Assembly: GCA_964199315.1 (NCBI GenBank) | Contig: OZ116704.1 | Location: 11,966,001 to 12,030,000, forward strand | Reading direction: 5' to 3' | Origin: Orbicella franksi | Taxonomy: Eukaryota | Length of the DNA: 64,000 nt | Translations under genes and position numbers: made by a program | In this document: piece by piece, positions 1-64,000 of the stretch | Layout: each line of letters begins with the position of its first letter | Position numbering within the stretch: position 1 is the first letter of the stretch | Notes under the pieces: generated by a model | Databases searched by the model: none | Told to the model about the DNA's origin: nothing | Seen by the model: the letters and a program-made list of their open reading frames with translations, nothing else

Positions 1-1
1 T

Positions 2-76
2 GCCGATGAAGAAAACACCTCAGGATTAGCAAGATCGTTTAAAATGGATCATATTGATCAAGTGTTCGTGAGTTAA
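2..76 (+). CDS. Possible end of an exon of an upstream gene (ADEENTSGLARSFKMDHIDQVF...)
   Basis: Protein-like open frame from the window edge, ending at either TAA 74-76 or a GTGAGT donor; an AATAAA lies near 534. Too short to identify. Confidence 0.2.
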   Translation, partial: ADEENTSGLARSFKMDHIDQVFVS

Positions 77-3000
77 ACTGCTCGTTTACAGACAAAAGAA
101 AGTAGTAATTGATATGGAAAAACCTGTCTGCGAACCGCTAGGATGTATCGTTCTTACTCAACTTAACTTCAATAATGTTTACATTACTCAGTATTATAAA
201 TACAAAGAGAGATATTAGTTACAAATGGTGAGGGAAAAGACTAAACAACTCTGTTTCCTGCATTCGTTTTGCTCACATTTAACACTCTTTGTGACAGAGC
301 AGAGAGCAATAATTAATTTTCTTCGTGGCCTTTATAACAACAGCGAGGAAGATGGTCTGAATACATGCAGTCCTTTAAAAATATCGAATTGTTGTCTAGC
401 ATCTGTTTTGCTGTATTCTGTTTAGCATACAGGCTTTCATTCATTCATTCATTCTGTTTATTTTGCCTTTTTACTTAATGTACAGTATTAATGTACTTTG
501 TATCTAAGTATCTATTTTCATTTTATTCCAGAAATAAATGCGGAGGTTATAAGTCGCTAATGACATTGAAAGAAGGAAATCTCCCTATTCCAATTTTGAC
601 TCGTTAATCTGCAACTCTAGTTCTCGGGGCTAAGGGGCAGTGTTTGTGTTCTTCATCCTAAGTTTCTCAGAACCTTGTAAATATGTCCCTCTATGAATTA
701 ATGACAATCCCAAGGTCATTCAAAATCATTGAACTGAGCAGATATTTCATGACGTTTTTAAACTGAAAACGGGCAGATTTTACCCAGTAAGGTTACATAT
801 TGTCGATAAAGATTTACTGCGGTAATAGAATTCCAACAGTGTTCTCGACTGATGCAAAAGCTGCAATTTGATTAGTAAACTACTAGTATTCTAACATCAT
901 TTGCTTGTAGTGCCTGGAAGTCGTCTTTAACATGATTACGTTTTCTCGTATCTCTAAAGCTTTTGAAGAAGAATTTAGAATTGTATCAAATAATGATTTA
1001 TCCAAAACCTAATAAATAAAAATTCCCTGTAACTTGGCATTAAAAACTCTACCTTGTTCAATGAACGTATTCATGAACGCGTGTACCGGCACAGATAGAA
1101 GTTTTAATTGGAAATCATTTTATTCCGCCCGCGATTTCGCCTAAACGTGAAGTTTAATACTACTGGAAAATGTTGAAAATACAAATGAAAATAATTGTTT
1201 GAAGGAAACTAGTTAGAATTTTACTAAAACAATACGATTATTCACTCTATAAGTCTGTAAGGTGATCCGTTGATTCGGGGGTCGGCTACATTAAGTACCT
1301 CCTCATGCACATATTTTCTAGGCTTTTTATCTTGTGATATTTAAATTCACCTACCTACCTGTCCATATATTGTTAAATTTCTATATAGTAGTAGTCATAA
1401 CACAAGCAAGGCCCCTATTTACACCAGCCTACACTCTTTTTTTTATCTACAAATACTGCTTTTTAGGCCCAAGCAGAATATTCTTACTTTTCTGCCGATT
1501 TCAGGCTGAACTTGTTCTTGTGAATATTCTTAGATTATAGTCTTTTGCAAATGCATAAGTTAAATACAGCTACAGTTATAACTGCCAGATATCTGTCTCT
1601 TTAAAAGAAAGATCTGTCTGGTGCATGATTATCACAGATCTCAAAGAAGTACAGTCAATGCAAAGAAAAAGTTTCCTTGTAATTTAATTAACTAAATTTT
1701 GAGCTATGCCACAAGTGTCCTTATTCTCTGTTTTTTTTACTGCTACTATTATATTTCAACGATTTTAACCACGGTCACGTTTCTGCTCTTCGTTGAAAAA
1801 AAAAAAAAACCGTTTCAACAATGAGCATTACTGACAATAGTTTGAAGTATCGCCCTCTTCGAGTGGTCATTTATAATGAACAATAAGAATGCCAAACAAT
1901 AGCCGGAAAGAACTGCAAAATGTGTTGTTGATTGTGGTCGGCATTGCTTTCAAAGCGTTTCATGATGACGGAACAGGTGTGGTAATTGGACTGACCCGAT
2001 TATTCCGCTTTTGACAGAGTTGCAGTGTGAGGGCAAACGATTCCTCAAGGAGTAAGACTGTAATCTCAGCTTAGCTGTTAAGGTAAGAATTAACTTGAAT
2101 TGAGTGAGCTTCCCAAGAAGGCTTAGAGGAAATGTAAGTCATCTAAGACAGGCAGATTTACAAGTTTAAAAGTTTCGGTCACAGGTAGCAACATCGCCAC
2201 ATGAAGCTAGAGGTGTGTTATATTTCGAAACCGTCGCTCAGACCACAATGAAATGAAAGCATCTTATTCATGAATCCGATCCCACCAACGTAATAATATG
2301 TATTCTGCGCAGAGCACTTATTTCAAGAAAGCTACTCAGCAAAGACATTTTTTGCTGGATATTCTAAACAATCTATAGACTTAAATATACTATCTTTTTT
2401 TTTCAAAGCTCAAAAACAAACGATGACTTAACCCTTTCCTCTTTAATGTCTTAGACACATTTGGTATCCTGTTTGATTAAGCCACATGCACTACAATTGA
2501 TAATAATGTTCGTCACGAACAATTCTTGAAAGTTAGTTTTGCATTTCATTGAACTCTTGCCAAAAGTCTCGGTGGCAAAATCTCGATCCAATTAAAATAC
2601 TCAAAGAACCTATCTCTGAAATTAAATTTAACGCAGCTATATAGCTCTCTAAATTAAATTACGTTTCAGCGCACTCTTTAGTTGAAAAACAATTTCGTGC
2701 GACGTCAAACTGATTTCCGAATGTTATCCCGTTTCTTCTTATTTTATCTTTATCTTTGCAGTCCTCTCCAAAAGGAAGTGTTCAAATTGTGTCAGAATAA
2801 TTTCCACTCAAAATTGATTTGACATTAAGCCCTGTCAATCGGGCGAGATAAAATATTTAGCTAAAATGATCTGATCAGTATGGAAAATCTGAAAGACGAC
2901 GGTGTACGTCTGTGTCGTAATGTACTATGAAACGTGCTTCGTTTGAGAGGCATATTTTAATTTTCGCAATACAATAAGAGGCCATTTTGGACATATTCTG

Positions 3001-6000
3001 GTGCACTTAAAATGTCATCATTTGTTAACAATTTTTTAATCTTGATTAGATGACGTTTAAAGAGGTCTCAATTTATTAGACAGATGTCGATAACTGACTG
3101 GCGACAAAAGTTTTCGGAATTTCGTGACATATTTACTTCAAAATTAATCATGGTATTCGTCCTCATCTAGCCAAAGGTAAACATTTTAAGCAACGGCTGT
3201 CAGTAAAAAACCAAAGACTAGTAAGTGAAGGTAACAACTGATCATTACGAAGTGCATGTACGTACGGAGAACACACAAGTGCAAGCTCTATGCCAAACTT
3301 TTGCCTTCGTTAAAAGTGCAAATGATCACTTTATAGCCTTAATTTCCTGTTCTTTTCAGCAAGCTTAAGACTTAACGTCATCAAGAGATCTTCCGCTTCA
3401 AGAAAGTTAGTATTCAGTTTTCTCAAAATGTTTGCCTTTAAAGTTTTGCCACCTGTAATACCTGAAATTTTCGTGAAACTCGACAAGCGTCATTATTATT
3501 TTAATTTCGGTCTATGTTTCGAGATATTAAGGCCAGCTAGTTCCTGCTTTAAAAAAGTACATGACCAAAAGATATCAAAACTAACATGCGTCCTGCTTGT
3601 CATCGCTATCTTAAGAAACGCTGTTACACAATTGCCTTGCTTACAGTTGTGCATTCTTTGTAAATAGAGTTATACTATAGCGCTTATTTAACGACTAACA
3701 CATTATTACTATGTTACATTGAGTGTGTATGTGTCAAGTTATTTCTTACACCGTTTTAATAGCTTTGCCATTCACCTTTACTAATGACTTCACAAGCGTA
3801 CTTACCGTGTTACCATGTTTGTAGCAGTGTATGTGCGAGATTTGTTTCTAAATTGATACACATCTATTTTCGGTCGGCAATGTTCGCATTCCTACTATCT
3901 ATTTTCATTCTTTGCAATGATATCAACAAAGAACGCTGCTTAGAACAATACCACGCATAGTTTTCTTGAAGTGTCCTTTTACTGAATAATGCGATATGTC
4001 ATGTACAAGGTGTAGAGAAATTAATGGCTTGTGTCGTGTGATAACAGATTTCATAGTAGCGGGACAAAGCCACGCCACTTGAGATTTTTCACTTACCTTC
4101 GAGAAACACTTCTGCCTAAGGGTTATACCCCCGGTATAGCAAGAGAGCATCAAAAGTTCTGGCCAATTTAAGGTAAGAAAAGTCAACGAAGTTAAATCCT
4201 GAGTTGGTCACCTTTCTAAGAGGAAAGGGGAGAATGTATAGATGAATGAACGTTAGTCAGTCATTTCGCGGGAGCTTGCCAGAATGATTTCAGAAGTTAA
4301 TGTACCAACCATGTCCTTCAGATAAGACTCAACCAAATACTAACAGATATAATAAAAAAAATTACGTAAACAACGGCCCGCAACACAAAGCGCATACCAC
4401 CACTTTGGGAATAATGAGGATGCTAAAAATGGCCAGCGTACTGTTAACATCGTTTCTAGTATAGAGATACTATAGAGATATTGGTATAGAGATAGATAAT
4501 CGGACAGACGCCGCTCTTACATTTACTGTACTTAGTTACTCTCTCAGCTGTTTTCTACTTGATTATAGCAAAAGATAGAAGGGGAACATGACAGCAGAAC
4601 TTGCATGCCATTGCATAACTGCAATGCATTGCCAGAGGCGGTTTAGTCTCCAATGACAATATTCTAAAGGCATGCAATTCCATGCATTTGACATTTCTGC
4701 TATTTATTAAACGTCTTTTGTGGTCGATTCTCTTCACTGATCCTTTTAGTTAGTGCGAAGAAAATTTCAATTGGAGCGATGATCTTTGTGCTACTGTTTT
4801 TGTGAACAGATTAATCATGACTACAGATCGGATTGACCGAGATCAATCGTCTCAGTTTATAGCCAGAATTGGAAAACAGATTTCCACTTGTGAACTTGGC
4901 ATCTTTGCAATGTTACTTGAGGGTACCAAAATGAACTCCTTGCCTCTTGCTACTGTACCTTATCACTACAGTTACCTTTGAGAGGATGCGTGTTGTTTCA
5001 GGTCAATTTCACAAAGTGAACTTTGGCTCGGCACTTGAGAGTAAACGGATGGCTCCAAGACATGTTGGCCAGATTTATGCGAAAAAAAGAAGATCGTACG
5101 GAAACGGAAGGAAATGACATAAAGTAATTGTAATAAACAGTACAAATAACTGGAAACGTGCTTAAGACAAGACTTCTGATTTAGGACACTTTTCGGGTAC
5201 TGTGATGGCATTGATACGAGATCTGCAAATTTGTGGCTATGTTAATTAGAGTAGAAGAACGATAACTAACGTAATCACTCAACACGTACATATCAAAAGA
5301 AATTAAAAGCCGGACATTCTGGATTATCGCTATTTTAAGAAACAATAATTTTCAATTTAACAAACGACAGAAATTTGCAATTAACTTGCACATTTTTTTT
5401 GGAAAGGTATCATAGCGATTGTGTAACTGCTAAACATCGACTTTTCATATTTCATTGACCATGTCTTGAAATGTTGTTAATTTAACAGTTCTACTTTACA
5501 TCACGTTCAGTATCAATACCCTTAGGCGACTCTTAGGCCATTGACAATCCTTTATAAGCTTCTTGGCTCGATCGCTTAGAACATTCGGAACAAATTAACG
5601 ATGTACGTGACATAATGATGTTCAGGTTTGGTTGTGTTTGTTACTGGACTTGCTTTTATCTTCATTTTCAATTCGTTTTGTTGATTCCCCTGTTTTGTTG
5701 ACATTAAAAGAAGTAATTATTTCCAAACAGTCTTTTAGAACAGAAGGCCATGAAATTTGAACTTAAGGGCGTAAAGTCGTATTTGTAAACTATATTGTGA
5801 CTCGATTGGCTCTCACAGAGTTCACAGCGTTTGTAACAAGACCGTGAAAATAATGCCACTTACAATTTTTACGTAACCTCTAGGAGGACTTGTGCCTGTG
5901 ATCTATAACCACAGTGTCGCCGGCAAAGCAAGGAGTTTCTTCCCAATTTGAGGTAAGAAATGTCAATTAAAATTGAATAATCTCTAAGACCGAAGAGGAG

Positions 6001-7018
6001 AATGTACAACAACGTAACTGCCAGTTCCCTCGAACTTACCAGATCACTTCAGTTCACGACTTGACTTCAGAAGTTTACATGTCAAACTGTTTCCATATTA
6101 AAGTCGATACCGAAAAAATAATAAACAAAACACCGTCGTTATCATGAACGTCTCCAAAAATGTAGCTCGGAAATGGCCTTTTTTGTAACATCATGGATGT
6201 CAACGTACTGTTTAGTTCCTTATCCGGTAAAAATACTGGGAATTCTTTCATGCAATGCCATTTTAGTCATCTTGCATTCCATCGCATTTTCACCGCCGAA
6301 GGCAAATTGCTTCTTTGCTACAATGAAAATTTTATTTTTCTAATAACAATTCCGTGGATTGGATCACTGCTATTTTTTATCTGAAAGATATCTCACGGTC
6401 GATTCTCAGAAACTATACGAATTATTCTCGACTTACATGTTTATTGTAGACCTTCAAGCTATGATTTTCGCCTGAAAATGTTTGGTATCAAATTAACTAT
6501 CGGTGGGATATAGTCCATCATCTCTTTCTCTTGCACGATTTAAATGGATACTCTCGATTTGACTGCAGGGGGTTAATTTTATAGCCACTCCAATCCTATG
6601 CATTGCCGTAAGAGAGCGCCAAAGTCGTCAAAGTATTTTCATCTTCAAGAGAGCGCATAAAGTGTCTAGACTATCAAGCAACCACTCCTTTCTCAGATAA
6701 GTCCGATACGTCGACTTTTCGTTATAATGAGCCAAGCAACATATATCTGGTCACATATATTAACCGTTTAACTCCCCATTCAAGTCTCTTCTCCATGCCA
6801 GATCCTAGCTATACCAGTCTGTCCTCAGTAAATTAAGGGTGAAAATCCTTCCGAGCTGTACGTCTATGTTGAGCATGAAATATTCTATGTTGATATCGAA
6901 ATAGTCGTGATATGTTGCCAGAAAATTATCTAAAGCGAATCTAAGGATGTTTTTAGTTAGGATAGGACATGCCTTTGGTGGGCAATCTGTTAATTTGCGT
7001 CTGCTATGAGATAAGATC

Positions 7019-7243
7019 CAGGACCGGGTTGCTCGAAGCCCGATTAAGCTAACCCAGGATCAGCGAGATTTTTAATTTGAATTTTGTACTTTTCGGTGAG
7101 GTTTCCTGCCTCAGTTTTGAGTTTGAATAATCTCAAAATACACAAAGCATAAGCAGTGAAAACGTTTCTATACAAGAAAAAAATAATACTTCAGTTAACT
7201 TTTAATTGGGTTAGTGCTAAAAGGCCTTCGAACAACTCGGCAT
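7019..7243. mobile_element. Short MITE with terminal inverted repeats
   Basis: CCGGGTTGCTCGAAGC near the start pairs with GCCTTCGAACAACTCGG near the end; internal GCTAACCC/GGGTTAGT symmetry. Confidence 0.6.
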
Positions 7244-7920
7244 CAATTTTGATCAAAGGGGCCATGTAATTGTCGGTAATAAATTAAGAGCATGTGATGT
7301 CTATTTTATTGCAATGTGCTGAGAAAAAAAATTGCCGTTTAAAGGTAGCAGTAAAACTCATAGAATCTTATTAAATAATCCCCAAAAAATTTGAGATCTT
7401 TGCTACCAAAATTTAGCTCGTTTCCGATATTGATTATATGCGTGATCGAAACGTGTGTACATCCAGTGCGTTCGTTAGAAATCTCGTATTTAGCTGAAAG
7501 ATGGATTGGCTAAATTGCCGCTAGATAAGCTTCTATTCCATTTATTTTGCTCATTAAATACTATTCCTATAATGATAATTTACTATATAAGGACAAGGAA
7601 ACAAGCAAAATATGAAGCGGTATTACTCTATAGTAATCTGTGTTCCACTGTACCGCCGCTTTTGGAGATAGTTAACATGGGATAAAAAATCCCTTGTTTG
7701 ATTGACCTGTGTGCATTTAAATTATTTCTTACAAACTCACCCGTGCGTACAATCATTTGTTATCTATAAACCATCGAATAAGGTACAGATTATTTTAGAC
7801 TTTTTACCTTAACTTGTATTAATAGTAAATCGTATTTTACGTACTGGCCATCGATTCATATCAGCGTCTTTATATTGAATTCGCTGATCGGCTTTTTTTT
7901 TTTCAGTATAAATAAAGCTC

Positions 7921-7956
7921 TTATTATTATTATCATCATTATTATCATCATCATCA

Positions 7957-7996
<40 letters not shown>

Positions 7997-8097
7997 CGTC
8001 CTCACGTAATGTTTGCTTAGAGTCCTTAGGGCCGAGACCAAACCATGGTCCTGGGGCACTAGGGGATAGCCAGTTTTTAGCTTGATTAGTTTTTAGC

Positions 8098-8146
<49 letters not shown>
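7921..8146. repeat. Two (ATT)n microsatellites (7921-7996 with ATC interruptions, 8098-8146) flanking a ~100-bp unique cassette
   Basis: Seen directly; source of the poly-N/poly-I ORFs at 7809-8210 and 7856-8059. Confidence 0.95.
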
Positions 8147-10761
8147 CGCTATTCCTCGAAAGTGATCTTCTATGAAAATGATCGATGTTATAATTGAGTA
8201 GTGAGTGCATTATAATTTTTTTTTGACCTAGCAGGATTGTTAAATCTTCGATTCCTCAACGTGAATTGTTGATAGTGCAAATCCGGAGGTTCGTTAAAAA
8301 TATCCTTGGTATTGACCTTATGAACTGGTGGAAGGGTTATACCGGCCAGCTGTACCGCAAAAATAAGCCGGAGTTTTATTTCTTTACACAGGTTGATTGG
8401 CTTTTTTTGTCTGTCTGTTGGTTTGTTTGTTTTTGTTTATGCCTTCTCGGGTTTAAGTGGTTTTGGTTTGGCATATGAAGTATGAAGTTCGGTCTAAGGT
8501 AATATTGTAAATAGTTTCTGTTTGGGCTGAGGCACCAAATTTTGCTTCTCATGCCGCAGACGAGAACATTTTTCCACGTCACTTGCACATCAAAGAAAAA
8601 AACAGCTAATTGGCTTCGCAAGTTTAATACATAAAAAATATAATCAGTGACGCCACTTACCGGATTTTGCCACTGGGGCGGGGAAAGAAAAGCTAATTAG
8701 TATCTCATTTCTTTTTATGGATAAGTAATAATCCATTATTGAAAGTCCACTAATAATTGGCTTAATCTGCCGTCCTTATCAGCTTATTGCCAAAATTAAA
8801 CCGGCCTTTCTCCATGAACAAACGTTATTAAAAACCATCTTATGAAGTCACCTCTACTGAATCTGTAGATGGGTTTTGTTGTTGTTGTTTTGCTTTTAAA
8901 GTTTTGTAAATAATGAGGATGAGTAGTTGCTGTTTTGTTGCAAAATGTATGGTTGTCAGAGATAACAAAATGGCCAAAGTATTTGTCGCATGTTTAAATG
9001 CCGCACTCACGAAAAAGGATTTGAGTTCAATACCCACGTAGGGTCATGAGAAAGGAATGTAAAAAGAAAGAAAAGGCTTATTTTTACTTGATACATTATT
9101 GTATCTCGCTTTCAGTAAATCGTTATCTATTTATTTATGTACTTATTTTATTTAGTTATGTATTTATATATTTAGTTATTTAGTTACTTAGTATTACTCA
9201 TTTACTCATTTACTTATTTACTTTTTTAATTAGTTATTTATTTATTCATTTTATTTTATTTATTTATTTATTTATTTATTTTAAGTAAACGTTTGGCTGT
9301 AATTTTGGAATAATGTGCAAAGGTAGACTATGTTTTTAAGCATGTTGTTTAGTTCCATTTCAATAAGTCTAAACTGGAAACTGCAATGAAACAACGCAAT
9401 GGTTTCCGTTTATTTTTGGAAGACAGATACAAGTTTAATCGGATAATAATTCCCTTGTTTGATGCTTCCACTGACCCGCATGCATTTAAGTTATTTCTTG
9501 CGAACTCACCCGTGCGTATTATCATTTGTTATCTATAAACAGATTATCGCTATCGTGATCTTCCGTGAAAATGATCGATCGTTACGATAATTGAGTATTG
9601 AGTGCATTTTAGTTTTTTTTTTTATGTGACAAAGCAGTATGGTGAAATCTTCGATTCCTCAACTTGAGTTTGGTGATAGTGCAAATCCGGAGGTTCGTTA
9701 CAAATCTCATTATTATTGACCTAATGAACTTGTTGGAGGGTTATGCCGGCCAACTGTGCCGCAAAATAAGCCGGAGTTGTATTTCTTTACACGGGTCTAC
9801 TGGGTTTCTTTTTGTCTGTTTGTTTGGTTGGTTAGGTTTTTTTTATGCCTTCTCGGTTAAGTGGTTTTGGTCTGGCATATGAAGTATGAAGTTCGGTCAA
9901 AGGTAATATTGTGAATAATTTCTGTTTGGGCTAAGGCACCAAATTTAACTACTCACGCGCGGACAATAACATTTGCACATCGGAGAAAAACCGCCATCGT
10001 GAGTTTTCAAAACAGCTAATTGGCTTCGCAAGTTTAATATATAAAAAACTAAACAAAGTGACGCCATTTAACGGATTTTGTCACGGTAGCGAGGAAGAAA
10101 AGCTAATTAGTATCTCCTTCCTTTTTATAGATAAGTAGTAATCCATTATTGAAAGTCTGCTAATAATTGGCTAAATCTACAGTCCTTATCAGCTTATTGC
10201 AAATGAGACACTCTGTTTACGCAAAATTCTTAACAGTTTGTTTACACCATTACCAAACGGTCCTTCTTCATCGGGAAACGTAATTGACCACCCTATGAAG
10301 TCACCTCTACTGAATCTGTAGATGGGTTTTACTGTTGTTGTTGTTGTTGGTTTACTTTTAAAGTTTTGTAAATAATGAGGATGGGTAGTTGTTGTTTGGT
10401 TGCAAAATGTATGGAAATCAGAGATAACAAAACGGCCAAAGTATTTGTCACATGTTTATCGCCACGCTCACGGAAATGGATTAAGATTTAATACCCAAGT
10501 AGGGTCGTGAGAAAAGAATGTAAAAAGAAAGAAAAGGTCTATTTTTACCTGATCCATTATAGTATCTCGGTTTCAGTAATCTTTATTTAATTATTTAACT
10601 ATTTTATTTATTTCATTTATTTATTTATTTATTTATTTATCTATTTATTTGTATAATGATTTAGTTTTTTAGTTATCTATTTATTTTTTTTATTCATTTT
10701 TTTCAAATAAACGTTTGGCTGAAATTTTGTAATAATGTGTAAAGGTGGACTATGTTTTTAA

Positions 10762-12553
10762 AGTGCACCTAACCCCCAAATTTTTTTTTCGCTAAAACGA
10801 ATCTAGGCTTATTTGAAGCATTTGGGCGAAGAAATTTTTGAATTTGGTTGAATCCTCGATTTTCTATGCCCTTTCAAAGTCGCGCTTGAAGTGTTTCACG
10901 ACCGCGTTTTAGGGAGTCTGGGGCGGCGGTTCCTGATGACGTCTACCCAGGAACCAAACACAATGGCGCCTCACTCAGCGCTCTGTATTTGCTGGAGAAA
11001 ATGGAAAACAAAACTAATCGTTCCGATGTATTTTGGGACTAAAACGTCCAAGCTTAGTCTCAGAATTATTTTGTTTCGTCACTGGAGTCAGAGTTAAGTT
11101 TCGATTTGGAAGACACCAAAATAAACTTCGATCGAGCACGTTCGACAACTGTGAACTCACTGCTTAGAGCTTTGAGAGCAATTTACAATATTTCAAGCGA
11201 CGAAGGGGAAGACTTCTTTGCCGACGAGCTGCTTGTATATTAGGAAAGGAAAGCTAGATACGAAGTGGAGGAGCAGGCAAACGAAAAGCAGGAAAGAAAA
11301 CTCAAGGACTGCTTTGGATGGTAATTTCGTCAACTAAACATAAGATTCCCACTCGTGTTTATAGCCCGTTTACATTTGTCCTTAGCGAGAATGTATTTTG
11401 TCAAGGTATGATTGTTCTGTTAAATCCAGTTTGTGTTTTACTTTCTGTTGAATGCTTCATGTTTATAAGAGCGACGTACGTGTTGCAGTTTTCGAGACTT
11501 GATGACCTCCAAAACATTGGCTTCGATCGATTGAAAATCGTACTGTTTGACCTGTATTTTTGAAGCTGCGAGAACAAGGTGGAAGGAAACATTTCATACA
11601 GTTACCGATTTCACATTGTCACACGTTTTAAGTCGTAACTCCAAATAACCAATGTAAATTGTTCTCAAAGTTTATAGTGAAATTCGTCGGATAAGCGAAA
11701 AGGATGTGTTCCCTAAGCGGTCCGCAGATAATGTTCCGCGGTCATATTTTCGACGCTATTGCACAGAATCTCTGTCGCACTGCTGATTTCCAAAGCTTCG
11801 AAAAACTCTGTGAGTCTAACAATTTTGTTATGATGTAATTCTAAAGGATTGATTTTCTACTTTTATCTAAATCGAAAGAGAAATAAGTGCTGGTTAGCGG
11901 CGTACAGTTGCGACCTATTTACATATCAGTTAATACGCTTCTTGATCATGATCGGATCACACAACTTTGCCGGTTATGTTATAAATACTGCGGGATTGTA
12001 AGATATAGGTTGTCGGTAGTATTTCTAAAAATTTCTGGTTAGCTCTAAGCAGAAAATTTATGAAAATAGCGTTCGAAAGTCCGCGGAACAAATTCCAGTG
12101 AGAATTCTTTAATGGTTCTCACAGATTCAGTTCGCTTGTTTCGGTTCGACAAAATCAACCGTCGTTTACGTCTTTATTGTACCATTAGCCGATCATCGTC
12201 AGTAAATTGTACAGTATATCTTTCTTTAAATCTGGAATATTACTGCAACAGCCGATAGCACCTCTGGAAGGCGTTTCTGCGCACTTTTCGAATGTGTATT
12301 GCACAATCCTGAGGGAAATGAGAGGACGTGAGATATCGAACCTTCCTGGGTAGACGTCACAAGAGCTGCTGGACCCATTCTCCTCAAACTCGGTCGTGAA
12401 ACAAAATGGCGGTGTTTTGGAGCTATTTTCGAGATTTCGTCGGGGGACAGAAAATCGAGGATTTCACGGAATCCAAAAATTTTTTCGCAGAACTATTTCA
12501 AATAACAAGTACATTCGTTTTAGCGAAAAAAAAATTTTGGAGTTAGGTGCACT
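10762..12553. mobile_element. Non-autonomous Kolobok-type DNA transposon, 1792 bp, with TTAA TSD
   Basis: TIRs AGTGCACCTAACCCCCAAATTTTTTTTTCGCTAAAACGAAT / ATTCGTTTTAGCGAAAAAAAATTTTGGAGTTAGGTGCACT; AG...CT termini; TTAA at 10758-10761 and 12554-12557. The paralogous empty site in unit A (GTTTTTAAGCATG near 9337) has a single TTAA. A degenerate THAP-like N-terminus lies on - from 12274 ((M)PSR.AIGCCSNIPDLKK...RRKR..VDFV). Confidence 0.85.
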
Positions 12554-13670
12554 TTAAGCATGTTGTTTAGTCCCATTTCCATAAGTCGAAACTGGAAACC
12601 GTAATGAAACAACCATTGGTTTCCATTTATCATCGATTGTCAGAGATAACAACATTTCGCAAACATCGATGTTTTTCGCCACCTTTGGAAGACCGTTGAA
12701 GATTGGAAGATTAATGAAGATTGATGAAGATTACTAGGTTGATGTAATGAAACAATGCATTGGTTTCCATTAATCATCGATTGCCAGAAGTGGTCTAATT
12801 TGCATGAACATTATGACACAACACGTGGCAAACACATGAGCCGTAGTTTACGCCTGGTAGAATGAATTGTTTGCAACTTTATTATTAATTTGATGCTTTC
12901 AAACATCAAATTCAATGCTTGCCTTTGTTATCAAAATCTCAATTATGAGACCACTTTATGGAAGCAAGGGTCTTTGAATGTCTAGCTTAGACTTTGAATG
13001 GCAAAAATTACACCTGGTTTTTCAAAGCCTACTTTTAAACAAGAGGCAAGGTCTGCAAGATGATATTACGAATATGACGATCTTTCTTGATCTTACATTG
13101 ACAAAGACAATTTTAAGATCTAAGTATTACTCAGTGGGTTATTTTAAAAGAAATACCGCCGAGATTAAGTCCAAATTAAGCTAACAAATTTTCAGACACC
13201 AAAAGAGATTTAGTTATGAGCAATAGAAAAGGAGGTTTGCATATTGTTGTTACAACTGAATCAGAGTTTGATCAAAATAGTCCAGTATACATATTATTAA
13301 TAATTTCAAAACATGCTTAGATCATGATAATGACATCATCAGACATGATATGTTTTTCTTCATTCCTGAATGTGTATGATTAGTAAAATCCTCCAAAACC
13401 GGCAAAGTGTTGTCTATGAGACAACGCTGTCCTTGATAACAGATAAATTCTGTATTTTTCTCTTTTTTGTTCCCCTATTTCAGCTCAGACAAACACTTTT
13501 AACGAGATTACAGAAAAACGTATTTTTGTCGTAACTGCCTCATGGATTTGTCTCCGCTAGTATAGATTATAGATATAGACCGAATGTGTCAAATATGTTT
13601 CGGCTATCTTATGGAAAAGATAAAAACAAACTGAAGGAAACCTGAGCTGCAAAGGAATGTGGATTAACAT

Positions 13671-14807
13671 AATGAATGAGTTGCCAGTTTGCCCATGTTT
13701 GCGCAAAGAGCTCTGGGATCGTCAAGAGGCAAACATTGCAAGTCGCTAGATGGAAATGTATGGCGAAAAGATGTTTCGACGCCCAAAAACACGGTTTTGG
13801 GGAGAGATCAACGCTTTTTCGCCGTTGTTTTATCGCGAATGGATTTTGGCAATGTGGATAGATGGAAAATGTAAATTTTTGTTTTAATAACCGTGAAATA
13901 AGTGATAAAATTTACCGATAAACTCCCTTTAGCTTGCGTGAGGTTTATTGTGAAATACATTGAAGAGAATATTGAAAATTTCAATACACGCCTGATCTCG
14001 AGAGGCTACCCGGAGCAAATGGTAGAAAAGTCCCTCCGAGAAGTTAAATATAAAGACAGAAAAGAAGCTCTAAAACAGAAATCGAGAATTGTAGAAGGAA
14101 CTACTACCCTTTGTGTCGGGCAATTTCACTCAACCGTCAATACCAAACTTTGGAAAGCATAATCACGCACAAATGGCACTTTTAAATACAAATACTCAGA
14201 GATATATTCAAGGAGCCACCATTGATCTGCTATAGAAAAGGAAAATCGCTGAAATACGTGCTTGTAAAAGCAAAACAAAGGCTTTGAGCAACGCAGTAGC
14301 CACACAGCATGAGTCGCGCGGACTCATTTATTATTAAATCAACCCCAGACAGTACAATGATCGCCACCGGGCTCATTTCCAGTATTATTTGTATGACTGA
14401 GCTTTCAAATAAGCCAGAAGTAACCTGTATACAACTTAAAAGGCTTTACTGGGTTATTTCCTCTCGATTTATACCTAATTAATTTTGTAATATTTTTAGA
14501 CCATTACGCGATGTAAATTTCACAATAAACCTCACGCAAGCAACGGAGTTTATGGGTAGATTTTGTCACATATTTCACGGTTATTCAAACAAAAACTTAC
14601 ATATTCCACATATCAACATTGCCCAAATCCATTCGCGATAAAAACGACGGCGAAAAAGCGTTGATCTCTCTCAAAAATCGTTTTCTTGTACCTCAAAACA
14701 ACTTTTCGCCATACATTTCCTTCTAGCGACTAGCCATGTTTGCCCCCTGACGATCCCAGAGTTCTTCGCGCAAACACGGGTATCCGATTACTGGCAACTC
14801 ATTCATT
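13671..14807. mobile_element. Foldback/MITE-like element with ~290-bp imperfect terminal inverted repeats (13671-~13960 and ~14510-14807)
   Basis: AATGAATGAGTTGCCAG...CTGGCAACTCATTCATT termini; the arms are reverse complements along their length (e.g. GCTTGCGTGAGGTTTATTGTGAAAT / ATTTCACAATAAACCTCACGCAAGC). No TSD recognised. Confidence 0.8.
13962..14330 (+). mobile_element. Penelope-like retroelement fragment (RT C-terminal region), frameshifted
   Basis: EENIENFNTRLISRGYPEQMVEKSLREVKYKDRKEALKQK, then after a frameshift KWH..ILRDIFKEPPLICYRKGKSLKYVLVKAK. This matches the typical cnidarian PLE motif RGYP...KWHLI...EPP..SY.RGKSL.D.LV.AK. Confidence 0.8.
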
Positions 14808-15435
14808 GTTCACTCATTGCGCATGCGAAAAACATAAGCTTAGGTCGAAAGCGCTATCGACGAAAATAGTGCCCTGATGTAATCATTCTATTTAGCTGTG
14901 ATTGCATATTTAAATTTGGAACTCACGATTAACGAAGAGGAAACAGTTGCCAAAACTTATTTCCTTCAATACACACGGACAAATATTAACGGCAACGGCA
15001 ATCACCTTGGGCAATCACGATAAGCTAAATTTAAAAAAAAATCAACTTAAACTTGACGGTCAACAGTGGTGTCGGCCATTCGACCCTTAACGCTTAACCC
15101 CTTTCTAAACCCTCATCCAAAGGCGGTATCGGATGTAGGAGTAAAGGTTTGTTTTGCGTGCCAAGCGCCTTGTTTCAGACGACCCATATATAATTACATC
15201 CTTAGTTCTGGTTGCTAAATTGAGCTCGATACTCGTTGTCGTTGTTGCTTTTTCAGTTTTGTTTTGTTTTGTTTTGTTTTTGTTTTTTGTTTTGTTTTTT
15301 TCACCGATGTCATATCAGTAGGGATTTAGAATTTGACGTAAAGCAATATTCAGTGGAATCTGATTGAGCTATTTATATTGCACACCTGCTTGAACCGTGA
15401 GAGCTTTAAACTACTCAAAGCGTTCCAGACGAAGT

Positions 15436-15471
<36 letters not shown>

Positions 15472-16499
15472 AACGCCTAGAAAAGCTGATCCAACCAAAC
15501 AATATCGGCACTCTTTAGAAGTGTTTGAGAGACCTGAGGAGCACGAATTGCACGATTCCACATAGGGTTATAGCAAAAATCATTGCTATATAATTTTCGT
15601 TTAAACAGCAAGTCAGTCAACACCATTTGCGTCAACAGGTGAGCCCGGAAATACCATAGGTTATCTTAGAGTATATTTTAAGGTTCTATGTTTGGAAACA
15701 AGGCTGCAAAGTGTTCCATTTCTTTAATAACGTAAAAGGCGTTTGTATGAACAAGATCAAAGCCCCATCGAAATGACATTGAACGAGTTGCCAATGCCAC
15801 GGTTACCACTTCGGGTTAATTTCTGAGAGGTCTAGGCAAAACTTCTCTCATAATGAAATGGTATATCGTCGGTGTTCAATATAGGACTGTGTTGTTGTAG
15901 CAATGCTTTGCCTTTACATATATAAAGGCCCACCACTTATATAAACCTCGACGTTACGGTCCTTGATGTATTATGATACTGTCTTAGACTTTTCTCTGAT
16001 TGCTTCCTGTTCCCATCGGCTGTGTCACTCCATATCAACGACAATCATCCTTTGTGTGATCACACTTAATGTGAAAACGTAAAGAAGCCAGAAAATTAGT
16101 TTGCGAGAAATAATAACAGAGGACAGTTCGTGACCGCAAACGTTCAGATGACTTCTGGTAGCACAATCCACTTTCTCTACGGGCATTTCTAAAAAAAATT
16201 AAAACTCAAATAGAAGAAGGCCAGAAATTTGTTCATTGTCCTATCAATTCGAGCCTCCGCGATCCTTCATGACAAAACGGTCACAAATCAAGAGCTTTCT
16301 TCAGTTCATATAGTTGAAATCGTGGCATTTAGGCCTAATGAATTAATACTGCTCCTACCACGAGTTTCTAAAGTGTGGGGTATTTCATTTACGGGTGAAA
16401 TGTGAATAATCGTTCTCATGAGCGTTCACAATGAAAATATTAAAATGAGCGTACGAAACTCGCCGCCTGTGCTCTTCCATTCTCCGGACAAAGTAACAG

Positions 16500-18500
16500 T
16501 GATGATAGCCAAACTCTAACAAGCTCTGAAAAGTTTGGATGGTAAAGGCTCGCTTCTGTTACAGAAGTAATCGGCAATCGATTTGTAAAACAAAACTGAC
16601 CAAACCGAAGACGATAAGCTGTACCACTGACTCCCGATATATGTATATCGTCGCTTTCCCGTTAAACATTTTCATTGGAAAACAGTACCAATTCAATTTT
16701 AGTGAGACTTCAATTATACAAGAATGCCCGACTGATGTCTGACTGCTATGAGCTATTTTCAAAGAATCAAACTGCATGATGGATGTAAACTTGATCTCAT
16801 TGGGAGATATTAAGGGCAAGTCACTATAAGCAGAATGGATGGCCAGCCATCTGTCCAAGTTCAATAATTTGAACTCCCTTTCAACCAAGAAAGTTGTTTA
16901 TTCAGTTTACTGCTCTCGTGCTTTGCGATGTGGAGAACATTTGAACAATCCTTAAGTCAAATTCGCAGTAACACTTGTGCAATTGTGAAAAATAGTAGCG
17001 TTTCCTCTCTTTACCACCAACCTTTGTGTCATGTTATAGAATTTAGTTTTGATTCACGTGCAGTAGACTCGTCCTCCTCCCCTCCTCACAGCCAGAATCT
17101 TCATCGCCTAAACCATCAAAATTCCATGAACTGCGGAACAACTGCGGAAAATTTCCCAAACTGGTGTTAGCTTAAACAAGTCGTTTACGTTGAATTCAAG
17201 AAGTTGACGGACTTGAATCTTTTTTGGTTTCGATTCCAAGTTGATAAACCGACTCATGTAAATGGTTTCCATTAGCTCATCGTTTTCGTGAAATTCATGA
17301 CTCTGAGCAAGTCACTCTGCCTAGCTGTTAGCTGCATAACTTATGTGATTCTGCAGCACGTTTTCTGACGTCCTTCCTTGGGGATCCCATGGTGATCTGA
17401 ACTATCGATGGCGTATTTTTCGTTTGTTTCTTGTGTTCAGTCTGACTTGTGTCACCAACGATGAAAGTGAGTGGCGCAAGTTATACGCACGACCCATACA
17501 ATGCTTTCTCCCTGGTTAAACGTGTCCTAAACAATGTTTCGGCTCAAAACGTCTCTTACTGTTTAGATGGTAAATGTGCCATTACACAGCAAACTTATTC
17601 GAAGTTTTCAGGGTCAGTTTTCTGCCCTCAACGCGCTTTTGGTGTGATTCATGCCCTTTTGTGATTGTCAAAGTGGCTGCAGTAAACTGAACACCATTTA
17701 GTTGGCCATTTAACCTATTTAAATATTTAGTTCAAAGCAGAAGCTATTTGGCATCGACGTAATTACTGCAGAGTTTCATGGTATATGATCCAAGAACTAC
17801 GTGAAACTGGACCTGAGGCAATCTTCGCACGCACCACAGCTTAATGAGGAATGAAGGCAGTTTTTTCGAGGTCGGGTGAAATAGTGCAAGCTTAAATTAA
17901 ACCGTGTTATGATGAAAACCCCAGGAGTTTCAGTGGAAGTTTGAAATAATAGCAAATGTCTTTCTTTTACCAGGTCCCAGCTTGGTTGGTTTATATTTCG
18001 CGTTTCCACCAATTTTCACTGCATGAGATAAAGAATCTCTTCCTACTGAATCGACCTGCTTTCTAGATCTGTCAAGGCTCGATACTTTCGCTCAGTACCA
18101 CGGAAATGGACGATATTAAATGTAGATGCAATCTTCCGATCACAAGGTATTAATTTCACAAATCAAGTTTCTGTAGAACTACTAGACGAATCTCTGGATT
18201 TATATTTTTGCAAATGAAAAGTCTTGAAAACCTGCTGATTTATTCCCTACTATAGACTACTCACATCAGTACTTTTAAAGCAAACAGTTTCCTTTGATAG
18301 AGTTCTAAGTTCAACTTCAGGGAGAAATGCATGTTTTCACTCCACTTGTTGAAGTCCCCTGCACAAAGAATACAAGTTACAAAGTATATTCGCTGGAAGA
18401 TTTGAAAGCCGTGCTGACGATTTTAATGTGATTTCGCTTCAAAGAACCTCAGTTAAGTTGCTGATAAAATGAGCTATATATGTATATAGTCACGGAAGGC
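16500..18500 (-). pseudogene. Decayed coding sequence of unidentified family, copy 1
   Basis: Alignable with 24500-26260. Minus-frame peptides GRAYNLRHSLSSLVTQVRL, HENDELMETIYMSRFINL...LLEFNVNDLFKLTPVWEIFRSC, QLHKCYCEFDLRIVQMFS and LDRWLAIHSAYSDLPLI, interrupted by stops and frameshifts. Boundaries are approximate. Confidence 0.55.
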
Positions 18501-19665
18501 GTTTCTTGACAAAATAGCCATTTTGCATGTTTGTAATTCGTAATCCGTCTAAAACTTGTCAGTAATAGCCATTCTTGTTTATTTTCGGGGATTTCCTATA
18601 ATTTTGGTGTTATTCTACCTTAGGAATCTAAGGTAGGTTCACGCCTTCAATTTAAAACTTGACAGGGAATGACTTAAAATATCGTGACAAGCCTAAGCCG
18701 CTGAAACAATTTGGCCTCATTCTTAATAACAGTAAGTTGAATGTTACTAAAGCCGGAGACGAAACAGACATTCACCTTCCCTTGGCTTAATCCTATAGGT
18801 CTTCGTCTAGGGTGTTAATATTTTGGTTTCTGTTGGTCGAGGTTTGATTAGGTCTTTCAGCATTGTTTATCACCTGCATTTTGTAACATATCTGTGAACG
18901 ATGAAATTGAAGTAAAACAGCCATGCAGAACAGTTCTGTTCGTTTAAAATCAAAGGAAAGAAATGCTGTGGAAGTTGTTACCATTTCAATTCATGTTTCT
19001 TGATATTTGTTACTTTTCTAACATAGTGGTCAACACGCTAACACAATATTGCGAATGCACAGCAAAGCTACACTTTCGAGCTAGTTTGGATCCGGAGCAG
19101 TTTTTATAATCCTACATAACAATACACTAAGCGATGCAGCGATGCACGTGAATTTAAAAGCAATCACTGTACATAAAACAATGTTTATTGAAATCATTAG
19201 AACGTTACCTGTACGAGAATCATAACGGTACTGTAGTGATAGTGGGAAGCTCGAATTGAACGATACTAGTTTGCTGATACTAAGCCTGCATTCTGCTACC
19301 AGGCGAGTAAACAGAAAATACGAACTGGCATTCATATCCATAGGTTAAGTTAAAACACAAGTTTGGAACACAGTTGTGTAATCTATCGTGCGGAAATTTT
19401 GTTGCTTTGGCTGATCAACGTCGTGCCGACTTTCATGCCATCATGATCAACAATTCCTCAATCGATACTGCATGACCCACAGTAGGAATGAAGCCTTTTT
19501 ACTGTCGAGATCTAAATTTCTATGTGAATAAAATATTCACCATAACAAAACAAAAAAATATAAATAAATCTTCAAGTAATGAATGGAAAAGATAGGAAGC
19601 TAAGTGTTACAGTAAACACTTCTCGAGCAGGATGCTCGTAGCGACAGAGAGCCATTCGGTATAAT

Positions 19666-19775
19666 ATGGCGGCCTCTCGATTTGTTCATGTTTCGGGTGA
19701 AGAAATAAATGATTTGAAACAAAATACTACTCCGTAAAAGGTCAAAGAAGCCACTAAATGTTGCGTATTTCTTTT
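19666..19775 (+). mobile_element. 5' coding remnant of a Crypton/DUF3504-type element
   Basis: MAASRFVHVSGEEINDLKQNTTP*KVKEATKCCVFL resembles the MASRF..VSEEEI..LKENA.P.NTK.ATK N-terminus common in coral Crypton-like repeats (recalled pattern). Confidence 0.45.
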
Positions 19776-19783
19776 GCAATTGA

Positions 19784-20070
19784 AATTTGTGCAAAATTTC
19801 CTTCATTCAAGAAGAATGGTTTCAACAAGAAAGTGTGGGAGTAGACCAGATGAAAAATGTCTATGCCTCTCTTGGGAAGGAAGGCAATTTTTTTTTATAA
19901 AGCTTCCTGTCAGTCCCGGCAGAGCTCGTTCCAAGTTTGTGCAAAATTTCCTTCATTCAGAAAGAATCGTTTCAGCAACAAAAGTGTGGAGTACAACAAA
20001 TGAGAAATGTCTATGTCTCTGTTGGGAAGAGGAAGAGTTTCCTGTCAGTCCCAGCGGAATTCGTTCCTCA
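19784..20070 (+). repeat. ~150-bp diverged tandem duplication
   Basis: TTTGTGCAAAATTTCCTTCATTCA...TTTCCTGTCAGTCCC occurs twice (~19785 and ~19935); it explains the internal repeat of ORF 19774-20298. Confidence 0.85.
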
Positions 20071-21791
20071 ACCAATGTAGGCACCGCCACGATTCAATTT
20101 GTGATAGTCAGTTTTTCGGTGAAGCCAATAAAGCACCTAAGCAGAAGTCTTCTACAAATAGCACGAGAAAGAAAATGCATGCAGATCAATCTGTGGTTCT
20201 TCGACTCCTCTTTGGTTGACGGCGAAGACAGAACTCAGCATGAAATGATAAAGAATTTTTGTAATAACACACGGATGAGGGGCAATGGCTTGGGTTGAAT
20301 AAAAGCGAGTCTGCGTGAAACCAAGACAAGCGGAACACGGACGAACTTGACGGTTATGAAGAACAACACTAAAAAGGATGAAGGCCTTTGCCGTTTTAAG
20401 ATGTCCAGTTGAAATCCGCCAAGTAGTCACGGTTCTGAGCAGGCCGTGATCTTAACATTCATAAGCATTATTCCAGCGACTGAGGAATTCCTTTTTCAGC
20501 ACCAAACTTAATTCTGAAGACAACATATGATACAATTGAAGGTTAGAAATCTTAGACAAGGCTTACTCTATTGACGAAAGATGTGGAATCCGCTGCCATA
20601 TGTAACCACACATTCGTTGAGAGCGACCACAGTTAATGTCTTATCTGTAAAAGAATGTGCTTACAACGGCCCATTAAATCAAAGAGAACAAGAGTGATAC
20701 AAAGCATACAAAGGAAATGCAGAATACCCTGATGGTGAAAGCGAAAACAAATCTTTATTCAACGTGTGAAGTAGATACTTCGATACCTTATATCTATACC
20801 TAAGTCCATCAAGCAAATATCGAAATATTTACCTTGCTCATTAGTTCACGGAGAAAACAGACCTGATAATGTACCGTTGGTACAATTACTGAGTTGTACT
20901 TTTGTTCGATCGAAGATTCCCTTGCGACCACAGGTAATGGTTCCTCTGCAAAAACAAAATGTGTGTATAACGGCCCGTCAGAATGAAGCAACCAAAGAGC
21001 AAAAGAGAGAGATATATGCATAAAAAGCAAATGCGAAAAGCCCCATGCATCGCTAAAAGCATATACTATAGCTTTATCCAGAACGTGTCAGGAAGATCTT
21101 TTGACATCTATCTGTATCTATTTGGGACTATTTTGTTACAAGGTGTGTCGAGTAAATTTCGAAATCGTTACCTCTTTTGGCAGTTCAAGAAGAACATAGA
21201 TCTTAGGGTATTGCTGGCCCCTCAAGCGTGTCTGGTGCCTGCACAGTTACAGTTACTGAGTGCAACCTTTGACAGATCGAAGAATGCCTTTGAGCCAGGG
21301 CAGTCACGAGGAAAAACTTGGTGAAACTCTACCCTCCGGAAGTCTTTCAAAATTACTCCCCTTGACCATCAAGGAGCATTAACGCAAAAAGATAAACATT
21401 CACACAATAGATGCATTCGGGTGAATGCACCTTTTTTCTCTTATCGGTAAAATCAATCAATCGATTGCGAAAGAATATGAGGAGCCATGTGATCTGCGCG
21501 CTTCACTTGTCACATTCCATCACGCGCGATTCCTCTACCAATAAAGTGCTAATAAACAACAATAACTTAAGTGCCAAATTCAACAGCAGTTTCCAGGAAG
21601 GACAATATAAAATAATAATCAAACTAAAGCAAAAAAAAAACTTAAATTTGCTTTCCCCTCTCAGAGGGGGAAGAAGTCTTTCAGATCAGTGTGAACGGAA
21701 CTAATTTTAAGTTAAGTTGCCTACTTTGTAGTCGTGGCAACGTATCTTTTTCAAAAGAGCCGAGGAGCACTTTTAAGTCGAGGAGCTCAAC

Positions 21792-22237
21792 CCCGGGGGG
21801 TACTCCCATAAATTTTGGATAGGTGTGTGCCGCGAAGGGTCCTAAACCCTGACCCTATTTAAGGATGAATCAAACGAAAATTGATACCCTATTTAAAGCC
21901 CAAACCCGAAAAATGACACCCTACGCAAGGGAAAAACAAAAACTCGAAATAGCTTGAACGGCGACTAACGACTAACCGCCACGGAAAATCACAATCTTTA
22001 TAAAAATTAACTTTAACAGATCATTTGTTTTCCGCTTAAGTGGGTGTTTACGCACTGCTATTGTAGCTGATACAATTTAGGCACCCTATCTAAGGATCAC
22101 ACCGGGACACTATGCCAACATGGGCGAAAATGATACCCTATTTATGGATCGAGAACCTCAAAAAACCATACTATTACCCTATCCCGCGGCACATACCTAT
22201 ATAGCCCATATAGGGGAGTACCCCCTTCCCCCCCGGG
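21792..22237. mobile_element. 446-bp MITE with CCCGGG termini and 8-bp TSD
   Basis: CCCGGGGGGTACTCCC ... GGGGAGTACCCCCTTCCCCCCCGGG; TSD AGCTCAAC at 21784-21791 and 22238-22245; internal ACCCTATTTA subrepeats. Confidence 0.9.
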
Positions 22238-22674
22238 AGCTCAACCGTCCTTACCAGCTTACTTATGCACTATCAAAAAACAATTTCAGCGAACTGAATG
22301 TCAATCAAACGTGAATTTTCTTCGGCATATCAGAACACGCAAGATTTGCTGTACGGTACGCACACCATTTTCGATCTACTCGCTTGCTTTCGTATTTGTG
22401 GCTTTTGGGCAAAAAAGACATGGAAAATGGAAAGCTCCAACTTCCATCAGTTAATAACAGTAATAATTAGCCCTACTTTCCTCGGGTTGAAAGATGAATG
22501 GAGTAAGTGTTCATGTGCTCCCTGGCACATTTACTATAATGAAATTTACAAGGCCGTACCGCGCCGGGATATTTAGGTACAACCAAGCTTTTTGTTCCTT
22601 TAGTAATAACTTTAATCCAGGGCAGCCCATGAATGGCTGTCACTTGAAGTATACTTATAGACTTAAATATAGAT

Positions 22675-22796
22675 GCGTTATTGACCAGGCGTGAGGTCAA
22701 GATGGCTGGATATTGGCCAAGTTCTTTTTTTTTTTTTGCGTGTTTATTGACCGAGACAGAGTCGAGGTCCATAAACTCGCCAAAAAAAAAAAAAAA

Positions 22797-22828
<32 letters not shown>

Positions 22829-23005
22829 GACAAGTTGGTCAATAATGGATTTAATTATATATTATTTATCAATTTATCATATATTTCGGGACACAGCGGG
22901 TACTCCCAAGAGGACCAGCAAGATAGCGCCTCCTTGCCCGCTCGGCTAGTCAATAACAGCGCAGGATTTGGTTTATCTTGCCCGCTCGAGGAGTTAGCCG
23001 TATAA
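22675..23005. repeat. Hairpin-type interspersed repeat (non-autonomous, Crypton-like)
   Basis: TTATTGACCAGG..GGTCAAGATGGCTGGATATTGGCC is the inverse of GGCCAATATCCAGCCATCTTGACC..GGTCAATAA; followed by twin TTGCCCGCTCG motifs. Confidence 0.7.
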
Positions 23006-23792
23006 TGAAGAACGGTAGTCCTACAAGTTCTTAAAAATACTTGAGCTTTAACCATATTTAAGGTCTTGTTACTACGTTAGTGTAAACAGCTATGATACTA
23101 AATTTCAAGAAAAAGAAAATAGGAAATATTTGCGAAAATTGGCATGCTTAATCAAGACGGATAACTGGAATATACCAGAGTGTTCAAGAATGTACACGTG
23201 AAGTGTTAAAGTTGAATTCGGAAAAACACGCCGAATTCTAAAAGGATATTCTAGGTGTATTTCGAGTCAGGCGTCCTTGAATGCATCAGAATATTTCAGT
23301 TTACGTGACCGGCTCCGATCCTTATTCGTGCTCTAAAATTTTTTTGATTCAGTTTTTTGTTTTATTTTGTTTTTTTGCGCCGTGTGAGAAATCGCCGAAA
23401 ATCATCTGATAACTGAGATTCCAGCACTCACGTGAAGACCTTACTACTGAACTGACAACTCAACTCCCGATTGCCGTGGATTTCTGATCTGCATTGCAAG
23501 GTTTACAAATGGCACATTTCATACAGTTACCGTATATACCACTAAATGTACAATTACACCGGTGCACATATTGCGTGCGCTTTGCCAGAATACTCCATAG
23601 AGTCTGCATTCTATATCACCTGTAACTTCACGTGTTTCTTGAACACTTCACGTGTTCACGCGTGAATTGTCTTTATTAATACACTCGCTCACCGATTGGT
23701 GTTTCAAGCAATCTGATTTGTTTGCTTTCTCTGGTTAAAGAGCGTTAGTCACTCCCTACCGAGTGAATAATGTGTGATTCAAACAAAAATAA

Positions 23793-23912
23793 ATGGCTGG
23801 CGTAAACTCCCGTTTCGCCAGCGTTTCTGCATCGCAAATCCTGAGAATACAAGAAGATGTTGTACTAGAAAATACAAAGAAGACTAAGTAACTTGGCCTG
23901 GAGTTTTCAAAG
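23793..23912 (+). mobile_element. Second Crypton/DUF3504-type 5' coding remnant
   Basis: MAGVNSRFASVSASQILRIQEDVVLENTKKKTK*LGLEFSK followed by a GTAAGA donor; preceded by CCAAT-like ATTGG boxes. Confidence 0.45.
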
Positions 23913-24499
23913 GTAAGAAAAGACTTACCGACGTTCGACGTTCTAACAGTTTCAGAACATGTCCTTGGCAATCCAACATTTTATCAATCTGAGTCAAGTC
24001 AGTCCTCTTCACCCGGCATTGGCAGAAGCATCATGCGCGGTTCATCCAAGCACTGACCTCCACAGATATTCAGAAAGTCTTTATGCCAGAAAACGTCCAA
24101 TTTTCACCACAGCCCTGCTCACATAGTATAATTTCAGGTGAATCTTCGCCAACTGTTCTTTCAGTTCTCATTTTGGGTGAACAGTAAAAATGTTTTACAA
24201 GCAGACTTTCGATTTAAATTGCTGATTTAACAATGTCAAAGGACCATTTTGCTAGATTATGACGCTATATTTGAAGATTGTGTAAATAGTTTCGCGCATG
24301 TTTTGAATCGCTCGCACCTTTTCCACTCATGAATTAAGAGGTCGATTAAATCTTCTTTTAATGGTTTCCTTCTGAAAATGTTGAGATCGTCTGTTGTTGA
24401 GATCACTTTGTGTGTATATACTAAAACATGCAATTATCCTTTTTAATCTCGGTGACTGTTCACCGCGATTTCAAAGAATAATTGTTCCATACTTCAGGC

Positions 24500-26260
24500 T
24501 ATGATGTCACGATTGCGTATCACAGACCAAAATATTCTGGCATATTTTCGCTTTAGTGCACTGTGGGCCATGCTCCCAGCTGGACATTTTGCTTTTCTGT
24601 GGGCATTTCAAAAAAATGACTTGCGGCGATCCCTGTCAAAGGGACAATTTCTTCAAGAACGATCAGATACGGACAATATTTTTTCTGTGATAATCTTCCA
24701 GCCGACCTTGTTTGCCAACGAGACTCGTGAAGCTCTATCCAGTTTAAAACTTATTATTTGCAAAATTCAAAACTGACCACACATAAGACTATACCAAGTA
24801 CCCATTAACAGGCTTGCATTTTAACCCCAACATGTATACCGACGCTTCGCATTTAACACTTCGATTGGAAAATACTACCAGTTATCTTAACTCATCGAAA
24901 TTCAATATTCTAAGCTTAAACTTTACTATTACACTACTTTTGATCTGCCCTGACGTCTCTGAAAAAGGCGAGATTCCCTTGTTTCAATATGTTTTAGCAA
25001 GACTTCAGTCATACAAGTATTCGCTAATCGTGAGCTGAGTTATTTCCAAAGAATCAAACTACGTAATTCATGAATGTAAACTTGATTTCTTAACAAAATA
25101 TTAAGGGCAAGCCACTGTAAATAAAAGGATGGGTAACCATCTCTTCAAAACATTTAAATGAGTTTGAAAATGCGAGCTTCCTTTCAGTGTACAAATTTGT
25201 TTACTCAGGCGGCTTTATGCATTCGTGCTTGGCCGTGGAAAAAATTTGGACAATCCTCGAGTCAAATTCGCAGTCTTGCTTGTGCAACTGGGGTTTCGTT
25301 TTTCGCCATGCACCAACCTTTGTGGCACGGAATGGAATAAAATTTTGATTCACCCGCTAAAGGCTCGTCCTTCTCCGCAATCTCCATCGCCTGTACCATC
25401 AAACTGAACTGCGAAACAACTCAGAAAAATCTCGCAATCTGGTGTTACCTGAAACAGGCCGTTAACCCTGAATTTAATCAGTAGAACTGCACCTTTATCG
25501 GTGTTAGGATGTGTCACTAAGAAAAGCTGTACATATTTCAAAGTTGATCAGTGAACCGACTTGAGGTAAAGTTTCCATTAGTTTTTGATTAACCATGATT
25601 TCAGGCGCAAAATCAATCTGCCCTTCTCTTAGTAGCATAAATTGTGATTCTTGTGCACGCACTCCGGGGTCCTTTTCCTTGTCTCTCCTGCTCTTATCAA
25701 GGCTGAATTGAAACTTGAATGGACGTATCTTTCTTCTGTTTTTCAGTCTAGTTTGATTCACGACCGATGAAAGTACATGACTCAAATTATAGGCTCGATA
25801 CATGGAAGGCTTTCCGCGCCAGTGTTAAACGTGTTCAAAACATATTTGGGCTGGAAAACGAATTTTGCTTTGGTGGTGAATGCCATCACATGACAGCTTG
25901 TTCACTTACTCGACGTTTGGGTTTCATTTGGGTCATTTTTAATACCTACACTGCGATTTTCGTATCATTCAGTTCATACCCTTTCATGATTGTGTTTGTG
26001 ACTGAGGTAAAACACCATTTAGTTAGTATTTTAACGTAATATGTAGTTTAGTGAACAAAAGCTATTTTCTGCAGATTTTCGAGTTGTACTATAGTCTATA
26101 CACCATGTGAAATGTGAACTTGGGCCAAGGCATTGATTGCACTAAGGTCCAAACTCGTACGCACTATTGCTCAAAGTGAAAACAGTTTTTCCGTGGTCGG
26201 GTGAACCGACAACGCTGGGAGAGTCAGTAGAATTTTCGAACACTCTTTGAACACTTAAGT
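24500..26260 (-). pseudogene. Decayed coding sequence of unidentified family, copy 2
   Basis: Minus-frame peptides YRAYNLSHVLSSVVNQTRL, LLIKFRVNGLFQVTPDCEIFLSCFAV and QLHKQDCEFDSRIVQIFS. Differences from copy 1 are often synonymous in this frame (cgt/cga, gcg/gcc, aac/aat, cac/cat). Confidence 0.55.
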
Positions 26261-29200
26261 TGTATGTCACGTATTGCGTGCGTTTTGCGAGAATACTCTG
26301 GCGGATTCTTGAGCCCGCACTAGACTTGAACTCTTCATGTCTCCATGTTTAAATACTCTTCAATATTCTAGCTGTTAGTATCACGTATGGCGTGCGCCTT
26401 AAAAACCCTAGGATACTACGGCACCACGATTGCATATAAGAGGCTAGAATGTATAGTTACAAACATACATAGTTTATGAGAGGAAGCATCCAGCCCAAAT
26501 GAATTTTGGAGACTGACAAATCAAGGCTTAAGAAAACACAAGGTCAAAAACGTCGGACAATCTCTTGTCCCAATGAGGAGATAACCCAAGACTTAAACAA
26601 GGCTGAGTATTTTAATGGCTTCTTTGTAAATATTAGCAAAGATCTCTCCACTGCTGTACTGAGGATATTTTTGCGTTGGCGCGTTATGGGCCATCGGTTA
26701 AAACCTCAGCCCATTTCTCCGCTACAGTGTATCAATAAATTCTGCATTTCACGATCACAGCTACCAGTTAAAAAGTACGTAATTCTCAGCTGACAGTTAG
26801 AAGTTTATCCACTTCTCAGCCATTATTTAAAGTACTAAGTTGATGTTTGATGGGGGTCAAACCTCTGTAATATACATGAATCGGTCACTTGAGCGGAGGG
26901 GCGGGGTTGTTTAAAAACGATCCATCTTCATGATGAAAGTTGTAGTTCCAACATTTAATATTTACTTACACTCCTATGTGTACTTCACGTTTCACTGATC
27001 ACGAGAAACTTGGTGCAGTACGGCCTTATTATCCGTGCTAAGAAATACTAGAAAGGTAAGGTGCTAAGAAATGCTAGAAAAAAATAATGCACTTCTAGCT
27101 GACTGACACGTGTCGATAAAGGCCTTCTCACGGAACAGTGATCACGAATAGATATTCTCGGTTGGCGCAGTTCACGCTGTCACTCAGCTGGGTGCAATAT
27201 CTTCCGGTGCTTGTACTACATAGTTTGCAAAAGCCACTATGTCAAAGTCGGAAATTTCATGGTAGAAACATGTCCACTGAGTCAGTAGCGTTAATTGCTA
27301 ACTTGCAATACCGTAACCCCCCTCCAAGACACAGATAAATTTGAAAACAAATAAAGCGCATGGGTAGCTTTTATTAATTTTTCCCACTGCGTGAAATTCT
27401 TGAAAAGAGGAAATGTAATTAAATTTAGTTAGAGTATTTATTCTACCCTTGACCCTGCAATGAACGAAACGGTGGGGTAGTTAAGACAAAATGAACAGCA
27501 CCAGTCTTCGGATTCAACACAGCAATGCAATTGATCTGTTCACTATTGTCCCTGTTGTCCATTTTAATACTAAAATCAATCCTTCGCTACTCGAGGTTGT
27601 TTTCTACCGCTTTACTTTTACCCTGAGAGGATTAGTGTTAAAACGGCTAGACACCAGCAATAAGGTTCTGAAATATAAATAGATCATTTGCCCTCCTCTA
27701 AGACTCCTGCGGTAAAACATTGTACAAAGGCCAAGCTTTAAATTCCTCTACTTCGTGATTGTCCATTTCAATACTTTAAAGGTTTTAGGATTAACCGTCA
27801 AGATCAATAACCTATTTTGTGCATCGTCGTCAGGTCAATCCAGTCTTTAAATTTGGGCAACCACAATGTAAATAACACTCACTTTGCCAAAAATGTCTTG
27901 AAATTACTGAATGGCGACATTGTTAAAACCTCGAAGAATTCTGTAAGGTTCTTTTCAATCAGCACCCTGCAACTTCCTTTGCCTGTTTGAGTTCTCTGAG
28001 GAGGTTTAAACGGTATTATTATCAGTTGTTGTTGTGGGGCCAAGAAAACACCGTGACATGGTATCGCTCTTTGACAGTCAGTCCTTGTCAAACCCTTAAA
28101 CTCTCAGGAGATATAAGTGATGTACTTTAAGGTAAGAAATATGTCTGGGATCGGTATAGGCGGATTCTACGGATAGAAAGCCGTAATATGGGGTTATACT
28201 AGCCCCAAATGAAACAAAAGCCACGAAAATTGAAATAGCTTCATTTTTTTTTTAATTCCTCCCCGTAACGAGTGCGAGTAGGGGGTGGAATCACAGATTA
28301 CAAAAAAAGACAATTTCACCTTGCAAATTTGCATTCTGCAGTGTGTTTCATACACTCAGACTGTCGGACAATGCGGTCTCAACACTGTTTCAAGTACTCC
28401 AGCACTCTAAATGATTAATTGCCGCTTTTTGATCTTTGTTGAAACCACTTGGAACTATTGAGCAGTATTAATGTTTGACGTTTCCAGATCTTCTGATACG
28501 ATGAACCTGTTTGCTTGGAAAACTTGAAGCCGTTCAGGAAAGTTCTGCATACGTCTGCAAGGCCAAGCAAGGAAAACAAGATGGAAGGTCGTAGCCCCCT
28601 TTTTGGGAAGACGAGAAGTTTCTGGTAGGTTACATGTTTGAATGTCATTGTGATACTAAAAACAATCGTCACCGAATCTTGTTACAGTAGGCAAGGCAAG
28701 CAATCGATTTATACGGCAGGACCGAACGTTGCACAATGTTTGTTTATAAGACTGAGACTGACCGATTTTATTGTCTAGAATGATTGACGGCATTCCTGAA
28801 TTTCTTTTTTTTTTTTTTTTTTTTTCCCTCTCTCAAGCCGCTTTCGTGTTCATGGCCTATGATCTGCGATGGTTTTGTTGCCCTTGAAAACCCTCATATT
28901 TGATAAACTTCCACCCAATAAGTTGTCAAAGGAAGCTGTGAGAAACAATTAGGCGTTGTGAATCAGATATTCGCTTCTTATTACGTTTCTGTCCTAAAAT
29001 AATGCATTCTTGCAATTTATGCAGAATCTCAGACTAGCAGTTAGATAAACCGCAACCTAAATAAACTGTCGCCTGAATAAAACCTAGAAGAGTAACATAC
29101 TATTACTAGGAACCCCTGCAACTAAGGGTAAATTTGGAAGAATGTCAAGAATGTTTTGGTTACGTTCCACATGAGGCACGACGCGGCATTTGGCTCGTCT

Positions 29201-31017
29201 TTATTCTACCCCACAATTAAAAAAAAAACCCTGTTAGTTTGAAAAAAAAGCCTCCAGAAAGCATTTGCACCAGGGTTATGCAATATTAAGTCAGGATAAA
29301 TGACCGAATTAAGGCCAAAAACCGACTTACCTATGAGGGTTATTTCTCTCAGTGCATTATGAGTGTTAACGAACACTTTTCAAATACGCGAAGCTATTCA
29401 AATGGTGTGTTCGTAGTCCTCTTTAAGTTTAAATTTCAGTCGTTGCATCCATTTTGCGTGTCATGAACTCTAATTCAGTTTGACATTATTAACTACCCTT
29501 CAGCAACGTGCACATTCCAGTTATCATCAGACCCATTTTACACAAATTGATAAATCAATCTCAGAAAAGAAAACAGTCACTCCCAAAGGAACGTGGAAAT
29601 CCAAAATTCAGGTGGGAGAACCTTGAAACAATATCTCGTCTGAGATTTGCCTCTCAAACCACTTCAGTTAGACACGGTTCATCATAATCAACGTAACCAA
29701 AACACAAATATTTGTCTATTTCCGTTCTTTTTCACTCCGAAGTCCAAACTGGGAATGTTTAAACGACGTTTAAGCTCAAAAAGCAAGATTGCCTTTCCAG
29801 CACGTTGGGTGGGATTAGTTCTTTGCCCAAAGCTAGTTGGGTTTAATTTCAAACCGACGACGGCGACGAAATGTTAAAGCGTTTTTTCTTTTTCTTTTCT
29901 TTTTTTTTTTTACTATTATTATTTCGCTTGACCTCCGTGGAGCAATACTGACTCGTCGTGGCAGAACTACTTCAGGGCCCAAATGATTTGGTAACGAAGT
30001 ATCTTGAGTACTATCTTGAATACTCTCTGTTGTTAAGTGCCATTTGGTAAACGAGTTATTGCGTGCCAGTAATTTTAATTTCAAATAAAATTTATGGTCG
30101 CCTTGAATAAACCATCAACAAAATCTCATCAGTCATGCCAATGTAAATTTCGATGATTTAATCCTTGAAAAGGACCCTTTGCCGTAGATTGATTTCAGCT
30201 GATACCTAACAAAATAAAACAGCCGCAGACAGGGAAGTCAAAGAAAGCATCATTCAAGTGGGCGAACAGTAGTTGGCTTTCTTACGACAAAGCGCTGCGT
30301 ATGATTTTGATTCTGTTTATTTGTTTCTTGCCATAATGTCATAATGTAATTAACCCAAAACCATTCAGTTTGTAAACAAGCCAAAAGTGCAAATCGATTT
30401 TCATATGGCTCTTTTACACCATGTTCTCCGTCTCAACACGAAATCCAAATTGGATACCCTGTGTTCCGTTTTGGCTCTTGTCATTTTTACGAGTTTGATG
30501 ATGATAAATACCCTAAGTACTTGAGCTGTTCGAACTGAAGCAGGCGTTGTCACAGGAACAAATACGAAACCTGAATCTACGTGGGTGATCCTTGCTCACA
30601 TACTTAGCCAGACAAGGTGTCGTTTCTTTCTTGTAGAGCCCGATTGGTCGTAACAGTCTTGTTTGTTTGTTTTTTGTTTGTTGGTTGGTTTGTTTTTTTT
30701 TTTGTTTTTTCTAAAACGTCTCTTTCGTTCAGAAACAAAACCCGAGCGATATGCATCAATTAGTGCCGTATAGTTTTCACTGAGCCATTGCCTGAGCAAT
30801 CAGCCAAACTAGGGTCACTCGTGTTCATTCGGAACCACAGTCTTCATAGATTGGAAGTTTCAACACGAAGACATCATGTGACCATTTTACTCACCAATCT
30901 CTCCCAGAAGAGGGCATAATGAGGTCACTCCCGACATAAATAGAATGAGATTAGTAGCACACATATCTAGTCAGAAGTGTTCGCAATTGCTTGCAACAAT
31001 CATTTCCATCTCTTGAG

Positions 31018-34000
31018 ATGAGGGCGACAGATTAGTAAGTCACTTAAACACGCAGCCTGTGTTTTCTACTTAAGTGTCTAACATCAATTTGTGATGCAAG
31101 GCTTGTATCAACTGTACCCTTGACTAAGCTGAACAAACATTGTTTTTTTTTTTTTCTCTTTTAGCATAGCTATCCTTGGGATCGCAATTTTTGCCAGATC
31201 TTGTGAAAGCAAAGTGGATCCCCCTCAACCGACGTCACCAGGTCAGTTATTGGTTTATTGGCTGACAGACTAACTGAAGCTGTTAGGTCGATCTACATTC
31301 ATTCTACTTCACATATCTGAATCCAGACTGCCCTTAAACCTGGTCTACAAGAGTTAGAACGTTCGAAGATATCATGCTGTAAGGAAAATTGTCGGGTAAC
31401 AACAACACTGAATAACAACTAGCTTTATTTGTATGACCATAAATACATACTGAGTGTTGCAAAAGCTTTTGTAAACTAAAACTAAAACACTGATAGAGCT
31501 TTTCCGTAAAAAGAACCTTACAAATGTAAATATGCATTTCACGACCTTAGGCATGTCAATGAGATGGCTATTGTTTCTCTTTCAAGAAAGAACCGCTACC
31601 TCGCTACCTTCGCAAATACCTTATGAAACCAGATAAATTTTAAAAGCACATTGTTGCTTCTCAGATATAGAAGACCTTCACAAAATCGTCGTAACAAGAC
31701 TAACGATCGTAAATCGCCGGCTAGATACAACGCTGTTAATTTACATGATAGCTTTGTCGAGACTGTTTCTTCTTCGCTACAGTTCTTGGAATAAAGAAAT
31801 ATGGCGTTCAGCAAGAAATGTTCAAAATTCTACGACGACTGATAAAAGCCATCGTCCCTGACACCATATTCCCGACACGTAATTATAATCCTTCAAATGT
31901 CTAAAACTATCGTCACTCGTTTACTCGTTTACGAGTGTCGATAAAACGCTGAAAACAATTATTGTGTTCAATAATTTCTATTTTTTAGTCTGCTACTGTT
32001 ACTCGATGCGCCATAATTTAAGGTGAGCTCTTTGAAGGTTTTGACATTTAGCAACAGGCCTTATAATCGAACGGGCGGGGAATTTACGTGTCTCATGTCA
32101 GAATGGGTACATTTGCATCTGTACGGTTATTGTACGGAAAAACTCTAATGATTGTCGTGAACATATGATAAAGTTATGATAGTTATAGCAATCAAGTTAC
32201 ATCGGTTTGAATTGAAAGAAGGAGTATTGACAGTATTGCGCAGATCAAAACAAGATGAAATGAATTTTGCTAATTAAATATTAACGTAATGATTTGTAGA
32301 AGTCATGAGTTTGTCGGTAGCTTGTAACGAAGATAATTGTTTAAAAGTCGGAACGATATTCTCTATTTTTCATCTTTTTTTATTCATCTTTTAGAGGCAA
32401 TGTATAAGACATAAGTGAGATTCATCTTCAATTTGATTATATTCACAAATAGGGCAGAGTCTGTTAACCCTTGGAATTTGATCATCGCTACCAGATTCAA
32501 TCCTTAGTTTGTGATTACCTATCGTACATTTTGCAAGTTCTTTTCTTTCGCTTAGTTTGCTTGTAAAGCCTAAATAAGAGGAAGGTGTATAAGAAAGAAA
32601 CGATTATTTTCAACAGGGTCTGTGCTACTTGAATAAGTCGTCAGTAATCGTTCTGACGCATTCATCAGCTACTATTCTTTGTTAACACAGTCAATCAACA
32701 TTTCACCATTTTATTTTATCGGCTCTCAGTTAAAGTCAATTGTCGCACTCTGTAAACTTGAGTAAGGCAGGATTCTGCTTGAACTAAACATGAAAACATG
32801 GACTGTTTTACAACCGCCCTTCCGGACAGACAAAACTATCGCATTAATTTTCGCCGAAATCCAACACTGTCTAGCACATATACATCCATCGTATGCACAA
32901 GGCTTGTATTGATTATTAATTTTCTTTAGACGAAGAGCAAAAAACGAACCGGCGAATGTCGGATCCGTTGAAGGTTCCCAGTAAGACAAAGTCAAAATGG
33001 TTAAGAGCGCTGTGTAAGCTAGAGGTTTGTCCTAATGGACATAATTTTCCGACATCTTTGTCTCCAAAACAACAAAGTTGATACCGGTATTAGAGCGCCC
33101 ATTGCGTAATTATACTCTTTTTTGTTTAAAAGAATATATATTATAGGATTATCGAGGCTGAAATTTGTGAAAAGAATAAAATTTTGTATATTGAAAATTT
33201 GCAAATACCATACAATCATATGTTTTTTAACTAAACCGTATAAAATTCCTCCTGTTTCTCAGTAAACAGCAATAATAGCCTAAAAACGGCAAACTCGGCA
33301 CTAGCCGTATGTTCGCTGCGAAAATAACATTTTTGCAGAAGTTATGTGTGTCATCTTCGGCTTTATTGCCTGCAGTCTGGCTCCAAAATTGCTTCAACGT
33401 CATCAAAGTCACGATAGGACAGATAATCTGACGTTTTGTTGGCAAAGTCCACTCTGTATTCCTTTCACTAATCTAAGAATATTTACAAGAATATTTTCAG
33501 CCTAAAATCGGCAGGAATATAAGAATGCTTGTTGTCTAATCACTCTGCAGTGAAACCAAAACAAAATAATTTCTAACTTAGTACAAGTAAGAAAACATCA
33601 GTCCTATGGGAGGTGGTATCTCTTTTACTGATCAGACATGAACAGCCCTAACATAGTTTATTACAATAAACATAAGCGGTCCAATGATAGTTATTAATAC
33701 AACAAATGTACTGAACAAAAACACGGAAATTTTACTAAAACAAAAATTTCCAGAATGAAGAGATCAAAAATGGAGATGCTGTCGAGTGACAACTCCTAAC
33801 CACAAACTGCTTAAATATTTGCTTCTTAGCATAATTACGTAACCTGCATACCAACGAATCTAAATACCGCCACACAACTATCTTACAATAACAAAGTGAA
33901 AAATTATGTTCAGCCTGAGAAATAATATTCTTATAAAAAAAAGAGTGTATGGGGTATCAGTGAAGTGTCTCCTTCTATAAACTAGTCTTCCAAATTTGTT

Positions 34001-34810
34001 CAAAGTTAGTACGGTCAACCACAATAAAATTGTAATCGACAATTCTTCACCGGATAATTGTATTACGGAGCAGGTGTTAGTTTCAGCAGCAGTATTTTTC
34101 AAGGCAATATTCGTTGCATATTTTCCAGAGATATTATACCAGATTGCGAAACTGGGCGAATTAAGCAATTTCATAACAAATCGCTTATTTTTAACTACTC
34201 CCTAAATATAACCCTAAATACAATGGTGGCTTATCTAGAAGTTTCCCACTGAGATCAGAATAGTCGCCAAGACTTGATAGATTAAATACGTGAAATTGGT
34301 TATTTCACAACAAATTGCTAATTGTAGTATTTGCTAAATTTAACAAACTGTCCAGAAGTTTCCACTGAGATCAAAACAAAATAGTCGTTAAGTCTTCATA
34401 GATTAAATACGTGAAACTGGTTATTTCATGACAAATGTAGTATTTGCTAAATTTAGCAAACTGTCGGTCTAGAAGTTTCAATGTAACATTAGAGAATTAG
34501 GTGATTTGACGGCCAATTGCTAAGTTTAAAGATAATTGATTTTAGAGACTGGTCTTCAGGTTAGATCAACAATCCTTTTAAGTCAATAGTCCAAGTTAAT
34601 CCCGCAATTTGAAGTATTTCCTATTTTTACCATACTGTGTTGTTTTAGCTTAAGTTAGTCCATCTTTTCGATATCAGGAGAAAATTGCCCAAATTAGCTC
34701 CGCATTTGATAATTACAACACGGCCGTTCACAAATTAAAACAACAATCAGCAATTACGAAATAGAAAACACGTACCGTGTTTCTATCGAGTTATAGAAAT
34801 ACGAGTGGAA

Positions 34811-34842
<32 letters not shown>

Positions 34843-37800
34843 GAGCCGCATGCAATTGCCATACAATTGGAATTGTCCCAGGGATAATAATTATATCCTC
34901 CTGTTCTATCGTATTCGTTTGAGTGGACGGCTCGGGTTGTCAAATTTGGGGATTTCTGGCAGTAAGTCAGCTGATAAGTCTTCTCTTTAAGACCGGGATA
35001 ACGGCAGATAAGTTTCTTCGTAAAACATTTCCTTGTGAAAAATTCTGATCGGCTGGTCGCAACCGCCGCCCTAAAATTTCTGAAGGATTTGGGATCTTTC
35101 AGACTGTCACTGCGGCTTTGTAAGATCCTCGTGCAATTTGTGACATTTAGGCCCTTTTCTGGACACCTTGAATCCGTTCTACATTACCCACGGCAGCAGT
35201 GTTTGCTTTCTAACATTATTTAAGCTGATCAAAAGCCTAGCCCACCAATCTTTCCTTTTTCGCCTGACTTTCTGGTCTAGAATACAACGCGCCCATGCAA
35301 ACCCTTCTACCGGACTGTAATTCTTGTCAGAGTCATGTGGGGGGTCTCTGGTGATGTAGTCTATCATTAGAAACTGTGCATGACGTTGTTATACGGAAGG
35401 GAGTAACCAGACGGTGGGCGTATAAGCAGATTTGTTAACCGTATTCAGGGGCACCCAACGGATCGTTCCGGTAAATTATCTGTTCGGAAGGCCTTTAATC
35501 CCCTCTGATTTTCTTGAGAGAATTGGCACCTCAAACTTTCGTGATATGAGAAATTTAATGTCTGTTGTTTTCGGACTGTTGAAAATGTCGTTTTGGGTAC
35601 CGAAAAAAGGTAAGCTATCATTTTCGGAAAGGCGTTAAGACCTAAGGTTTTCGGGAAATGGACAAAAAAGCCCTAATAAATTCGAGAATACTCAAGTTCC
35701 CCTAGAATATCCGAACAGATAAAATTTTTTTAGTGCAACCTAAAATTAACCCACAGAGCTTTAAAAGTACTCCAGATAGCCTAAAACAGCGTCTAACAGC
35801 ATTCGAGAGAAAACGGTCGTTGGGTGCCCCTGCGTATTCTCCAGTTTGGAAGTTAAGCCTAACTTAACGGCTTATGACTAGGCGTAAGCCTTGAGCTGAA
35901 AGGATAACAGGATATGGAAGCAAAAGGTTGAGTGTATCAACCAACACCTGAACGACAATTACAACTGTGTAACTGTTCGAACTGAGTGAAGACAACGTCA
36001 ACAATGAATATCTGACGTCACTACGTATGTCATTGGCTCAAGGATACGGTTTTCAGGCATGCCACTCAAACAAACCAAATGAATGTTTCAAAATAGGCAC
36101 AACAAGTTAACATTATCAAATGGCAGAAAGCTTCTCAATGGATTAGCTATGCTACAGAGCGTTGAGTTTGGGATTACCGAGAACAAATCCAGCTACTGGA
36201 ATAGTGGAGGTTGAGAACGGGAAAGCCGAATTGTTGTTTTTTCGACCAGTTGCTTTTGTTGGGAGAACAATGCAAGGGGCGTGTTTTCAGCAGCCAGTTG
36301 GTAACTGCTCGATGAGAGTGGCCAAAGCACCGAAAGGTTACAACGAAGTTTTCTTTCCTTTTCGTTTACAGCTGTTACTGCCAAGCCACCGCAGTGCTCG
36401 TTTAACCACATCAACTACAACGTGGGAGAGATCTGGAATCCATTTCTGTTACCGAAAGGATACTATCGCTGCAAACGTTGTATCTGCAAATTGGTAAGTG
36501 CTACATATGGGGTGTGACTAAACTGTGCATTCAGCATCGTAACAGTATGATAATTTTGTTCAGTTCAATATTAATAAGTAGGAGATAGAGTAACACCCCA
36601 ACAGAACCACAAGGCTGTCTATAAAAGTGGAAAAAAGAAAGACAGAACACTGCAGTCGCACAACAAATGGTGTTGACAATATTCCGAATACAGTTGTAAT
36701 CTTCTATCGACCAAAGGCGTTAGTTTTCCAAATTCGTTTCTCGATTGGCAGTCCGATTTGTCATAGATGGAAAGTAAAGAGAATTAGTCCTGAGGAAATT
36801 TATCTAGCACTCCCACGATCGGCATTACTCATTTGCTGAACTTTATTCTCACTCACCGGGAACTCTACGTAGCCCTCGAACATAGTTTATATAGAGTTTA
36901 CCTCACCTAACTACACTGTAATAGTTTTTATCAGGGAATTTACAAATCGATGACGTTCAACAATCCAGCAGCGTTGTCGTGCAAAAGTCGTCCGTTCGTA
37001 AAGTTAACAAATTGACGTCAGTTTTTCATGCGTCTGTCCTGTTATTGATCATGAATTTCGTCATAACATTGTTAAAGTAGCTGTGGATCCACAAGGCGAC
37101 AGCCGAGTGGATCCGCAAACTACTGCAAATAACAAATTTTGACGAATTGTCAAATTGTCCGCTCTCAATCGTTGACGCATCGCATAAATTATAAATTCCT
37201 GTCTCTGTCCGCTTATTTACTATGAAAATTAGCCAATGAGCGCGCGAGAATTTCTGCAGTTATCGTAAAATTCTTATTTTCCTATTTCCCTGAGGTTTTA
37301 ATTTTGCAGTACGCCGATTTACTCTCGAAACAGTACACAAAAGGAATTTTCCTCAGTACATTTCGAAACGTTTTTAGCTGTGTCTGGCTAATTGGGTTTA
37401 ACTGCTAATCAGGAAAGTAAAGGTTACACGCGTTTACCTGAAATGCATGTTATCTTACATGGCCTCAAAGTTGTAAAAGAACCGATGTAAACCAAAGTCC
37501 AAACAACACTCTTTTGAACGAGCTTATCAGCTTAGTTGTCCCTTATTGTGGGATAATGGGTCTTGTCCTTGCCAATTGGATATAGAGGGAACTCAATAAT
37601 TTTTTTTAATACGTACCTCACGCTTTTAAATAACATATGCAAGTAAATGAACCAGCTCGCCCGAAGTCTCCCCGTAGCAAGAGACCACGATCATGGTCTC
37701 TTGCCCGAAAGAGGCTTAGAGCATCCGTCTGATGTGTGTGAAGGTCATGGGTTCGACTACCTTGAGGACTCAGATTTGTTTTATTTTCCTACACTCGTGC

Positions 37801-40800
37801 ATGACAACAGAATGTAATCTTTCTCATCGCTTTATGTTTTCAGTCAAGCGATGGCGCCTTGGCAATAATAGACTGCGAAGGACGACGGTGCAGAAAACCG
37901 TCATCGCATGGTATGTAAACGTTTTATAGTTGAGAAAAAGAACTGAATTGCAATGGTCGGTCGCTGGTTTAGTGCCAGTACTTGACAAGTGCCATCAAAA
38001 GTTTTAGAAAACAGGACGGCAGTTTCCTCGACAAAAAGTCGCGATTCTAACCTACCTTAATCTTCTTAATCATTAGCCATTCTAAATTTATTCAGTTTAT
38101 TCAGTTTATTTTGTACCTACATGGTGTTTTGTACCTTGGTGACCAAATATCTGGAGGTTGCCTTCGTTCACTGCAACAAATGGCTTGATGCATGGTAACA
38201 TAACCAGTGTAATTCTTTTCAAAATATAGCCATCGCCGTCTTCGTGCTCAGAGATGTGTACAGATCAATGGTCAACGAGAATAAATTTTATCTATTCTTT
38301 CTTTATTATCAAGCAAATAGAGAAAAACTTGTTTCGACACTGTGCACAAAGACAAAAGATTCTGAGTTTACTACATGTAAATTACATCTGACAACAAAAT
38401 CAACAATTAAAACCATATCGTTAGACCAGAGTTGCCTTTTGCAAACGGTAGTCTCCTAACTGCTAGCTTAACGTTTAAGGAACGATTTCCCCTTTCCAAA
38501 CATTAGATAGAGGCCAAGTCAAGAAAACTCTACATGTGGAAACTTCACCTTAAACTCTTGACTTATTCATTTAACTTTCAGCAAATCCCGCGCATAACGA
38601 ACAGCAAAGTAATTGTAGTCACCAAGGTACCCTGCGGAGTCATGGGACAGTGTGGAAGGTGTCTACCACGGGTCTAAATGTCACGCTTGCCAATCACTGC
38701 ATGGAGTGTAGCTGCACGGTTAGATTTTCTTCAGTCTAGTAATTAAAATATAAAGTTATTTGAACATTCGTATAACAAAACATAAAAATATCATCAGAAT
38801 ACAAGTGACCTTCAAGTGAAAGACTGCTATATGCCAATGTTGATTTCTAAAGGTGGACAGTCAAGGGACTGTACAAACAAGAACAAGTCAGATTATCATT
38901 ATTGCGTTTCGGTTAGAAATTTTGAACTGTCTTTCAAGACTTTCAAGACGTTCCGTTTATTTCGACAATTTTCCGATCGGTCGAGCCAAAATTATCCTAC
39001 CATTTATATTGACAGAAATCTCCGGGTAAATAGTCAACCAAAGACTAAGTTAACTACAAAATTCGGCTTGGTTGTATTTACAAGTACGGTTTATGTCGGG
39101 CGAAAACCACCACAAAAAGATTTGTTTACAACCAGTTCCAGCAACAAAGCAGGTAAGTGTAAACGTTTCTAAGTATTTTAAGAGGTTGGCGAAATTTATA
39201 AACTGTACTAACAGTAGGGTTTCGAATCAAGAAAACTATTTATAAAATTATGTTAAAAAATGTCGTCGAAAAAAAAGCTTGGCAAGTGCCATCAAAAGTT
39301 TTAAGCGGCCTTCACACGGCAAACTTAAGTTGGCAAACTCGTGTTGCCAAACTTCCAAAAGTTGGCAAACTCGTACCTTCACACGTCAAACTCGTGTCAA
39401 ATCACAACACACGGTAATTTGCAACATGGCCGACTCAGTGCAGTGGCACTCACGTACAAAAGTGAAACAGAAGAAAAGAAGAGAAGAAACAGAAAGCAGT
39501 GGAGAAATAAAGGTTTGGAGGAAACCCAGTTTGTCCGCTAGCTTCCCCATTTTCTTTTGTTTGTTTTTACGGTATCGTTGTAGACTACAAATGAAATGCC
39601 CCACACAGCTGGACAATTGTGAACCTCTTCGATGAATTTAAAGGTGGCCTCGTGTTCATCTTGAATTGCGTCCGCCATTTTGTGAAGTGTCACGCAAATG
39701 AATCACGTGAATAGAGCGCGTGTTTTGATTGGCTGACAGTTAACAACACATGTCTGCCAATCGTTCACACGTCAGAAAAGAGTTTACCAACACGAAACAG
39801 TTGGTGAAAAAGTTGGCGAGAATAGAGGCAAGTTCTACTTGTCGCCAACAGTTTGCCAACGTGTTTACCGACTGTATTTGTGCTGTTCACACGCACCAAC
39901 TTCAGTTTGCCAACACGAGTTTGCCAACTTTAGTTTGCCGTGTGAAGGCCGCTTTACAGCCGGACAACTGCGAACCTCTTCGATAAATTCAAAAGTGGCC
40001 TCATGTTCATCTTGAATTGCGTCCGCCATTTTGTGAAGTGTCACGCAGATAAATCACGTGAATAGAGCCCGTGTTTTGATTGGTTGATAGTCAACAACAC
40101 ATGTTTGCCAATCGTTCACACGTCCGATACGAGTTTACCAACACGAAAAAGTTGGTGAAATAGTCGGCGAGAATAGAGACAAGTTCTATTTGTCGCCAAC
40201 AGTTTGCCAACGTGTTTGCCGACTGTATTTGTGCTGTTCACACACACCAACTTGAGTTTGCCAGCGCGAGTTCGTCAACTTTAGTTTGCCGTGTGAAGTC
40301 CGCTTTAGAAAACACGACAGCAGTTTCTTCGATAAAAATTTGCGTACTGCATTTCGGCAATTTACTTCAGCATAAATCTTCGAGGCAGCAACTGTCCGAA
40401 AAAAATGTTAAGGGTAAACTGAAATAATCGTTTCCATAGATCAACAAATCAACCACTTCCACCGCTGTTTTTAACTTGCATGTTCCTGTTTATGGAGTGA
40501 TGAGTAGTGTGCATAATTACCTCGCCGCTATGTCCACCGCTAGCCAGGTTTATGCAGTAAATAATAGTTAAAGACAAAGCATCTGTCCGTCAAAACAATA
40601 ACAATGTCACAATTAACTCTTCTGTAATACACAAGCCGGTTTGTTACGAAAAATTTGGCTTACAAGTAATTATCCGACATATTAGTGAATAACAACAAAA
40701 GCGACTGAATCGACACGAAAAGCGGCAAATAATTTAAGCTTACGATGTCCAAGAACCGACACAATTTCGTTCCAAAAGTGAAACATGTTCTCACCATAAG

Positions 40801-43480
40801 TTCATTAGTTTTAGCATATTCACCAGTAACTGAGCTTGTTACCTTTCTCGAAGAGGCTTGATTAATCCTAGCTCATTTGAGAAAGCGAAGACGAATGCTG
40901 TTCTTTGCTTCAATTTAATCCTTGTGGCTTCCCAAAGCTTGAAATCCTTGCTCGACTGTTTTGACTTGTACAGGGAATATTCACCTCCGAAATTATTACG
41001 GATCATTATTAAATCAAAGCGTTTGTAGTAATTTTGTTCGAAACAAACGACTTTCGAGGAAACCGTTAAGCAAAATTTCCAAAGCAAATTCTGTTTCGTC
41101 GGCTTTCTTCACGTGTTTCACGCAACTCACGCTGAGAAAACTGGACGCGGCTGCCACTCAGTTTCCCGCCTTTTATATAACTATTCATTTAAGCCACACT
41201 GAAATGTTTATACAAAACAGTAGTCAACCGCAAAATGGACCTTTTCATAAAAGGCAGCCAATTATAAATTATTTAGTAAGTATTAAAATAAGCCTTACTA
41301 ACTTCGTTTTTAAGTTGATAATTCAAAAGAATATTTAATCTCAAACGAGGTAAGTGAGGCTAATTTAAAATGCATATAAAGAAATTTTAAATTGGCAGCC
41401 ATTTATGAAAAAGGTCCATTATCTGCTCATGCGGCACAAAATAGTAGCATTTGTACAGTTTATCTTGATCTTTTCACTTCGCCTGATAATGACGTTCAGT
41501 TAATATCGAAACGTCGAAGCTAAAAGTAAAACGATTTCAAGCAACCTTTTATCACACGTATTCATAGTGTAAAAATTGCTTGTTTTGATTGTTTTATGAT
41601 GCAGGATAGTTTTGTGACCTGCGCCATCAGAACATGTCCAGTCCTTTCCTGTGTGAATCAAACAAATACAGACGGAACATGCTGTCCTGTTTGTGCAGGT
41701 AAAATGAAGCAGTAGGTCATCCTGTCTGCAGCCTCTCTTACAAGCAATTTTCAAAACTTGCGCTTGATTAATAATTATACTAGTCTTGTTGTCTCCAGCC
41801 TTGTCACGCAATGACGTGGAATGCATCACGAAAGCAAAACGCCTCTTCGCATGCATTACCTTCTCAACCCTTATCACTCATATTTCTCAATCTTAATTAG
41901 TTTCTAAATTTGGTTTTATTTTCATTTTAGAAAGTTTACCAACACTGCGAAATCCATTGGGTATGTTAAGTTGATACTTATAATTTACTCTATGTATAAG
42001 TATGCTTTGAACACAAACCAGTTTTCCAACAGTTTTAAAAAAAGATTAAACTTCCTTAAGAAACTGTGTTTAAAAATCTGATCCCCTAAGTAAATTAAAA
42101 AATTCCGCGCTTCGTTTTTGCGTTACTTTCGCTGTTAGTAATTTATCTACATAGTACATGTCCATGGAATATTAATAGCCACTCAGTCGTGTTCTTGTGG
42201 AAGTCCACGAATCGTATTGGTTCTCTTATCGTTTTCTATTTAAGCCATAGACCACTCTTTCTATGGGCTCACCGGCGCAACAAAACCACGCGGGATTTTG
42301 GAAGAACACTTGAAAAGCTTGTAAATCACGTGCCGTTAGGCTGTGATTTACAAGATTTTCGAATTTCTCGAGTTTCTTCTTTTAGTGCACAGAATTGCAG
42401 TTTTTGTGCTGTTATTCTTTTGAGTGTCTTCTAAAACAGTTATGCTACTCACCCTCATTATCTATGAATGTTGTTTAGCGTTGATTTTTATAGCTTTTTT
42501 ATCCTTTAGTAACAGTTTCCAAGATAGTTGTTTTTCGCCATCTGCACGTTTTCTTATAGGCTGCCAAACAATGGGTAGATACTACGATCATATGGAATCC
42601 TGGTATCCCAGAAGACCTCCAAGATACGATATGTGTATCAACTGCACTTGCAAGGTATGAAATTCAGACCTAACGCTATTTGCAAACATCGCTCGAAACA
42701 AGCTAAGTAGTTCGGAGCAAATTAAGTTTGTTACATCGGGACATAAAAAAGACGTACTTTTCTCGTAGCGGTTCGTCGCAATGAACATTCTCTGTTGTAG
42801 AGTTTACTGTAGTATTCGCATACGTTTGTGCTTGGGAAGATTACAGAGAGGAAAATAGAAGGTCTTCAATGGACGACAGGAAGACAGAAGATCAAAATCG
42901 AAGAGCCTCCCCACCTCCCCCTTTCTTCTTTGCGGCCTTCCCTGAGCACCATATCTGCCATAACCCCCTTGAAATCCTCTGCAGAGGAGAAAGTGTTATA
43001 AGCTTCAGTTACTGTCCAACTGCAGCGAACACCGTCAAAATAACAGTACAAATATACAGCAATATCGTACAGTTATTTGTACAGGAGAATTAACAAATTG
43101 ACGTCAGTTTTTTAGGCGTCTGTCCTCTTATTGATGGTAAATTGCGTCATAACATTCTCAAAGTGGCTGTGGAACCACGAGCTCCAGACGAGTGGTTCCG
43201 TAGTAAACTTTGACAATGTTATGACAATGTTATGACGTTGTTTGTATTTTGACGAGTAGGGCTCGTCAAAATACGGCAGAACTCGTAAAAATATACAGCG
43301 ATACTACACACCAAAACATCTAATAAGATATATACATATCCATCACTTCGACTAAAATTACGCTATAAATGGCCATCAAAATAACCAGTGAAAGCGCCTT
43401 CCTTATTTTGTAATTTTGACTAGCCCTGTGGGCAGATTTAACAGTGTCCAGATTCAACAGTGTCCAGAATTTTCCCTCTT

Positions 43481-43515
<35 letters not shown>

Positions 43516-46500
43516 GTCTGTCTCTCTGTCTGTTTCTCTATTACCAGCGCTTTTAAAATCGTTATCTGCGATTGAAACCATGATGCTTACTTTATTTTAT
43601 TCCTTAGAACACTTCAATAGAGTGCAGCCTTCCAGAGTGCCCCAAGATAACCTGTGTTAATCCTCAACGAAAACCGGGAGATTGCTGTGAGACCTGCCCA
43701 GGTATTACATCGAAAACTAATAAAATTCTGCCCCAGTGACTCAACCAGTGCTAGACTGCCATTGGCTACTTTCATCCAGTCGATGGATTCGTTTCGTGCG
43801 CAGAAATCAAACGAATTTTCGATGAAACACTTTTCCATTCGGCGCCATACTGTTTAGAAAATATGCGTACACTTTCCTAACTTTTGATGAAAATCTGAAG
43901 ATGAAGTATAACTGGACAACTGATTACTCGTTCGACCTTGGTAACCGAATACGCTCCCATTGTTCGCACAGATCATTAGTATTTAATAAACTTCTCAATC
44001 AATTAACTAACGCTTTTTTATAATTATGCTAATGAACTAATTGCTTAATACATTAAGCTGCTGGGTTAAACTTGTAATCTCTCCGCTTCTTCCCCTGTTA
44101 ACCATAATTTATTTCAGCAAACTCGGTAACCGCGTCGGTGAAGGAGCAGCCTTCTTCCAGTCCTGCGAATAGTATCAGTATGTTGATACGGTATGGATTC
44201 AGTCGACGAGGTAAGAGCTCGTGACAAAAGACAAGTGATAATCAGTCACATTGCCGAAAGATTTCTGTTTTGGGCTAGCTGAAAGAACTGACTACACCCT
44301 TTTTTGTTTATTTTTCATGCCCAGACTGAAAATATTCATGTACCATTTTACATCACAGCCGTACACTAGGACGATAGTATGTTTGTCTTGTAAATTTATG
44401 TAAAGATCGATAAGTTCCCAAAGTGTATGCAGCGTTCATGCCAAAACAATGTTATTTCGTTGTTTTTCACTTTAAATCAATATGCAAAAAATGTTCTTAA
44501 ATTTTAATAATTTCAGTCCTGGCATATTCGTAGTATTTCGCCACTCTCGGCATAATTATATTCATATAAAAATAATTCTTACAAAAGAAAAAGAGTATTT
44601 TCAATATGGTACTATCGCAAAAAAATATAGATGACAAAGACTTAATAAAAATTTTTCAGCTTCCAGACCGGAGATAGTTTCAAGAATGTATTTTTTTCCC
44701 TAAAGGAAGGAAAGTAACCAAAGAGTGCATTTGTGAAAAAAAAAGTTGTTACATTTTGGAATACCACATTTTAGAAGATTTCATGGTCTGGGATATCCAT
44801 ATATTCTTTCTGCACATATTAGTAATTTACAATGCACACATAGACAACTCTTAAATCTAATGCACATAGATAAAATTAACATTCTGCATCTAATTTAATT
44901 TGCCCTTATTATGTAATGAACTAAAGTAATTTGTATAAAGTAAACTTAACCATAACTTGATGCCTTAACTTCTTTACAGTCCGTAAGCATCGTACCACGA
45001 TTCCAGACTTATTCAAAATTCGACTGGAAAAGAAAGGTATGACATTGCAAAATAACAGGCCCTGCAACATTACTCGAGTAGTTCGCTATCTTCACTAACA
45101 TCTTTGACGTCACAAAGCGAGGCCTACACGCATGCGTATCTCTAGCGTAATGGCGTAATCAAAACATCATTCCCTGAAATACTGTCGCAAGACGAACCAA
45201 ATCTCTGATCTTTTGTTCGAACACAAAAACAAAACAGAGCAGCTATTGGAAAATCCCCACTGCTCTTGCGCCATGAGGTATACCGGAGTATGTTCAGATT
45301 TTCTTTGTCGTGCTCTATTGGAAAATCACGATCTCCGGGGCGTCAGGGCACCAGGGCACAGGATATCGGGGCTTCTTTTACCTCCTGCCCCCCAAACCCA
45401 CAATCACTCAGTGCTCAATGCACCGGGTCCACCGATGTAATAAGAATTAAAAAGGAATCCTCCAGAAGTTCGAGTAACAAGTGGACAAGAGCTTTGTACC
45501 GAGTTTATCTACATCGTATAACAAACCTCTGTACGACTGTTTTAAATATCTTCTCAAAAGAAATTATTTCTAACAACATCAAGTATCGAAAACAATTGTT
45601 GAAGTTCATAAGAACACTTGAAAGTACTAGTAGAACGAAACTGATGTTGAAATTTTACCTGTGGTTACACAATTTTACTGATTCTTTCAATTTATTTTCT
45701 CGGGATTCCATGGGAAACTGTCCTTGGTGTTATTTCGGCCTACTATTTATACCTTTAGCTTTTAGGAAATGCAAAAAGGTTTGTAATATACTCAAATTAT
45801 TCTGTACTAGGTTTTTGGCACGGAAAACCAAAATGACTCGATCCCCCATCGGATTTCATCTTAACCTTTCTCTGTGCTTTGAGCTCTGGCTGCCTCCAAA
45901 AAGCGCTCCAGAGACTGCCCATTTGGATGCTTGAAAGATTGCATTCAGCTTCTGCTCAGTTGCAAACTTAACATGAAAACTGTTTGGTTGGGTGAGCATC
46001 GATAGTTTCCTCAGTGCCGGCCAGACTAATTATACACGTATGTTTAACTGGGCAACGAATAAGTTGAGAAGGGTATACAAGAACGTCCACACACCATTGT
46101 TCTTCATTCAACCTCCCCTTTGGCACATCTTTCAGTATAACCGGCGTTGAACTAGCATGCCAGGCGGTAGGGAGTAAGAATGCTTTCTTATCTGTTTATT
46201 GCAGTTGCTCTATGATTTTATTTGCAGAGACGCCCAAGCTAGATTGCGAGTGGAATAACAAGTCGTATGCTCACAATTCTTCATTTAATCCGGTCGTTGG
46301 CAATTTTGGACCTTCTTACTGCGTCACGTGCTTCTGCAATGTAAGTTTATATATGGTGTAGCTGTATAGCACGTTAGTCTCTCCACGAACCCTCTATTTT
46401 TTCTTGAGTTCGTTGAGATCGTAAGCAAAAGCAGAAGGAAGAAGGGAAACACCTTGTAGCAAAGAAAAAACGTCTGAGGACAGACCAACACCACGCACAC

Positions 46501-49487
46501 TTCTATTTTCTTTTTTTTTTACATCTCAATAACACGCAGTTTTAATGTTGTTTATTGCAGCGATGGACCTTTTTACCAATGTTACACTTTTCCGAAGCTT
46601 TCGTTAAAACTAAAACAAAGCATCACCACTCGATTTATCACGCCAAATAAATAAGTAATTAAACATACGAGGTGTCATAAGAATCTGTCGAAAACTCATG
46701 CATGAAAATAGTTAAGGCAGCCCAAACGTTAGCCTGCGAGAGCATCCTGTTTTCTCGGTTCTTGTTTCACGCGGCGGAGACAAACGGCAGACGGAAATAC
46801 GTCTGCGTTCGCATGCTACCCAAATGTATACGTATGAAATACCTATCGAATATATGCCAGGAGGACACGTTCTCCCTGCCATACATTTCTTTGTACAAAT
46901 TGGCATGTTTGGGGCCCGGGGTAGACGCCCTTTTCACAAAAAGGCGTGCTCGTTGCATTGTACCTTTTGGGATTAAAAAAGCGGTTGGTACTGTCTCAGG
47001 GTGTTCAGCCTCAAAAGGTCCACAGCGGGAGCTTCTACAGTACCTTTTAGAGTACTGAGCCGAAAACGACATCACAGGATATTATGTGTTGTTTTAGAAT
47101 TGGTATCTCTTACGGGTGAAAACTCTTCTAAGGCACGTCCACAAAGAAGGTACCATTTAGGGGTTCATTTCGAAATTTCCGACGAGCACCTCCGTCCTTT
47201 TTGTATCGAAGCCCTCCCCCCCCCCCCCCGGATGGGTTTGGGGTCCCATATTTTCTTAAGTTTGCAACAGATTCTTTTGCCCCTTGGCATACATTTCTTT
47301 GTCTAAATTTGCAAGTGTTTCTTTTTTATATCGCGAGCTTGAGACAAAGAGAAAAAATCCGAGTCCCTAACGGGATTCGGACCCATGACCTCACAGATAC
47401 CGGTCGGGTGCTGAACGGAGGATCCCATTGTGAGCTAAGCTATTCATTTGTACGGTTCATATGTGCATGTGTCCAAAATACTGCTAAGATTGGCAATGCC
47501 TGAAACGTGCCGTGTAGAGATGAGTAATGACAGATAGGAAATTTCCAACCTCGTTTCCAGGGCTTTTCCAGATTTCACAGGGAAAAGCCTTGGGAACGAG
47601 GTTAGGAAATTTCAAGTTGAACCGGGCGTAACCTGTTTACCGCGACCACAACATACCCACGTTACCACGTTTCCCACGAATAAACAATCTAGCAAACAAA
47701 CAAACAAAAATTACAGAGCAAGCGAACTTAAAAACCTGGTTACTTTTGTTTGGTCCTTTCCTGTTTCAGGCCAATGTAATAAAATGTAGAAGTAAATCAT
47801 GTCCAACGAGTTACCCGTGCAAAGATCCAGTGTATGTTCAAGGAAAATGCTGTAAGGTGTGTGAAGGTAAGTCAGCACAAAATCTAAGGGACGCTTTCGA
47901 ACTTTTCGTCCATTTCCGAATTACCTTTAGCCTCTTAAGCGGGAACAAACTAGTTAACTAAAATCCAAAAAAGTAAGCTCGCTTCCAACATTCACGACTT
48001 GCAGGGATTAGATTCACTAATGTAAAGTTGGTTAAGACGTATACATGTTTTCACTAGATTCCCCAGGAAATCATACAAACGGAAGGAACCTTTGCAGTGC
48101 AGGAAAGCACTGGCTGGTCTACGAGTATATAAAGATTCCAAGAAATCAACAAAAGAACGCGTCCGAAGTACGGGAACAATTCGCACTGGAGCACAAGGAC
48201 CACGATACGGTGGAGATACACACCATTTACGCTAACATGACAGCAAAAGTTATAAAGACCACGAATACTACCAAAAGCCAGTTCCATGGAATTTTGAAAA
48301 AAAATGGCAAAGATTATAAAATCCTTGGAAAGATTCGTGAAGGTGAGTCATCGTATTTTTAATAGATATCTCAGGGTGAGGCATCATTGGTCAAAAATGT
48401 CAGTCGAGAAATGATGCATTTCTTAAAGGATCTCAGTCACAGTTTGCGCATATTGAAAAGTTTAGCCTCAATTTTCAAATTCGTCGTTTGCAATCCGTGT
48501 CAATCTTCTCCATCCTTAGCCATCCTTGTTCCTTTATGGTTTATAATGATCTCTTTGGTGTTTTTCTATCTTATTAAACTGTTATTTTCAGGTTTCCTAC
48601 CATTTAAAGATAATTTTGTATGTGGCCAAGTTAACTCAAAATACCGTGACTGAGCTCCTTTAAGGTACCTAGCCGTGATTAGGGTCATCACGGAACGCGA
48701 GTAGCGTTGCCTGACGACCCCCTAATAACGGCTGCGAAGGAGCATAGGAAATGATGGGCTAAGAAATTTTCACTGATAGCTTTGAAATCTCTAAGATCTG
48801 CATAATAAGGGCTCCTTCAAACACATTCTGGTAAGGCAGCTGCTTGGTGGTATTATGTTTCAGAATCACATTCTGTGAGGCTATTAGCAGGGTTTTCTTT
48901 CGGAGGTCTCGAGTTCCACTCCTCGTCTAGCTTGTGAACAGACTCTCTAGTCGAGGATGGGGCGAAGAGAAAGCAGAAAGAANNNNNNNNNNNNNNNNNN
49001 NNNNNNNNNNNNNNNNNNNNNNNNNNNNNNNNNNNNNNNNNNNNNNNNNNNNNNNNNNNNNNNNNNNNNNNNNNNNNNNNNNNNNNNNNNNNNNNNNNNN
49101 NNNNNNNNNNNNNNNNNNNNNNNNNNNNNNNNNNNNNNNNNNNNNNNNNNNNNNNNGACGCCCCACCCAACTCCCCCCTCGGCCACTTCACTCTCACCCA
49201 GTTCCTTCTCTGCCTTTCCATCCGCGGTCAGACTCTTCCAGCCGGCGCCTGTTCATAGACTACTCCTCGTTCACTCATTCGACTAAATGGTTCTGATTTT
49301 GTCTATTTCAGTTCAGAAAAACAAGATCAAGACTTGGGAGCAACGTGCCTGTCATCACACTCAAGGCTGTATACATACAGTGCGAAAAATAATGAAGGGA
49401 CTCTATGAACGTGTGAGACGGTGCGGCGATCATGCCACATCAGGGCCCCCACAAACACTCCTTCAACTTCAACCAGAGAATCCTTGA
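31018..49487 (+). CDS. CHRDL: Chordin-like (CHRDL1/CHRDL2-type) secreted BMP-modulator homolog, 15 coding exons, 506 aa: signal peptide + 4 VWC/CR repeats (CR1 truncated) + CHRDL C-terminal domain
   Basis: All introns are GT-AG and phase-compatible. Exons: 31018-31034, 31165-31241, 36372-36493, 37844-37910, 38582-38718, 41605-41698, 41931-41960, 42560-42654, 43608-43701, 44118-44177 (alternative donor 44210), 44980-45036, 46228-46340, 47770-47866, 48058-48342, 49312-49487; total 1521 nt. N-terminus MRATDYIAILGIAIFARSCES is a signal peptide. CR4 CEWNNKSYAHNSSFNPVVGNFGPSYCVTCFCNANVIKCRSKSCPTSYPCKDPVYVQGKCCKVCE closely resembles vertebrate CHRDL1 CR3. The tail (LVYEY...EQFALEHKDHDTVEIH...CHHTQGCIHTVRKIMKGLY) resembles the CHRDL2 FALEHEASDLVEIY and CHRDL1 C..VC...LVKVLY motifs, recalled from memory. 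The symbol is family-level; CHRDL1 versus CHRDL2 cannot be assigned. Confidence 0.88.
34238..34478 (+). repeat. ~116-bp tandem duplication in CHRDL intron 2
   Basis: AGAAGTTTCC(C)ACTGAGATCA...ATAGATTAAATACGTGAAA...GTAGTATTTGCTAAATTTA occurs twice, plus a third AGAAGTTTC start. Confidence 0.9.
35446..35832. mobile_element. 387-bp hAT-like MITE with 15-bp perfect TIR and 6-bp flanking duplication
   Basis: CAGGGGCACCCAACG / CGTTGGGTGCCCCTG; CGTATT on both sides (35440-35445, 35833-35838). Confidence 0.85.
37005..37270 (+). repeat. Interspersed repeat; second partial copy at ~43090-43235
   Basis: TAACAAATTGACGTCAGTTTTT..GCGTCTGTCCT.TTATTGAT..TGCGTCATAACATT..AAAGT.GCTGTGGA.CCAC occurs in CHRDL introns 3 and 8. 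Confidence 0.8.
37715..37825 (+). mobile_element. tRNA-derived SINE, degenerate
   Basis: TTAGAGCATCCG...GGTCATGGGTTCGACT...GGACTCAGATTT (A-box/B-box-like); same family as 47335-47415. Confidence 0.6.
39304..40304. mobile_element. PIF/Harbinger-type MITE with TTA TSD and a 351-bp tandem duplication of its 3' half
   Basis: AGCGGCCTTCACACGGCAAAC / GTTTGCCGTGTGAAG(G/T)CCGCT termini; TTA at 39301-39303 and 40305-40307; units 39606-39956 and 39957-40307. A related empty site lies at 37981-38040. Confidence 0.9.
43481..43535. repeat. (TCTG)n/(TCTA)n microsatellite
   Basis: Seen directly, ~70 bp upstream of CHRDL exon 9. Confidence 0.9.
46915..47231. mobile_element. CCCGGG-terminus MITE related to 21792-22237
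   Basis: CCCGGGG start and poly-C CCGG end; internal GTACCTTTT subrepeats; GTTTGGGG occurs just left of the element and 4 nt right of it. Confidence 0.55.
47335..47415 (-). mobile_element. tRNA-derived SINE
   Basis: Reverse complement reads CAGCACCCGACCGGTATCTGTGAGGTCATGGGTCCGAATCCCGTTAGGGACTCGGATTTTTTCTCTTTGTCTCAAGCTCGCGA; it lacks a full cloverleaf. Confidence 0.65.
47546..47604. mobile_element. 59-bp mini-MITE with 9-bp TSD (MuDR-like)
   Basis: CAACCTCGTTTCCAGGGCTTTTCC / GGAAAAGCCTTGGGAACGAGGTTA; GGAAATTTC at 47537-47545 and 47605-47613. Confidence 0.85.
48928..49262. mobile_element. MITE spanning an assembly gap (N run ~48983-49156)
   Basis: TAGCTTGTGAACAG at left and CTGTTCATAGACTA at right are inverted ends around the N run in the last CHRDL intron. 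Confidence 0.55.
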
Positions 49488-50246
49488 GATCTTAACCTGT
49501 GCGACGATCGACAAATTAAACATGGAGTACGTTTTGACAAATGAACAAAGCCGCTGTATGTAACCATCGCATTAGACCACCACATCGGTGCGTGTTTTAA
49601 CAAGAAACCCTCGTGGTAGTTCATTGACAGTTTTAGGCCTTTCTCTGAGACGTTTCTGTGAGCGCAAGAAAAACAACAAGCAAACAAGGAAAATAGACAT
49701 TTTTTCTTAGAGATAAGTAGTTTGGAAACTTTACCATAGATTTGTATAGCTCCTGTAAATAACGAGTTTATGTGGGCTTCTTAAACGACTTGGCAGAATT
49801 TGTTGCCAACAGAAGAAATTCGTAGGCAAAACGTGTATCCGTTGATTTGATTATAGAGCATAAGGAATGTGAGAATAAAACCTGTAAGATTTTATCATGG
49901 CATTCGTTAGCATAGCTAATCAGATGAACTCGAGTGGGATTCAAAAGCAACTCACACGAGCGGGGCAAACGCAGTCCCCCGTAGCTTGCAGTGGAGGCTC
50001 ATGCGGAGGAATATTAATAAAAAGCGATAAATCCCATTTGCATTGAAAGGACTCACCGCATTAGCTTCGGTTGCAAGCTAGTTCCAGTCCAATGCCGAGA
50101 ATACGAATAAGGTCTACTGTTCCATACTGTACATCGCTGCTATCTGTATCCAACAGAATAACATGGGCATGATCAAGGCAAATGAAACGCGAACCAAGAC
50201 CACACACTGTTCTTACAGTTTGGTTCCGCACAAAAATGATACTTAA

Positions 50247-50425
50247 GGCGCGTTCCTTTGAGGTGATCTGGATCAGGATCAGGGATTCAAGATCACTCGA
50301 ATCATACATCAAAGGAGATGATGAATCCGTAACCAGAGTGGATTCATCTTCTCCTTTGGTGCACCATGATCTGAGTGATCTTGGATCACTGATCCTGATC
50401 CAGATCACCCCAAAGGAACGCACCC
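50247..50425. mobile_element. ~180-bp palindromic Harbinger-like MITE
   Basis: GCGTTCCTTTG.GGTGATCTGGATCAGGATCAG / CTGATCCTGATCCAGATCACC.CAAAGGAACGC; flanked by TTAA contexts; source of ORFs 50061-50423 and 50182-50598. Confidence 0.85.
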
Positions 50426-50667
50426 TTAAAGTTCCCTCCCTGATCTCTTCTCTTTTCCTGTTGTTGTTCTTAACATTCCAACCAGTCTTGCCGTCTGTCA
50501 GTCATTTCATCCTGTTTACCTTACATTGTCGTGTTTTGGCTTGTGCAGTATTGAATTTTCACTTAAAACGGGAACAAATTTTATATGTTTCACTCTGAAA
50601 ACTTGTGTGACAGAAAGCATTTACGAAAGTATAATAGCTGTGGACGAGACCCTAGTTCAGTAATTAT

Positions 50668-52682
50668 CAGGGGCGGATCCAGAAAATTCAGAAAGAGGGG
50701 GCCGAGTCCCCCACCCCCCCCCCCTCCCCTCCCCCGCCCCGAATGAAAACTTCACTTTTCAGGAGATGTAGGATACATGATTGTGGGAGTATTCGTGATG
50801 TAAAGTAACGTTAACGTTTCGGAAGATACAATTAAAGAGCATTTTAAAAGACGATTTTCAAAGCAAAATCGTAGTGTTGGTGGTAGGCGAACTGTTAACA
50901 GAGTCATTGCATTTCATTTATACATCCAGTGTTAATCGAAATAAATCACTGCAGTGGATTGATAAATGTCATCCTTCTCTGGTTTGGTTTGGCGTACTCG
51001 TCAACAACTGCATTATAATTTAAAGGTATGTCTTTGTGAATAAAGAGCAGCAACAGTGCATTTAGACGTTCTTCTCCCATGGTGCTGCTATAAACATTGA
51101 AGAGTTGCTACGTTCAACAAGTTGGACTTGTGACTGGGGTGATCAACAGGAGGCGCAGAATTGTGTGGACATTGGGGTAGAGGCTTGAGCTGCAGGCTTT
51201 CAATGTCTCTTGCAGTATCGGGGGTTTTTGCAGTAGCGTTGTTCCTAAAAATAAAAGCAAGAATGAACACATTTCAAGACAAGGTATAATCGTTTTTTTC
51301 AGCTTATCACAGTTTCACTATAAACTTGGTAACCCATGTAGGGCGTTAACGCGGAATAACATACCAGAAGCACTTCCACAGCTCCAGCTCCCGCGACGCA
51401 CTGCTAGGGGACGGCAGATCAGGGGAATAATGCTGAATAAGTTTCTCTTGAGAAGACTCGTTAAGCTGCTGTAAGTTGGCAGGTATCAGTAGCAGTCCAA
51501 GGAATGCCGCTTCTGATAGTCCATTTAAGCGGGTATTTATTTGCTCCAACAAGTTGTCAAGGAAGGAAAGAAATATTGCCCGTCGAAAGTAGGCGATTGG
51601 TGTCCTGGCGTTCGTGTTCTTTCTTAATGTCTGCCTACCACAAGTTCGAGGGATGCTTACCTTGACGTTTGCCTTCTTAGCCATCTTCCTGATCTTTTCA
51701 TACACAGAACTTGCAAATGCTGTTTTAGCATTCTTGCGCATACCTTTCATCTGTTCCTTCACAACGTTAACATGCTTGTTGCCTCAATAACATCCAGTGT
51801 GGAACCCTGTAACGAACGGCTGAGTCTTGCGGTGAAATGTTCTAGAAGGGAAACGTTACTTATCATAAAAACACCGAATGATAATCAAGCTTGCTCTTTA
51901 AAACTCTCTTTCATCTGGCACAAGTAGAAACAACTGATCCATTTTTGAAACATCATAAGCAAAGTGTTATTGCTGTAATGATTCTAATCGTTTCTGTCAG
52001 AATTTTCTATAGAGAAATTAACTCAGGATTATAAATCAATTTACGTAAAACCTAGTTTTGCGACAAATCATTACACTGAGTGCTTTAATATAAGCTAAAG
52101 TTTAATATTTTTACTTCATTTGCCTTTTTATTTGCTGGAGCGGATGATCACCAAACAAAGTCTCCAAGGCAGAGCTCGAACGTTGCCCGCCAACAGACAG
52201 ATACACATCTAAAAAAAACGATTACGTTTAACTTAGGTCAAATAAGTAACGTACTCACCTGGTTCACGATGAAATGTAAACGGTGTCTTCTTTACTTTCC
52301 TCGAAAACTTCAGAAAAATATTTCACTCTTCAGCAGTGCAGCAAGGGACACAGCGTGACAATATTCGTGTCCAGTGTTCCTCGTCATTTCAAACCGAAAG
52401 AAGCGCGTGTTATAATTACATTTGGCGTTAACAATTAGCGCGAATTTTAATTTTTGGGTTACGTTTGTTTGAATATTTGATAATATATTATAATAGTTAA
52501 CACAAAATATATTTTAAATAAGGAAAGCTCTGAAATTGAATAAAACTGAAACCTGATTGTATAATTATAACAACACTCAAAGGACGGTTAGAAGGGTCGG
52601 GTTCGTACAAAAACGTTTTGAAAATAGAAGGAAAAAAAGGGGGGCCGCGGCTCCCTCGGCCTCTCCTTTAAATCCGCCTATG
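50668..52682 (-). mobile_element. Internally deleted hAT transposon with transposase remnant (THAP12/P52rIPK-like clade)
   Basis: Ends CAGGGGCGGAT / ATCCGCCTATG flanked by ATTAT on both sides. Minus-strand remnant ~51346-51870: LSRSLQGSTLDVIEA...IPRTCGRQT.R.NT.A.TP..YFRRAIFLSFLDNLLEQIN.RL...LPSP....ELELW. Confidence 0.85.
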
Positions 52683-53408
52683 ATTATCTCTCAGAAAAAG
52701 GGAATCATGAATCAAGGTATCTATAGCGTTCTATCACTGGAAGAAGCTAATTTATTATTAATTCTGTAACAAAACAACTTTGACAAAAACAAAGAGGTAT
52801 TTTGATTTTTTCATCGATAACTTAAACCAATCGATGCAGTTTGTTTTTTTCATTTACGCCTTAAACCGATAATCGTTTTGCAACGAAAGAAACTACTAAG
52901 ATCCCATATAAGCTAATATATCAACCCGTTCCGGATTGTCATGAAAGAAAAACTAGAATTATTCTACTTAGTAGAACATTTTATTGTACAACAATAATGT
53001 ACTCCTGAGAAGCCATAATAACATTCCTAGAAAATGTCTGAATATTATTCAGTAACAGCTTTCTGAGTAACTGTCGCTTCAAACTAACATGCTTTAGAAT
53101 TCATCTGTATGGGAGACAGAATAATTATAACAAAATTTATCAAACACCAGCTGCTGTAGACTTCGTCATTAATTCAGAATTAATGGCTCAGTATATCGTA
53201 ACAACTATAAGAAAAACAAAAAAATATCTATGCAAAATTGTTCCAAACTAGAGATCTGTTTTAGTTCATCTATTATTGATATCAAAACAACCTTAAGATA
53301 AACAGGATTCTTTTTAAGCGATCATTCAGAATGATTGGAGATGCTATCAAAACTATCATGATCACAGCTCACGAACAGCACAGACATTTGCGTGTAGCAA
53401 CCATCCTG

Positions 53409-53415
53409 TATAAAT
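53409..53415 (+). promoter_or_regulatory. Candidate TATA box of the LRRC74-like gene
   Basis: TATAAAT lies 235 nt upstream of the ATG; motif match only, in AT-rich DNA. Confidence 0.2.
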
Positions 53416-53643
53416 ACTCTTTCTTCTAACAATGAGGTCGCGTATTTAGGAGGAAACGACTTTCTTTCTCATAAAATCGGGTTGTAGAATAAGCGAACAA
53501 CAGAAAGCAATCAAAACCAGGAAATTGTAACAATCTTCGTGAGACGAACTTAGTTTCTTTCACATTACCCAGGGGTGCTTCGTTGTGTCAATCTTGTTTC
53601 AGTGTTATCCTTGGTGTGGATTTCCAAGAAGAATTCGGCGACA

Positions 53644-55029
53644 ATGGCAGCCAAGAGAACGGCTAAAACGGCGGTAAATGTTACCAAGGATTCATCGCTT
53701 TATGTCTCAGACGATCAAGATTTTGAAACAGACCTGGAAGACGATCTTGAGGACAGCCCCGACACACCAAACAAGACAACAACAGAACGTTACCTCGATG
53801 CCTGCGACTCCCTGAACACAGTTCCAGTCACCAAATTTGTTCGTCAGTGCACAACTGGTCATGTAGACCTAAAGCATTATGGAATCCGGGACATCGGAGC
53901 CCAGGCCGTCGCCATTGCTTTGGAAAGGGACATAATAGTGACATATCTATGTCTTCATGACAATGGCATTGGGGACGTGGGTTCAGTTGCTTTGTCCAGA
54001 ATGCTGAAAGACAACTGCTTCGTGTCGAATTTGGACCTTTCTGAAAACAAGATTGGAAAGGAAGGTGCTCGAGCTATTGCCGAGATGTTACTAGAGAACG
54101 CCTCCCTGCAGGAAGTGAACTTGAGTGGTTGTGGAATTCATGGTAAAGATATCAAGCAATTCTTGGACGCGTTGTCTTTCAATCCACACTTAAAGAGCTT
54201 GGATTTCAGTTACAATGATCTGGGAGACGAAGGTGCCATTCATTTAGGACGAGCCCTTTCAGCAAACCAAAAGGTGGAATTCCTTGATATTAGCTGGAAC
54301 AACATCCGGGCATCGGGAATCGAAGCGCTCGCTAAGGGACTCGCGGGGAATACGAAATTACTAGAACTTGATCTCTCCTGGAACTGTTTCCTGGACGAGG
54401 GAACGACTCATCTCAGTTCTGCTCTGGCGCAAAACCGTTGCCTGAAAGTGTTGGAGATGCATAGCTGCGGGATTCACACCGCTGGGGCTTTCAAGATCGC
54501 AGACGCCCTCAAGAAAAATCAAAGCCTTGAAGTTCTCAGGATCGGAAAGAATCCTTTCCAAAGCTCAGGAGCTTGCTCACTTCTCCGGAGTGTAAGATGC
54601 AACCAGACGGGGGCCCTTCGTGAGCTGCTGCTCGACGATGTCGTGTTCGACGAGGAATGCGTGAAAGAATTGTCTTCTCTTCTCGAGGAACGGCCCAACT
54701 TTACCTGCTCTTGGGACGTCAGCATTCGAGGCGGACACGCGGCAAAAGGAAAAAAGAGAAAGCCAGACGTTATCGAGATTTTCCTTACTTTTGTCCGGAC
54801 GCGGGGACTTCGTCTGATTGACTTGTTCAGAATGCTGGCCAAGGACGGCAATGCTACGAGTATTTCAAAAACCGAATTCATTGCAGGAATGAAAAAACTC
54901 AATGCTCCGCTCAAAGATCACCAACTGAGAGCGATGTTCGAGGTTTTAGATGTGAATCATGATGATCTGGTGGAGTTCTACGAATTCCTTGGTTCGAGGA
55001 GTCACTATTTGAAAACAGTGCGGAAATAA
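53644..55029 (+). CDS. LRRC74A: Intronless leucine-rich repeat protein (about 10 RI-like 28-aa LRRs) with C-terminal EF-hand pair, LRRC74-like, 461 aa
   Basis: Single ORF. The supplied track starts at GTG 53575, but the first ATG in good context (acaATGG) is at 53644. Repeats such as NCFVSNLDLSENKIGKEGARAIAEMLLE and NPHLKSLDFSYNDLGDEGAIHLGRALSA. An acidic N-terminus is followed by ERYLDACDSLNTVPVTKF, and the C-terminus has LIDLFRML...ISKTEF and DVNHDDLVEFYEF. This architecture fits the LRRC74 family; A versus B orthology is uncertain. Confidence 0.8.
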   Translation: MAAKRTAKTAVNVTKDSSLYVSDDQDFETDLEDDLEDSPDTPNKTTTERYLDACDSLNTVPVTKFVRQCTTGHVDLKHYGIRDIGAQAVAIALERDIIVTYLCLHDNGIGDVGSVALSRMLKDNCFVSNLDLSENKIGKEGARAIAEMLLENASLQEVNLSGCGIHGKDIKQFLDALSFNPHLKSLDFSYNDLGDEGAIHLGRALSANQKVEFLDISWNNIRASGIEALAKGLAGNTKLLELDLSWNCFLDEGTTHLSSALAQNRCLKVLEMHSCGIHTAGAFKIADALKKNQSLEVLRIGKNPFQSSGACSLLRSVRCNQTGALRELLLDDVVFDEECVKELSSLLEERPNFTCSWDVSIRGGHAAKGKKRKPDVIEIFLTFVRTRGLRLIDLFRMLAKDGNATSISKTEFIAGMKKLNAPLKDHQLRAMFEVLDVNHDDLVEFYEFLGSRSHYLKTVRK

Positions 55030-55117
55030 CACTATTCCTTTCTTGCCATAGAGGACTTTACTAATCTTACGAATGCACCAAATGGGAAACAAACCAGAGC
55101 TTGCAAGGGATGGCAAC

Positions 55118-55356
55118 GTCGGCTCACACGAGGGGACTAGTCCTTGCGACTAGTCACTGTAACAAGATAAGTCCCATCGTGTGAACTAGCCATTTTTGCC
55201 ACAAACTGGTCTGAAATTTTGAGACAAGTCCTTGCGACTTGTTCCTCAAAACGCTTCGTGTGAACTGTTCGTGGGACAAGTCCCTGCGACCAGTCCCTTC
55301 GTGTAAACTCTTCAGGGAACTAGTTGCAGAGACTAAACCCTCCTGTGTGCCGACCT
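55118..55356. mobile_element. Harbinger-like MITE just 3' of the LRRC74-like stop codon
   Basis: GTCGGCTCACACGAGGG / CCCTCCTGTGTGCCGAC inverted ends; internal GAC(T/A)AGTCC.TGCGAC subrepeats. Confidence 0.7.
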
Positions 55357-56578
55357 TTAATTTTCTTGGAAGACCGCATCTTGCCCATTAAGCCCGTTTT
55401 TAACGAACATATAGTCCAACAGGATGTTCCTCTAAAAGACATTTTGCTCTGTTGCGGTGAAATGTTCGAAAATTGGTTAACAGTTTGTTCGAAGGAACTT
55501 GCAACTTTGAATTTGCCCGAGTACGTTTCAAAGTTCTGTTTGAGGGTTGCCGAGTTCGGAAAATGTAGAAAACCGGAAGCGAATATCTGTCAAGAGACAA
55601 ATAAGGGTCACCGATCGTCTAAGATCGTTAAATCAACGTACATTTGTGGCAGTGGCCACTATTACTCTTGCTTGGAGTGGCCAGTGAATTGCCTGCGCAA
55701 TAAGGATACGCACATACAGCTTACGCGAACGCAATTATTCAATTATAAACGAGAGAAAGAGTGGAAAAAAGGTTGATGATGTAAGGCTGCTGAATTGTTT
55801 CAAGTCAAAGAATAGCTGTTTTTGCAGTTTTGTCTGCGGCCATATACTCTTTAGTTGAAAAAACATGCCAACGACGCGAAAGGGTCAATTCAAACCAGAA
55901 TTGACCCTTTCGCTTCGTTGCACGTTAAACCACTGATAACTGTAATAACAGTCATCGGTTCCCAGATCACTTCTAATGCTCAACGAAAATGGATGAATAT
56001 ACAAAACAATGAAACTTGCAAAGGTAGTTTTATTTCTGTTAAAGAAAGCAGAGCAGTCACTTTTATTCTTTGGATATTAAGTTAAGCCACAGTTCAGTTA
56101 TGTTAACCTTAACTTCCCTTTCTCTTGAAAGGAAATTGAAAGAACGCAAGAGTTTATCAGGAGCACAAAAGTCTGTCTAAACTGAGTCAAATACCAGGCC
56201 AGATCGAATCGGTTCGTGTCGGCTTTGCTCAACTAATCTTCGTGAGCTTCATCTCCAGGAATGACAGTGCTCGGATGCCTTAAAATGTTACAACCTACTG
56301 TGCAACTCTCAATTCCAAGCGATTAAACTCGCTTGGTATCAACCATTTCACTTCCAGAGTCAAACCATACGTATTAGAGAGGTTTCAACTGTTGAGAGTG
56401 TGACCATTCAAAAGAAAGCTAATGATCAGTTCTTTCACGTGGCACTGTTTATTACGCTGTTAATTAGTCTCCGAATGAAACCGTAGCGTGCGACCATTTA
56501 ACAAACATCTAATGCTGTTATATTCCGTTAGCACTCGTGGAAGTGAAAAGGTCAACAATGGTTCAAGGAGAACATTCG

Positions 56579-59500
56579 TTAATCCTCGTCGACATATTCG
56601 AACGGTTCCGGTGGCTCAGGCTCATCTTCGTCCTCTTCAGCGCCGATGCCCATCGGAGAAGAAGCTGAAACATAAAACAAAGGAAAGCTTAGTTCACAAC
56701 GTTCTTCACTCCGCACAACAGTTAACGACCAGAGGCTCCAGAAAAGTATGGGAATGGAAGGCCGTAGAAGTAGCTAGCTAAGGAGACATTAATATCTTGA
56801 TACATTATCGTTTAAAACTTTCTTTTAAGAGAAAAACCACAATAAGATGAAATGCGATTCTGATGTAAACCCTGAACTACGCAGTGCAAATATAGAAAAC
56901 TGTCAGAAGTTGTTTTGAACTACTGTGTTTTGGGTGAATATGAATGAATGAGAATATGAATTTGGGTGAACATTTTAAAATCGAGATAAAATTGAAATAG
57001 AGTTTGAAATTCCTTTACAGTACTATCAGTTGCTAATCGGCCAAAAATTCCGCTTTGAAATTTACAGTGACGAATGGAACAGCAATTTCAGGAAAAGAGG
57101 AAAACCTTGCGAGGTATACCGAAATTATGGAAAATATCCCAACGGAAATTTCCGTTCCATTTGATTTCGTCTCGGAGTTTCCGTTTTTTGCGGTTGAGTG
57201 CTTCAAATTTTTGAAATTCAACAACTTTCGGATTTGCCGGAAACTTTTCTAGGAAATATGCATACTATCTGCCCTCGTTTCGAAAGTTCCGGAATATTTG
57301 GTCGAATGGGAAGCGCCTAGTGTGACACAACGTAACTAGCTAGAGTAAGCTCGGGATTTCTATACGTGATGGTTGACTCGGGCTGCACCCTCGTCAACTA
57401 TCACGCGATAGAAATCTCGAGCTCATAATCTAATTTCAAAAGAGATATTATTACCAGGAAGAGGCTCAATCAAGTCTTCGGGTTCATCAGATTTGGAGTC
57501 GGTCATCATTACAATACCTCCAATGTTAACCTACAGCACAAAGACATCAAGGCTAAATCACCAAATCAAGAACACATTACAGGCAAAACAGTCTGCGTGC
57601 AAGCTCTGTGGACAGTTGTTAGAGTACGGATGGGGGTGAAGAGAGCGACTGGCTTAACAATCAAAATAACTAACCGGTTTTGCGTTTGCTAACATCTATA
57701 ATAATTATTGAACCTGAAGAAGTTCTCTCAGAACTTCTTTCAATGTTTTAGCCGAGAATACATCTGTAATTTAGTTAAACTGCTTTACTCAGGTCTGACT
57801 CTTCCCTGTAGAAGTTCATTCTAAGTCGCAATTTCTTTGCATGAAAACAATGTCACATAACGACATGAAACGCGGCTTATTAAATAATGTATCTGCTTGG
57901 TAAACATTACCTGTTTTAGAGGCATGTAACGGCTGTCTTCTGGTAAAGAAATAACCTTGAGCTAAGAAGAAAGAAAATCATTGCGTTAACCTCCGTAACA
58001 AGATACAAGGTGCGCAGCTGGAAAGAGAAGGAACAGCGTTGCACTCTCCTTCTTTCCGTGGAGTTGTTTCGTGAGGTCTCCAGATATCCATAGACTTAAT
58101 TGTTTGTACCGTTACACGTGTGCAGGAATGGAGAGTAAAAACAGAGCTTCCCTTCTCATACATTTTCGGCGCTATATTGCACGCAATATGAAAATCACTC
58201 GATCTCCTTTCTTTTTCCTCAAATACTTGTCGCCGGCGTAAATTCCATGTTCTGTTTATGGGTCGGAAATAGGACATCAACATCTTGTTCAGGCACTTCG
58301 CTACCAGGTATTTATTTCCCCGACATTTTTACCACATTAACAGTCGCACAAAGTCAAAAGAACAAACCTGTGCGGGAAGAACCCGAGCTGGATTCTCTAA
58401 CAGTTCAAAGTCAGGTTCCTCTTCTTCCATTTTCTCACTGCTCTCCTTTTCACTCTTTTCAATCGTGGATTCCTCGTCTTTCTTGTCTTTGTCACCTTCT
58501 TTCTCCTACAAAAACAAAATTAACTAATCCTTCACTAAAGATTTAAACATACACCTCTAGAATCGTGGAAAAAAAGCAGCAATACAAAATACGCAGCAAA
58601 CGAATTATCATTTATACGTGAATGACACCGTAATACAAAGTTAACACTTGACTGGTATAACAGAACTCCCAATTCACCACCTTACACCCAGAAGCTTCAT
58701 AACTTAGAAGCAGAGGCTTTGTAAGGGAAGTGCAAAGTTAATGGGTTCGAGTCCCGTTAACCTAAAAGTCTGTTACTAGGCTTTTCTTGCAACTGCTTGA
58801 TAACTTCAAATATCTCTGTCTTTCTTTTTCAATTCCCTCTTCCAATTCCGTCTTCCATGATTTCTATGTATGATTCGTTTCATATTTTCACAACTACAGC
58901 ATAGTGTGTCAGACTACAACCAGAGGTTCACTGACCTTCTTAGATGTTGCTGCTTTATCTTTGTCGCCTTCTTGATCCTNNNNNNNNNNNNNNNNNNNNN
59001 NNNNNNNNNNNNNNNNNNNNNNNNNNNNNNNNNNNNNNNNNNNNNNNNNNNNNNNNNNNNNNNNNNNNNNNNNNNNNNNNNNNNNNNNNNNNNNNNNNNN
59101 NNNNNNNNNNNNNNNNNNNNNNNNNNNNNNNNNNNNNNNNNNNNNNNNNNNNCACTACACCATTTAATCCTCTCTCAGTCTGAAATGCGATTTTAATTAA
59201 ATAAAACTGCAATAAACCCCGATCAGTCGAGCAAGCAATCGATAACCCTTACAAGTTCACTTAAGTCTTGTGATTCTCGCTATCCAATCAAAAAGAACGT
59301 GAACTTCTTGGGAGCACACTGACAGTTCTCACGAGAGGATGGCGCCATTAACATATGTCAAGTCCTTTTAAAAGCAACTCCGCTGAGGACCACAGACTCA
59401 GTCACTTTGAAAAACGGACTTAATCCTCCGTCAAACGCGTTTTCGATGGTGGGAAATTATAATAATATATATTCCACATTTATTAGTAATGAAGAGGAGG

Positions 59501-62500
59501 AATCTCACCACTTCCATCTTCTCTTCGGATGCCTCTGATTTCTTGACCCTAGCTTTGGCTTTAGCTGTTATTGACAAAACTGCCGTGGTCACCTACAACG
59601 AGACAAGAATCATTAACCACTGTACCTTTTTACGCAAAATTTCCTCGCGTCCGCAAGGTAAAAAAAAAAAAAATAATAATAATATACCAGGATACAGCTA
59701 CCATGCAAGTGCTCAAACTGCTAAGAAGACTGGTGAGTTACAATAACTATTTGCTTCTTGCTGGTTTTAATCTAAGTTTATAAACTTAACAGAATTATTC
59801 GATTGTTAACAACCAAAGGAACAAAAACGATCTGTCGAGTTGTCCCCAAGAGTGCATGGTGCACTCCTCCTTATTTGGTACTCTAACGAAACATTCAACG
59901 AGACCTGACTTTTCTAAGCAAACTCAGTGTCTTTCCTAATTGCAAATACGCGTTCTACAGCACCTGGAAAAGAAGTCGGAATGATCGGAGGCTAAGCGAC
60001 ACAAATCGCAACTAACACCCTCTCAAGCCAATATATGAGAGTAGGTGTTCTTGGGGTGAAACATAATGAAAATTGGAAAGTTATGAAAAAAATTAGTGCA
60101 GTGGTGTTGCATCTAAACAGATGTCTGAACCTTCAAAACATCGTGCATTTTCATTTTTCAGGAAAGATAATCGAAAGATTTCTAACCAATGCGCATTTCG
60201 TCAACCTTCAGAGAACTGTACCTTTTCTTTCTCCTCTTTCTTGGGAGGTTTAAGTGGCTCGGGATAAGCGTACATTGAAGGCTTGGCATTTGATCGGAAC
60301 TGCATTTTGGGCATCTGAAATACGAGCAAGAAAATGTAGTAACAGTTAAATACCACAAATTGTTTCTCATTTGTACAGCGACAGTACTGCTCATTTTAAA
60401 CTATACAATCGGAGTACATGTACAGTTCTCGGAACATCCTAATAACATCAAAATAAAGGTTTTTTTCTTTTAACGCACTTGTCAATCACCGCACAATTAT
60501 GACACACTTCATAGTAGAGAAAAAGACCACTTACTCGAACCTTCCTGGCAATTTTTCGAACCTTCCCGATGACTCCAAACAGAAGTTCTTTCCCTTTGAT
60601 TTGTTTCAATAAAAATCTACCCCCGATATTTCGAACTTCTGATTTCTCGAACCAAGTTTTGTTTCCCTTGGATAGTTCGAGAAATCGGGATACCTCAATT
60701 TCTCACAGTAGGCAATACTGTTTGAAAAATACTGCTCACCTTCAGGTCGGAATTAAGTCCAATGATACATGTGGGTGTGAATGCCAGCGATAGGAAGTGA
60801 GACAGCGGAAACCAAAACCACACGTGCGTGAATACAAACAAGCCTACTACTGTGGCCATATGCGTGTGTCCCGCTCGTGACTGCAGCGAGATGGTCACGT
60901 TTCGTCCACCTTAGGAATCAAAAAGAGATTCAGTTGAAATGCAACCACGGTTACAAAGCAAGTAGGACGAAAGGGGGGCAAATGACCAGTGGAATTTGCG
61001 ATTTGGATTGTTCCCAGGCCACTTAAACTAGTGTTCTCAAACAGAAGCGCTTTTAAGGATAATGACCTTCATTCGAATGCAGTTGGAAGCAAAAACAACG
61101 TAGCAGGGAACGAAAAATTTTTTGTTCCTGAAAACTCTGAGCTGACTGAGGACAGAGGATTTTTTCTCTGGGATCTGTAGCTTCCCGTCCTCAGTAGAAT
61201 TCAACACCTTCCAAATATCAAGAAGGGATGGTATTACCCCTTTAAAACAGTATTCGATTACATGTATCTACAGCGTTGAATGCCACATTGTTATCACTGG
61301 ACGCATCGCCTTAGTTTGACAAGTTTCTACGCGTTCATACCCACCAGCATCAAGAATTCCTTGCGCCAAGGTGGCGCCGAACTTGGCTATGATGTCTTCG
61401 TGTTTGTCGCTAATCACCTTCGCGTAAATCTCGCGGAACTTCGCTACCTTTGGACAGGAATGTTCCGTTTGTTGAATTAGAACCAAAGAGCTGGCGATTA
61501 AGGCACCCTGATAAAAGAGAAACACAAAAAGATTAAGAAGAAGTGCTCAAAAAGGAAATGCGAAGTTCATGTCTTCAAGTTCATAGACCCTTTGCATAAA
61601 TGGCGCCTGAATTTGAGTATCAATACTTTATACATCCTAAGCCTTATCCTCATGTTTCAAGACAAAGGATTTTTCACATGAATGTGAGGCTAAGGATGTA
61701 TAAGTATTGTTATTCAAATTTAGGATACCCGTTACAATCAATTCCCGTCCTCACCAACAACATTCTGCTGACTTCCAAATAGCAAACGAAATTGTCGAGA
61801 ACTGTTTCACAAAATCACACCATTGTCGGATTTGTCATCATTTAGTCGTATCTTTATCTTTACAGCAACCTCCCAAATTACGTTAACAAAACACGACAGT
61901 ACCTCATAACGTTTCTATTTATGAGACGTTCTTTCAGAAAAAAAAACAAAACAAAAGAACGCCTGATCGCAGGAAATTTCTTACCTGGCGAACGTAGTTT
62001 ACAGGATCATTAGTCATAGGTTCTAGAAGTGCGATTGCATCCTGCAAATGAACGAAGAACACAGGGTTTTGATTATTTTGGAGACTCGAACTGTAACGAC
62101 TACAACTGGGGTGGTTCTCCCATGGCTCTCAGAAGCAGTCGTAAATTGCATTTTGTAACCTTTTTCGTGCTTCTTTGCCTACGAGTTCTGCCGGGAACGT
62201 GTGTTACATTATTTGGGGACGAGGTGAAGGGTTTGTCGAGGGCTTAAAAAAATGTGCCGTCCGGTCGTCCAGGACAAGAAGATTTTATTTCTGGGCAAGC
62301 AACTTTTCATTCAAACCTGCCCGATGGGCAAGGGCCAGGCAACTAAATTTAAAAAGAGTAAACCAAGACTCATTCAGCGCTAGCAAAATTTGAGAGCTTT
62401 GAATTTTTTTTTCCAAGCCCCGTTGTTACGATGTAATTAGGGACTTTAAGCAAAGACAACGCGGACGGCGACGGGAATGCCACAAGATCAGGGAAAAGCC

Positions 62501-63756
62501 AAAAGGTCCACTGCGCATGACTGGCGGGAAACAAGTTGACGTTCTGCGTTCGGGCCCGACGTGAGTGAAGCTCATTTCGCGTTGTCTGAAAACGTGAGTT
62601 TTTGCTTTCGTTTCCTCTGCTGTGTCAACGCTAAATAACCCGTGTTACTAATTTCGAGGAACTTTAATGCTTGTTTTCTCTTGTCATGTGAGATATTTCA
62701 TTTTAAAGAAACGTCGAGAAATCTGAAGCGAACTCAAGCCAGTCGGTGAACATGTGAGTACCGTGAAATATCTTTTTGAACGCTAATGTAAATAAAGACA
62801 ACTTGCACGAATTTCAATCGAAATTTTTCCTTTCGAGAAGTACTCAAATGTCAAATGGCTCATCATGGTGAAATTCTAACACAATTAAAAGGGTAGACAC
62901 CATTAAAACTTGCGTAGCTGTTTCGATTTTCAGTCGTAAGATCAGTGGTTTACTTAGATCTTTATCAGTCGGCACACTGATTTGTCGCGCCAGTCTGATT
63001 AAACATCTGCTGATAATAAGTTCGTTTACTTCATTGTACAACTCAGCGAGAAGGGGCAAGTTGCGTTTGTGGAAGCGAAATTCGGACCGGCACTCGTCGT
63101 CTTCAAACCATCGAAGTTAAAATCAGGAAAGGAATCATAAGGTTGGTCGAGATCATTCGACCGGTTTAAATCGTACAAGAGTAGAAGTTCGTGATCGTTT
63201 AACACACCTTCATCGTGGATTATCAAGAGCTGATTGCGAACTTCTTTCAATGAAGTGATCCTAGTTCATCTTGATAAACAGAGGACGAATATCGATAATG
63301 TCAATAAGCTTGACAGTGCGGAAACCGCGGTTTCCGACGGTGCTGCTTAATGTTTGTGAATTCTCGACATAACGGCGTTCTCTCCCCAGCCCTCTCACAG
63401 GTTTCGGCGTTCCCGTCGCCGTCCGCGTCCCTGCTGTTTAAAGTCCCTATTATCTACCAAACCAATCCATTGTACTCAGCTAAACATCATATTAACTTTT
63501 GCCGCCACCACCTTACACTGTACTTCAACATTTCTAGCTGGTCGAAAGATACATGTAGTCTGTTATCTTATAATAATAATAATATTTATTACAGAAAGCT
63601 CCCTCACCTACCGGTGATATACAGAGAGGTCATGTTCTCACCTTAAGCCCTGTACCCGAACAGGCAATACCCAGGGCCATGGCAGCACCATATCGCACGT
63701 GAGGGTTATAACTCTCTGACAACAGTGACACAACACTGGGGCACTGTTCTGGAGTT
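56579..63756 (-). CDS. PSMD1: 26S proteasome non-ATPase regulatory subunit 1 (Rpn2), 3' part; 5' exons lie beyond the window
   Basis: Minus-strand exons, all GT-AG and in phase: 63642-63756 ([38 protein letters not shown]), 61985-62041 ([19 protein letters not shown]), 61345-61507 ([15 protein letters not shown]...QGILDA), 60740-60909 ([16 protein letters not shown]...GLNSDLK), 60222-60314, 59509-59592, 58936-~58977 (abuts N gap), 58368-58505 (...[16 protein letters not shown]), 57911-57961, 57455-57530, 56579-56664 ([14 protein letters not shown]). The peptides are near-identical to the recalled human PSMD1 C-terminal third. Confidence 0.97.
57035..57318. mobile_element. MITE in the last PSMD1 intron
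   Basis: The right end TTTGGTCGAATGGGAAGCGCCT and the degenerate left end TCGGCCAAAAATTCCG are inverted; internal CCG(G)AAATT subrepeats. Confidence 0.6.
57349..57422. repeat. 74-bp near-perfect hairpin (29-bp arms)
   Basis: GCTCGGGATTTCTATACGTGATGGTTGAC / GTCAACTATCACGCGATAGAAATCTCGAGC, 32 nt from the PSMD1 donor at 57454. Confidence 0.85.
58715..58810 (+). mobile_element. Degenerate tRNA-derived SINE (second family)
   Basis: ATGGGTTCGAGTCCCGTT B-box followed by GGCTTTTCTTGCAACTGCTT body. Confidence 0.45.
62439..63448 (-). mobile_element. Deleted PIF/Harbinger transposon (1010 bp) with transposase N-terminal remnant, in a PSMD1 intron
   Basis: ~45-bp TIRs AGGGACTTTAAGCAAAGACAACGCGGACGGCGACGGGAATGCC / GGCGTTCCCGTCGCCGTCCGCGTCCCTGCTGTTTAAAGTCCCT; ATT duplicated at 62436-62438 and 63449-63451. 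Minus-strand remnant ~63030-63250: [30 protein letters not shown]...(frameshift)[21 protein letters not shown]. Confidence 0.88.
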
Positions 63757-64000
63757 CTACAACAAAAGAGAAAAATGTTTAAAACCCGCGCATTTCATAT
63801 TCTTCTTACCAAAGAGTTTACATAGGGAACGAACTCTATCGATCAAGAAGCAAAGTTGAACACACAATTGAACACACACCTAAAAAGGAGAAAACCTAAT
63901 GACATCACAGCTGCTCGTCTTACGTCATCGCTGACGTCACTCACCTATGGAACCAAATTCATAAAAAAGTTAGGAAACTTTGCTGAATAAGAGCGAGAGT

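Follow-up and report, generated by a model that had tools for sequence, protein, structure and literature searches.

In anthozoans, the second body axis is patterned by BMP signalling, the gradient of which is shaped by extracellular modulators such as Chordin, Gremlin, RGM and others. Chordin (CHRD), the CR repeats of which bind BMPs, has CR1 separated from CR2 by four CHRD domains and lacks a CHRDL tail. KCP and BMPER (CV2) are built from many VWC repeats, which are followed by VWD, C8 and TIL domains. Vertebrate CHRDL1 (ventroptin/neuralin-1) and CHRDL2 are secreted proteins with three CRs of the chordin type and no CHRD domain. The name 'chordin-like' has already been given to one cnidarian gene, HyChdl of Hydra, reportedly by Rentzsch and colleagues in 2007. 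The CHRDL family is bilaterian-wide, as chordin-like genes are known from the annelids Capitella (Ct-chrdl, expressed in the dorsal ectoderm) and Owenia (chrdl), and the C-terminal domain of CHRDL1/2 has been described as 'previously unknown and uncharacterised' (PMC9977687). Outside Bilateria, a placozoan 'Chordin-like' with four CR domains was proposed as a BMP antagonist (DuBuc et al. 2019, PMC6501881), and a later review places it together with the Kielin proteins of vertebrates (PMC11226491).

We analysed a window of 64,000 nucleotides of the coral Orbicella franksi (contig OZ116704.1, positions 11,966,001 to 12,030,000) and found a gene that we regard, with a probability of about 0.72, as a divergent cnidarian member of the bilaterian CHRDL1/2 family, encoding a secreted protein with a truncated CR1, three complete CRs and a CHRDL-like tail. 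Like CHRDL1 and CHRDL2, the coral protein is (by prediction) secreted, carries chordin-type VWC repeats and lacks CHRD domains, and the order CR1, CR2, linker, last CR and C-terminal domain appears collinear between the two, although the repeats differ in number and completeness. The tails of the coral protein and CHRDL1 have several motifs in common, namely a cysteine near the start, VYE, R..ALE......VE(I/V)H, a tryptophan and C-x4/5-C...C. There are also differences. The coral protein possesses an additional complete CR3 where CHRDL1 has a cysteine-free linker of ~80 aa, its CR1 is without the final four cysteines, unlike that of vertebrate CHRDL1/2, and its tail bears conserved N-glycosylation sequons (AN.T and N.T[KR]) that are missing from CHRDL1 tails. 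Four CR positions are found in chordin as well (e.g., oyster P0103 and a coral locus on contig C3). The placozoan gene, which was compared by description only, likewise comes from a non-bilaterian and encodes four CRs without CHRD.

The coral gene occurs as a single copy in the 497-Mb assembly and lies on the + strand, as do all features described below, with a transcribed span of at least 28486-49834 in the window. It comprises 13 constitutive exons, most of which encode fewer than 60 aa; all of their splice sites are GT-AG, and the coding sequence (1,431 nt, positions 28581-49487) specifies a product of 476 aa. The original prediction had described a 15-exon gene at 31018-49487. The presence of a multi-exon gene on the + strand ending at 49487 and consisting mostly of short exons was borne out, but the proposed exon 1 (31018-31034) is not used, as the first exon of both the transcript and the homologues begins at 28581. 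Coding thus opens with exon 28581-28624, which puts the gene start ~2.4 kb upstream of the predicted span. The figure of 15 exons holds only if two in-frame cassette exons are counted, whereas the expressed form has 13.

The 5' UTR occupies at least positions 28486-28580, contiguous with exon 1, and is covered at 100% by bases 1-95 of L001, a public RNA-derived transcript contig of 1,873 nt. Exon 1 (28581-28624) provides the ATG and the beginning of the signal peptide (MEGRSPLFGKTRSF plus 2 nt); it ends in a GT donor and coincides with an L001 block, and its 14 residues are all identical to those of P0015, the protein encoded by L001. Exon 2 (31165-31241), in which the signal peptide's hydrophobic core is followed by the first residues of the mature protein, is flanked by AG/GT sites and matches P0015 as well as the homologues P0007 (Desmophyllum) and P0014 (Oculina). 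The first part of CR1 (C..C..C.C) resides in exon 3 (36372-36493), recognised by Pfam VWC (positions 1-25), tblastn and the splice model. Exon 4 (37844-37910) ends the truncated CR1 with two further cysteines and is devoid of the CC..C motif. The N- and C-terminal halves of CR2 are encoded by exons 5 (38582-38718) and 6 (41605-41698), respectively, those of CR3 by exons 8 (42560-42654) and 9 (43608-43701), and those of CR4 by exons 10 (46228-46340) and 11 (47770-47866). Between CR2 and CR3, exon 7 (41931-41960) is a linker mini-exon of 30 nt, identified by 11 residues identical to P0015, AG/GT sites and an L001 block. Exon 12 (48058-48342) encodes the first 95 aa of the tail (C.xGK.W.VYEY, FALE......VEIH, N-glycosylation sequons and GKIRE, in this order), and the coding part of exon 13 (49312-49487) encodes its end (W..R.C-x5-C...KIM..L..R...C), with the stop codon TGA at 49485-49487. 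Each complete CR is interrupted by a single intron, and the two tail exons meet in phase 1. Homologue matches were obtained for exons 4-6 and 8-13, all of which are additionally backed by the splice model, and Pfam recognised exons 6 (VWC positions 15-57), 8, 9 and 11. The 3' UTR extends at least over 49488-49834, up to which L001 is aligned, and an AATAAA occurs beyond this minimum end, at 49874.

Transcription of the exon chain was confirmed in public RNA data. L001 maps to the window in 13 blocks with 98.5-100% identity, and P0015 is identical to the window translation at 474 of 476 residues. Four junctions (43701|46228, 46340|47770, 47866|48058 and 48342|49312), which join exons 9 through 13, were seen directly in contigs and raw reads of RNA runs, and the strand of the reads agrees with an mRNA from the + strand. 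The two cassette exons lie in the CR3-CR4 linker, and both are in frame and conserved in gene models of Oculina and Desmophyllum. Cassette exon A (44118-44210, 93 nt) has AG/GT sites and an open frame and corresponds to linker sequence in P0014 and P0007, and cassette exon B (44980-45036, 57 nt) is conserved in the Oculina P0014. If both were included, the product would gain 50 aa, yielding a 526-aa form. In all three RNA runs showing the joint (X15, X16 and X23), exon 9 is connected directly to exon 10, and no joint involving either cassette exon is listed for these runs.

Intron 12 (48343-49311) holds an assembly gap (48983-49156). Evidence for the joint across it, 48342|49312, comes from 22 raw reads (10 distinct start positions) and from the contigs of two more runs, and the homologues are continuous through ...GKIRE|VQKNK... 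at the corresponding exon 12/13 junction. As the gap lies inside an intron and is spliced out, it neither interrupts the coding sequence nor conceals any part of it. The same intron also contains a 243-bp element with inverted ends (48422-48664), and the introns of this gene carry repeats with very high RNA depth. A search of the window against Rfam matched zero families, so no known RNA gene accounts for the spike of RNA depth in intron 12.

The 476-aa protein is laid out as a signal peptide, a half CR1 with six cysteines, three complete 10-cysteine VWC domains and a tail of 154 aa, and contains 11 N-x-S/T sequons. By inspection only, the N-terminus (MEGRSPLFGKTRSF-CIAILGIAIFA-RSCES) begins with a basic n-region, followed by a hydrophobic core, and small residues precede the likely cleavage site. 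This pattern, which is conserved in P0007 and P0014, accords with the signal peptide foreseen by the original prediction. Pfam detected VWC on the protein at 2.8e-24, and no match to CHRD (PF07452) was found on P0015, while the oyster chordin P0103 does match PF07452; the only CHRD match in the coral genome is the separate locus on contig C3. The combination of CR repeats with an absence of CHRD domains was therefore upheld. Of the four VWC repeats anticipated, three are complete, but the N-terminal CR1 is a half domain, and this set of a six-cysteine truncated CR1 plus three 10-cysteine VWC domains is common to all eight cnidarian homologues. Pfam detected no domain other than VWC on P0015, P0007 or P0014, and thus none of the VWD, C8 and TIL domains typical of KCP/BMPER. 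Intact full-length homologues make up seven cnidarian protein clusters with 46-68% identity to P0015; P0016-P0019 and P0101 are Logan-derived, and one homologue is already present in NCBI as 'Chordin-like [Desmophyllum pertusum]'. The Hydra HyChdl, according to the original prediction, has a different architecture.

The tail is predicted to form an alpha/beta C-terminal domain of ~125 residues with four cysteines. Both motifs noted previously occur in it: exon 12 encodes QFALEHKDHDTVEIH, and exon 13 encodes C-x5-C and, after it, IHTVRKIMKGLY. C432 and C438 do not vary across alignment A4, and the tail follows directly after the last CR, as in CHRDL. With Pfam CHRDL_1_2_C (PF19548), no match at E values up to 10 was found on the tail exon, on residues 350-501 of P0007 or on the full-length cnidarian proteins; bird CHRDL1 matches the same model at 6.9e-68. 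A six-frame search of the whole genome with PF19548 gave ten weak matches, and the CHRDL-type locus was not among them. The original prediction had itself named the lack of such an HMM match as a refutation, and in formal terms this is what was observed. Nevertheless, we judge this test to be too strict, because profile-profile comparison and the predicted fold recover a relationship to CHRDL. Local hhalign of the cnidarian and CHRDL1 tails gave a weak alignment (E value of 1.4e-3), with VYE, R..ALE......VEIH and K..F in register, at a probability of 10-17%; the tail profile scored 26.2, in comparison with 12.5 +/- 2.3 (maximum 21.4) in 200 column shuffles. The tails aligned in local mode but not in the global mode of hhalign.

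When 1.84 billion proteins were searched by phmmer with the tail exon, 13 matches were retrieved, all cnidarian-like except P0012, a bacterial protein of 3,923 aa with a TPS secretion domain; we take this match to be spurious, caused by the composition of the N/T-rich stretch in the tail. In the ESM Atlas, no look-alike of the tail scored above 0.78. A word-indexed search with the CHRDL1 tail returned vertebrate CHRDL1 only, with neither CHRDL2 nor invertebrate members. A mixed cnidarian and CHRDL1 profile added one extra cnidarian cluster and some oyster chordins, and no bridging invertebrate CHRDL was found in that search.

The fold of the tail was modelled with AlphaFold2 from a cnidarian-only alignment, free of any bilaterian sequence (pLDDT 78, pTM 0.73). 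When the model was compared by Foldseek with 550,129 Swiss-Prot models, the top six matches were four CHRDL1 and two CHRDL2 entries, which are all CHRDL1/2 entries of Swiss-Prot, and every one of them matched at its C-terminus. Their E values ranged from 2e-4 to 5e-3, with TM of up to 0.53, and the next match had an E value of 0.08. The CHRDL1/2 alignments have an rmsd of 8-10 A and 14-21% identity, with predicted structures on both sides. Matches among AFDB clusters include C-termini of proteins named 'Chordin-like protein 2' and 'VWFC domain-containing protein', and no solved structure in the PDB matched at E <= 0.001. On this profile and fold evidence, the coral tail is a putative remote homologue of the C-terminal domain of CHRDL1/2.

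Sequence searches with the coral family also pointed to CHRDL1. Vertebrate CHRDL1 (~1e-26) was the sole non-cnidarian family among the 2,077 candidates to match at E <= 0.001. The BLASTP alignment of P0007 with bird CHRDL1 is collinear, covering CR1, CR2 and the last CR before it continues into the tail, and overall identity between the coral protein and CHRDL1 is ~23-27%. In a word-prefiltered, exon-by-exon search of the coral genome, bird CHRDL1 found its best match in exon 11, by a narrow margin (E = 1.6e-4, versus 7.3e-4 at another VWC locus). Maximum-likelihood trees of the individual repeats united the cnidarian CR2 with CHRDL1 CR2 (97/97) and the cnidarian CR4 with CHRDL1 CR3 (97/94), both to the exclusion of oyster chordin repeats, and addition of six other coral VWC domains left support at 95/87 and 91/88, respectively. 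These trees are based on 63 columns and were computed without KCP, BMPER/CV2, CHRDL2 or invertebrate CHRDL repeats, and the tree tool flagged long-branch joins. The coral CR3 has no counterpart in CHRDL1 and was placed near oyster chordin CR4 without support, and the CR1s of the coral gene, CHRDL1 and chordin grouped together (82/92). Assignment to the CHRDL class is sustained by the best non-cnidarian match, the pairing of CR2 and CR4 and the fold of the tail, but not by PF19548.

We considered three other readings of the locus. It might be a pseudogene or a chimera assembled across the gap, given the gap within its span and the intron repeats with very high RNA depth. The intact reading frame, canonical splice sites throughout, the spliced transcript at 98.5-100% identity, the gap-spanning reads and the intact homologues in the seven cnidarian clusters leave this reading a negligible probability, and we regard it as refuted as far as the present data allow. 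Alternatively, the protein may belong to the wider VWC superfamily (KCP/CV2/CRIM-like) as a CR-repeat protein specific to cnidarians, with a tail that resembles CHRDL by chance or through a bias of structure prediction. The lack of a PF19548 match, the low identity and high rmsd of the structural alignments, and the fragility of VWC trees built on so few columns, with flagged long-branch joins and with KCP and BMPER outside the sampling, all fit such an origin. A chance resemblance is difficult to reconcile with a model made without bilaterian sequences that ranks the Swiss-Prot CHRDL entries 1-6 of 550,129, separated from the next match by a more than ten-fold gap in E value, or with tail profiles that align in the same register and outscore all 200 shuffles. 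The position of the tail, immediately behind the last CR, is also identical, C432 and C438 are aligned, and no solved fold resembles it. We therefore give this explanation only a slim chance.

An unlikely, if less remote, explanation is that the coral gene goes back to a more ancient 'chordin-like' gene with four CRs, of the type described in placozoans and sister or ancestral to both chordin and CHRDL. It would then be no one-to-one orthologue of CHRDL1/2, yet still encode a secreted CR-repeat BMP binder. Such a descent would account for the four CR positions shared with the placozoan gene (PMC6501881) and chordin, the coral CR3 without a CHRDL1 counterpart and its unsupported position near oyster chordin CR4, the common grouping of the three CR1s (82/92), and the oyster chordins appearing next in the mixed-profile search. 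It is at odds with (i) the tail fold, which is shared specifically with CHRDL1/2, (ii) the pairing of CR2 and the last CR with CHRDL1 repeats to the exclusion of those of chordin, and (iii) the CHRD domains, which are present in chordin and absent from the coral gene, together with the existence of a separate CHRD-domain locus in the genome. We thus retain membership in the CHRDL1/2 family as the preferred reading, and the coral gene is probably an orthologue of CHRDL1/2.

By analogy with CHRDL1/2, chordin and CV2, the coral protein is probably a BMP binder. It would be secreted and N-glycosylated, and its CR repeats would bind BMP-family ligands, so that access of BMPs to their receptors may be blocked or otherwise modulated. 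The original prediction had suggested that it might act in axis patterning, budding or skeletogenesis. As to the age of the family, it is attractive to speculate, at odds we place slightly short of even, that the CHRDL gene and its C-terminal domain predate the cnidarian-bilaterian split, that the ancestor possessed four CR positions, the third of which was reduced to a cysteine-free linker in vertebrates, and that corals carry a BMP modulator absent from the Nematostella-based model of the directive axis.

We found no discussion of a CHRDL-type modulator of corals in the searchable literature. Within that literature, the gene is as little studied as had been supposed, with one homologue already deposited as 'Chordin-like'. 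Since the current Pfam model does not see the tail, cnidarian members would be missed by annotation based on domains, and the diverged set of cnidarian tails could be used to improve that model. The gain is incremental, as the family is known across bilaterians, a coral homologue already bears the label 'Chordin-like' in NCBI and the function proposed here is a predicted one. The gene nevertheless adds a candidate to the BMP modulators of corals, with a function predicted from its relatives, and can be followed up directly by in situ hybridisation, in single-cell atlases and in BMP-binding assays. Its identity as a CHRDL gene would date the family, together with its unexplained C-terminal domain, before the cnidarian-bilaterian split.

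Between 36 and 49.5 kb of the window, the + strand has open frames for halves of chordin-type VWC repeats (CRs) and for a cysteine-bearing tail. With the largest exon of this tail (window 48060-48341) as query, phmmer found 13 matches among 1.84 billion proteins, including a full-length 501-aa protein of Desmophyllum pertusum (P0007). A word-indexed search gave the name of P0007 as 'Chordin-like [Desmophyllum pertusum]' and also yielded P0015, a 476-aa product from a 1,873-nt contig of a public RNA run. Placing these homologues on the window by tblastn, and then searching for splice sites under the constraint of P0015, we obtained a model of 13 exons on the + strand with GT-AG at every intron: 28581-28624, 31165-31241, 36372-36493, 37844-37910, 38582-38718, 41605-41698, 41931-41960, 42560-42654, 43608-43701, 46228-46340, 47770-47866, 48058-48342 and 49312-49487. 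Its translation (476 aa) is identical to P0015 except for two residues. The exon chain is transcribed, as the contig aligned in 13 blocks of 98.5-100% identity over window 28486-49834, the two ends setting the minimum extents of the UTRs. The first exon originally proposed (31018-31034) is unused, and the start codon lies at 28581, outside the span of 31018-49487 first assigned to the gene. Several coral RNA data sets contain the transcript, and the 497-Mb assembly holds a single copy of the gene.

Four RNA runs were aligned to window 43550-49540. GT..AG joints were found at 43701|46228, 46340|47770 and 47866|48058, as well as at 48342|49312, which crosses the assembly gap at 48983-49156 within intron 12 and is supported by 22 raw reads beginning at 10 different positions, as well as by contigs of two other runs. 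Homologues, too, run on across the boundary of exons 12 and 13 without interruption; the coding sequence is therefore unbroken, and the gap conceals no exon. First mates lay on the - strand over the exons, which for most stranded libraries indicates + strand RNA. Between exons 9 and 10, two cassette exons on the + strand, 44118-44210 (93 nt) and 44980-45036 (57 nt), are open, in frame and equipped with good splice sites; they correspond to the stretch linking CR3 to CR4 in the Oculina model (P0014) and, in part, in the Desmophyllum model. With both included, the gene has 15 exons and encodes 526 aa. The original prediction evidently reached its count of 15 in this way, but that count needs the real exon 1 swapped in, and the RNA joints skip the cassettes: exon 9 was joined directly to exon 10 in all three runs showing joints (X15, X16 and X23), with no cassette-exon joint listed in any of them. 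We treat both cassettes as conserved alternative exons, as yet without transcript support in O. franksi.

A 243-bp element in intron 12 (48422-48664) is bounded by 22-nt inverted repeats (91% complementary), reaches an RNA-run depth of 15,000-40,000 versus 25-260 over the exons, shows many loose ends into unrelated sequence, and matches no Rfam family; it resembles a MITE-type repeat of very high abundance that is present in many transcripts. The stretches 45350-45750 (intron 9) and 46750-47350 (intron 10) reach an RNA depth of up to ~1,600, show joints on opposite strands, and are probably interspersed repeats whose RNA comes from copies elsewhere; Pfam matched nothing in a 222-aa open frame at 45266-45934. 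Intron 5 holds a local tandem duplication or repeat at 39250-40430, in which a ~350-bp unit occurs in two adjacent copies with near-identical open frames on both strands (e.g., - strand ORFs 39538-39693 and 39865-40044). A single open frame of 484 aa (53575-55029, +), ~4 kb beyond the 3' end of the chordin-like gene, encodes leucine-rich repeats (LRR_6, 4.9e-35) plus a pair of EF-hands and represents a separate gene or large exon; a second assembly gap (58980-59152, 173 N) lies outside the chordin-like gene.

As anticipated, the protein has an N-terminus typical of a signal peptide, judged by inspection, and VWC repeats (Pfam VWC, 2.8e-24) without a CHRD or any other Pfam domain. The four VWC repeats originally counted are in fact three complete 10-cysteine repeats and an N-terminal CR1 that ends after six cysteines in the cysteine-pattern scan. 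This arrangement is common to 8/8 cnidarian homologues, so that the truncation is old rather than an assembly fault. The tail (residues 323-476) bears four cysteines and conserved N-glycosylation sequons. The sole CHRD-domain match of the genome is on another contig, and a separate chordin-type locus therefore appears to exist; VWC matches flank that match on contig C3 of the coral assembly (30156537-30165681), which is presumably the chordin gene. Two single-exon VWC domains lie on contig C7 (18385167-18387162), ~6.4 Mb from the chordin-like gene.

Among named proteins, those of two stony corals, Oculina patagonica and Desmophyllum pertusum, are nearest, and run labels include 'coral metagenome'; the host is cnidarian rather than deuterostome. 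Outside the cnidarians, the word-indexed search with P0007 reached E <= 0.001 only for vertebrate CHRDL1 (~1e-26), with which P0007 is collinear in BLASTP through CR1, CR2 and the last CR into the tail. In the reverse search, bird CHRDL1 matched exon 11 best in the coral genome, only narrowly. Per-CR trees of 63 columns, covering cnidarian, CHRDL1 and oyster chordin repeats, paired coral CR2 with CHRDL1 CR2 (97/97) and coral CR4 with CHRDL1 CR3 (97/94), leaving oyster chordin repeats outside. Both pairings persisted (95/87 and 91/88, respectively) with six VWC domains from other coral loci, and in the larger tree the coral CR1 formed a group with those of CHRDL1 and chordin (82/92). CHRDL1 differs in having no counterpart of coral CR3, a cysteine-free linker standing opposite in the full alignment. 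Within this linker (alignment columns 293-361), R197 is invariant and H201 nearly so; they could be a trace of a CR since lost, or an accident of alignment.

The tail demands closer consideration. Even with reporting at its loosest (E up to 10), the Pfam family CHRDL_1_2_C (PF19548) matched no cnidarian tail, nor did it pick out the chordin-like locus when scanned across the whole genome, whereas bird CHRDL1 scored 6.9e-68; the absence of this match formally counts against the original prediction. Methods of higher sensitivity did reveal a relationship. In hhalign, 16 cnidarian tails aligned to 15 CHRDL1 tails with an E of 1.4e-3, placing VYE, R..ALE......VEIH and K..F in register, and the score of 26.2 exceeded all of 200/200 column-shuffled controls (12.5 +/- 2.3, maximum 21.4) and a reversed-alignment control (9.8). 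An AlphaFold2 model of the tail, computed from cnidarian sequences only (pLDDT 78, pTM 0.73), was compared with other predicted models: its first six matches among 550,129 Swiss-Prot models were the four entries for CHRDL1 and the two for CHRDL2, each matched over its C-terminal ~100-120 residues (E 2e-4 to 5e-3), and the seventh match had an E of 0.08. Matching AFDB cluster representatives included the C-termini of a 'Chordin-like protein 2' and a 'VWFC domain-containing protein'; no solved structure matched. Taken together, the profile-profile and predicted-fold tests argue for remote homology between the tail and the C-terminal domain of CHRDL1/2. That domain has been called previously unknown and uncharacterised (Martin-Zamora et al., PMC9977687).

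Judged by homology, the coral protein most likely undergoes secretion and glycosylation, and would most likely bind BMP2/4-, BMP5-8- or GDF5-type ligands via CR1-CR4, limiting or redistributing their access to receptors. Chordin/CV2-type proteins bind BMPs via VWC repeats, and in the CV2-BMP2 complex the contacts are made by the N-terminal part of the VWC; the corresponding part kept in the coral CR1 may likewise still be ligand-binding. The putative action is that of an antagonist or a context-dependent enhancer, which the sequence does not separate. Abstracts on CHRDL1 and CHRDL2 describe them as secreted BMP antagonists or binders.

CHRDL genes are known from vertebrates and annelids (for the latter, PMC9977687), and a 'chordin-like' gene with four CRs has been described in placozoans (PMC6501881). 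Transcriptome tables of corals and sea anemones carry the labels 'chordin-like' and 'kielin/chordin-like' without further analysis, and in the literature searched we found no paper treating an orthologue of CHRDL1/2 in cnidarians or the tail domain of such a protein. Because CHRDL is known elsewhere and one homologue is already 'Chordin-like' by its NCBI name, we class the coral gene, on sequence and predicted structure, as a putative divergent member of the known CHRDL family. Its relevance would lie in evo-devo and is moderate, rather than that of a first-order surprise.
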